IMG/VR virus record: IMGVR_UViG_3300027861_000010
DNA: 64,000 nt
Source: a virus
Reading direction: 5' to 3' (one strand)
Under the pieces are notes generated by a model. It saw only the letters and a program-made list of their open reading frames with translations, did not search any database and was not told the DNA's origin. Within the stretch, counting starts at the first letter, position 1. Each line of letters starts with the position of its first letter. A program made the position numbers and the translations under genes. Shown here piece after piece: positions 1 to 64,000 of this stretch.

Positions 1-1
1 T

Positions 2-532
2 CCCTTCAACACCAAGCCGTTTCCTGTTGAGAAGCTGGCTGTATTCGGTTCAGCGGAGTGTGATACTCAGCTGGCCGCATTAGCCGATCGCAAGATCATT
101 CTCAATGTGCAAGACTATGCCAGGTTGGCTGGGAGAGAGGAGCATGTTAAAAGTGCTGCTGCGATTCTGCCTGGTATTTACACCAGAATGACAGATGATG
201 AGAGTCTTCCGCTTCGTGTTGAAGCTGGGGCTTGCTCGTTTGTCGAGAAGACAGCGAATGAGAATTCGCGTATGCTTGCTGCTTCGACTTTTGCAGAACA
301 TTCTCTGCAGAAGTCAGCCTGCGAGGATCGTGGATACCTCAGTTGTATTCGGGAGCAACGCGTTCCTGAATTTATTTTGTTTGAAAAGTTAGCTTCCTGT
401 GACAAGGACGGCGAAGAGTTAGCCAGAGACTACGCAATGTATAAACTGGCTGCTTTATGGCGTACCGCGGCAGAGGATTCTGAGTTTCCATTGACAGTTA
501 GGTTAACTCTTCGTCAGAATCAGGTACTTTGA
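2..532 (+). CDS. C-terminal part of a head-morphogenesis protein (5' truncated; possibly prohead protease or core protein)
   Basis: The frame of track ORF 107..532 stays open back to position 2. It carries several K-x-A motifs like the downstream head proteins and lies just upstream of the scaffold and capsid genes. No catalytic motif is visible in this fragment. Confidence 0.6.
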   Translation, partial: PFNTKPFPVEKLAVFGSAECDTQLAALADRKIILNVQDYARLAGREEHVKSAAAILPGIYTRMTDDESLPLRVEAGACSFVEKTANENSRMLAASTFAEHSLQKSACEDRGYLSCIREQRVPEFILFEKLASCDKDGEELARDYAMYKLAALWRTAAEDSEFPLTVRLTLRQNQVL

Positions 533-579
533 AACCCTGAAGCTAACGGAGTCTTACCCGTTTCAGCAAGGAGTGCGTA

Positions 580-1881
580 ATGACCAACTCTGCAGTAGCG
601 TCGATGAAATCCATCGACCGTTTTTTGCAGGAGGTCGCCGCTACCGAAAAGAAGGCTGCCGAGGCTAATACAGAGCCAGGTAGTGTCGGTGGCCCGACTG
701 AACATCCTGTGAAAGATGTTGACGACTCAACTGAAGACGCGAAGGAAGGTGCCCGCTCTGCGGAAAATACTTCTGACGTGAAAGCCGACCAAGGCCCACC
801 TTCTGTTGAAAACACACCGGATAATGTTGCCGCGAAAAAGGCGGTTGATGGCAAGTCGGAAGACGGGTCCGTCAATCCTCCTGGAACTGCGTCGGAAGAC
901 CAGCTCCAGATCGGCACCAAAAAGGAACCCACGGGACAGGATCCCTCCGTCGAAACCTCCTCGGTAAAAGCCGAGAAGGAAGACCCAGCCGCGGCTGGTG
1001 ACGGATCGGTCGGTCACTCGACCCATCCTGCTCGTACAAATAACAGCGAGCTTGACGGCTACAAGTACGCTGAAATGGATCTGGATCAGTTGGCCAAGGT
1101 TGCGTCCGACATGGGCAACGACCTGCTGGTTAAACTTTCCCAGGCCCAGGACAGCGAACAGAAGCCAGTCAAGGCAGCCGAAGAAGACGACTCTTCGGAA
1201 GAGAAGGAAGCTGCTGCCGACGTAGCCGGTCAAGCCGGTTGGGAATTGGCAGGCCTCCTCAGCGGTGATTTTGACAAGAAGGCTGCTGATGCTCTGGTCC
1301 AGAATACTCTGGAAGAGATCATCAAGACTGCATCCGACGATGCAGAAAAGGTAGCTGAGTTCCTCCAGAGCTACTCGGAGGAAATGTCAAAAAAAGCAAT
1401 GGGTGAGATGCCGCAGGGCGTTGATCCTGCCGCGATGATGGGTGGCGAACCTGGTGCCGACCCTGCCGCCATGGGTGAAGATCCCGCTGCCATGATGGGC
1501 GGCGAGGGTGGAGCCGAAATGGAAGGCATGATGGGCGGTGGCGAGGAAGAGGCAGCCATGGGCGGTGGCGGTGACGACGTCGCACAATTGGCCGCGATTC
1601 TTGAATCTCTCGGCATCTCACCCGAAGAGCTTGAAGCAGCGATGGCTGCACAAGGCGGCATGGGCGAAGGCGGCGGGGAGGAAATGATGGGCGAAGGTGG
1701 CGGTGAAATGCCTCCTGGTCCACCTCCCGAAGAGGCTCCCGAAGACACTGCCGGTGAAACACCGGGAATGGAAGTGGAAGCTTCTGACAAGAGTGCCAAG
1801 ACGGCTGCGGCTAAGAAGGGTGCCGCTGAGAAGTCCACACGAGACTACATCCAGGAAGTCCTGGAACGGTCTCGACGTTAA
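580..1881 (+). CDS. Probable prohead scaffolding/core protein (acidic, low complexity)
   Basis: 433 aa, very rich in E/D/A/G/M, DPAAM repeats, SD AAGGAG, upstream of the decoration and MCP genes, many K-x-A-[A/S] motifs. Confidence 0.6.
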   Translation: MTNSAVASMKSIDRFLQEVAATEKKAAEANTEPGSVGGPTEHPVKDVDDSTEDAKEGARSAENTSDVKADQGPPSVENTPDNVAAKKAVDGKSEDGSVNPPGTASEDQLQIGTKKEPTGQDPSVETSSVKAEKEDPAAAGDGSVGHSTHPARTNNSELDGYKYAEMDLDQLAKVASDMGNDLLVKLSQAQDSEQKPVKAAEEDDSSEEKEAAADVAGQAGWELAGLLSGDFDKKAADALVQNTLEEIIKTASDDAEKVAEFLQSYSEEMSKKAMGEMPQGVDPAAMMGGEPGADPAAMGEDPAAMMGGEGGAEMEGMMGGGEEEAAMGGGGDDVAQLAAILESLGISPEELEAAMAAQGGMGEGGGEEMMGEGGGEMPPGPPPEEAPEDTAGETPGMEVEASDKSAKTAAAKKGAAEKSTRDYIQEVLERSRR

Positions 1882-1922
1882 TCCTTCATTTCATCAATCA
1901 AAACTCACGGAGGATTTCCGTA

Positions 1923-2363
1923 ATGAATACGAAGCTCGCAGCCCAGACGGTAGAGTTCATTGCCGCATCGTCGGCACTGAATGATCGCCTTATGGGTCAA
2001 GTGCAATCGTATCGTGAGAAAGAGAAGCAAGCCGCTGCGAAGCGGGATGCTGTTCTCGATCTCATGATCGAAACTGGCTCGGTTGCTCCCCATCAAAAGC
2101 AGGCAGCTGCTGAGATGTTGGCCAACCACGGTCAAAGTCTGGATCTCCTAGTCAACGCAATTAACAAGATGGCCAGCTATAAGCAGGCCAGCGAGAAGGC
2201 TGCGTCTGACCTGGGTCAAGCTGTTACTGAGAAGGAAGCTGGCATCAAAACCCAGCCCCAGGTCAAAGACAGCCTGAATGATCCTTATGTTGGACGTCGC
2301 ACTTCTGAAAAGAAGGCGTCGGACATGGCGATTCTGGCGGTTTTGGACGCTCCGCGTACTTAA
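1923..2363 (+). CDS. Head/core protein, helical, K-x-A-A/S rich
   Basis: 146 aa, SD GGAGG, position in head cluster. Confidence 0.7.
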   Translation: MNTKLAAQTVEFIAASSALNDRLMGQVQSYREKEKQAAAKRDAVLDLMIETGSVAPHQKQAAAEMLANHGQSLDLLVNAINKMASYKQASEKAASDLGQAVTEKEAGIKTQPQVKDSLNDPYVGRRTSEKKASDMAILAVLDAPRT

Positions 2364-2414
2364 CTTCAACATCTAAAGGCTACCAAGCTTTAATTGGTTC
2401 AAGGAGGACTAACT

Positions 2415-2957
2415 ATGGCCGCTCCACGGCAGATGACAGCCAACACCCTCAATGCGTTGAAGGGTTGGCCGCAAATGAACGCGGTTGATTACCACACGGA
2501 ATTCGATGCGTCGATTCCCGCTGGCGATCTTCCCGCCCTGGCTGGCTCAGTGGTTTCACTGAACAGCTCTGGAAACTTTATTCTGGGCGTCGGCACCACA
2601 AATGTGATGCCGCTGTTCTTGTTCAATAACTCGGACGATCCAGATGTCAGCAACGATGGTGGCGATGCCTCCACCGACGCTGGTGTCTTCATTCCGATTT
2701 CACCGACGGGCCAGGCAATGGCTCTCGTCGCTGTTGGTGCTTACGAGCTTGTGAGCACCGCGTACGTTGATGCTGCCTATGCTCCGAACGACCCGCTTAC
2801 CGCGGATCTCTCGGGCGGTGGTGCACCGGGTCAGCTGCAAGCTGGTACGTTGTACACCGACATGATTGTCGGCATTGTTTCTCGTGGCGTTGTCGACAAC
2901 GGGTACGGAAAGAACGCTTTGGCGTTCTGGCCATTCCCTGTGTTCCCGACTCCGTAA
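2415..2957 (+). CDS. Probable capsid decoration/cement protein
   Basis: ATG 2415 after AAGGAGG. About 180 aa, beta-rich and Gly-rich, immediately upstream of the MCP, the usual position of decoration proteins. Confidence 0.6.
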   Translation: MAAPRQMTANTLNALKGWPQMNAVDYHTEFDASIPAGDLPALAGSVVSLNSSGNFILGVGTTNVMPLFLFNNSDDPDVSNDGGDASTDAGVFIPISPTGQAMALVAVGAYELVSTAYVDAAYAPNDPLTADLSGGGAPGQLQAGTLYTDMIVGIVSRGVVDNGYGKNALAFWPFPVFPTP

Positions 2958-3021
2958 CTTATAAGTCTCTGATCCGGCCTGATAAGCATCAGTCGGACGT
3001 AATACAAGGAGGTTTCCTCAA

Positions 3022-3969
3022 ATGGCTAACTCAACAGTCATGACTCAAGAAGAATCCAAACTTCTGAGTCAAGCGATCTTTGAGAAGCTGTCCTCGCGAG
3101 ATCCAAGTCTCGAGAAGCAGGCCGTTGACGCTGTCAACGACTTCACTCGTACGAAGATGCGTGAAGACGGATTCTACCGTCGGATCATGCCGCCGATTCC
3201 AATCGCCAATGACGATCTCGATCGTCAAGTCGATACGGACAAGCCGGTCAAGATCGTGGACAAAGAACCGGACAGCCCAGCTGCTGTGTCGATTCCGTTC
3301 GCCACGTTGCCGACGAATCTTTACATCAAGGGCGACCGTTACCGGGTGCACTTCGACCGAATCGTGACTCCCAAGTTCACGAAGGACGTCGACGAGTTGC
3401 GTACCTGGTACATGGATATTCGCCAGGTCCTTTCGGACAACGCGATCAAGGACATGCTGGCAGAGGAAGATGGCAAGTTCATCTCCGCCGTCAACACCGC
3501 GTTGGTCGGTCCTGGTCTGGTTGTTCCCACTTCGGGAACGGTTCAGTATCAGCAAATCGCTGGTGGCATCACCCGCGATACCCTGTGGGATTCGCTCAAG
3601 ATCATGCCCAACACGCCGTCGAACCTTGAAGTTCACTGCGTGCTGCTCAACAACATCACCATCAAGGAAGTGGCTAAGTTCAGCCGCAACGAGATGGGTG
3701 GTGACCTCTCCGAAGAGATCATGCGTAACGGCTGGACTCTGAGCGAGGCGATGGGCGTCAAGTGGGTGATTACGATCAAGAAGGGTCTCGTGCCAACCAA
3801 CACGATGTACCACTTCGCTGATCCCAAGTTCATAGGCAAGAGCTATATGCTCGAAGATACAACGATGTACATCCGTCGAGAGGCGTATTTCATCGAGTTC
3901 TTCGCCTACGAATCCCTGGGTGGAACACTGGGTCATACCTCTGGTTTGGCTCGCGTCGACTTCACCTAA
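3022..3969 (+). CDS. Major capsid protein (HK97/encapsulin-like fold)
   Basis: 315 aa, strong SD AAGGAGG, strongly biased codons. Segments FYRRIMPP, RIVTPKFTKDVDELR, DIRQVLSDNAIKDMLAEED and FFAYESLGG resemble HK97-fold capsid proteins. Followed by a stable hairpin. Confidence 0.85.
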   Translation: MANSTVMTQEESKLLSQAIFEKLSSRDPSLEKQAVDAVNDFTRTKMREDGFYRRIMPPIPIANDDLDRQVDTDKPVKIVDKEPDSPAAVSIPFATLPTNLYIKGDRYRVHFDRIVTPKFTKDVDELRTWYMDIRQVLSDNAIKDMLAEEDGKFISAVNTALVGPGLVVPTSGTVQYQQIAGGITRDTLWDSLKIMPNTPSNLEVHCVLLNNITIKEVAKFSRNEMGGDLSEEIMRNGWTLSEAMGVKWVITIKKGLVPTNTMYHFADPKFIGKSYMLEDTTMYIRREAYFIEFFAYESLGGTLGHTSGLARVDFT

Positions 3970-3988
3970 TCGTCATGGTTGCGGCAAA

Positions 3989-4018
3989 GGAGCCCGGTGG
4001 TTTCGGTCACCGGGCTCC
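3989..4018 (+). promoter_or_regulatory. GC-rich stem-loop with TTCG loop after the MCP stop (mRNA stabiliser or pause site; no U tract)
   Basis: GGAGCCCGGTGGT-TTCG-GTCACCGGGCTCC. Confidence 0.6.
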
Positions 4019-4050
4019 CGACCCGGCTAACCCTTCATGGAGAAACAATC

Positions 4051-4326
4051 ATGGCAACTGCTTTTACAGGGTCTTACACTGATCAGAGTTTGACGACTCG
4101 AGCACCGTTCACGCCTCAGAGCCTTCCGGCTCCTGTCACGAATCCTCGTGATCTCGGTGAAAACCGAACCTACCGGAATGATCTGGCTGACTCCGCTCGA
4201 CAAGTTGATCTTTCTGCTCAGCAGGCCGATTCTAAACCTTTTCCTCCCAACAAGTGGGAACCTGGGTACGACCCTTACGCCAATGGCGGCGGACTGGAAG
4301 CGTACTTGGATAATTCAGGCGGGTAA
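4051..4326 (+). CDS. Small hypothetical head-cluster protein
   Basis: ATG 4051 preceded by GGAGA; 91 aa, Pro-rich. Confidence 0.6.
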   Translation: MATAFTGSYTDQSLTTRAPFTPQSLPAPVTNPRDLGENRTYRNDLADSARQVDLSAQQADSKPFPPNKWEPGYDPYANGGGLEAYLDNSGG

Positions 4327-4373
4327 CCGCTCACTTGCTGGAGGTTAAAATCCAGATTTTGGAGAAATACGCT

Positions 4374-4772
4374 ATGTCGAAAGAAACGCAAGCAACCCTG
4401 CCAGATCCGGCAGATGCTTACAATCAGCTCTTCGACGGCGTGCACGCTCAGGTATTCCTCGGCAAACTTGCAAGTTACGGTATTCAGCCAAGCACTGAAA
4501 AGGAAGCCGCGGACTTGTTCACGCTTGCCGGACACCTGCGTCACGTCGATGGTCCTGAGAAGCAAGCCGCTGATCAGAGCCGCTTTGGGGGAGCTGTTAC
4601 GGCTCTCGATTCTGTTCTTGGTAACACACCTGAAGGTCGTCAGCAGTCCGCTGTCGAAGGCCAACAGGCAATCAAGCTGGCCGCTGCCGAGCTGATGCAA
4701 GACTCTAGCGTTTATGACGCTGTGCTCTCGCTGAAAGCTCACGAAGCTGCTGTCTTGGCTGGTGAGAAATAA
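4374..4772 (+). CDS. Head/core protein with K-x-A-A motifs
   Basis: ATG 4374 after GGAGA; motifs KLAS, KEAA, KQAA, KLAA. Confidence 0.7.
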   Translation: MSKETQATLPDPADAYNQLFDGVHAQVFLGKLASYGIQPSTEKEAADLFTLAGHLRHVDGPEKQAADQSRFGGAVTALDSVLGNTPEGRQQSAVEGQQAIKLAAAELMQDSSVYDAVLSLKAHEAAVLAGEK

Positions 4773-4783
4773 GGAGATTACTC

Positions 4784-5161
4784 ATGGCTCACACTTTTGA
4801 TGTCGACGGCAAGGTAATGGATACGTCTTGCCTGTATTCGACAGTAAAGAACATCTCTGGTGTGGCAAAGATCTTCGGATTCTTGCCGCCCCACGGACGT
4901 ACCCTTGCTGTCAATGAAGAGTTCACCGTTTTCGGTGACGTTCGCCAGGGTCTCGGTGGAAACCGAGGAGCTGAGCGAAGTGTCCATCGCCGAGATAACG
5001 CAGCCTTCGAGGCCGCGATTGAATCTGGTGATCTGGAAATTCTGCAGACTCCGAGTCCCGTCCTTCAGGATGTTGACACTGGTCTGCCGAAGATGCTCCA
5101 GTTGGCCAGCGGTGTACTTTCCGCAGTGGATCCTTGCTGGCACAATTCGATCAGTCAATAA
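4784..5161 (+). CDS. Small virion/head protein
   Basis: 125 aa, SD AAGGAG, last gene before a terminator. Confidence 0.7.
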   Translation: MAHTFDVDGKVMDTSCLYSTVKNISGVAKIFGFLPPHGRTLAVNEEFTVFGDVRQGLGGNRGAERSVHRRDNAAFEAAIESGDLEILQTPSPVLQDVDTGLPKMLQLASGVLSAVDPCWHNSISQ

Positions 5162-5186
5162 GACGATTGGATGCTGGCGAAATTCA

Positions 5187-5227
5187 AGGTCAATCGGTTA
5201 TCATGGTAACCGGTTGGCCTTTTTTTC
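5187..5227 (+). terminator. Rho-independent terminator ending the head cluster
   Basis: AGGTCAATCGGTTA-tcatgg-TAACCGGTTGGCCT followed by a T run. Confidence 0.75.
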
Positions 5228-5246
5228 CACTTGGAGAGCGATCCAC

Positions 5247-6488
5247 ATGCTGAGCCTGATTACCCCAACACACAACCCTACTTACTTGACTGAGGCTTAC
5301 CACTCAATCAAGTTGCAGACGCACAAAGACTGGGAGTGGGTAATCGTCCCAAACGGGGAAGGCACGAAGATCCCTAATGTCATCACAGCAGACCCGCGGG
5401 TCCGCGTCATTGAAGGCGGTCGTGACCTACACAATGTAGGTGCTTTGAAGCGATTGGCTTGTGACAACGCTAAAGGCGATGCGTTCGTTGAGTTCGATCA
5501 CGATGACTTGCTTGTACCAGGAGTTAGTCTTCAACGCATTGCTGAGCGGTTTGCAGCAGGAGCCGGTTTCGTTTACTCCGACACCGCGGTGTTCCGCTAC
5601 AAGGCTCGACCGGAACAAAACAAGGAAGATTTTCCGACCTTCAGCAAGTACACGTACTCTGCTTTGCATGGTTGGAAAGAGTATCCAATTTACATCTACG
5701 GTCGCCACCTGTTAGCTACTGCCTGTTTTGAGATCACGCCGCGATCCTTGGCCGAGATCTATTACAGTCCTGACCACATTCGTTGCTGGTCTCGAAAAGC
5801 ATACTACGAAGCGGGCGGACACAATCCTGAGTTGCCAGTTTGCGACGATCACGAACTGATGATCAAAACGTACCTGACCGGCACCCCCTTTCACCACACA
5901 GGCGGCTGTAACTACCTGTACCGTTCGTTCGACCACAACACGGTTGTCATGCGGAACAAGCAGATTCAGAAGACTACTCGAGAGCTTAAGGAGACATACA
6001 CCCAGGCTTTGATTGAGTCCTGGGTAGCCCGCCACGGTCACGTCCAACTTGATCTGACTGAGCTGATCAATTCTGGTTGGAATGCAGATCGAGACCTACT
6101 AAAAGGGTTCGGGAATCAGCAAGTTGGGTACATCGTAGCGGACACCGAACTGCAGAAGCTTGAAGGTTGGCAAGTTCGGGAGTTCATGAACGAAGCTTAC
6201 GAAGCCCTGATTCCTGGGGGTTACCTCACAATCACGGTGCCTGAGGTCCACTCAGGTATGGGGTACGGCGACGTGGAGTGGAAATCACACTTCAGTGCGA
6301 CCAGCATGATGCCATATACTCGGAGAGCATTTGCCAGTAAGAACGGTAAGGTTACTTGCCGATTCCAGCAGATCAATTGCTTGGAGGTGTACCCATCAGA
6401 TTGGCACCGCGACAACAGCTTCAAGTACCTGAGGTTCGAGCTGGTAGCTCTCAAGGGGCAAAGGCACCCGGGGCTCCAGAACATTTGA
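5247..6488 (+). CDS. GT2-family glycosyltransferase fused to a degenerate class I methyltransferase-like domain
   Basis: Start ATG 5247 after GGAGAG. GT-A motifs MLSLITPTHN, WEWVIV, EFDHDDLL (DxD) and VCDDHEL. C-terminal EAYEALIPGGYLTITVP is MTase-like. Confidence 0.8.
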   Translation: MLSLITPTHNPTYLTEAYHSIKLQTHKDWEWVIVPNGEGTKIPNVITADPRVRVIEGGRDLHNVGALKRLACDNAKGDAFVEFDHDDLLVPGVSLQRIAERFAAGAGFVYSDTAVFRYKARPEQNKEDFPTFSKYTYSALHGWKEYPIYIYGRHLLATACFEITPRSLAEIYYSPDHIRCWSRKAYYEAGGHNPELPVCDDHELMIKTYLTGTPFHHTGGCNYLYRSFDHNTVVMRNKQIQKTTRELKETYTQALIESWVARHGHVQLDLTELINSGWNADRDLLKGFGNQQVGYIVADTELQKLEGWQVREFMNEAYEALIPGGYLTITVPEVHSGMGYGDVEWKSHFSATSMMPYTRRAFASKNGKVTCRFQQINCLEVYPSDWHRDNSFKYLRFELVALKGQRHPGLQNI

Positions 6489-6525
6489 GGTTGAATGAGG
6501 ATGCCTCATAGTTCAAAATAACCAT

Positions 6526-6556
6526 ACACTTTATCAGGTCTGAAAAGTGTTTTTTA
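6526..6556 (+). terminator. Probable intrinsic terminator after the GT2 gene
   Basis: ACACTTT-atcaggtctga-AAAGTGT followed by TTTTT. Confidence 0.5.
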
Positions 6557-6577
6557 GCAAAACGAAAGGATTCGACC

Positions 6578-8560
6578 ATGGCGATTGCCGACGATTTTAG
6601 CGTGGCGGTTAACGGTGACATTCGTCACGTTTCCGGTACCACGACATACACTGTATTGGAATTTCACAGGTTTTTGCAGGACTTGGCAGACGATGCTCAA
6701 GCTTCCGGCAACGATCTTCTTGACATTACATCATCCACACCATCTGATCGCTCGACTGACAACATTATCTCGCTCAACTCCCCGTACAATGTTGATGATA
6801 CGGTAGCTGAGTACTTGTATGATGGTTCAATTACGCAGGGCGGTGGCAACACTGTTTACTCCGGTCTGCGGGTTCTTGGTGCTGTGAACACTGCCGCAAC
6901 GCAGTTATTCATCATTCAAGACAACGCTCTGTACCAATTCACCACAACACCGGCTTCTCCTTTCTGGGGAACGCAGGGTAGTGGTGGATACAACGGTAAC
7001 GCCGCTCAGGGTATTCTCATGCGTTGCCTTGTGAAGTCACGAGACAACGGTGCTGATATTGACGGGCAACGTATTCGAGTGCAAGCTCGACACTACGGCG
7101 ACACGTACGACTTTTTCAACGTGACCTTAGGGCAGGGCGAGTCTGTGGCTGCTATCTCGACCACGCCTGACGCACAGAACGATACGGCACAGGGAACTGT
7201 GACTGCGTACTCAGACGTGCTCAACAGTGGTGGAACAGCCAACGCACCGACCGGTGGTTATCAGACCATCGACCTGAACAATGGTAATGGTGCCCGTCCT
7301 TACTACTCGAAGTGGACCTACGGCTCTCAGGCAGATGGCTTGAAGGCGATTTGGGAATACACTAAGGACTTGACGGGGATGTCTCCGTCGCTGTCGTCTA
7401 AGTCGCTTGATTCGCTTGACGGTGGTTTGTTTCTTGGAATTACCCATGACCTCAATTACGACAACGAGGCGGGTGGTCCGTTTTCCGAGCGTGAAACTGT
7501 TGTGTGGGGAACAAAGATTTTCTACGACACACTGGTAAGTGGTCCGTTAACGGCTGGTAACTATGTCACGATCGGTTCCGGCGGTGCAGCTGGTCGCGTG
7601 ATGTACGACAACGCACTCGGTGGGTACTTGATCGTTGCATTGGAAGACACGTCGATTACCGTGTTGAATAACGATGTCATCACTGAGTTCTCTGGGCCAG
7701 GTGCAGCTGCTACCTCGACTACCGCTGCAGTTGACACAGGTGGCGGTGCTGTCCAGAACAATGACAAGTCTGGCGGTTCTGGCCTCCTACTTGCGTTGAA
7801 CGACACAGGAGCCGCTGGTGACATGTGGATTCAACTACTGACTGGCTCTGCTCCTTTGGACAATCTGCCACTGCTCGGTGTAACTTCCGAAGCTACAGCA
7901 GATGTGAACGGCTCGGCTCTGTCTCGTACGATTCCTAAAATCTTCACGGGTTCCTTTACTGGTTCGTACATCGGTGCGTTCGGTATCGGTATCGACGTAG
8001 CCGACTTGTCTGCTACTGACACGCTTGAGGATCTTCTTGCTGTTACACAGACTCCGCCTAACAACGTGACATTCACCGTTACTGGCTTGGTCTCCGGCGA
8101 GGACAGAGTTCTTGTTGGTCCTCGAAGTGCGGGTACGCTGAACAAGGCACAGGATACTCTAAACGGAACTTTGACTGATAACGTCACGACCAACGTCGCG
8201 ACTAACGTCGCGGTTCCGTCTGACACTCCTGCTTCGGGAACTGTTCGGATTGAAGATGACAACGGTGTCTACACCAGACAGGCTTACGCGTCGTACGCCG
8301 GATCAGCTTTCACGTTGTCGGCAGCCTACCAAGGTTCGGACAATGCGGACGCCAGTTCTGGGAACGACTTGTTCATCTCGTACATCGACCAGCTATCTTC
8401 GGGAAGCACAGCATCGTTCACGACGATCTATAGTTCTAACCGAGATCTCTTTGTTCGCGTTCGAGACGGGGGTGCTACTCCCATCAAGACGTTTGAAATT
8501 GGTGCGACTTTAACAGCTACCGGCGGTACGGTTGCTGCGATTCGCACGTCTGACGCGTAG
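6578..8560 (+). CDS. Large beta-rich virion appendage/structural protein
   Basis: 660 aa, T/G/S/D/N-rich, lies between head and neck genes; no specific family recognised. Confidence 0.6.
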   Translation: MAIADDFSVAVNGDIRHVSGTTTYTVLEFHRFLQDLADDAQASGNDLLDITSSTPSDRSTDNIISLNSPYNVDDTVAEYLYDGSITQGGGNTVYSGLRVLGAVNTAATQLFIIQDNALYQFTTTPASPFWGTQGSGGYNGNAAQGILMRCLVKSRDNGADIDGQRIRVQARHYGDTYDFFNVTLGQGESVAAISTTPDAQNDTAQGTVTAYSDVLNSGGTANAPTGGYQTIDLNNGNGARPYYSKWTYGSQADGLKAIWEYTKDLTGMSPSLSSKSLDSLDGGLFLGITHDLNYDNEAGGPFSERETVVWGTKIFYDTLVSGPLTAGNYVTIGSGGAAGRVMYDNALGGYLIVALEDTSITVLNNDVITEFSGPGAAATSTTAAVDTGGGAVQNNDKSGGSGLLLALNDTGAAGDMWIQLLTGSAPLDNLPLLGVTSEATADVNGSALSRTIPKIFTGSFTGSYIGAFGIGIDVADLSATDTLEDLLAVTQTPPNNVTFTVTGLVSGEDRVLVGPRSAGTLNKAQDTLNGTLTDNVTTNVATNVAVPSDTPASGTVRIEDDNGVYTRQAYASYAGSAFTLSAAYQGSDNADASSGNDLFISYIDQLSSGSTASFTTIYSSNRDLFVRVRDGGATPIKTFEIGATLTATGGTVAAIRTSDA

Positions 8561-8584
8561 TGGGATAGATTATGGTTTGAAATT

Positions 8585-8620
8585 AGACCAGCAGGGAATC
8601 ACGCCCTGCTGGTCTTTGTA
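8585..8620 (+). terminator. Stem-loop, possible weak terminator
   Basis: AGACCAGCAGGG-aatcacg-CCCTGCTGGTCT (12 bp perfect stem), then TTGTATT. Confidence 0.5.
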
Positions 8621-8632
8621 TTGAGGGCTCTG

Positions 8633-9934
8633 ATGGCGTACAGCGACGACATAAACGCTTTGAACCCCGACCACTATTGGTCGTTTGATGGTAATTCTAA
8701 CGACGGCGTGGGGAGCCTTACCGGTACAAACACTACAGTAAACTTCTCAAACTCTGCTTTGACGAAAGATGCGACTAACTGTGCCACCATGACGGCTAAC
8801 GGTTCTCGCATTTCTTTTGCTTCTAGCACGGACTTGAACGGGCAGCTGAACCGCAAGTGCGTGGCCGGTTGGTTTAGCGTGAACAGTATTCAGCCGCCTC
8901 CGAAAAGAATTTACGGCGAGGGCACTGATGGGATATCTACTCCGCTGTTCCAGCTAGTACTAGCGTACGGCAATACCTTTATGTTTGAGGCAATTGATCC
9001 GTCTGGCATTAGTACCTATTTGTGCCAAGTGGTTGGCGAGAATGTCGCGGTTGCCAATCGGATCTACCACCTCTGTATGATATTTGAAGGTGATGCCTTT
9101 GCCGACGAGATTAGATTTTTCATTGATGGGGTTAGGCAGACCATTGAGATTCCTGACCCACCGACCATCGGCACATCGGACATAACTTCAAGAGGGCAGG
9201 CACAGCTGGGTGACCCGTCGGGTGCTTCCGGTGTTGGAGGTGGTACGCTTTTGCTACAAGCTGCCGACGAGAGCAGTTACCAGTATTGGGCAGCCTTCTC
9301 CGGTGCTGATGCAGTGTTGACCGAGACTGAAATCAGAGAAACGCTGTTTGAGCGAGGGGCTTTAGCTGACTTCACTGTTAGCACAAACACAGAAGCGAAC
9401 ATGCAGTCAGCGTTAAACGCGATCACTTCTTCGCAGGGTGACTCTCCTTGCTGCATTGAGATAGAGGCGGTGTCTGGCGGCGGCGACTTTACATTAACTA
9501 GCGATAAGGTCTTTGATGATTTAGCTTCTATTCACTTTCGGTATAACGGAACAGCAGATACTCTGACCCTTGTTAATACCACAGGAAACGCAAGTATAGG
9601 TGCGGCCCCGTTCGGAGGTACGCTACGAATTGCCGAACGGCAGACCTTAACTGTGACGGCTACTGATTTGAGAACTGGCGACCCTGTGCAGAATGCTCGC
9701 GTGTACATCGAAGCGGCTGCTGGTGGCGATTTAGCTGCGGGTACGGAGATCATGAACGAGCTAACAAACGTATCTGGAATCGCAACAGTTACATTTGATT
9801 ACGTAGTTGATCAACCGATTGTAGGTCGGGTCCGGCAAGGCACAACTGCACCGTACTACAAGACAGGAACCATAGCTGGTCCGCTGTCAGCGGAAGCGTT
9901 AGATGCTGTTATCCTGCTAGTGGAGGACGAATAA
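8633..9934 (+). CDS. LamG/concanavalin A-like virion protein (paralogue of 9934..12417)
   Basis: PDHYWSFDG start motif, VAGWF and NRIYHLCMIFEG..IRFFIDG are typical of LamG-like beta-sandwiches. Confidence 0.65.
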   Translation: MAYSDDINALNPDHYWSFDGNSNDGVGSLTGTNTTVNFSNSALTKDATNCATMTANGSRISFASSTDLNGQLNRKCVAGWFSVNSIQPPPKRIYGEGTDGISTPLFQLVLAYGNTFMFEAIDPSGISTYLCQVVGENVAVANRIYHLCMIFEGDAFADEIRFFIDGVRQTIEIPDPPTIGTSDITSRGQAQLGDPSGASGVGGGTLLLQAADESSYQYWAAFSGADAVLTETEIRETLFERGALADFTVSTNTEANMQSALNAITSSQGDSPCCIEIEAVSGGGDFTLTSDKVFDDLASIHFRYNGTADTLTLVNTTGNASIGAAPFGGTLRIAERQTLTVTATDLRTGDPVQNARVYIEAAAGGDLAAGTEIMNELTNVSGIATVTFDYVVDQPIVGRVRQGTTAPYYKTGTIAGPLSAEALDAVILLVEDE

Positions 9935-12417
9935 TGGCAATATCGAGAGTCGGCCACACTGCCGCTAGTACAGACAATGTGCCGAGTGCCACCGTGTCAG
10001 TTCCAGCAGGGACTACCACAGGCGATGTGATGATGCTTTATCTGGAGTGTGATGGTACCAGTGGCTACAACGCACCGGCTGGATTCACGCAAGTTTACGC
10101 CAACCAAATCGTAGGTACACACACTTCAAGCGTGCATTACCGAGTCATTCAGGCAGGAGATCCGTCTAGCTACGCAGTAAGCACGGGTGGTTCTAACGAG
10201 CGTGGCAACATCTACTTCATCACTTATCGTGACGTAGACACAACCAGTCCGGTCATTACTTCCAGCCGAAACACAGGATCAAGCAGCTCGACGGCGAACT
10301 TCACGAGCATGACGCCTGCCGAAGACGATTGCCGCGTCATCGCTTTCGTAGGCACCGAGTCTGGAAACAGCGGTAATTCCTTTACGAGCAGCTGGCCCAG
10401 TAATTTTACTGAGATCAGCGACAACGAGAACGGGCCACCGGGTTCTGGAGCCGGTTCATCGGGTGCCGCTTTTGCAGAGAGTCAACAGACTTCTGCCGCG
10501 ACTTGCAGTGGCTCTGTCACGATTTCGACGGGAAGCACGCAGTACGTCACTACGTTCATTGCGTTGCAACCGCCTTCCACAAAGCCGGTAGTACAGACCT
10601 GTCCAGATGTAGCTACGTCTAGCACTAACGTGACCTGCACAGGAGTCAATTTCGGAGCTATCCAAGGGATCGGTAAGCTAGAGCTGGCGAGTACCGCGAC
10701 TTATGCTTCGGCCACAAAAGTGACGCAAACAATTGATTCGTGGTCGGACACCAGTATCCAATTCGACGTAGTGCAAGGCGGTTTAACTAACGACTCGGTT
10801 GTTTACGTTTTTGTAACAGATGACAATGGCGATGTTAACTTAGTAGGACTGCCAATCAATCTAGGGCTGACACTTTATCTAGATTTGATTGACTCGTTAA
10901 CACCCGGCCACTATTGGCGACTCCAGAACACTTATACGGACACCGGAAGCAGTGCTTCGGGTCAGCGAGACATGGATAACGTCATAACCGGCGGCGGCGG
11001 AGCCATGACTACAACGGAAATTTGCGAGAACACCACTCATTCTTGGCAACTTACCAGCGTGACCGCTGCGAGAGAGATTCAAGATGTGGGCGACATGAAC
11101 ACTGGAACGGTCAACGAGCGAACGTTCTGCGGTTGGATAATGCTTGGAGGCATCCAGAAGTCCGCGTCCGTAATTTATAAAGAGGGCGGCGGCGTTCAAA
11201 ATCTGTGCTTCCTGCTCGCACTTGGCAACACTTTGACGGCCCAGATGGCTGACAGCGTTGCAGGCAACAATGTACAAGCTTTTGGCGATTTCAAATTAAC
11301 TCCAAATCGCCCTTACCACATTTGCTATCGTTATTCGTACACGGAGAGCCCGAAAGAATTTAGACTTTTCGTGGACGGCGAAGAGCAGACCGCGACTGAC
11401 GGGAATCCAATCACTGGCACACTCTTTTCCAGTCATAGTGGTGACTGCGTATGGGGCGACCCCGATAACAACTTGGAGACTGGCGGTACGGACATTGCGT
11501 ACGCTGGTCAAAGTGATTGCTATTACGCGGCTTGGGTACATTGGGCCGAGGCTGACAATGGCGGCAATGTCCCACTCGACAAGACGACCGAGATTCGTGA
11601 CAAGCTGTTTCGCAGAGGGGCGTTGCCGAACGAAACTATTACGGCAGGAACGCAGGCTGCGATGCAAACCCAGCTTGACGCCTTGGCGGATTCCGAGATA
11701 CCAGACTGGCCTTTAGGTCTGCGAATCGAGGAGGTATCTGGGGGCGGAGATTTAGAGCTGGAAGCAGACAACATAACTTTTAGTTCTCGTTGCACGTTAG
11801 ATTTGGAGTGGCGAGGGGCTGGCGTGCTGACGTGGGTCCAAAGGAACGGATCAAGTTTAGATGCGACCAAGATTTTCACATCACTAGGCGGAACTGTAAC
11901 CATCGTGAACAGCGTACCGGTGGTTATAACCGTGAAGGACGTGTCTACTGGTGGCGTGATCGAAGGGGCTCGGGTCTTGCTGACTTCGGACACTGGAGGC
12001 TCTTTGCCATACCAAGCTTCGGTAACTATTACCCGAGCCAGCACAACCGCGACTGTCACCCACACCGGTCACGGATATAGCACAGGGCAAAAAGTACTAA
12101 TTAGCGGAGCGTCGCAATACGAATACACTGGAGTAAAAACCATTACGGTGACGGGGACAAACACTTATACTTTTAGTGTAAGCGGTTCTCCGGCTACACC
12201 GGCTACGGGGACAATTACTAGCACGACTGTTTTGGCTGAAGATCTGACAGATGTGTCGGGACAGCTGACAACCGAGCTAAGGTACAGCAGCGATCAACCA
12301 GTAGGTGGTAGAGTTCGACGAGGAACAGACACGCCGTTCTACCGAACACAGCGTATTAGCTCTACGATTACTGCGGCTGGACTAAATCTAACTATTTTGA
12401 TGGTGAAGGACGAATAA
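9934..12417 (+). CDS. Multidomain LamG-like virion appendage protein
   Basis: 827 aa. N-terminal S/T-rich beta domain, Ig/TIG-like segment (TCTGVNFGAIQG), LamG-like PGHYWRLQN...FCGWI...FRLFVDG, and a C-terminal module shared with 8633..9934. TAATG coupling. Confidence 0.65.
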   Translation: MAISRVGHTAASTDNVPSATVSVPAGTTTGDVMMLYLECDGTSGYNAPAGFTQVYANQIVGTHTSSVHYRVIQAGDPSSYAVSTGGSNERGNIYFITYRDVDTTSPVITSSRNTGSSSSTANFTSMTPAEDDCRVIAFVGTESGNSGNSFTSSWPSNFTEISDNENGPPGSGAGSSGAAFAESQQTSAATCSGSVTISTGSTQYVTTFIALQPPSTKPVVQTCPDVATSSTNVTCTGVNFGAIQGIGKLELASTATYASATKVTQTIDSWSDTSIQFDVVQGGLTNDSVVYVFVTDDNGDVNLVGLPINLGLTLYLDLIDSLTPGHYWRLQNTYTDTGSSASGQRDMDNVITGGGGAMTTTEICENTTHSWQLTSVTAAREIQDVGDMNTGTVNERTFCGWIMLGGIQKSASVIYKEGGGVQNLCFLLALGNTLTAQMADSVAGNNVQAFGDFKLTPNRPYHICYRYSYTESPKEFRLFVDGEEQTATDGNPITGTLFSSHSGDCVWGDPDNNLETGGTDIAYAGQSDCYYAAWVHWAEADNGGNVPLDKTTEIRDKLFRRGALPNETITAGTQAAMQTQLDALADSEIPDWPLGLRIEEVSGGGDLELEADNITFSSRCTLDLEWRGAGVLTWVQRNGSSLDATKIFTSLGGTVTIVNSVPVVITVKDVSTGGVIEGARVLLTSDTGGSLPYQASVTITRASTTATVTHTGHGYSTGQKVLISGASQYEYTGVKTITVTGTNTYTFSVSGSPATPATGTITSTTVLAEDLTDVSGQLTTELRYSSDQPVGGRVRRGTDTPFYRTQRISSTITAAGLNLTILMVKDE

Positions 12418-12848
12418 TGACAAACGAAGACAAGCAGATTATTGACTTGGAAAAAGAAAAGAAAGCGGCAAAAAACGCTATCGTTTGTGACCGCGAAGGT
12501 AATCCATTAGAAATCAACAAAGGGCACCGGCTCCAGTTTGGTGAGAAGTTCTATGAATGGGACACCAGCCAGAAGATCGAGTACCTGATTAAACTTGCAA
12601 GCAGCATGAATCATGCAGCCGACATGATCCAGCGAGAAAGAGACAACCTTATGCAGAAGCATGAGCAACTGTTCCGGACACTGGAGAGCTGCGAGAAGAA
12701 CCTCGATACGCAGAAGCAGATCAGCATCAATACGATTACAACTGCAAACGCAAAAGAACAGAAATACATTAAAGACATACAGCTTTTGCAGTCCCGCGTC
12801 AGGGCTCAAGACGCTGTGATTGAAAAATTAAACGCGGAAGATAAGTAA
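12417..12848 (+). CDS. Coiled-coil hypothetical protein (possible fibre assembly chaperone)
   Basis: 143 aa, K/E/Q-rich heptads, translationally coupled at both ends (TAATG). Confidence 0.65.
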   Translation: MTNEDKQIIDLEKEKKAAKNAIVCDREGNPLEINKGHRLQFGEKFYEWDTSQKIEYLIKLASSMNHAADMIQRERDNLMQKHEQLFRTLESCEKNLDTQKQISINTITTANAKEQKYIKDIQLLQSRVRAQDAVIEKLNAEDK

Positions 12849-14932
12849 TGGCTATCTCCATCGCGTGGGGTACCAAAGTCATCTATGTGCCGAAAGCTGA
12901 CACACAGATTGTCCAATCATTGCCAACCGAAGTACGCCAGCTTAACCTAAATGATTTTCGGCTCGACCTGAAAGCCCTAGAGGCTAGCGAGGAGGGTATG
13001 CCTGAGCTGGACACGCACGTACACATTGCTCCGATTACGTTCGGTGGTGTTACTCTGGCTCGCGTTGTCGAGATTATTAATGGATATACAGTAACGTTTG
13101 AGGACGGGTCGTACGCGGTCAACCTAGTCGGGGCAAACAGTAACGTTGCCGATGTGACAAATGTTAATCAAGTATCTATTCGATCCTCTAACTCTGCTGG
13201 TCTAACTTTTTCCGAGGCAATCAACCAACAATCTTTCACTGACAACTCTGTACATATCAGTACGACAGAGGGCTTACCTGGCACGAGATTTCCGCGAGGA
13301 ACTCCTAGAGATCCTGTAAGTAATTTGACGGATGCCGAATTTATCCTTTCGGAACAGAAGCTTAAAAAAATAACTATTTGGGATTACATAGTCGCAGAGC
13401 CTGTTAGAAATTTGTCAGGCTTGACAGTGATTGGCGACAACCCTTCCGTTAGCTGGATAAACTTAATTAGCGGTGTACCTACTGACGGTACGACTTTCCA
13501 CAACATATCTTTGTTTGGAGACGCCACGGGCACTTCTACGGTCACCCAAAGCGTAATTCTAAGTGGCGGATTGACGGGATTCTCTGGTGGTTTCTCAAGC
13601 TGCCTATTTTTAGGTGACGTAGCGGTAGACCCAACAGATCTAATTCCGTTTACTGTCTCAAACTGTGCATCTATCGGAAGCTATCGGCCCACGTTCGACT
13701 TTTCAAATTCAGTACATCCCGGTCATTTTGCCAATTGGTCTGGAAACTTGAAACTAACAAACGTGACCAGCGGCAATGTAATAACAATCGACATGATATC
13801 GGGCAGTGCGGAAATAGATGCAACCTGCACTGGTGGTACTATACTTGTGCGAGGTGTCGGTCAGATAATCGACACCTCTGGTGCGGGCTGCAATGTAGAC
13901 ACGACGTATTTACTGCAGAACGACTCCGGCGAGAGTGCCGCAGCTAACTACACTTACTTCACTGCAAGTAACCGTGCGGATGCATTTAAGGCTGATATCA
14001 CTACGCTAGAGTCGGCGGCGGCCAGCATCAAAAATATCACGGACCAAATGCGGTTTACCAAACCAAACGAAATCGACGCTAATGCGATCTCCGGCGGCGG
14101 TGGTACGCCCTCGGAACTTGCCGACGCTGTTTGGAATGCAGACGAGGATGACTATAAAACGTCGGGAACAACAGGGCGTGTGTTGTTCGACGCTAGTCAG
14201 GGCGGTGGCGGTGGCGGAGGCTCGGCCTGTGACCCAGACGCTGACCGGATATTCGTCAACCAAGACTACGGTGGAACAAACAATCTCGTCTACGTTCTAG
14301 GCACAATACCTGTCGGGCAGGCTACGATTGAGCTGTTTATGTACGACGATTACATGGCAGGCAACCGTGACGCTGCTTACCGGATTGGCAACAGTCGGCA
14401 GACCGATGACGGCTCGTGGGCAGTCCCGTTCTACCTCGACCCTAACACTTACATCCTGCAGTTCTATCGTCCGCAAATTGCAGGTCCAGATGCTTACAAG
14501 CTGGTAGTCAGCGAGAACCCTGCTGACATCGTATTCGAGCAAGTACCGATTCCGAGCACAGGTTTGTCTGGTCCTCTAACTCCCCCGATCCAGACAACGA
14601 CTGTGATTGAGACTGTGGTTGAAACAGAGGTTGCAGGGCTAGATACGTTTGCGGGAGCGGGCACGATCCTTGTGGACGAGAATTACGGCGGAACCAGGAA
14701 CCTGGTTTACGAGGTCAATGGTTCGCCCGTGAACGGAGCTGACATTCTGATTTTCACGTCGGCTGACTATAATGCTGGAAACCGGAGCAACTCGTTTATT
14801 GTGGCTGCGAGTCGCCAGTTATCGGATGGTCGCTGGCAGCAGGCGTTACGTTTGAATCCCGGCAGCTACAAGATGCAATTCTTCAAACAAGGAGTTGCAG
14901 GCCCAGACACGTTCGATTTAGTTGTGGAGTAA
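12848..14932 (+). CDS. Virion appendage protein with a tandemly duplicated ~88-aa C-terminal domain
   Basis: 694 aa; two similar domains at about 14249-14512 and 14666-14929. Confidence 0.65.
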   Translation: MAISIAWGTKVIYVPKADTQIVQSLPTEVRQLNLNDFRLDLKALEASEEGMPELDTHVHIAPITFGGVTLARVVEIINGYTVTFEDGSYAVNLVGANSNVADVTNVNQVSIRSSNSAGLTFSEAINQQSFTDNSVHISTTEGLPGTRFPRGTPRDPVSNLTDAEFILSEQKLKKITIWDYIVAEPVRNLSGLTVIGDNPSVSWINLISGVPTDGTTFHNISLFGDATGTSTVTQSVILSGGLTGFSGGFSSCLFLGDVAVDPTDLIPFTVSNCASIGSYRPTFDFSNSVHPGHFANWSGNLKLTNVTSGNVITIDMISGSAEIDATCTGGTILVRGVGQIIDTSGAGCNVDTTYLLQNDSGESAAANYTYFTASNRADAFKADITTLESAAASIKNITDQMRFTKPNEIDANAISGGGGTPSELADAVWNADEDDYKTSGTTGRVLFDASQGGGGGGGSACDPDADRIFVNQDYGGTNNLVYVLGTIPVGQATIELFMYDDYMAGNRDAAYRIGNSRQTDDGSWAVPFYLDPNTYILQFYRPQIAGPDAYKLVVSENPADIVFEQVPIPSTGLSGPLTPPIQTTTVIETVVETEVAGLDTFAGAGTILVDENYGGTRNLVYEVNGSPVNGADILIFTSADYNAGNRSNSFIVAASRQLSDGRWQQALRLNPGSYKMQFFKQGVAGPDTFDLVVE

Positions 14933-14936
14933 CACT

Positions 14937-15926
14937 ATGCCATTGGAAGGCACACCTCCGGTCACGCCTCCGGCAACGGACGTGGACTGCGAGCAGCAGA
15001 ACATGATTACGCCGAAACAGACCGTCGTTGACGGCTGTCCGGTGTTGCCCAAACTTCAATGCCACGAAGTACAGATGGGACAAGATGCCCGACTACTTTG
15101 GAACTTCAAGAATGAAGGCGGCGACGAGGTCAACATCACAGACTGCATCAGTGCGTGTGAATCCCAGGGAAGTACCAGTAGTCAGACCGATGAATCGTTT
15201 GACGCAATTGGTACGCCGGATTGCGGAGTCGAGCTTCGTATGCGGGAATTGACTGGCTGTAACAGTCAAGACAAAGTCTACTGTATTCCCGCTGAGATCA
15301 TTGACGCAGGCACCGGTTATGTACGAGCAGCCTCGTTGCCAGAAGAGCTGGTTCGCAGCCCTGGAGTTTATCTGGAAGAGTGGGGTGTGTTTACCGCGGA
15401 TAAGCGAATGATCTTCAGCAACCAGTGCTGTACCTTCATCCGCCGAGGTCTGTTCGGGCTCAGCAACGACCCCACTAAGCGGAACCTGGGACCACCAACG
15501 ATCGAAGAGATTAGGTTGGCCCTGCGTGATAACGCGGCGGCGGATAACCTACTTATCGACGACGTTGAGTTCGATGCCGCTGAAATTGCTCAAGCAGTAT
15601 TGCGGCCACTTCAGTATTGGAATGAGATCCCGCCGCCGATTCGTCCCGTCATGACGACCAAGACGTTTCCGTTCCGAGAGATATGGATGCTGGGTATTCA
15701 GGCTTACCTGTTGGAAATTGCTGCTCACAACTACCGGCGTAATCACCTGCCGTACAACGCGGGCGGTGTGGCTGTTGATGACAAGAACAAAGAGCAAGCG
15801 TATGCTGCCAAGGGCATGCAGATGCTTCAGCGGTTCCAGGAGATGGCTCGGACGAAGAAGATTGAAATCAACATTTCTCTGTTCTCAGGTAGCGTCGGAT
15901 CGCCGTACTCTGGTCTGTTTTACTAA
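14937..15926 (+). CDS. Head-tail adaptor/neck protein (T4 gp13-like position)
   Basis: The helical C-terminal half (PTIEEIRLALRD...YWNEIPP...GGVAVDD) is adaptor-like; first gene of the neck-terminator-sheath run. Confidence 0.55.
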   Translation: MPLEGTPPVTPPATDVDCEQQNMITPKQTVVDGCPVLPKLQCHEVQMGQDARLLWNFKNEGGDEVNITDCISACESQGSTSSQTDESFDAIGTPDCGVELRMRELTGCNSQDKVYCIPAEIIDAGTGYVRAASLPEELVRSPGVYLEEWGVFTADKRMIFSNQCCTFIRRGLFGLSNDPTKRNLGPPTIEEIRLALRDNAAADNLLIDDVEFDAAEIAQAVLRPLQYWNEIPPPIRPVMTTKTFPFREIWMLGIQAYLLEIAAHNYRRNHLPYNAGGVAVDDKNKEQAYAAKGMQMLQRFQEMARTKKIEINISLFSGSVGSPYSGLFY

Positions 15927-15935
15927 GGGGAAGTC

Positions 15936-16829
15936 ATGGCGGACAACGGCCTACCGATCTCAACCAACTACGACATCTCGTGCGAGGACAACTATTGTCC
16001 GCCTGAGTGCGAGTTTGCATTTGCGTTGGTGCATGTGTCGTACTTGATTCGTGGCGGCACTCGGGTCATGTGGCAGCTCATCCCTGAGTTCAACGATCCA
16101 TTGCCCTGGACTTTCCAACTGCAGGTCGGCAAGACCGGTGGCGATGATGACGGCTGGGAAGATGTGGGACTGCCGATAGAGAATACCTGCTACGCCATTG
16201 ACTCAGAGAAGCGAGTCTACAGCAAGACGCAGAACACTCATTATCGGATCAAGCTTTCGACTCCGGCTGGGTTGTACTACTCACAACCGACTGCAAAGGC
16301 AGGCATCCTGGGTGTGCGGGACTGGCGACTTGCTCAAGAGATCGTCCGTAAGGAACGACTTCGATTTCGGTACGTCTCGCAGGATGGTTTCCTTCTCAAA
16401 CGACGGAGTACTGGGGAGAACTGCACTAGCTGCCTGGACCTTCAAACCAACGAAGTTACCAACCCGTACTGCCAGGAATGCTGGGGAACTGGTAAACAGT
16501 GCGGCTACTATTATCCGATGGCCTGCATCTGGGCAGATCTGTCGCCACGGACGCGTCGAATGCACATTGACGACCAGGCTCGAAGGGGCACGGTCAAAGA
16601 TATCGTTGTCACCGGACGCATGCTTATGCTACCGTTGATTGATGAACAAGACGTTTGGGTGTCGAGAAAGACGGACGATCGGTACTACATTCATTCGATT
16701 CAGAATGTTGCAGAGATCCGCGGAGTTCCGTTGGTTGCGAACGTGGAGCTGCGGCCAGCTCCGTTTACGGACGTGATCTACGAGATTCCGATCCCGCAAC
16801 AGGATGCCTGGCTTCAAGAACACTGTTGA
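15936..16829 (+). CDS. Head closure/neck protein with CxxC..CxxCxGTG zinc finger
   Basis: CTSC...CQECWGTG motif; position between adaptor and tail terminator. Confidence 0.55.
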   Translation: MADNGLPISTNYDISCEDNYCPPECEFAFALVHVSYLIRGGTRVMWQLIPEFNDPLPWTFQLQVGKTGGDDDGWEDVGLPIENTCYAIDSEKRVYSKTQNTHYRIKLSTPAGLYYSQPTAKAGILGVRDWRLAQEIVRKERLRFRYVSQDGFLLKRRSTGENCTSCLDLQTNEVTNPYCQECWGTGKQCGYYYPMACIWADLSPRTRRMHIDDQARRGTVKDIVVTGRMLMLPLIDEQDVWVSRKTDDRYYIHSIQNVAEIRGVPLVANVELRPAPFTDVIYEIPIPQQDAWLQEHC

Positions 16830-16839
16830 GATAGAATCC

Positions 16840-17124
16840 ATGCCACACATTCCACGATCCATGGCCCCAAGCGGGATGATTGATCCAGCCACTGTGCCTC
16901 GAGCACCGCGGCGTCCGGTTACTCAGAAGAAGCCGCCAGTGCCTTACATGGGCAGCGGAGATGGGGAAGTGAATCCGAACAGTCGCCTGAGGACTGGCAA
17001 CAAGATGGTCGGAAAACTGAGCATGAAAGACTGGGACGTCGATCCGCTGAGAATTTTGAAGCAACTGCACGGTAAGGAGATCAAGGTCGATGAGCACAGC
17101 GGAATGGTGTCCGGAACCGGGTGA
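16840..17124 (+). CDS. Small basic hypothetical protein
   Basis: Fills the gap between neck genes; weak SD; overlaps the next gene by 35 nt. Confidence 0.35.
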   Translation: MPHIPRSMAPSGMIDPATVPRAPRRPVTQKKPPVPYMGSGDGEVNPNSRLRTGNKMVGKLSMKDWDVDPLRILKQLHGKEIKVDEHSGMVSGTG

Positions 17125-17821
17125 TGCTCCGCAAAAAGATGCTTGCGGCACCCAGGGAACGGTAAATCCCAGCTATCTATGTGAGAACGGTTGGCAGCCT
17201 CTGCTGATCACCGGCTTTCTGCGTGACCTCCTCGTCCGTCAGTGGAGTGACCCAACCAACATTATCAGTCCGGAGATGAAGCAATATCTATGGAGTGAAG
17301 GACAGACCTCCGGTATACTGATCGAAAGCGTGTATCGTTACCGTGCGGACCTAGTGGAGAAGCGTCCGGCGATTATGATCAAAAGAAACTCCTTCAGGAA
17401 CATGCAGACCGGCTTCGCAGGCCAGATGCAGGGACTTGGAGCGGTGGCATACGAAAACGAAAAGGGTGCGATTAGCCGCCACACGACCTTGTTTGTAGGG
17501 TCACACACTCTTTTCTGCATCCATGGAACGGGTGCTTCAACAGAGATACTGGCATCGGAAGTGATGAGCCATTTGGTGGCTTGTCTTTGGCCGATACGTC
17601 GCCATCTCGGACTGAGACAATTCTCAGTGACAGAAGTCGGGGCTATTCAAGAAATTGAAGAGTCAAACGAAAATTACGTGATTCCGATCACAGTTGGCTG
17701 GGGATATGAACATGTCTGGCAACTGAAGGAAGAGTCGCTGCCCCTACAGTCAATCTCGCTCACGGGCTTGCTTGGTGGGAACGCAGAGGCAGCTCTGGGA
17801 ACCGATTACCAAGGTCCGTGA
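17090..17821 (+). CDS. Probable tail terminator/completion protein
   Basis: 243 aa, SD AAGGAG, directly upstream of the sheath gene. Confidence 0.55.
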   Translation: MSTAEWCPEPGDAPQKDACGTQGTVNPSYLCENGWQPLLITGFLRDLLVRQWSDPTNIISPEMKQYLWSEGQTSGILIESVYRYRADLVEKRPAIMIKRNSFRNMQTGFAGQMQGLGAVAYENEKGAISRHTTLFVGSHTLFCIHGTGASTEILASEVMSHLVACLWPIRRHLGLRQFSVTEVGAIQEIEESNENYVIPITVGWGYEHVWQLKEESLPLQSISLTGLLGGNAEAALGTDYQGP

Positions 17822-17857
17822 TTTATCCCGAACAAATAAGGCAATGGAGGCCAATCA

Positions 17858-20689
17858 ATGGCGACTTATGTTCTACCACAAGTCCTGGTATTTCAGGACT
17901 TCACCACGCAGCCCGCTGTGGCTGCAAACCCGCTCTCAGCTCACATTGCTGGCGGGCATGCTTATCTGGTTCGCGAAAGCGACGAGGATGAGCGTGAGTT
18001 TGGAAACCTTGGCCTGTACGACAACGCGTCGGATGCGGCCAGCCTTTGGCCCAATCGACCAGCCGGTGCAGAAGTCGATCAGACTTACACCAAGCTGTTC
18101 ATTGAGAACGCTTTGCTTCAGTACTTCACGGATGACGTGAGTGCAGGCAGTGCGATCACGGTTGAAGGCAGTAACAAGATCAGTTCGGACACGGTCAACT
18201 TTGCCAGCAACGGAGTTTACGCTCGCGATGCTGACTTGTACGACCGTGACGTGAAGGTCGGCGACGTGATCCGTGCCCGCGGTGTTCCTACGGGAACCGG
18301 AGCCACGGGCGGAGCGGTTACGCTCTGGACTTATGTCAAATCGTTGGTCGCTGATACGATTGCGGCAGTTGTGGCTGCGGCTACTGCTGATGCATCGAAT
18401 GCGGCAACGCAGAGTTTCAGCGAGTCGATTTCGCAGACTGGTGGAGCTGAAAACTGTGTCACGGCTACTGTGACCGGTTCTGGTTACGATGGACTGCCCG
18501 ACGGACAGGTCAGCGAAACCTACACCATTACCGTTCTGGACGGTTCGGTGGCCAGCGATTATACCACTGCTCGTCTGCGGGTTACTTCGGCCAGTGGAAC
18601 TGACGACGTGGCGGAAGTCACTCCAGCTGCTTCAGGTTCGCCAACGGCAATCGGTACTCGCGGCTTGACTGTCACGTTTGCTGACGACGACACCGCGGCT
18701 TGCTCGTTGTCAGCTGACAACGACGTGGTCAGCTACAATGACCTGATCGCTGGTCAGGAATTTACTGCCACGGTCGCTCAGGACTTCACCGTCACTGCTG
18801 CTACTTCCGGCGGTACGTACGCGAAGTCTGGCGACACGACTTACATCGTGACCGTCAGTAAGGGTGGAACATTCGCCGCCAGTCCTGAGATCACAATCTC
18901 AACTACCAACGGTATCGACCAGAGTGGTCCACATATCGTTACCGGACTGACAACTGATGTAACCATCGGTACGGAAGCTGTCACTATTCAATTCTCCGGT
19001 TCAACCCAGGGCTTGAACAAAGGCGATCGCTTCTACGTCGACGTTACCGGTACCTCTTCGGGTCCGATCCGTACGATTGAGTTGGGAATCAACCTCGATG
19101 AAACGTACGAACTCAGTGTTGATGAAGTCGGCATCGAGCTTTACATCCGCAAGCCGTTGCTCGAGGTTTCGGCCAATCGTACTGGCATGGCTCCTCTGAC
19201 CAACTGGGAACAGTCGGAAACGGAGATCACGGTCAAAGCCAATATCTCGGCCTACGATGCCTCGTGGACCGACGGCGGTGTGCCATTGTCTTTGGATGTG
19301 TACTCGTCTGCTGACCTCGACTACGGTGTGGTCTACGTGGAGTATCGAGCCTGGTTGGCCGATCTCTGCAACAAGATCAACAGCATCTCGGATGTTGCTA
19401 ACATTGACGACATCGCTGGTTCGCTTACGCCTGATAACCCACTGAAGTGGGGCGTCTTCAAGGCTCTGTCCAACAGCAACGGTACTCCCGTTCTGTACAC
19501 GGCAGTTTGTGGCCCAGACGATCCTGACAACTGGGATGAGGTGTTTGACATTCTGCTGACGCGGGATGACGCCTACAACCTGGTGCCTCTGACCCGTAAT
19601 GCAACGGTCTTGGGGCTGTATCAGGCTCACGTCAACAGTGCTTCGGCAGCGACTGAAGGGTTGTGGCGAGTCGCCTGGTTCAACCTGTCCGGCGTACCGG
19701 AGATTCCTATCGTTTCGGCTGGTTCTACAGTGGTTAACCACCTGTTGGCCACGACCACGGACGGCGGAGAAGCTCTGGCAGTCTTCGAGGATGATCCTGA
19801 GACTGCCGGTACGCAGTACACGATCTGTCGTGTGCCCGCTGCCAATTCAGGGTTCGTCACCAATAACGTTCGTGCCGGTGACATCGTCCGCGGACTTTAC
19901 ACTGGTGACGGCTTCGGCAATTTCACCTACAGCGAGTTCGTTGTGGATGAGGTTCAGTCGGAGAACCAGATTCGCGTCAAGACTGGTCCTTCTGCTCCGC
20001 AGTCGGTCCCAGCCAAGATCGAAATCTGGCGAAACCTGTCCGCAGGTGAAGAAGCTGTCGAAATCGGCAGGAATGCTGGTGCTTGGAACGATCGCCGAAT
20101 CCGTGCCACCTGGCCTGATTTGATTGAATCGTCCGGCACAATCCAGGAAGGCTACCACATGAACGCAGCCCTCGCCGGGTTGTCTTCTGCGGTTCTGCCT
20201 CACCAAGGTCTGACGCACGTTGAACTGGCTGGATTCTCGGCTACTCAGCGTACCAACGACAAGTTTAACAAGCCTCAGCTTGATTCCATGGCTGTTACCG
20301 GCGTCTGGATCGTTCAGCAGCAGCTGGACGGTGAGATCTTCACTCGTCACGCTGTGACGACTGGTGATTACGAAGACATCAATCAGCGGGAAGAGATGCT
20401 GACTCGAAACGTGGATAGCATCAGCTATCGCTTCAGGGATTACTTCGAGCCATTCATCGGTGTGACTAACGTCACTCCGTCGATGCGAGACGTGATTCTC
20501 GGAGGCATGAACAAACTGATTCGGGTGTTGAAGACCGAGCGAGTGACTGTCCAGCTGGGCGGGCAGTTGATCGACGCAACAATCGACCGGTTCTTCGTGT
20601 CTGAGATCTTCAAGGATCGTTACGTCGCTTACATCATTTTGGAAGTGCCGTACGCTTTGAACAACATCGAACTGCACCTTGTGGTTTGA
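17858..20689 (+). CDS. Contractile tail sheath protein (enlarged, 943 aa)
   Basis: N-terminus YVLPQVLVFQ, C-terminus FEPFIGVTNVT...LEVPYALNNIELHL is sheath-like; followed by a tube-sized gene. Confidence 0.85.
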   Translation: MATYVLPQVLVFQDFTTQPAVAANPLSAHIAGGHAYLVRESDEDEREFGNLGLYDNASDAASLWPNRPAGAEVDQTYTKLFIENALLQYFTDDVSAGSAITVEGSNKISSDTVNFASNGVYARDADLYDRDVKVGDVIRARGVPTGTGATGGAVTLWTYVKSLVADTIAAVVAAATADASNAATQSFSESISQTGGAENCVTATVTGSGYDGLPDGQVSETYTITVLDGSVASDYTTARLRVTSASGTDDVAEVTPAASGSPTAIGTRGLTVTFADDDTAACSLSADNDVVSYNDLIAGQEFTATVAQDFTVTAATSGGTYAKSGDTTYIVTVSKGGTFAASPEITISTTNGIDQSGPHIVTGLTTDVTIGTEAVTIQFSGSTQGLNKGDRFYVDVTGTSSGPIRTIELGINLDETYELSVDEVGIELYIRKPLLEVSANRTGMAPLTNWEQSETEITVKANISAYDASWTDGGVPLSLDVYSSADLDYGVVYVEYRAWLADLCNKINSISDVANIDDIAGSLTPDNPLKWGVFKALSNSNGTPVLYTAVCGPDDPDNWDEVFDILLTRDDAYNLVPLTRNATVLGLYQAHVNSASAATEGLWRVAWFNLSGVPEIPIVSAGSTVVNHLLATTTDGGEALAVFEDDPETAGTQYTICRVPAANSGFVTNNVRAGDIVRGLYTGDGFGNFTYSEFVVDEVQSENQIRVKTGPSAPQSVPAKIEIWRNLSAGEEAVEIGRNAGAWNDRRIRATWPDLIESSGTIQEGYHMNAALAGLSSAVLPHQGLTHVELAGFSATQRTNDKFNKPQLDSMAVTGVWIVQQQLDGEIFTRHAVTTGDYEDINQREEMLTRNVDSISYRFRDYFEPFIGVTNVTPSMRDVILGGMNKLIRVLKTERVTVQLGGQLIDATIDRFFVSEIFKDRYVAYIILEVPYALNNIELHLVV

Positions 20690-20699
20690 TGCAAGCCAT

Positions 20700-20734
20700 G
20701 TAACCAGGGGCAAGCCAGCCCCTGGTTACTTTTT
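20700..20734 (+). terminator. Intrinsic terminator between sheath and tube
   Basis: GTAACCAGGGGC-aagcca-GCCCCTGGTTAC followed by TTTTT. Confidence 0.75.
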
Positions 20735-20795
20735 CCTTTGCGACAAAACGTCTGCGGGTGGCTCCGCGACTTAATCCGAATCAAGGAGTGATTCC

Positions 20796-21344
20796 ATGCC
20801 TAGTGTTTATTCAAGACAGCAAACTGGTTTTGGTGGCTCGTTTGCCTCCGACCTTGCTGCACTTACCATTGCGGGAAGCGTGACGCCTTTGGGCATCGTG
20901 CAGAACGTACAAGTTCAGTTCTCTCAGCAAATCGCTCGCATCTATGACGTCTCCAATGGCGGCACGGCGGGAGCAGCTGGCGGACTGGTTCCAGTTTTCT
21001 ACGTTGGTGGTCGAACTCAGGGGCAGGCAACCATTGCTCGCGTCCTGGGTCCGCAGTCGGGTGCTCTCTGCAACTTTTACGCAGAGATGGGCAACGTCTG
21101 TTCTCCACAAGATTTGACATTCACATTCAGCGGCGGTTGTGGTTCTTCAGGTGAGGGTGCAAGCCCGACCGAGCAGATTGATATTACGAACGCAACTGGC
21201 CCTGGCAACTTCAAGTCGGTAGCTTATACCATTGAAGCGGCGGTGATGACGAACTTGGGGATCCAGGTCGGTTCTCAGGACATGATCGTGAATGAAAACA
21301 TTTCGCTCATGTTTGCCAACCTCAAGTGCGAAGAAATCGCCTAA
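20796..21344 (+). CDS. Tail tube protein
   Basis: 182 aa directly after the sheath, SD AAGGAG, beta-rich (IVQNVQVQFSQQIARIYDV). Confidence 0.75.
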   Translation: MPSVYSRQQTGFGGSFASDLAALTIAGSVTPLGIVQNVQVQFSQQIARIYDVSNGGTAGAAGGLVPVFYVGGRTQGQATIARVLGPQSGALCNFYAEMGNVCSPQDLTFTFSGGCGSSGEGASPTEQIDITNATGPGNFKSVAYTIEAAVMTNLGIQVGSQDMIVNENISLMFANLKCEEIA

Positions 21345-21387
21345 CCAGGCAACACGAATCTGGCGATTCAAATTCCGGATTTTAACG

Positions 21388-21424
21388 AGGCTGGCCTGGC
21401 CCTACGCCGGGCCAGCCTTTTTTT
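21388..21424 (+). terminator. Intrinsic terminator after the tube gene
   Basis: AGGCTGGCCTGGC-cctac-GCCGGGCCAGCCT followed by a T run. Confidence 0.8.
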
Positions 21425-21462
21425 GGGTCTTGAACCCCTAAACGCACCGTAAGGTGAGATAC

Positions 21463-24249
21463 ATGCCAGTGAACCACGGTGCAAGCACCGATAGTAGGCC
21501 CGCGGTCTACAATGAAAAATCGACAGGAGTTTCTCCGAGCGATCAAGGACCTTTATCGGACCTGCAGACGCAACAGGAAGCTCAGCCGGTACTCGCACAG
21601 CAGAATGCTGGCGACCAGGCCAGTGATACGCACCACACGGCAGCTAATCAAGCCAATTCGCTTCAAGCCGACACTCCAATCCGAATGGGACGTGTCCTTC
21701 TCGCTCTCCCGTATGTCCACTGCTACAAGGTCCAACTGAGCGGACGCCAGGGAACTTGCATTGCCTCAGCCACGGCCCGCGAATCTCACATGCCGTTGGG
21801 CGTCAAAGCTGGCGAGGTCATTCCGCCGAACTCAACGGTTCTGGTTTGGAAGCCAAACACCGGGACGTTGTCCTACATCCTCGCGGTGATTCCAACTCCG
21901 ACGATGCATGATGACTTCAACGCGTCGGACCATCTCCAGCAAGGCGGCAACTCCGGCCCGAAGAAGGTAGAAGCCTACCGCAATATCGTTAAATCCACCA
22001 AGAATGCTCATGGTTGGGTGCCTCAATCATCAGGACGCCCAATGGATGGGCTCATTGGTGAATACTCTCGCATGTCAGAAACAGGCATTGGCCTGCTGAT
22101 CGACTCATTCCAAGCTTATCTTCGCGTCAATGAAGTCTGTGGTCTCTGGCTCAACTACTTCGATAACTACGCCAAGCTGGCTGCCCTCTCGTTGCAGGTG
22201 ATGTCGTATTGCGAACACAACATGCAGATGTACGACGAGGGTGAGCTGTTCTCGATGAAAGGTTACGCCACGTACCCCTGGGAAGCCACCGGGATGTACA
22301 GCGATGGCGAGAAGTTCTCCAAGACCAACGGAGCTGAAGAGGTCCAACTGGATAAGCAGTTTCCTTTTGCTCTTGAAGACATCGAAGATCACGCCCAAAC
22401 GCCGGTTTATCGGCTGACGGAATATACTGGTTACCTTGGGCAGGGCTTCAATCGCACGCTGATGAAGCCAGCCAAGGAGTCCGGCAAGCGGCTGCTTACG
22501 GACGAAGACAAAGATGTCGGGCTATTCCAGGAGTTGCTGGCCTTGGACGGCGGATATTCAATTCGCTCCGCCAAGCAGGTCACGATTGCCAAGTATCCTC
22601 TGATTCCAAACCCGCGACGAAAGCGGCAGGTTGAGGACGCTAAAGGCGACGACCTGACCGAAGAGAATGATTATCGTTTCAGCGGCAAGTTCGGCGGCGG
22701 CGATCAGCACAAAGTCAAAGAGTGGCAAGATGGTGACGTCTCTGAGTTGAAGAACCTGATGCGTCCGTCCGGCGTGCAGGATCTAATGGCTCACCATTAC
22801 AACTGGAAGTCAACGCACCCATTCGAGTACCACACGAAAGATTACGAGTACCCTGAGGAGGACGAGGGAAAACTTAGTTCGGTCAAGTTCTATCGTGGCA
22901 ACTTCGGACAATCCTACGTCGAAGTCGGCCCCGAGAGTCAACTAAAGATCGACGACAGGTACGACAACGTCAACTACTACAACACTGCTTCGTTCTTTTC
23001 GCTCACGGAAGACGGCAGTGTCGTCATTGGCGACGGGTACGGGTCTCAGATCACCATGACGGGCGGGCAAATTCGGCTCGAGGCCGGTGGTGACGTGATG
23101 TTGATGTCCGGTTCCCGGGTAGTGGCTCTAGGTAAAGAAGCTCTTGTTCGGGCCAAAGGTAGTGTCGACATTTCTTCCAGCGACAAAGATGTCCGCATCA
23201 AAGCTGAGAAGAACTTACAGATGCTGGGAGCCAACAGCGGCAGCGGCGGAGTGCTTATCGAGTCGAAAGGGAAAGGTACATCCCAGGATTACGATCAAAA
23301 GATCGGTGAAGAAGTTAATGCGTCCGGCATCGTGTTACTGTCCCGCGGCGGCAGCGTTAGCACTATGACCAAGACCATCTATCTTCGCAGTGGTGTAGAT
23401 GAAGGTAATGCCGAATCTACAGGAAATATCATCGTTGACTGTGCCAATGGTCGATCGAACCTGGTGTCGTACGCCAACGCCCACGCATTTTTCAATAGGC
23501 AAGGGCTGGGTATTTGGCACCAACCGCAGGGCCAAGACGACATCAACATCGACAAGTCGCACTTCTTCGGGCCATCGTTTGCCAAGATCAACGGACCTAC
23601 GGTGATGTCGAAGGACGTGGTAATCTGCGAGAGGGGAAGTCTTGGTGTTGATCGTAACATCTTTGCCAAGGGAAACATATTCGCCTTGAAGTCGATGGCC
23701 TGTAAGGACGGCTCGGTTGGAGACAGTTCAACAAATAACATTCCAGAAGACGTTAACAACTTCATTGATGAATCATGCAAATTCGCTGAAGGTGTTACTG
23801 AGTTTGGCTTGCCGTTCTTTGAGCATTACACGAGCTTCATTTGGATAGACAAGCAACCAGGCAATACCGATTTGTTGAACGACCACATAGGATTCTCCTA
23901 CCGGGATAAAAGTTCGGAGGGGGATACGGTGTATGACTACCAGTCGGAGAAGTTCTTTTTACTCGAAACTCGATGGCAACAGCTCGGACGTACGGGATTG
24001 GTATCAGGTGGGGGAGAAACTTGGACCGAGAAACCAGTAGAATACCAAGGCAACGAACTGTATCCCTGGCCTGGCAAGAAAAACTGGGTCGACCGGGATG
24101 CGTTGCTTCAGTATGAGAATCAAGGAGGATTTCTGTTGTTTGACACAGGCGGTTTCGCCAAAAGTCGTGAGGATACTCGCGAAGATTACGAAGAACCAAA
24201 GTTCAGTGACTGGAAGAAAGATCCATGTGACTCAACTTACAAGCTGTAA
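21463..24249 (+). CDS. Baseplate central spike (gp5/VgrG-like), 928 aa
   Basis: OB-fold-like segment (RMGRVL...YKVQL...IPPNSTVLV) and beta-helix repeats (FSLTEDGSVVIGDGYGSQITMTGGQIRLEAGGDV...VDISSSDKDVRIKAEKNL). Confidence 0.65.
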   Translation: MPVNHGASTDSRPAVYNEKSTGVSPSDQGPLSDLQTQQEAQPVLAQQNAGDQASDTHHTAANQANSLQADTPIRMGRVLLALPYVHCYKVQLSGRQGTCIASATARESHMPLGVKAGEVIPPNSTVLVWKPNTGTLSYILAVIPTPTMHDDFNASDHLQQGGNSGPKKVEAYRNIVKSTKNAHGWVPQSSGRPMDGLIGEYSRMSETGIGLLIDSFQAYLRVNEVCGLWLNYFDNYAKLAALSLQVMSYCEHNMQMYDEGELFSMKGYATYPWEATGMYSDGEKFSKTNGAEEVQLDKQFPFALEDIEDHAQTPVYRLTEYTGYLGQGFNRTLMKPAKESGKRLLTDEDKDVGLFQELLALDGGYSIRSAKQVTIAKYPLIPNPRRKRQVEDAKGDDLTEENDYRFSGKFGGGDQHKVKEWQDGDVSELKNLMRPSGVQDLMAHHYNWKSTHPFEYHTKDYEYPEEDEGKLSSVKFYRGNFGQSYVEVGPESQLKIDDRYDNVNYYNTASFFSLTEDGSVVIGDGYGSQITMTGGQIRLEAGGDVMLMSGSRVVALGKEALVRAKGSVDISSSDKDVRIKAEKNLQMLGANSGSGGVLIESKGKGTSQDYDQKIGEEVNASGIVLLSRGGSVSTMTKTIYLRSGVDEGNAESTGNIIVDCANGRSNLVSYANAHAFFNRQGLGIWHQPQGQDDINIDKSHFFGPSFAKINGPTVMSKDVVICERGSLGVDRNIFAKGNIFALKSMACKDGSVGDSSTNNIPEDVNNFIDESCKFAEGVTEFGLPFFEHYTSFIWIDKQPGNTDLLNDHIGFSYRDKSSEGDTVYDYQSEKFFLLETRWQQLGRTGLVSGGGETWTEKPVEYQGNELYPWPGKKNWVDRDALLQYENQGGFLLFDTGGFAKSREDTREDYEEPKFSDWKKDPCDSTYKL

Positions 24250-24257
24250 GGAACCTT

Positions 24258-25196
24258 ATGATTGATCCAAACAAGATGTCCGATGAAGAGCGGAAAGTCT
24301 TGGAGGAAGTTGCCAAGGCCAAAGGTCAGACGCTTGAAGAGGCGTTGATTGACCTCGGTCATGCTATTACTCCTGCCCAAGACGAAACCGTTTCTCTCGA
24401 AGGACAATCTCAACCGGAGCCATTGGCCGCTCCTGTCATGGTTGAAGAGCCGATCGCTGTTGTCGAAGCTGATAACGCGGTAGCGGACAAGGACCTGACA
24501 ATTGAAGTGACTCCCGACGTCGATCCGCCCATGCCTCCAGCGGCAGAGGATGATGAACCGGAAGTAGAAGAGGAAGCTGAGGAGCCAGAAGATGAAGGCT
24601 TCGGCACCATCAAGCAGGTCTGCGTGCAGTGCGGTTGGGACCAGGATGAGCCTACGATTCCTGAACCAGAGCACAAAGATAAGATCGGTTTTCTGCAGTC
24701 TGTGTTAGGGCACAAGGTCTTCAGCAAGCGTTACTCTATGTTCGGTGGTAACCTTCGTGTTACCTTCCGATCCCTGACTGTTCGGGAAATCGACACGCTT
24801 TATCAGGAAGCTTTCCGAGCTCAAAAGGAAGGTCTGATTGCAACACCTGCCGACTATTACGAATACCTGAACCGGTTGCGGCTGTATCTGCAGATTCAGG
24901 GTTTCTCTGCTCAGTCGACGTCGCTTCACATTAAGTTGCCGGATGGGTTGTCGGAAGATACGCATCAAGGTGCGGCTTCTTACTGGGAACCGTTTCTGCA
25001 GAAAGCCAGCAAACTAAAAGAGGACGTACCGCTTATTAAACAAATTGAGGACTACGTGGTTGAGGAAGTCCTCAAGACTGAACATTTACAGCGAACCATC
25101 ACCCACGAATGCTCGAAGTTCAACAAGCTCGTAGCAAAATTGGAGGCCGCAGTAGACAATCCGGATTTTTGGAAAGAGACCGAGCAGCCGTCTTGA
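24258..25196 (+). CDS. Tail assembly chaperone (G-like) with acidic N-terminal extension and CxxC
   Basis: Upstream of the tape measure; VTFRSLTVREID motif; overlapping -1 frame ORF downstream. Confidence 0.65.
   Translation: MIDPNKMSDEERKVLEEVAKAKGQTLEEALIDLGHAITPAQDETVSLEGQSQPEPLAAPVMVEEPIAVVEADNAVADKDLTIEVTPDVDPPMPPAAEDDEPEVEEEAEEPEDEGFGTIKQVCVQCGWDQDEPTIPEPEHKDKIGFLQSVLGHKVFSKRYSMFGGNLRVTFRSLTVREIDTLYQEAFRAQKEGLIATPADYYEYLNRLRLYLQIQGFSAQSTSLHIKLPDGLSEDTHQGAASYWEPFLQKASKLKEDVPLIKQIEDYVVEEVLKTEHLQRTITHECSKFNKLVAKLEAAVDNPDFWKETEQPS
25163..25169 (+). promoter_or_regulatory. Candidate -1 programmed frameshift heptamer G GAT TTT
   Basis: In the chaperone frame the codons read CCG GAT TTT TGG. 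The -1 frame is open to 25702 and has no good start codon nearby. Confidence 0.6.
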
Positions 25197-25702
25197 CCCT
25201 TAGGTCGGCTGTGCGAGGTGTGGTGGATTACACCAAGACCGACCAGCACAATCCGACCTGGTGGAAACATTGGCGGTTTTTGATTCGAGCCATGGATGAT
25301 GCAGAATACGGTGATCTGCTACAACGGGCTTTCGAGTTTCAATTGGCTTTGGTCTCCAACCCCAGAATTTCAGCAGATGACTTCACCGCAACACAACGAG
25401 AAGCAAAGGAGATCTTTAGGGACATAGAGGGTGCGTTGCGGCCTTGGTTGGGACGTACAAAAGAAGACCGTAAAGCGGAAGAAACTAAGACTTTCAAGCA
25501 ACAGTGGGAAGAACTCGCCGGTTGGAGCATTGATGACAAAGATGCAATGGACGAGTGGGCTCAGGAGATTAAGCAACACACTGATGCTAAGCAGCAGGAA
25601 CGACTCAAGGATGAGCAAGAGGAAATGAATCGTCAAAGCTCATTCCACGCGAAGATTGAAGCTGTGAGACAGAAACGGCTCAAACAGCAAGGACGCAAAT
25701 AA
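25163..25702 (+). CDS. Tail assembly chaperone frameshift extension (GT-like)
   Basis: -1 frame ORF overlapping the chaperone end and abutting the tape measure start. Confidence 0.6.
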   Translation, partial: GFLERDRAAVLTLRSAVRGVVDYTKTDQHNPTWWKHWRFLIRAMDDAEYGDLLQRAFEFQLALVSNPRISADDFTATQREAKEIFRDIEGALRPWLGRTKEDRKAEETKTFKQQWEELAGWSIDDKDAMDEWAQEIKQHTDAKQQERLKDEQEEMNRQSSFHAKIEAVRQKRLKQQGRK

Positions 25703-28700
25703 ATGGACCCGATGCAACTACAATTGATGCAGCAAATGGGGCTGGGCCAAGTTCCAGGCATTCCCGGTATGCAAGCACCGCTCAGTGCGGGTGGTGCTGG
25801 TCAGTTGGCGATGATGTCGCAACCTGGAATGAGTCCGTACGCTCCTGCAATCGCAGGCAATGCGTTTCCTGATGTGTCGCCTTTGGCTCCCCTTCAACCC
25901 CAGCTGCAACAGTTTGGAATGATTGGGATGCTTGGAGGCATCGCCGGAAATGCGTACCTGACGAGCATGATGAAAGAGAACGGTGTCTTGCCTATGGGTA
26001 ACGCCGGTTCTTACATGCAGGCGTATCGGGCTCGCGAATTTCAACAGATGCAGCAAGCCGTGGGTCAACAAGTTGCCGGACAAGATTCCGAGAGCTTTTA
26101 CCGTACGTTCCGCGGCATGGCTGCCATGACAGGTATGCCCTTCAACAGGGAACAGCGGAGTGCTGCTCGCGGCTTGGCTAACACCATGGCCGAATACGGC
26201 CCGATGTTGGCGATGGCTGCTCCTGGATTGCTTGACGCCTTTGCTGGAGAGCGTGGAAGTGTCCAGGCCATGTCAGCTCAAATGATGGAGGCCAACCGTT
26301 ATCGGATGGATCCACTGACAGGCCGTATGGGTTACGGCACTGAGGCTAACGCTGACCTGGTGAACAACGTCTTCGAGACTATGTTCGACGAAGATAATAT
26401 GGCCCGAATGCAGGGGATGCGAGCAGGCGATATGGGTCAGCTGTATCGTCGCCTAGCTGGAGAAGGGTTGGCTGGTCCTCGCGGCAGCACTCAAGACCGC
26501 ACACTGTTGGCGTTGAATGCGGCCCGAGGTGCGGGTGAGCTTGAGGCTATCGGGGAAGAGGCCGGAGTCAACGTTGACGGCAACTTGGCAGCACTTTCCA
26601 GTGAAGACCTAACAAAGCTGCGGCAAACCAATTCAATGCGGCAACGGATGTCCGACTCCGATGCCCGACAAGTCTCGGACCAACTCCAGGACTATGTCGG
26701 TACGTTGTCGGCAATGCGTGAGGTGTTCGGAGAAAACGGTAATCCTAATGCTCCGATTCCGCAGTTGATCAATGCCTTGGAGTCACTGACCTCTGGTCAG
26801 ATGCATAAATTCGACGCGTCCCGCCTGAATACAATGGTTCGCGACATGCAGTCATTGTCTCAGATGTCTGGCAAGAGTGTTGATCAGATCCTGGCTATGA
26901 ATCAGACGGCTGCGGCCCAGGGTCACCAGTTCGGGCTAGGCACTACGTTTGCCCCAACCGCAACAAACGTCGGCTTACTCACTGGAATGGCTTTCCAACA
27001 GGAAGGCGGAGCGACAGGCTTCGGAGCTTTGAACCGGGAAGGTGCCGAACAAGCTGCGATGAGCTATTTCAATCGCGGTATGGCGTCAGAGATGGCCAAC
27101 ACGTTAGGAGCCCTTGGTCGCATCGAAGAGGCCGGGGGTTTTGCCGACAACGACGCCGGTCGCCGGTTGAGTGCCGTCATGGAAGCGGCCCGGGCGGGCG
27201 AGTCGACCTATATCGACCCCAATACAGGTACTGAGCGAGCTTTGCCGACCAAGGAAGCCGAGTTTCGGTCGTTCATTACTGCTGACGCTGTACCTGGGAT
27301 GAACCGGGCCAGCTTCAACATGATGTTGGCAGATCGTACGTCGAACCTTCGGATGCTAAATGAAGATCCGGAACTGCAACAGGCTGCATTCAATAACCAG
27401 GCTCGGGATATCAATAAAAACATTGCTCGGCAGATCGGCAATCGTCTATCGAGTGAAGATGCTCTGATGGATTCAGGGCTGGATGCTCGGGGTCGCAATG
27501 CCGCAGCCAGAGCGATGGGTACAGCTGCCACCCAAGCACTGGGCGATTTGTCGCCGCAGGATGTGCAGAATGCAGGCGTACGGAATCGAGCAATCGCAGA
27601 TGCTTTGATGGTTGAAGCCGGTAACCAGGGCGTGGAGATGACCGATAAGGAAGCCTTGACGATGGCTGCCGGAGCATTTGGTCAAGCTGAGAATGGTGCT
27701 CGTCGCTTTGGCTTCGAGTCCTACACAGCTTTCTCGCAGGTCATGGGTGATAATGTTTCAGGCGTACGGGCAGAACGTGCAGCTCAAGCTCGAGCCCGAG
27801 CAGGGGTTAATGAAGCGTTGTCTGGAATGGGACCACGCGGCGGCATCATGGAGCGGTTCTTCAGTGCTGTCCAGAAACAGGGCGACCGCGGCAGCGAAGC
27901 TAACCTGGAAACACTTATCCAGGATATGTTCGGTGCAGACATGGACCAGGCCAAGGAACGCCTGATGCCAGAGTTACAAGCCGTGGCTGATCAAAAAGAA
28001 GAGATCGACAGAATGACAGCAGAAATCGACGGAGCAACGCCTGCTCGTCGTCGGGAACTGCAACGCGAAATTAAACAGAAGACCAAGGACCTCAATGCCC
28101 GTGTCGTTGAACTGCGAGACATCGGCATGGATATGGGTATCGGTGGCGGCGAAGAAGTCTTTAACCGTGAAGACCTCTATCGGGCAGAAGACGCCAGTCG
28201 GGACCTTGAGAACATCAACCGAAGTGACCAGGTGCGTTTGCTTGCTGCTTCAGGTTCTGTGTCGGATGCTGAGCGAATAGCTATCGCTGACGCTGATCTG
28301 ACTCGGGCTGACTACGAGGCACTTGCTGTCTCAGACCGTCAAAAACAATTGGAAGAAGCCGACACATTGTCCGCTGGCGATATCGAGAAGCTGCCAGACG
28401 AAGTTAAGTCGCTGTACGAGAAACTGAAAGGGCGTGGTGTCACCGAGAAAGCCGCTCGAGCTCGCGTTAAGGAAGTGATGCGGAGTCGGGTTGGCGGAAC
28501 CGAAGACATCGCTATCGGTCTGGCAAACACTTACGGCGACGAGATGAAGGCCGGTGGACTGAGTAAAGCAGAACAAGATATGTTGGTCAGAAACCGACGA
28601 GCTGGAATGCAGATCGCTCCAAGCGATGCTGACATCGAAGATCGTATGGATTCCATGCGGGAGGTGATGCAACTACCTGCCAACGAAGACATGACGAGCA

Positions 28701-30559
28701 AGGAGCGGATCAGTTTCATGCGAATGGCTGAGGATCAGCTGTTGGCTGAAAATCAATTGCGTGCCTTGGGTCAGTTGGGAGAAGATCAGACTCTCAACGC
28801 TGACGCCGCTGACCTCGGACAGTATGGAGATTTGAACGTCGATCTGAAGCAGAAGCTGGTTGCAGCCAAGCCGGAAGAACGAGCTGAAATTGTCAAGAAG
28901 TATCTGGACCAACAACAGCTTGAGCAGTTCTACGGTAAAGATCCCGCAGAGATCGAGAAGAATCGCGTGGCTGCTGTGGAGCAACTGGGTACGGCTGCCG
29001 GACAACGTTCCATCAGCGACACCGAAGCTAATCTAGCAACGATGATGGATGCTCGTCGTGAGTTCCTTCTGGATGAAGACGCCGCGACTCGCTTGGGTGC
29101 AGCTCGGTCTGTCCGTGCAGTGAAGCGAAGTCGTGCAGCTGAAGAGGGACTACAAGATCTTGCCAACCGATACTTCAACGGTTCGGTCGGCAGCATGGTC
29201 AGCAGTGGTGGGCTGGCTATGGATGCCGAAGGTGCCGCTAAAGCTGAAGCTGACTTCGGGCGACTGACCGACGTTCAGAAAGAGACCGTTGCTGCTCGAC
29301 TATCTCAGGCTGGTCCAGAGGTTAAAGCTGGCGATCTGACAGCTCAGAACTACAAGGCGTACCTCGGACTGCAGGCTCGAGATTACACCGACGAATTGAC
29401 GGCTGCCAATGAAGAACTGTCCGGAGCAGCTGATCAGTCGCTGATGGCGGAAGAGCTTGGAGTGACACAGGAAGAACTCGGAGCCCTGCAAAAGCTGGCA
29501 ACGCTTGAAATCAGTGACGTCGAAGGAGCTGCCAAAAAGCTTGGCATGACGGAAGACGAATACCGTGAGGCCATGCGTGGTGGAGAAATCGACAAGAGTC
29601 TTCGATTGTTCTCCGGTGAAGATGCTGACAAGCAATTAGTCGCGGCCAAGTCAGACGAACGACGACTGAACGCCCTTCAGGTTCGACGGCAGAAGATTCA
29701 AGCCGAGCGGCAAACGGACGCCGGTAAGGATTCTGCTTCACTTGCTCGGGAAGAAGAGAGACTGACTGCTTTGATGGAGCCGATGCAGGAACGGCAGAAC
29801 AAGCGAATGGAAGATGCTGGACTGGATCCGAGCAAAGCTGAGGATGTCGAAACGTACAAGAAGCGACTCAGCAACCAGGGAAGCCTACAACAGCTGGAGA
29901 AGAAACGAGAAGAATACTTGACTCAGCGACAAGTCCTGAAGGATCAGGGAATGTCAGAAGCGGAGATCGACACACAGTTGGGATCCATGAAGGAGCGAGA
30001 AGAAGAAGCTCAGGCTCAGTTGAAGGCTTTCCGCGATGCTGATCTGGGAGCAACCGACTTGGCCTTGGCTGACGCCTTCGGTTTGGATACGACTGAAGTG
30101 ACAGACGAATTGACAGCCTTCAAGTCCGGCATCACTGATGCAGGACCTGGGGCGAAGCGTACGCAAGCCATGGTTGCACGAGCCTTGGACAAGGTTGGCA
30201 AGTTGGACATTGGCGATGCTGATTCAACCGCAGTTGAGAAGCTCGACATGCTGACCGATCAGTACCGAGATGCCTCCGCAGATGAACGCAAGGTCCTGGC
30301 TCAGAAACACGGCATGGACGTCAAGGATCTTGATCGCATGATGAGTCAGACCGAGTTCCTCGGTATGCGAGAAGATAAGGGTGATTACACCCAGGACGAT
30401 TTCAAGGATGCTTTGAAGCGAGTGGGCGGACGCGACGTTGAAGCAGAAGTCGCAAAGGAAGAGGAACGACAGATGAAGCTCACCGGTACGGTCAACATCA
30501 CAGGTGTTGTCAACGGTGAAGGTACGTTCCAGGACGCCCTGGGAGTCACCGTCAGGTAG
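25703..30559 (+). CDS. Tape measure protein
   Basis: 1618 aa, helical, A/E/Q/R/M-rich, follows the chaperone pair and precedes baseplate genes. Confidence 0.85.
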   Translation: MDPMQLQLMQQMGLGQVPGIPGMQAPLSAGGAGQLAMMSQPGMSPYAPAIAGNAFPDVSPLAPLQPQLQQFGMIGMLGGIAGNAYLTSMMKENGVLPMGNAGSYMQAYRAREFQQMQQAVGQQVAGQDSESFYRTFRGMAAMTGMPFNREQRSAARGLANTMAEYGPMLAMAAPGLLDAFAGERGSVQAMSAQMMEANRYRMDPLTGRMGYGTEANADLVNNVFETMFDEDNMARMQGMRAGDMGQLYRRLAGEGLAGPRGSTQDRTLLALNAARGAGELEAIGEEAGVNVDGNLAALSSEDLTKLRQTNSMRQRMSDSDARQVSDQLQDYVGTLSAMREVFGENGNPNAPIPQLINALESLTSGQMHKFDASRLNTMVRDMQSLSQMSGKSVDQILAMNQTAAAQGHQFGLGTTFAPTATNVGLLTGMAFQQEGGATGFGALNREGAEQAAMSYFNRGMASEMANTLGALGRIEEAGGFADNDAGRRLSAVMEAARAGESTYIDPNTGTERALPTKEAEFRSFITADAVPGMNRASFNMMLADRTSNLRMLNEDPELQQAAFNNQARDINKNIARQIGNRLSSEDALMDSGLDARGRNAAARAMGTAATQALGDLSPQDVQNAGVRNRAIADALMVEAGNQGVEMTDKEALTMAAGAFGQAENGARRFGFESYTAFSQVMGDNVSGVRAERAAQARARAGVNEALSGMGPRGGIMERFFSAVQKQGDRGSEANLETLIQDMFGADMDQAKERLMPELQAVADQKEEIDRMTAEIDGATPARRRELQREIKQKTKDLNARVVELRDIGMDMGIGGGEEVFNREDLYRAEDASRDLENINRSDQVRLLAASGSVSDAERIAIADADLTRADYEALAVSDRQKQLEEADTLSAGDIEKLPDEVKSLYEKLKGRGVTEKAARARVKEVMRSRVGGTEDIAIGLANTYGDEMKAGGLSKAEQDMLVRNRRAGMQIAPSDADIEDRMDSMREVMQLPANEDMTSKERISFMRMAEDQLLAENQLRALGQLGEDQTLNADAADLGQYGDLNVDLKQKLVAAKPEERAEIVKKYLDQQQLEQFYGKDPAEIEKNRVAAVEQLGTAAGQRSISDTEANLATMMDARREFLLDEDAATRLGAARSVRAVKRSRAAEEGLQDLANRYFNGSVGSMVSSGGLAMDAEGAAKAEADFGRLTDVQKETVAARLSQAGPEVKAGDLTAQNYKAYLGLQARDYTDELTAANEELSGAADQSLMAEELGVTQEELGALQKLATLEISDVEGAAKKLGMTEDEYREAMRGGEIDKSLRLFSGEDADKQLVAAKSDERRLNALQVRRQKIQAERQTDAGKDSASLAREEERLTALMEPMQERQNKRMEDAGLDPSKAEDVETYKKRLSNQGSLQQLEKKREEYLTQRQVLKDQGMSEAEIDTQLGSMKEREEEAQAQLKAFRDADLGATDLALADAFGLDTTEVTDELTAFKSGITDAGPGAKRTQAMVARALDKVGKLDIGDADSTAVEKLDMLTDQYRDASADERKVLAQKHGMDVKDLDRMMSQTEFLGMREDKGDYTQDDFKDALKRVGGRDVEAEVAKEEERQMKLTGTVNITGVVNGEGTFQDALGVTVR

Positions 30560-30568
30560 GAAACTGTT

Positions 30569-31057
30569 ATGCCAGTAGTTTTTGCACGTAATACAGGCAG
30601 AGTGATCTCTGTTGAAGATAAGGTTGCCGCTGGAGCAATTCAGCTGGGTAATGTTGTTGGCGAGGGTGGACGGATTACGTATCAGGCCCACAACACGATC
30701 ATCACTCGGCTGGGAATCTCCGCAGCGGGGAACTTTCAGTTCTTACACACCATCGGTAATGACGTTTACGTTTACGTGTTCGGTGACCGCATGGGGCAGG
30801 TGCAATTGCACGGGTTGAGTTTCTCAGATAAATGTCCTGACAGCGGAGGAGGCGAAGATCATGGATTCGAGTTGCTGTTTCGGTGGTACACTGCAAACCG
30901 AATCGCAGCACGTAAAGCACCGGTGCGAGTGACCATCGGGCGTGGGACCAACTTCAATGGGTTTGTGACTGCGTTAACCGGCGATGTGCAGGATGCACTT
31001 CACCGCACGATCCAGTTTCAAATGACCATTTCCTTACTGCCTGACGTTGTGAATTGA
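30569..31057 (+). CDS. Baseplate/tube initiator-like protein
   Basis: 162 aa directly after the TMP; tube-like beta pattern (QFLHTIGNDVYVYVFGDRMGQV). Confidence 0.55.
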   Translation: MPVVFARNTGRVISVEDKVAAGAIQLGNVVGEGGRITYQAHNTIITRLGISAAGNFQFLHTIGNDVYVYVFGDRMGQVQLHGLSFSDKCPDSGGGEDHGFELLFRWYTANRIAARKAPVRVTIGRGTNFNGFVTALTGDVQDALHRTIQFQMTISLLPDVVN

Positions 31058-31064
31058 GGTCCAG

Positions 31065-31862
31065 ATGTATAACCACGCTCGCACATTGTTGATGAACATC
31101 GACGGCAGTTCTCGAACTTTCGACAACTACCCTGGCGATGAACTGATCCCAGAAGCTTATCGTCAGCTGGAGTTACCGACGTACCTGGATATCTTCCGGA
31201 TGCGGTTCTTTGGGGCGATGCCGGATCGTACCATGTTGAATTACCGCGTGGCTCAATTGTTGACGATGATTGAGTCAACTGAGTTACAGAGTCATGTCCT
31301 AGCCTTGGACTCTCGGCTCACTTATCCAAGTTCAGATACTCGGTTGTTCGACCCGGCAACGTTCGGCCCTACCGTTCGGCCACTGAATTTAGAGCCGGAT
31401 CCGGCAGCAGTGCTGACGTTGATTGGTTCAGCCATTTCGCCGGATTCCAGTGGGATTTGCCAGTACCAGTACGAGATCGTGACTGCAGGACCTGCCGACG
31501 TCAATATCGAACGTAAAACTACTCCGCCAACTACCGTCCAGAGCTCCTTTACGTTCACGGACGGATTGAGCAGCGTGATTGATCTCCCAATGTCTGGTTA
31601 CAAGTTTCGTATCAATTCGCAAGAAACTGACTTGAAGTGGCGAGTTGAGGGATTTCTGCGTCCGACAAGCGATCTGTACTCGATCGAAGAAGGCTTGCGA
31701 AGTGTCGGTGAGCCCTATCTGCTGCAACTGTTCGGAGTCTCCAACGAAGAACCCTATCTCACGTTCCGAAACTGCTGGGAGCGGCACCCTGAATTTGCGT
31801 ACCGACTTGGTGGTCTGGTGTTGGCCATGATTTACCGTACTGAGGAGATTATGAATGGCTAA
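31065..31862 (+). CDS. Hypothetical baseplate-region protein
   Basis: 265 aa within the baseplate cluster. Confidence 0.6.
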   Translation: MYNHARTLLMNIDGSSRTFDNYPGDELIPEAYRQLELPTYLDIFRMRFFGAMPDRTMLNYRVAQLLTMIESTELQSHVLALDSRLTYPSSDTRLFDPATFGPTVRPLNLEPDPAAVLTLIGSAISPDSSGICQYQYEIVTAGPADVNIERKTTPPTTVQSSFTFTDGLSSVIDLPMSGYKFRINSQETDLKWRVEGFLRPTSDLYSIEEGLRSVGEPYLLQLFGVSNEEPYLTFRNCWERHPEFAYRLGGLVLAMIYRTEEIMNG

Positions 31863-33564
31863 CCAGTCAGCCTTCTGGGCTTTGACAGACTTTTCCGGCC
31901 AAAACAATGGCGGCGGGGCTGAACTTTTTGTGATCGTGGCGGAAACTGAAATTCCGATTGCTCAGTTCTCGATGACATACGGACTCAATGCAATTCCAAC
32001 TGCAATGGCACTGGTAGCTCTGGGTCGTGACGCCCGAACCGGGGAAGAGTCTTCAGTCTACAGCATAGTTTCTCAGCTCAAGCAGATGGCTGAAGTACGC
32101 GTAGAGATCCGCGGCAGCCTCGGGGATTGGTCACCACGAGGCGGAGCCAATGGAGGCAAACAACAATGGCCAGGCGGAACCCACACACTGTTCGTCGGGT
32201 ATGTTTCAGGTACGAGTTACCGTCGTTCGCTGGGTCGTGTGAGTTTGGTACTCAACATGGTCAATCAGTTAGTTGACTTGTCGATGTCCTCAGGCGGAAG
32301 TACGGACGTGGTTCCAGGTGCCCCTCACGATCTGATGTTGCCGACGTTGGCGGAAGGCCCGGGAGGTGAACCGATCGGTACCGCGGCAAGTAAGTTTATT
32401 GACGAGCTGCCTACAGACCTGGATGTCGATTTCAGTGAAGGCGTACTTAAGTCACTTTATGAGGTCTCTCAAAACAATCAACTCCAGGTGCACAAAGCTT
32501 GGTGTGACTTAGCCCCTACCGGGCCGGTTAATGACGAGCGGGCAAATACCAAAGCAGCCAGAGTGATTGAAGGCTTTGACAAGTGGAACGGCATTGAAGG
32601 ATATGCAGGCGGTGCGGACGCTGCATACGCAAAACCTTACCCTCTCAACATCCACACCAAAGGTAAAGAACATACGGCCCAACGCATTGGCGATGTGATT
32701 GCAGCCTCGTTGGCAGGTACAAGTATGTGGAGCATGCTAGTTGGTTCTTTAATTCCTGAATTCGGTGTCTTCATTATTCCGATAGCTCAAACAGCTTTCA
32801 TGGCACCGATCATCCCTATGAATCGAGAAGCGGCCAAAATTATTGAACCAAACGACTACGCGGACTTCAATTTGAAAACGATGTCGCAGCGTCCGCTGTA
32901 CGGTGTTGGCGTCATGGGTAATTATCAGACAGCGACCATAGGCAAGCCCGCTACGGACAACAAACAATGCGTCGGAGAGACTTTCGTAGCCAAAGCTGCT
33001 GACGGTGAAGACGCCAATGACGGCATGTGGATGTTTGTTCCGGCTCCTAAGTGGATGGATGACTGGACTAACTTCGATCCTGGAGCTCTCGACGGTGATG
33101 CTGGTATTGATAAGATGCTGGGCGAAGTGTCGCACGACGCCGTTGGCGTTAAAGACGCAGCCGTAGATCGAAATCCAGACGACGAAGTTGACGACTGGAA
33201 TGACGTCATGAAAAAGTACGCTCAAATGATGTACGCTCAAAACGCGTTGCGTGGCCGAGAAGGCACCATTGTGGGCAAGCTTCGATTTGATATCTGCCCT
33301 GGAACCACGCTTCTTGTAAAATCAAAAGGTGAGTTGAAGTCAGAGGGCGTAGATGAACTCGCTTCTGACCTTTACGGGCTAGTTTCAAGAGTCACGGTGA
33401 CGATTAACTCAGAGCAGGCTTCAGCGGCCACGACGTTGGAGCTAACTAATATCCGAACGGACGTAGAGAACCAGCAAGATCGCTTCTCGCTGGCTTCGCA
33501 TCCATTCTTTGATGATAACTTTTTTGAAACCGCCCCACTCGTACCAAGCCTGGAGGTTCCGTAA
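31855..33564 (+). CDS. Probable baseplate hub protein (gp27/Mu gp44-like position)
   Basis: 569 aa; LFVGYVSG near the N-terminus and GKLRFDICPG..LYGLVSRVTVTI near the C-terminus resemble hub proteins. Confidence 0.55.
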   Translation: MANQSAFWALTDFSGQNNGGGAELFVIVAETEIPIAQFSMTYGLNAIPTAMALVALGRDARTGEESSVYSIVSQLKQMAEVRVEIRGSLGDWSPRGGANGGKQQWPGGTHTLFVGYVSGTSYRRSLGRVSLVLNMVNQLVDLSMSSGGSTDVVPGAPHDLMLPTLAEGPGGEPIGTAASKFIDELPTDLDVDFSEGVLKSLYEVSQNNQLQVHKAWCDLAPTGPVNDERANTKAARVIEGFDKWNGIEGYAGGADAAYAKPYPLNIHTKGKEHTAQRIGDVIAASLAGTSMWSMLVGSLIPEFGVFIIPIAQTAFMAPIIPMNREAAKIIEPNDYADFNLKTMSQRPLYGVGVMGNYQTATIGKPATDNKQCVGETFVAKAADGEDANDGMWMFVPAPKWMDDWTNFDPGALDGDAGIDKMLGEVSHDAVGVKDAAVDRNPDDEVDDWNDVMKKYAQMMYAQNALRGREGTIVGKLRFDICPGTTLLVKSKGELKSEGVDELASDLYGLVSRVTVTINSEQASAATTLELTNIRTDVENQQDRFSLASHPFFDDNFFETAPLVPSLEVP

Positions 33565-34319
33565 TGGACAGCATGAACAGCATGGGCAACTACCTGGAGG
33601 AAGAGTACCGACCAGCGTATGACGCTTGGCAGGCGGATCAGACTCCACAAGGGAATGCCACTTTCTTGAAGGCTATTGATCCTGTGGTTCAAAAGGGCGT
33701 CAAGATGTACGGCAACGAGAGCCCGTTAGCGGCCAGTCGTGCAAGGCTTATGGCGTTGGAAGCTGCTCGTAAATACGACCCAAAGCGATCCCGTCTCCAG
33801 TCTCACATGCTCAATCAACTTCAAGGGCTCCGTCGTGTCTCACGGCAACAACATCAAGTGATGCGGACACCTGAGCGAGTGTTGTTGGAAAGTAATCGGC
33901 TGCGTCAGTACTCTCAAGAGATGGAAGACGAAACTGGACGGGAGCCCACCGATGCCGAACTGTCTGACCGCCTCGGCATCTCCCTGCAACGACTGAAGAA
34001 GATTCGACAATACCAGCCCGGCATGAGTACGGGGCAGGCTGAGAATGTTGATCCAATGCAGGGTCAACCGGCCAGCACCATGCCTGGACAGCAGGAAAGC
34101 GAAGAATACTGGGCTCAGATTGTTTACATGGATATTGGTCCGATGGATCAGAAGATCATGGAGTGGACGCTCGGTATGAATGGTCACAAGAAACTATCGA
34201 ACCAGGAGATTGCCAAGAAGCTCAACCGAAGCCCCGGGGCAATCACCCAACGCAAAATGCGGATTCAGAATTTGCTGAATCAAGAGCAAGACCTTTCACC
34301 ATTTGTCGTATCGGAGTAG
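33564..34319 (+). CDS. Sigma-70 family RNA polymerase sigma factor (FliA/WhiG-like architecture)
   Basis: Region 2 (LEAARKYDPKR..LQSH), region 3 (GREPTDAELSDRLGIS) and region 4 HTH (KLSNQEIAKKLNRSPGAITQ). Confidence 0.85.
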   Translation: MDSMNSMGNYLEEEYRPAYDAWQADQTPQGNATFLKAIDPVVQKGVKMYGNESPLAASRARLMALEAARKYDPKRSRLQSHMLNQLQGLRRVSRQQHQVMRTPERVLLESNRLRQYSQEMEDETGREPTDAELSDRLGISLQRLKKIRQYQPGMSTGQAENVDPMQGQPASTMPGQQESEEYWAQIVYMDIGPMDQKIMEWTLGMNGHKKLSNQEIAKKLNRSPGAITQRKMRIQNLLNQEQDLSPFVVSE

Positions 34320-34322
34320 AGC

Positions 34323-34790
34323 ATGCCGCAGAAAGGACTTGTCGATCCCAACTTGGATGCCTTGATTCGTCACATTGCGAATATCAAGAAAGAAGCATTC
34401 GAGAAGCGAACGAATAACGAAGCTGTTCCGTGGTCTCGCCCGCCGCTGGAAGAATGGGACGGCGATCTGCAGACAGAGGGTGCTTTGATTGACATGCACA
34501 AGGCTTTCAATACAGACAAAGCCGAAGAAGCATTGATTGAAGCGTTCACTCCTGGAGACGCCGGGAACAGTTCAGACGGGATCGTCCTAAGCCTTCAGAT
34601 TGATTACGCTGCTCAGGCGGAACGGGCTTTTCGAGCTCGCAATACGCAAACATTCCCAAGAGCGTTGGCTCACTACTCTACTCGAGAAAAAGGTCATGGT
34701 CAGGACAATGGGGCGTTGATCGGTCAGGCTCTTGACTACTTCACCCACATCATCAAGCAAGGGTCCGAAGGATCAGGAGGATCGGTATGA
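34323..34790 (+). CDS. Hypothetical protein
   Basis: 155 aa, coupled to the next gene (ATGA). Confidence 0.65.
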   Translation: MPQKGLVDPNLDALIRHIANIKKEAFEKRTNNEAVPWSRPPLEEWDGDLQTEGALIDMHKAFNTDKAEEALIEAFTPGDAGNSSDGIVLSLQIDYAAQAERAFRARNTQTFPRALAHYSTREKGHGQDNGALIGQALDYFTHIIKQGSEGSGGSV

Positions 34791-35272
34791 GACTTTCTGC
34801 GAGCGTGAAAGATTACGTCGGACGCACGGTCGACTACTTGGCTTTTGACGATGCTCGAGCCAGTGGCGATACGTTGTTGACACAGGCCTTGGTTCAGCCC
34901 GGCGAGTCCGGTGCCTTGATCACAGGTATTGAAAAGCTGGTGCAGCGGTTCCTGGTTGAACTATTGACCGAGCAAGGCTCACTGGACTATCAGTTATCCC
35001 GAGGCACGTTCTTTATGACGGCTCTGCGGGCAGGAACCGTGCGGACGTCACAGGAGCTGTTCTCTTTGTTCAGTTCTGCCGAGGTAGATGTACGAGACAA
35101 CCTGAAACTGGAAGAAGACTTTGCGAACGACCCTCCGGATGAACGTTACGCCAGAGCTGAATTGATTTCGGCTTCATTGTTCGGTGACTCCGCTACATTG
35201 AACATTAGAATAGATAGCGTGGCCGGAGAGTCGCGAACTGTCATTTATCCGCTGCGGGTCACGGCAATTTGA
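34787..35272 (+). CDS. gp25-like baseplate wedge protein
   Basis: 161 aa; ITGIEKLVQRFLVELLTEQGS...GTFF motif; directly before baseplate J. Confidence 0.7.
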   Translation: MRLSASVKDYVGRTVDYLAFDDARASGDTLLTQALVQPGESGALITGIEKLVQRFLVELLTEQGSLDYQLSRGTFFMTALRAGTVRTSQELFSLFSSAEVDVRDNLKLEEDFANDPPDERYARAELISASLFGDSATLNIRIDSVAGESRTVIYPLRVTAI

Positions 35273-35282
35273 GGAACCAACG

Positions 35283-36944
35283 ATGACACTTACCATTTCC
35301 AACTTTGAAGTTTCCGACTTAACCCAGCTCGACAATGCTGATGTCAATCAGTTGCTCGAACGGTTGGCGGAACAACTTCAAGAGCTGAATCCAAACCTGG
35401 ACTTGAAACGCGGTGTGTTCAAAGACACCGTTGCGTACTATCACGCAATTTTGGAAACAGCGATCCGCACCAACCTGGAGCGATATCAGTCTGCTCGCAG
35501 TCTGCAACAGATTGCGGCTGACCCCACCTTGGCCGACGATGATGTCGTCAACGAGGTGTTATCGAATTGGGGAGTTACTCGTCGGATCGGAACCAAAGCC
35601 ACAGGTTCAGTCACGATCGAGTTGAGTGCTTCTCGAACGGTCACCGTACCTGAGGGTTTCATATTTGAAGCTGCCGGTCAGCAGTATGCGGCCACGGCAA
35701 CTTTTGTCGCTCGACCGGCTGCTGGACAAGTCGCGACTGTGAATGACAGACTGCTGGTCCAGCTCAACAACGGCAATTGGGCTTTCGTTGTTGACGTAGA
35801 AGCCGCAGAGGTCGGTACTGAGTACAAACTCAATGCCGGGGATCTGATTGTGCCAGATCGAACACTGGTCAACTACGTTACCAGTTACGCTACCTCAACC
35901 TTCAGTGACGGTACCAACACTGAGACCAATGCTGAGTTGATTAACGAGCTGCAACTAGGGTTGGCCGCTAAGACTCTGTCCAATCGCACAAACATGCGGT
36001 CATGGCTTCGATCTATTCCGGCCTACGAGTCAGCCACCAACCAATCAATCGTAGGTTACGGCGATCCTGAGATGTTACGGGACAAGCATACAATCTTTCC
36101 GATCAGCTACGGCGGTCGGGTGGACTGGTATGTTCGAGGGCAGTCGGCACTACAACGTTCGGCCCAACAAGTAACCGCCACCTTGATTTCAATTGTCGGG
36201 AATGTCAGTACCTGGCAGTTTTCCATCACCAAGTCAATCTTCCCGGGCTTCTATGAGGTCGAGCGTATCCGGAGACTGGCTGACTCCAGCTTAAATTCCG
36301 GATTTGAGATTGTTGCGGACAACCGCGGCAATGACCTGACCGGCGACGGGTTCGTTCCGGACATCCTCACAATAGCCGAGGGAGCCTATTCCGCGTTCCA
36401 AACCACCACAATTCAGTTTGAGGATACGGCTACGGCGGTGTCTGGTCTGACTCTTGGCGACACAGCTGAATACCTCTGCGAGATTACTGGCGTTCCTTTG
36501 ATTGCCGAACTTCAAACGGAGGTTTCGAGTCGTGATATTCGTAGTTATGCCGCAGACGCCCTGATTAAAGCTCCTGTGCCTTGTTTTGTTGACATTACCT
36601 TTACAATCAACAAAGCAGCCGGAGACGCTGCTCCTGATGTGGATGGGATCAAGGCGGCCCTAGTTTCCGAAGTCAATAACATGGGGTTCATAGGCCGTTT
36701 GGACGGGTCTCATCTGGTAGACTTGGTTCATAATTTCATTATCGACGACGTCAGTGTGACGGACCTTGATCTTTTTGGTCGTGTACGCCGACCGGACGGT
36801 TCGATACAATATCTACGTGATGCAGATTCGTTGGCGATTCCGGAACAACCGGATAAGATGGTCACCGCGAAGACAGTCCAATTCTTTACCGAAGTGTCGA
36901 GGATCTCGATCAACGTTCAATCGGTAATTCCAACAGCAAATTAA
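35283..36944 (+). CDS. Baseplate J-like wedge protein
   Basis: 553 aa; NWGVTRRIGTKATGSVT, VPEGFIF and VDVEAAEVGTEYKL..G..DGTNTETN are baseplate-J-like segments. Confidence 0.8.
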   Translation: MTLTISNFEVSDLTQLDNADVNQLLERLAEQLQELNPNLDLKRGVFKDTVAYYHAILETAIRTNLERYQSARSLQQIAADPTLADDDVVNEVLSNWGVTRRIGTKATGSVTIELSASRTVTVPEGFIFEAAGQQYAATATFVARPAAGQVATVNDRLLVQLNNGNWAFVVDVEAAEVGTEYKLNAGDLIVPDRTLVNYVTSYATSTFSDGTNTETNAELINELQLGLAAKTLSNRTNMRSWLRSIPAYESATNQSIVGYGDPEMLRDKHTIFPISYGGRVDWYVRGQSALQRSAQQVTATLISIVGNVSTWQFSITKSIFPGFYEVERIRRLADSSLNSGFEIVADNRGNDLTGDGFVPDILTIAEGAYSAFQTTTIQFEDTATAVSGLTLGDTAEYLCEITGVPLIAELQTEVSSRDIRSYAADALIKAPVPCFVDITFTINKAAGDAAPDVDGIKAALVSEVNNMGFIGRLDGSHLVDLVHNFIIDDVSVTDLDLFGRVRRPDGSIQYLRDADSLAIPEQPDKMVTAKTVQFFTEVSRISINVQSVIPTAN

Positions 36945-36959
36945 GCAGGAGGCTTTACA

Positions 36960-37910
36960 GTGACACCCGCTAAAGGCAAGAAAGAAGCTCAACGACTTCT
37001 TCTCAAAACTTCCCTGCCCGAAGGGCAGAGTGCTCAGCAACTCAAGTTCTCGGTCGATTACTTGTCATTCTTCGGCTACATCGCTGTTGAATTGCTGAAG
37101 AACATGAACATGAAGGACCTCGAGAAGGCTGTCAAAACCTTCCAACGCTGGTTCGGATTGAAAGCTGACGGGGTTGTCGGACCCATGACGCTTCGAGCGA
37201 TGGAAATTCCTCGCTGCGGTTGTCCTGATGTTATCGACGAAGCCAACAACGTCCATAAACAGTACATGCAGATGCAGGCCGTCATCGAAGAGAACATGGC
37301 CAAGTGGAACAAGAAGGGCCTGACGTACGCCGTGCATAGCTATGTCGGAGGAATGTCCAAGACGGCTCAGCTTAAAATCTTTGCGGGAGCCTGGAAAGCG
37401 TGGGACGACGTTTGTGGTTTGAACATCCAAGCTATTGGTGATGTTGACAAAGCCGACCTGGTACTCAGTACCGGCTCTGGTTCTCGTCATAGCTTTGACG
37501 GACGTGGCGGCACTTTAGCCTGGGCTTACTTGCCCAACGGACGCGATCGCCAACTGCTGATGCGGTTCGATTTGGCAGAAACCTGGATCAGTAATCCACG
37601 GGAACGTGGTATTCTATTATTCAACGTCGCTTGTCATGAGTTCGGTCACATGATCGGTTTGACGCACTCCAAGAAAAAGGGAGCATTGATGGCTCCCTAT
37701 TACAATCCAGGGGTGGCAGTGCCGCAGTGGGATGACGATATTCCACGAGCAGAAGCCCGCTACGGGAAGGACACGGCACCGCAACCGCCAAAACCGCCAA
37801 AACCGCCAAAGCCCGATCCCGGAACTCCCGGCACGGATGATGAGGAGATATTCCATGTACAATGCAAAGGGCTCAAAGTCGATGGGTACACGCTTTTTGC
37901 AGATAAGTAG
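36960..37910 (+). CDS. Pro-matrixin (peptidase M10A) with PG-binding-like prodomain and cysteine switch
   Basis: AVKTFQRWFGLKADGVVGPMT, PRCGCPD switch, HSFDGRGGTLAWA, zinc motif HEFGHMIGLTHS, Met-turn ALMAPYY, Pro-rich hinge PKPPKPPKP. Confidence 0.9.
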   Translation: MTPAKGKKEAQRLLLKTSLPEGQSAQQLKFSVDYLSFFGYIAVELLKNMNMKDLEKAVKTFQRWFGLKADGVVGPMTLRAMEIPRCGCPDVIDEANNVHKQYMQMQAVIEENMAKWNKKGLTYAVHSYVGGMSKTAQLKIFAGAWKAWDDVCGLNIQAIGDVDKADLVLSTGSGSRHSFDGRGGTLAWAYLPNGRDRQLLMRFDLAETWISNPRERGILLFNVACHEFGHMIGLTHSKKKGALMAPYYNPGVAVPQWDDDIPRAEARYGKDTAPQPPKPPKPPKPDPGTPGTDDEEIFHVQCKGLKVDGYTLFADK

Positions 37911-48175: not shown

Positions 48176-49888
48176 ATGTCGATCAGAAATAACCACTGGT
48201 ACAATCTCAATGAACAACGAGATTACCCAATAGATGACACAGCTTCTGCTTTGTCTGATCTGGGTGACCGGTTGCCTGCTGCACTGATCCAGGATCTTCG
48301 ACTTCGCTGGCCGACCACTTACGGTGAATACGCATTCATCAGTTCGGCATCCGTGACACCGCACGTTGTCACGTTCATGATTGAAGCTACCAACGACCTG
48401 GACAACAATCCAAGCAGTTCAGTATTGATTGCAGGCATCAGCATACCGCTGGCCGAGTTAACCCAAGGCCGCACTTACGTTCTGGAAACTTTCAAGGATG
48501 GTGTTGGCGGTTTCGTGACGATCGGCTCTGGCGTGGATGTGCTATTCAAAGGCACATTTGCTACGCCGCGGCAAACTTTACTGACACCAAGAGTTGCTCG
48601 AGCCAACAGAGTACCTCCGATTCCAACGGTCGGAATCGAGCAGGCTGCCAGTTCACTGCAAGGAGTGGTGAACCTGACAGCGATTACTCCACTTCAGTTG
48701 TCCAAAGAGACGCGTGTCATTGACGGCGTCGAATACGACAATGTGATTGTTGTTCGACTGGTCGAAGAAACTACCGAGATCGCTACAGACACGTTCGACG
48801 AGACAGTCTTCTCTCGTTTCGCTGGTCCCTGCGGTCGCCGTGTTGGGTCTAAGTCCTGTGTCGATCCTCAACCTGTCGAAACAATTAACGGTATTGGTCC
48901 CGATTGCGATGGGGTTTTGACTCTGGAGTTTGAGGGTTGTGCCACTGTTGGTAGGAACGTCTCGGACTGCGGTTTGATTATCGACTGTAACTTAGGGCTA
49001 TCCGACAGCTGCGATCCACCATACTTGCCTACACTGGACACAGGAGAGCTGCCGTCGGAAGTGGTGCCGCCTGTGCTCATCCCGCCGCCTATTCCACCAG
49101 AACCTCCAGTGGGTCCAGACGTCAGCATCAGTGAGGTAGCCACCACAATTTTGGCTCTGCCGTACTGTGACAGTTTTGACGAGGGGTTTGCTTACAACTT
49201 CTCGCCGGTAGGCACTTCGCTGTTTGGCATTATTGCTGATGACAGTCCCGGTGAAGACTTCTGCTGTGTAGGTCCTCCCCATTCTGACGAGAATTACGGT
49301 TGCGACACTTCTCAATCGCTCTCGATCAGCAGCAGTATTTTTGAGGTTGAGCAGCTTCCAGATGTTAATGCCAGTTACGGGGCAGTTGCGACTGCTGCTC
49401 AAGCTCGTAAAAACATTTCACTGTTCGTTTCAGATGTTCAGACGCTCTACCGTAAGTTCACGACCGATGTCAAGATTACGCCAGGACAGCCTGGCAGTTC
49501 CTTGAACGGCGGCATACTGGTCAACTACCAAACCACTATCAGCGGGTTGTCAACTTACTTCCTGGTTCAGTTGGACATACAGGCCAGCACCTTTGGCGTT
49601 TATTTCTTCAACGGCGTACAACTTGTGCAACTGTCTGAAGTAACTGTCACTGACGTTCGCTCTTCAGACTGGTACCGACTCACGTTCCAGATTGTACCTG
49701 ACACAATTTCGCAAACTTCTGTAGCGTTCCAGGCGTCAGTTGAAGGCATTACTGATCCCAGCATCTCTGTTCAAATCAACACGTCAGTAAGTTCCAATCT
49801 GTGGGGTACTGATTCGGGCTTGTCCGGACTCTATGCCAATCGGTCGCGTAGTTACTTCTCATTCTGGCGAATCGACGAGGCATCTTAA
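48176..49888 (+). CDS. Cys-rich fibre paralogue 3 with a C-terminal lectin-like beta-sandwich
   Basis: NEQRDYPI, VETINGIGP, Pro linker, C-terminal GGILV..YFLVQ..DWYRLTF..GLSGLYA..YFSFWRI. Confidence 0.6.
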   Translation: MSIRNNHWYNLNEQRDYPIDDTASALSDLGDRLPAALIQDLRLRWPTTYGEYAFISSASVTPHVVTFMIEATNDLDNNPSSSVLIAGISIPLAELTQGRTYVLETFKDGVGGFVTIGSGVDVLFKGTFATPRQTLLTPRVARANRVPPIPTVGIEQAASSLQGVVNLTAITPLQLSKETRVIDGVEYDNVIVVRLVEETTEIATDTFDETVFSRFAGPCGRRVGSKSCVDPQPVETINGIGPDCDGVLTLEFEGCATVGRNVSDCGLIIDCNLGLSDSCDPPYLPTLDTGELPSEVVPPVLIPPPIPPEPPVGPDVSISEVATTILALPYCDSFDEGFAYNFSPVGTSLFGIIADDSPGEDFCCVGPPHSDENYGCDTSQSLSISSSIFEVEQLPDVNASYGAVATAAQARKNISLFVSDVQTLYRKFTTDVKITPGQPGSSLNGGILVNYQTTISGLSTYFLVQLDIQASTFGVYFFNGVQLVQLSEVTVTDVRSSDWYRLTFQIVPDTISQTSVAFQASVEGITDPSISVQINTSVSSNLWGTDSGLSGLYANRSRSYFSFWRIDEAS

Positions 49889-50697
49889 TGGTAGGCATCA
49901 GGCATCCCGAATTTCTGAACGAACTTGAGAACACCAAGTATCCGTTCGTACCTACCGCAGCACTGTCTAACGGGTCGGACACCTTCCTTGAAGGTACGTT
50001 CCTGGATGCTCACCTCTACACGGTGACAGGTACGAATCGGTACTACATTTCAAATGTCAACGTAGCTTCCGATCGTTTGACGATCACTATCGGCGATGCC
50101 AATGAATCTAACCGGATGACTGGTGAAGTTGCTCAACCTATCATCGACGGTAACGTCAGATTGGTTGACGTCTACGGGCGGTCAGGCGGGATCCTTGTAT
50201 CCGAGCCTGTGCGTTTATCTTTACTGGCTGCTTGGGGTGTTGGCGACCACCGCTTCGAGCAACGACAGACTGAGTTTTGTGTGACTTGTCAGGTACCTGT
50301 GCCCGACCCAGGACTGACGGCAATTCGACTGGAAACTGGGGAGATCCTTTCAGGCAAGGTGTGGTTGGTAGGTGAAGATGGTGTTGTGCTGAGGACCGAA
50401 TTGACCACAGACAAGGATGGCAATACGGTTGAAGTCTTGCGAGTCGATGTGGTTGGCGACCCGCTTTACCTTCAGAGACTCTGTACGCCGGAAGAGTTGT
50501 TTTATCCGGTCAACCCGATCCGCACGTTGCGGGTGAAACAAGGAGAATACATTTACGATTGTGTTCCTGACGAACAAGGCAACTTCACTATTCAGATGAA
50601 CGATTCGCAGGTAGCTGATGCAGCTCTGCGAATACGTACAACCCCTGAAGGCATTGTTGTCACCGTCGAAGGTTCTACAAACGCAGGGGGAACATAA
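49888..50697 (+). CDS. Baseplate/fibre paralogue 4
   Basis: NELENTKYPF; IRTL...PDEQGNFTI. Confidence 0.65.
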   Translation: MVGIRHPEFLNELENTKYPFVPTAALSNGSDTFLEGTFLDAHLYTVTGTNRYYISNVNVASDRLTITIGDANESNRMTGEVAQPIIDGNVRLVDVYGRSGGILVSEPVRLSLLAAWGVGDHRFEQRQTEFCVTCQVPVPDPGLTAIRLETGEILSGKVWLVGEDGVVLRTELTTDKDGNTVEVLRVDVVGDPLYLQRLCTPEELFYPVNPIRTLRVKQGEYIYDCVPDEQGNFTIQMNDSQVADAALRIRTTPEGIVVTVEGSTNAGGT

Positions 50698-50698
50698 C

Positions 50699-51718
50699 AT
50701 GGCTCGACCAAACTTCTTCAATGATAATGAAAATCGAACGTTCCCGTTCCAACAAGGGTCCGCAGGGATCGACACGCCTGCTTCAGGTGCTGTTGCGATG
50801 TACCAGATTCCTGACGACTTCGTAGTCGATTGTGGTTTCATCACGGGGCCGGAGTCAGGTTTCGTGGAGGGTGAGCATACGATCTTTCTCTACAAGATCT
50901 CCAGGCCGAGCAGTAATGTGATCTTGTTGGAGTTCCGGTCGGACGCTCCAGCGTTGAGCGACACTCCGTTAATCTTTTCAAGGAATACTTCAGATGCGGA
51001 CTTCACTACCGAGTTCCTCGAGAGCGACATTCCTGAGTATATCCCCCTCAGTCAGTCCGTTTCGTTGTCGCTTTCTGAATCACAAACAGTCGAGTGTGGG
51101 GAGCCTTTTTGGTCTGGTTATCTTGTTACCGGTTCTATGCAGTCTTTTGTTGATCGACTCAGTCTGGGCGGGACGATCACGAGGGCAGATACGACGGAGA
51201 CATTGGTAGAGCCTGCCTTGGTACAGAATTTGAACGAATGTCAGGTCGTTTCGTTAAATGTTGCAAATTCCGATCGTACTCGGGCTTTGCGGCCTGCGGA
51301 TTGTCCGCCGAACGAATGGAACTTCAACACCGGGGAGGTTTATGTCAACCGCGAATGTCTTCAGGGCGATGTAAGGTTAAGGGCCGGGTACAATGTTGCT
51401 CTGAATCAGATCGCGTTATCGAATACGATTCAGTTGTCAGCGATTGTAAACGCAGGATTGGGAGAACCATGTGAAGAGGTCAAATTGTTTCCAACAGAAA
51501 CACCTCCAAACGATGCTCCCAATAACTTGTTAGCCGGAGATTTTTATTGCAACGAAGTTTTGAGGTCGATTAACGGACTGCAAGGTCCAAACCTTGTAAT
51601 CTTCGCAGGAACAGGCGTATCTGTGACTGCCAATCAGGAAACTAACACCGTGCTGGTTGACGTCGATCTCGTCGACCTGTCCGCATGTACGTTTTCAGCT
51701 GTGTCCGAGTCGATCTAA
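50699..51718 (+). CDS. Baseplate/fibre paralogue 5
   Basis: NDNENRTFPF; LRSINGLQG. Confidence 0.65.
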   Translation: MARPNFFNDNENRTFPFQQGSAGIDTPASGAVAMYQIPDDFVVDCGFITGPESGFVEGEHTIFLYKISRPSSNVILLEFRSDAPALSDTPLIFSRNTSDADFTTEFLESDIPEYIPLSQSVSLSLSESQTVECGEPFWSGYLVTGSMQSFVDRLSLGGTITRADTTETLVEPALVQNLNECQVVSLNVANSDRTRALRPADCPPNEWNFNTGEVYVNRECLQGDVRLRAGYNVALNQIALSNTIQLSAIVNAGLGEPCEEVKLFPTETPPNDAPNNLLAGDFYCNEVLRSINGLQGPNLVIFAGTGVSVTANQETNTVLVDVDLVDLSACTFSAVSESI

Positions 51719-51724
51719 CGGAGA

Positions 51725-54700
51725 GTGGCAGGGATGGCCCCTACAACACAATGCCCGCAAGGCCCACAGGATCCGGTGTTCGACATCGTCAAGTGCGATG
51801 TTCCGTGCATCTTCCCGATCCCAGATGGCAATTGGATTGAAGATCCGCAGGTTCCTCCGGCACCGGATGACATCGCGGATTGTCCTGCTATCCCTGTGCC
51901 TTTACCGGAACCGGATCCACTCTGTCCTGAGATCACGTTTGATGGGAATCCTCAAGGTGGGCAGGCTCAAATTAGTGTTGTGCCGATTGGACAAGAACGG
52001 GCTTTCTTCCGTATCACTAAAGGTGAATGTTGCGATTACGACTTCGATCTTGAGATCGACTTTCCTTGTCCTGAACTGATTTCACTGGACTCGAATAGCC
52101 AATCAAACTCGAATTCAAACTCGAATTCGAGTAGTTACGCAGAGTGCGGTACGCCGCCGTCCGCTACGTTAGACATTACGAAGTCAGGCGACTGTACCTA
52201 CACCTTCGATCTTGAAGTCATATTTCCGTGCCCTCAAGACGGACCACAAGGCCCACCAGGCCCACAAGGCCCACAAGGCCCACAAGGACCGGGCGGACCA
52301 CAGGGACCACAGGGACCGGGCGGACCCCAAGGACCACAGGGACCGGGAGGCCCACAAGGGCCACAGGGACCAGAAGGTCCCCAAGGACCACAGGGACCAG
52401 AAGGTCCTCAGGGACCACAGGCACCAAAGAACCCAGACGGTCCACAAGGTCCCCAAGGACCACAAGGCCCGCAAGGACCGGGCGGACCACAGGGACCACA
52501 GGGTCCAGAAGGTCCCCAAGGGCCACAGGGTCCAGAAGGTCCCCAAGGGCCACAGGGACCAGAAGGTCCTCAGGGACCACAGGGACCAGAAGGTCCCCAA
52601 GGACCACAGGGACCACAGGGACCACAGGGTCCAGAAGGTCCCCAAGGGCCACAAGGGCCACAGGGACCGGACGGACCACAAGGAGCCGACGGACCACAGG
52701 GACCGGACGGACCTCAAGGGCCACAGGGACCAGAAGGTCCTCAGGGACCACAAGGGCCACAGGGACCAGAAGGTCCTCAGGGACCACAAGGGCCACAGGG
52801 TACAGAAGGACCACAGGGACCACAGGGTACAGAAGGTCCACAGGGACCACAGGGACCACAGGGTACAGAAGGTCCACAGGGACCACAGGGTACAGAAGGT
52901 CCACAGGGACCACAGGGTACAGAAGGTCCACAGGGACCACAGGGAGCCGACGGACCCCAGGGACCACAGGGAGCCGACGGACCACAGGGACCACAGGGAG
53001 CCGACGGACCACAGGGACCGGACGGACCACAAGGAGCCGACGGACCACAGGGACCGGACGGACCTCAAGGAGCTGACGGACCACAGGGACCGGACGGACC
53101 TCAAGGAGCTGACGGACCTCAAGGCCCCGATGGACCTCAAGGGGCCGATGGACCTCAAGGGGCTGACGGACCTCAAGGCCCCGATGGACCTCAAGGGGCT
53201 AAAGGCCCACAAGGAGCTGACGGCCCACAGGGACCGGACGGACCTCAAGGAGCTGACGGCCCGCAAGGGTCTAAAGGTCCACAAGGAGCTTCCGGACCTC
53301 AGGGAGCTTCCGGACCTCAAGGGTCTAAAGGCCCTCAAGGAACAGCTGGGCCTCAGGGAACAGCCGGACCTCAGGGTGACGCGGGACCTATAGGTCCTCA
53401 AGGCCCGATAGGTCCAGACGGTAATGCCGGACCACAAGGTCCGACCGGGGCAGCTGGCCCGACTGGTGACCCGGGACCTCAAGTTCAAGGAACAGGTGGT
53501 GGGACTGGACCTACAGGAGCAACTGGTCCAACAGGAGCAACAGGCCCAGACGGAGCCCAAGGTCCGGTTGGAGCAACAGGCCCAACAGGAGCAACTGGTC
53601 CAGTCGGAGCAACAGGCCCAGACGGAGCCCAAGGTCCGGTTGGAGCAACAGGCCCAGACGGAGCCCAAGGAGCAGCTGGGGCTGCTGGTGCCCAAGGTGC
53701 TGCCGGGGCTGCTGGTGCTCAAGGTGCTGCCGGGGCTGCTGGTGCTCAAGGTGCTGCCGGGGCTGCTGGTGCCCAAGGTGCTGCCGGGGCTGCTGGTGCC
53801 CAAGGTGCTGCCGGGGCAGCAGGTGCCCAAGGTGCTGCCGGGGCAGCAGGTGCCCAAGGACCAGCCGGAGCAACAGGTTCGCAAGGAGCAGCTGGGGCTG
53901 CTGGTGCTCAAGGTGCTGCCGGGGCAGCAGGTGCCCAAGGACCAGCCGGAGCAACAGGTTCGCAAGGAGCAGCTGGGGCTGCTGGTGCTCAAGGACCAGT
54001 GGGAGCAACAGGTTTTCAAGGCTTCACTGGTCCAACTGGATTTATAGGGTCACAAGGACCGGTTGGTCCAACGGGAGCACAAGGTTCGTCAGGTGCTCAG
54101 GGGCCATTCGGACCAGTCGGTCTTGACGGCACACAAGGCCCGACAGGAGAATCCGGCCCTGTTGGAGCAATAGGGGGTCAAGGACCAACTGGTCCAGCCG
54201 GAGCAACTGGGGCTCAAGGGGCTGCCGGAGCAGCAGGATCTCAAGGCTCTGCTGGAGCCCAAGGCTCTGCTGGAGCAATAGGGGGTCAAGGACCAACTGG
54301 TCCAGCCGGAGCAACTGGGGCTCAAGGGGCTGCCGGAGCAGCAGGATCTCAAGGCTCTGCTGGAGCCCAAGGCTCTGCTGGAGCAACAGGATCACAAGGT
54401 CCGATCGGAGCAACTGGTCCAACAGGAGACGCTGGAGCCGCGGGTGCTCAAGGGCCGACCGGTGCTCAGGGTGCTGACGGTGCAACTGGTCCAACAGGAG
54501 ACGCTGGAGACGCAGGTGCTCAAGGGGCAACCGGACCAACTGGTGGAACAGGGCCAACAGGATCTCAAGGGCCAACAGGATCTCAAGGTCCGACCGGAGC
54601 AACTGGTCCAACAGGAGACGCTGGAGACGCAGGTGCTCAAGGGGCAACCGGACCAACTGGTGGAACAGGGCCAACTGGTTCGCAGGGATCAATAGGTCCG

Positions 54701-56785
54701 ACAGGTCCGACAGGTGGTGCCGGTGTCCAGGGGCCAGTTGGAGTTCAAGGACCTGACGGAGCACCCGGTGCTCAAGGAGCAACAGGTGCTCAAGGTGCTG
54801 ACGGTACAACGGGAGCACAAGGCCCAACTGGTTCGCAGGGATCAACAGGTCCGACAGGTCCGACAGGCACCCCAGGTACGAACGGTTTACCGGGTTCACA
54901 AGGCCCGACCGGTGCTCAAGGTCCGTCAGGTGAGCAAGGTTTAGCTGGTGGTTGGTCGAGCTATTGGGAATTCGATAGTGCTACTGGAACCCCACCGGCC
55001 TCGACTCAACTTCGACTTAACAATGCAACGTTGAGTTCAGTTACTCGCATCTATGCGTCTGATACAAACATAGACTCAGTTGATGTTTCAGGAATGTTGA
55101 ACGCGATCGGTGTCGGCGACATCCTTCGCGTCTTCAATCCCTACGATTCCACAGAATTTGCTCACTACGAAATTGATTCCATTACGGATCAGACTTCGTA
55201 CTTCGACTTCACTGTCACTCATATCGAATCCAACGGTACGTTTACCGACGCGAATCCGATTGTGATGACGGTTTCTATGTTGGGTAATGTTGGTAACCAA
55301 GGGCCAGCCGGAATTACAGGCCCGACCGGTCCTGTTGGGGCTCAAGGAGCAGCTGGCCCAACCGGAGGAACCGGCCCCGCTGGTGTACAAGGCCCAGCAG
55401 GTACTCAAGGGAGTACGGGTCCGAGTGGTGCACAAGGTACAGTAGGTGTTCAAGGAGATACAGGTCCGAGCGGGGCACAGGGATCGGCTGGTGCCCAAGG
55501 ACCGGACGGAGCAACCGGCCCAACTGGAGGAACTGGCCCCGCGGGAGCAACCGGCCCAACTGGAGGAACTGGCCCCGTTGGTGCTCAAGGACCGGACGGA
55601 GGCACAGGACCAGCCGGACCAGCGGGCTCACAAGGACCAACCGGCCCAACTGGAGGAACTGGTCCCGTAGGCGGTCAAGGACCAACAGGCTCACAAGGTC
55701 CGACTGGTCCAACTGGAGGAACTGGCCCCGTTGGTGCTCAAGGACCGGACGGAGGCACAGGACCGGACGGAGGCACAGGACCAGCCGGACCAGCGGGCTC
55801 ACAAGGACCAACCGGCCCAACCGGCCCAACTGGAGGAACTGGTCCCGTAGGCGGTCAAGGACCAACTGGCTCGCAAGGGTCATCTGGTCCGGCTGGCGGG
55901 CAAGGCCCTACTGGTACTCAAGGACCGGACGGAGGCACAGGACCAGCCGGTACGCCAGGTCCTGCTGGTATTCAAGGTCCTGCTGGTGTTCAAGGTCCGG
56001 TAGGTGCAACAGGTTCGCAGGGGCCGACAGGTCCTACTGGAGGCGGCGGTCCAGCCGGTCCTCCTGGTGCTCAAGGCCCAACAGGAACCCAAGGTGCGAC
56101 AGGTTCGCAAGGACCAACCGGCCCAACTGGAGGAACTGGCCCAACTGGAGGAACTGGCCCCGCGGGAGCAACCGGCCCAACTGGAGGAACTGGCCCAACT
56201 GGAGGAACTGGCCCCGCGGGAGCTCAAGGCCCAACAGGAGCCGCCGGAGACGCCGGAGCCCAGGGACCAACCGGAACCGCGGGAGACACCGGCTCACAGG
56301 GTCCAACCGGAACCGCGGGAGACACCGGCTCACAGGGTCCAACTGGAGCTGCCGGGGATCAGGGACCAGAAGGTCCTCAGGGACCTCCTGGACCTCCAGG
56401 AGGAGCGGGACCGCTAACGCTCAGCGACGAGTTCAATCCTTATTTGGACTTCAGTGAGCCAGCGACTGATACATCCATGTTCCTTCGTTCTGGTGCTCAA
56501 GGAGCGACCGGTGCTCAAGGTTCGGTTGGACGCCAAGGCGGCTCCGGTAAACAAGGTTCGACAGGTAAACAAGGTCCGTCCGGTACTAACGCTACCGCCG
56601 AACGTGGTGGTTTACTTGCAGCTTCGATGCTGGATTCAGTGGCAGAGCCTGGTACGATATACTACTCTCTAACTTCGATGAGACTTGTATTCATGGATCG
56701 CAAAGGCAAGATCTTCTCGCTCACAGGTGATGTTCCGGACGGGTACGTTAAGTTCAAGGAGGACTCAGCTGGACCGCAAATTTAA
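51725..56785 (+). CDS. Giant collagen-like fibre protein (start may be ATG 51734)
   Basis: Cys/Pro-rich N-terminal domain, about 300 Gly-X-Y triplets, a ~110-aa globular domain, about 125 more triplets, 11 short triplets and a C-terminal domain. Confidence 0.92.
52241..54946 (+). repeat. Gly-X-Y coding repeat block 1 (9/18/27-bp units)
   Basis: GGACCACAG-type and GGTGCTGCCGGGGCTGCTGGTGCYCAA-type tandem units. Confidence 0.95.
54164..54379 (+). repeat. Tandem 108-bp duplication inside the collagen
   Basis: The unit starting GGAGCAATAGGGGGTCAAGG occurs at 54164 and 54272. Confidence 0.85.
55283..56416 (+). repeat. Gly-X-Y coding repeat block 2
   Basis: GPT/GGT/GAQ/GSQ triplets, repeated GGCCCAACTGGAGGAACT units. 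Confidence 0.95.
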
Positions 56786-56798
56786 GTGAAGGAAAACC

Positions 56799-57173
56799 AT
56801 GCACGATACGATGGCCGTTTACATGACTGTCGAGGACCCAGAAGGTTTGGCTCCAGTGGAGAATGCTTACTGCACTCTGACAGAAGTTCATGCCAACTTC
56901 AAAACTAAGTCGTTGATTGCAATCTTCGAGTGCTGGCGAAGCCGTCAGGCTTTTGAAGCAGAGCGTAAGTCGTTCACCGCGATTCAGTTGCAATTTGAAA
57001 CAGAGAATGGCGGTAAAGAGTTTTTCGAGCGGTACGGCGTCGACGGGGCAGGCTTGTCTCTTGGCCCCAACATTAAGCAGTTCGCCCTGGAGCGGGCACT
57101 TAACGGGGCTATCTTGGTTGACGAAGGAACAACACAGGACGTAGAGAGGGAATCGACCGTTGAGCAAGCCTAA
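56799..57173 (+). CDS. Small protein after the fibre gene (possible fibre chaperone/adaptor)
   Basis: 124 aa, SD GAAGGA, position typical of fibre-associated small genes. Confidence 0.55.
   Translation: MHDTMAVYMTVEDPEGLAPVENAYCTLTEVHANFKTKSLIAIFECWRSRQAFEAERKSFTAIQLQFETENGGKEFFERYGVDGAGLSLGPNIKQFALERALNGAILVDEGTTQDVERESTVEQA

Positions 57174-64000: not shown

Follow-up and report, generated by a model that had tools for sequence, protein, structure and literature searches.

An open reading frame of 5 kb with several hundred Gly-X-Y triplets, found in an uncultured marine jumbo phage, raises the questions of what kind of protein it encodes and whether its length is real. We addressed these questions within a 64-kb window, the whole stretch of DNA (64,000 nt) that was analysed. 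An original prediction, made from the DNA letters, had described a very long collagen-like phage fibre gene of ~435 triplets; this stands, as 436 triplets were counted and the protein matches Pfam Collagen (PF01391, E 1.4e-152; 496 bits, cut-off 27.2). We consider it likely that the gene specifies a very long, probably homotrimeric collagen-like fibre of the virion, which is most likely attached to the baseplate.

Size and composition of the fibre gene

The reading frame occupies 51725-56785 on the + strand, as do all features given below, with 1686 codons from a GTG at 51725 and a stop at 56783-56785. The likelier start is the ATG at 51734 (1683 residues), which lies 10 nt after a GGAG, and the protein has roughly 1,685 residues. 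When runs of at least four triplets are counted, the Gly-X-Y sequence falls into five runs at residues 173-232 (20 triplets), 239-586 (116), 589-1077 (163, the longest unbroken run), 1187-1564 (126) and 1590-1622 (11). By the same count, none of the 120 best-scoring proteins (927-2951 residues), which included animal fibrillar collagens at ~360 triplets, reached 436, and the earlier label 'animal-collagen-sized' is therefore fair. Proline fills 49% of X positions, while Y positions are held by Gln (37%), Thr (23%) and Pro (2%). The chain is strongly anionic (net charge -94), with Lys and Arg almost absent from the rod. As the window contains no other collagen gene, the fibre would be a homotrimer.

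The first collagen block, put at ~900 residues in the original prediction, measures 905 residues with two small breaks. The lengths of ~260 nm and ~110 nm proposed for the two blocks are reproduced as 259 nm and 108 nm at 0.286 nm per residue, which is arithmetic only. The comparison with a tail of ~240 nm is unsupported because the 1618-codon ORF at 25703-30559, which had been taken as the tape measure, has no Pfam or PHROG match.

Domain organization

The protein begins with a Pro/Cys-rich anchor region of ~68 residues (51734-51937), the most conserved part of the family to which the fibre belongs. In an alignment of 29 N-termini (A5), C7, C21, C25 and C64 of this region were invariant, as were C99, C100 and C112 beyond it. 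There follow a Cys 'bead' module that ends in an FPCP motif (51965-52075; three predicted beta-strands), a Ser/Asn-rich linker with a 12-bp tandem repeat, seen in the translation and by repeat finding (52076-52144), and a second bead (52145-52240), delimited from translation, alignment and a structure model, whose FPCPQ end adjoins the first Gly-X-Y triplet. The duplicated Cys motif claimed earlier is present at about residues 96-117 and 151-171, and relatives carry between 2 and more than 10 copies of the bead. This motif may act as a trimerisation unit. Modelled as a monomer, the N-terminus reaches only low confidence (pLDDT 56).

Triplet counts and composition divide the rod into zones. Zone 1 (52241-53482, residues 173-586; 136 triplets) is GPQ-dominated and acidic, with a net charge of -33 (37 D/E against 4 K/R), and its six-residue break APKNPD (52421-52438) keeps the triplet register. 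A two-residue VQ break (53483-53488) then shifts the register. Zones 2 and 3 (53489-54955; 163 triplets) are Ala-rich, with GAA/GAQ triplets, to ~54064, and mixed and Thr-rich thereafter; over the Ala-rich residues 589-780, Pro makes up 3-10%, in places 3%, and there are no ion pairs. An in-line beta-barrel of 109 residues, the 'knee' (54956-55282, residues 1078-1186), is directly adjoined by collagen on both sides. Collagen block 2 (55283-56416; 126 triplets) consists of Thr-rich GPT/GPA/GGT sequence, and residues 781-1077 and 1187-1564 hold 102 Thr at Y in all. The chain closes with an FNPY linker conserved in the family (56417-56491), a mini-collagen of 11 triplets that is the only basic stretch of the rod (56492-56590), and a 64-residue tip with a TIYYS ... 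LV[F/Y]-x-D-x-x-G-x-x-F hairpin-like motif (56591-56782); linker and tip were defined from alignment A3.

The acidic GPQ, Ala-rich and Thr-rich zones had all been anticipated, as had a globular domain of ~110 residues splitting the rod and tandem DNA units such as 108 bp twice. TRF detected units of 108 bp x2.2 at 97%, 117 bp x2, 180 bp x2 and 27 bp x12.3 at 85%, with 27/54 bp arrays over 52244-53071.

An undescribed fibre family

To judge from sequence comparison, the fibre is a member of an undescribed and unannotated family of collagen fibres of uncultured large phages, encoded beside baseplate genes. The family comprises 77 cluster representatives at E<=1e-3 in phmmer searches with the N-terminus (best 4e-74) and 36 loci, and no annotated relatives of the N-terminus were found. 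The N-termini share 33-71% identity while rod and distal parts vary, a combination that fits the usual logic of tail fibres. In tblastn comparisons of the 36 loci, the same six genes precede the fibre wherever upstream DNA is available, and a GT9-type gene follows it in 11 of 11 loci having downstream DNA. Between the two, a small conserved ORF of 124 residues (56799-57173), whose start lies 13 nt beyond the stop codon of the fibre and whose end runs into the next gene, is found in eight of these 11 loci. On the same strand and upstream of the fibre, the gene at 35283-36944 matches a baseplate wedge family (phrog_6, E 1.7e-19). Since the neighbouring genes from 43657 to 51718 have no family or PDB match, it is gene order that points to attachment at the baseplate.

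Complete relatives carry 50, 87, 92, 99, 100, 155, 260 and 312 triplets, so that the family is hypervariable in length; the present fibre, with 436, is the longest complete member found. Triplet number thus varies widely in the family, with a span of 50 to 436 across complete genes. The 'length tuning' proposed earlier for the 108-bp unit is shown between relatives and is conjecture for the population of the present phage; the contig joints observed all had short sides of 21-30 nt, of a kind that often arises from repeats or other organisms. In two relatives (L001 and L021), the distal part is swapped for larger, tail-fibre-type globular domains.

The knee and the C-terminal module

The knee is modelled with good confidence by AF2 as a beta-barrel (pLDDT 82, pTM 0.78). 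A fold search gave 45 BFVD matches at E<=1e-3, mostly to viral collagen-repeat proteins, and the fold recurs in dozens of these at TM 0.8-0.9; the domain also matches phrog_35140 (E 1.7e-7), and no solved structural relative was found. What survives of the 'knee' as first described is therefore a folded in-line barrel between collagen runs that recurs in viral collagen proteins, whereas a hinge or bend finds no support. As the barrel is common to collagen proteins of cyanophages and giant viruses, it is a candidate for a general viral collagen-trimerising module.

The C-terminal ~120 residues form a family-conserved module, the tip of which is probably both a trimerisation and registration unit and the distal end. 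The arrangement of FNPY linker, mini-collagen and hairpin motif is shared by seven complete family members including the present fibre (alignment A3 holds the six complete relatives), and the same module occurs in L004, L009, L011, L020, L024, L026, P0091 and P0144. Comparison of A3 with the last 60 residues of T4 Wac by hhalign gave no homology to the foldon (probability 0.14%), and a PDB search returned a weak match only, to the C-terminus of 7chu (E 0.057). Pfam searches of the whole fibre and of its C-terminal 122 residues detected Collagen only and no Peptidase_S74 domain (PF13884). Small size and conservation in place of variability make this distal tip atypical of receptor-binding ends.

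A glycosyltransferase neighbour

The gene at 57160-59193 encodes a GT9-type glycosyltransferase of 677 residues (PF01075, E 4.8e-8; 33.1 bits, cut-off 22), whose C-terminal half is weakly GT2-like (PF13641, E 0.0054, below cut-off). Its L001 homologue matches Glyco_transf_9 at E 4.6e-12. A phmmer comparison with all PDB sequences, directed at TibC/AAH-type enzymes, gave no match at E<=0.1, and NCBIfam gave only LPS heptosyltransferase matches far below threshold. In C. difficile, SgtA, which is encoded beside bclA3, places O-GlcNAc on Thr of GPT collagen repeats (PMC7157674). The co-operonic GT9-type enzyme may likewise O-glycosylate the Thr-rich rod, a speculative possibility that we regard as more doubtful than probable. 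In L034 the glycosyltransferase also lies downstream of a fibre with only four triplets, and its presence is therefore independent of a collagen rod.

A proposed architecture and its alternatives

The triple helix, trimeric state, attachment site, folding order and function that we infer for this fibre would be combined as follows. The Pro/Cys-rich N-terminus and the two Cys beta-modules would anchor the fibre to the particle and form a cap at the beginning of the helix. Next would come two collagen rods, of 299 and then 126 triplets, each ending C-terminally in a folded domain: the barrel for rod 1, and the tip module for rod 2. The two end domains would gather three chains and set their register, as is the case for the C-terminal trimerising domains of animal collagens and of the prophage protein EPclA, so that each rod could fold as a separate unit. 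A fully wound fibre would reach ~380 nm, and its sole basic patch would lie at the distal tip. It could plausibly serve to catch host cells or particles over long distances in dilute seawater. Between relatives, rod length would change through gain and loss of tandem DNA units. For the E. coli prophage protein EPclA, a stable triple helix and a C-terminal trimerisation domain have been shown, and the present pattern of Pro at X and Gln or Thr at Y matches the viral/prophage composition pattern described with it (PMC3368898). The most elaborate version of this reading, a Hyp-free and nearly Lys/Arg-free capture line of ~380 nm in two units, each rod having its own C-terminal nucleating domain (the in-line barrel and the family tip) and its Thr O-glycosylated by a dedicated co-operonic GT9 enzyme, is unlikely to be right in every part. 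If it were, this would be the longest collagen found in a phage in this analysis.

The helix itself may be only partial. It is conceivable, if on balance unlikely, that the Pro-poor, Ala-rich zone (~53489-54064) and perhaps others are flexible or disordered, which would make the fibre a tether with soft segments instead of a single unbroken rod. With so little Pro over residues 589-780, no ion pairs in a rod nearly devoid of Lys and Arg, and no hydroxylase detected by family searches among the larger ORFs of the window, the helix may be marginal there. Gly nevertheless occupies strictly every third position across this zone, which is hard to explain without a helix constraint; a cold marine habitat would lower the stability needed, and Thr glycosylation could add some, as is known for BclA-type and Riftia collagens. 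The length could also be in part an assembly product, with repeat units mis-joined, collapsed or expanded in a real gene whose true triplet number is not 436. Contigs assembled at k=31 from four seawater runs stop at 52312 and resume at 56314 with none bridging the repeats, the collagen is where 20 of the 36 related contigs end, and a collection of 15 billion proteins does not contain the exact full-length protein, yet a 102-residue C-terminal call occurs on 12 contigs, one of 213 kb. These break points, however, coincide with the span of repeated 31-mers (52283-56343). The repeat units are diverged (70-97% identity), exact repeats reach 116 bp at most and every 127-mer in the gene is unique, which leaves only one path to an assembly at large k. 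In k=31 contigs from three other seawater runs, the flanks and the unique internal segments, knee included, appear with 0 mismatches and in the expected places; the frame stays open for 5 kb, and relatives with unbroken runs of 238 and 225 triplets come from independent assemblies. A length that is in part an assembly product is improbable.

The remaining doubts concern where the fibre sits. A neck whisker or head fibre, comparable to T4 fibritin or the head filament of phiCbK and serving environmental sensing, unspecific adhesion or assembly rather than specific receptor binding, would share with fibritin an anchor, a long rod and a small, conserved C-terminal tip of trimer type; T4 wac also directly follows baseplate and short-fibre genes (6-12, in the annotated record), and the tip here is conserved across relatives instead of hypervariable. 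Against this, sequence comparison links the fibre to neither fibritin nor foldon, its neighbourhood yielded no identifiable neck genes, and the larger tail-fibre-type distal domains of L001 and L021 fit a receptor-binding fibre; we regard a neck or head location as unlikely. Far less credible still is a collagen-like protein that forms no part of the virion but is exposed on the surface of the infected cell or shed from it, perhaps to promote adhesion or aggregation. Bacterial collagen-like surface proteins do exist, and exported-looking proteins and a matrixin are encoded in the same module. Yet the gene follows baseplate genes within a structural block that is conserved and lies on one strand, its knee fold and motif types are those of phage fibre proteins, and its translation reads without an N-terminal hydrophobic signal sequence. 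We retain a baseplate-attached virion fibre as the preferred reading.

Implications

Collagen-like fibres are known in phages, but they are structurally almost unstudied beyond short prophage examples. The present family offers a natural length series of 50 to 436 triplets with one conserved anchor and one conserved tip, a ready system for studying the folding, register and stability of Hyp-free collagen over hundreds of nanometres, and also fibre length in relation to host capture in dilute water. The barrel and the small tip could serve in engineered bacterial collagens. Moreover, assemblies systematically break at the fibre gene (20 of 36 related contigs), so metagenomic catalogues under-count such fibres and list them in truncated form.

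Comparison with known collagen-like fibres

Phages were already known to have collagen-like fibres, and the present one is a striking variant of these, not a new kind. The prophage fibres EPclA-D of E. coli O157:H7 are likewise phage-encoded, with Pro at X, Gln or Thr at Y, no Hyp and globular domains at both ends, and the C-terminal domain of EPclA has been shown to trimerise (PMC3368898). EPclA differs in its PfN (PF08400), coiled-coil and PfC (PF06820) domains, none of which was detected here (relaxing the Pfam search of the isolated end domains to E<=1 still gave no PfN or PfC match), and in a rod many times shorter that is rich in Lys/Arg and has no in-line barrel or Cys beads. The exosporium glycoproteins BclA/BclA3 share Thr-rich GPT-type repeats and an adjoining glycosyltransferase gene (PMC7157674). 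They are, however, bacterial spore proteins with another C-terminal domain, SgtA is unrelated to the present GT9-type enzyme, which also accompanies the nearly collagen-free relative L034, and glycosylation here is hypothetical.

Phage collagen fibres with an S74 chaperone (PF13884) dominate the matches to the present rod; they too are long collagen-repeat proteins of uncultured phages, often of 1500-2000 residues. The S74 domain is theirs only, the present C-terminus being a 64-residue family-specific module, and the top-listed examples carry ~270-320 triplets in short runs, against 436 here. The 'collagen triple helix repeat protein' gp218 of Synechococcus phage S-CAM7 (NC_031927) has the same barrel (28% identity, E 3e-5, TM 0.84), also directly between two collagen runs, but it is a protein of 500 residues with only ~22 triplets and differs in both its N- and its C-terminal part; this T4-like cyanophage belongs to another lineage. 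T4 fibritin (wac) with its foldon resembles the proposed layout of the fibre in having an N-terminal anchor, a long trimeric rod, a small C-terminal trimerising unit and a gene placed after baseplate and short-fibre genes; its rod is a coiled coil instead of collagen, and the foldon shows no detectable homology. Animal fibrillar collagens have about 338 uninterrupted triplets. Helices of the two kinds are similar in length, with folding presumed to start at the C-terminal side, whereas the present fibre is zoned, has no propeptides and little Pro at Y (2%), shows no Hyp machinery and contains a folded domain inside the rod. The relation to animal fibrillar collagens is one of analogy only.

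Architecture of the fibre gene

The only collagen gene within the 64-kb window lies in a frame that is open on the + strand from a GTG at 51725 to a stop at 56785, the preceding gene ending at 51718. An ATG at 51734 is the likelier start because GGAG sits 10 nt before it. The encoded fibre matched Pfam Collagen with E 1.4e-152 and, when runs of at least four Gly-X-Y triplets were counted, contained 436 triplets (20 + 116 + 163 + 126 + 11), in agreement with the ~435 that the original prediction had obtained by coordinate arithmetic. Collagen block 1 (residues 173-1077) is briefly interrupted twice: one break of six residues stays in register with Gly substituted twice, and the other is a two-residue insertion that shifts the triplet register. 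Block 1 is separated from collagen block 2 (residues 1187-1564) by a non-collagen segment of 109 residues (1078-1186), referred to here as the knee, which corresponds to the globular domain of ~110 residues that had been predicted to split the rod. The C-terminal end comprises, in order, a 25-residue linker, an 11-triplet mini-collagen and a 64-residue tip.

Residue composition of the rod bore out the three zones that had been proposed. Zone 1 is GPQ-type and acidic (37 D/E versus 4 K/R), zone 2 is Ala-rich with Pro as low as 3%, and the Thr-rich zones carry Thr at the Y position 102 times in total. Across the rod as a whole, 49% of X positions but only 2% of Y positions are taken by Pro. Net charge amounts to -94 for the chain, whose basic patch is limited to the mini-collagen and tip. 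The raised GC content and strong AT skew at 52-56 kb are due to the GGN, CCA and CAA codons of the fibre gene.

Authenticity of the repeat tract

We read the fibre gene and the arrangement of its parts as real. TRF detected many tandem units in the gene, all diverged (70-97% identity), the longest exact repeat being 116 bp. Since 127-mers never recur and the tandem units are diverged, large-k assembly can traverse the gene along one path only. Half or more of the words sampled from this phage were present in at least 17 seawater runs, and k=31 contigs of four seawater runs were compared with the fibre locus. For three of the four runs, these contigs were identical to the window over 50700-52312 and 56314-57700, and unique inner pieces aligned with zero differences at 53230-53563, 53896/53965-54278, 54646-55537 (which includes the knee) and 55837-56137; only short exact pieces came from the fourth run, which was shallower. 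The k=31 contigs end where repeated 31-mers start (52283) and restart where repeated 31-mers finish (56343), and no contig among those of the four runs bridged the fibre repeats. Contig 'joints' provide no evidence of length variants because their sides are short (21-30 nt). The exact full-length protein was absent from a collection of 15 billion proteins, and the 102-residue C-terminal call of the fibre was found on 12 contigs. The exact number of 436 triplets is likely to be correct.

A fibre family truncated in databases

A phmmer search with the N-terminal 169 residues of the fibre against 1.84 billion representatives returned 77 matches at E<=1e-3, and scans of viral contigs and metagenomes produced 36 related loci. 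The ORF leaves the contig inside the collagen tract in 20 of these 36 loci, indicating that family lengths in databases are truncated. Assemblies systematically break at this fibre family, which is also clipped in protein catalogues. On contigs of 161-213 kb, even family C-terminal fragments of 102-110 residues are annotated as proteins in their own right. Complete relatives contain 50, 87, 92, 99, 100, 155, 260 or 312 triplets, with a longest uninterrupted run of 238 triplets. The fibre is the longest complete family member found, though not necessarily the longest in existence. The search with the rod covered proteins of 927-2951 residues, and among its best 120 matches none reached 436 triplets by the same count; the animal fibrillar collagens among these matches had ~360 triplets.

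N-terminal and C-terminal modules

The duplicated N-terminal motif of the original prediction proved to be a genuine module, of which 2 to over 10 copies are arrayed in tandem in relatives, and some relatives contain up to 54 Cys residues. Seven Cys positions are invariant across 29 aligned N-termini. Three short strands are predicted for each module, whose end directly precedes a Gly-X-Y run. A monomer model of the N-terminal domain was too poor for a fold search (pLDDT 56, pTM 0.26), a low confidence that oligomerization of the domain could account for. In several relatives, single-Cys modules of 39-47 residues lie between collagen segments, giving a beads-on-a-string arrangement. These inter-collagen modules occur in loci L017 (L017:10001-12713), L014, L004, L024 and L026, with at most five per protein, and those of L017 are exactly 43 residues each. 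An HMM built from 17 inter-collagen beads of relatives matched the second N-terminal bead of the fibre at the expected place, but weakly (2.1 bits); homology between the two sets of beads is no more than suggestive.

At the other end of the protein, the FNPY linker, mini-collagen and hairpin-like motif are kept as a module in seven complete family members, and this module is rare beyond the family. A PDB profile search with it gave a weak match to the C-terminus of 7chu (E 0.057), and an ESM Atlas search returned collagen-driven neighbours only. Homology of the tip to the T4 foldon was ruled out at the sequence level (hhalign probability 0.14%), so that any resemblance to the foldon is functional at most.

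A barrel domain within the rod

AlphaFold2 with an eight-sequence alignment modelled the knee as a beta-barrel (pLDDT 82, pTM 0.78). Assignment to a specific PDB fold was rejected, as there were generic barrel matches only (best Foldseek E 0.014); alignment to solved structures with VIA-align gave Z<=6.7, inside the noise range of the tool. A search of BFVD with the knee model detected 45 viral proteins at E<=1e-3 (TM 0.7-0.9), nearly all of them 'collagen triple helix repeat' proteins and originating from uncultured phages, Synechococcus phages and giant viruses. The giant-virus proteins include ones from Marseillevirus, Indivirus and Klosneuvirus. By sequence, the knee matches phrog_35140, tail-fibre proteins in which a phage tail collar domain accompanies three copies of the module in tandem, and Synechococcus phage S-CAM7 gp218, in which the knee-type domain likewise lies directly between two collagen runs. 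These structural and sequence matches in collagen-repeat proteins indicate that the knee recurs in viruses as an in-line partner of collagen. A knee-type domain is also present in a 735-kb uncultured phage genome (LR756501.1, 113898-114203; 32% identity, E 2e-9), and a scan of viral contigs with knee peptide patterns gave no confirmed matches.

Among the relatives examined, only the fibre has both a knee and the family-standard C-terminal module; the knee occurs in L001 and L021, and the standard module in L004, L024 and others. This combination gives the fibre the look of a mosaic built from two units, each a rod with its cap. The L001 protein (L001:10001-12778, 925 residues) has a GPCCEG break that recalls the cystine knot of type III collagen, a Tyr/Arg-rich GYRGPQ block and, distal to the knee, larger globular domains instead of the usual tip of the family.

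Genomic context and a neighbouring glycosyltransferase

Gene order is common to the 36 loci, with six conserved genes upstream of the fibre wherever upstream DNA is present. In the window, these six genes (45532-51718, +) are without a Pfam or PHROG match, as are nearly all neighbours of the fibre gene, and three of the upstream proteins had no meaningful match to PDB sequences. Searches of GenBank phages by blastn and tblastn gave no match for the baseplate block, the N-terminal domain, the 317-residue upstream protein or the glycosyltransferase. The tail-length comparison made in the original prediction is unsupported, as the 1618-codon ORF taken for a tape measure (25703-30559) has no family match.

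Several other genes of the window have recognizable domains. A matrixin-type metalloprotease (36960-37910, +; Peptidase_M10, E 1.1e-28), whose N-terminus carries a PG_binding_1 domain, is encoded within the baseplate module and precedes the fibre by 14 kb. An ORF of the structural module (33564-34319, +) matches sigma-70 regions 3 and 4 (E 6.4e-9), baseplate genes flank a Planctomycete-type cytochrome c domain (39827-40939, +; PSCyt1, E 6.6e-5), and the second glycosyltransferase of the window is of GT2 type (4860-6488, +; Pfam E 7.5e-12).

Downstream of the fibre, a glycosyltransferase homologue (58-73% identity) is present in all 11 loci with downstream DNA, and a 124-residue ORF (56799-57173, +, in the window) intervenes in eight of these 11. 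The glycosyltransferase gene (57160-59193, +; 677 residues) starts inside this small ORF, and the fibre, small ORF and glycosyltransferase therefore look co-expressed. Its GT9 domain exceeds the Pfam cut-off and its second half is weakly GT2-like; sequence comparison with solved structures found no relatives. In C. difficile, SgtA, encoded beside bclA3, O-glycosylates Thr in GPT collagen repeats (PMC7157674). By analogy, the phage enzyme may glycosylate the fibre rod, but we hold this at the level of a hypothesis because the glycosyltransferase is equally conserved beside the fibre of L034, which has only four triplets.

Comparison with known systems

Phage collagen fibres are already known, and among characterized systems EPclA prophage fibres (PMC3368898) and S74-chaperone collagen fibres come closest. 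Each of the two has the rod in common with the fibre described here, whereas the end domains of each are absent from it. The fibre is set apart by its extreme length, and is further distinguished by new anchor, bead and tip modules, an in-line barrel and a fixed glycosyltransferase partner.
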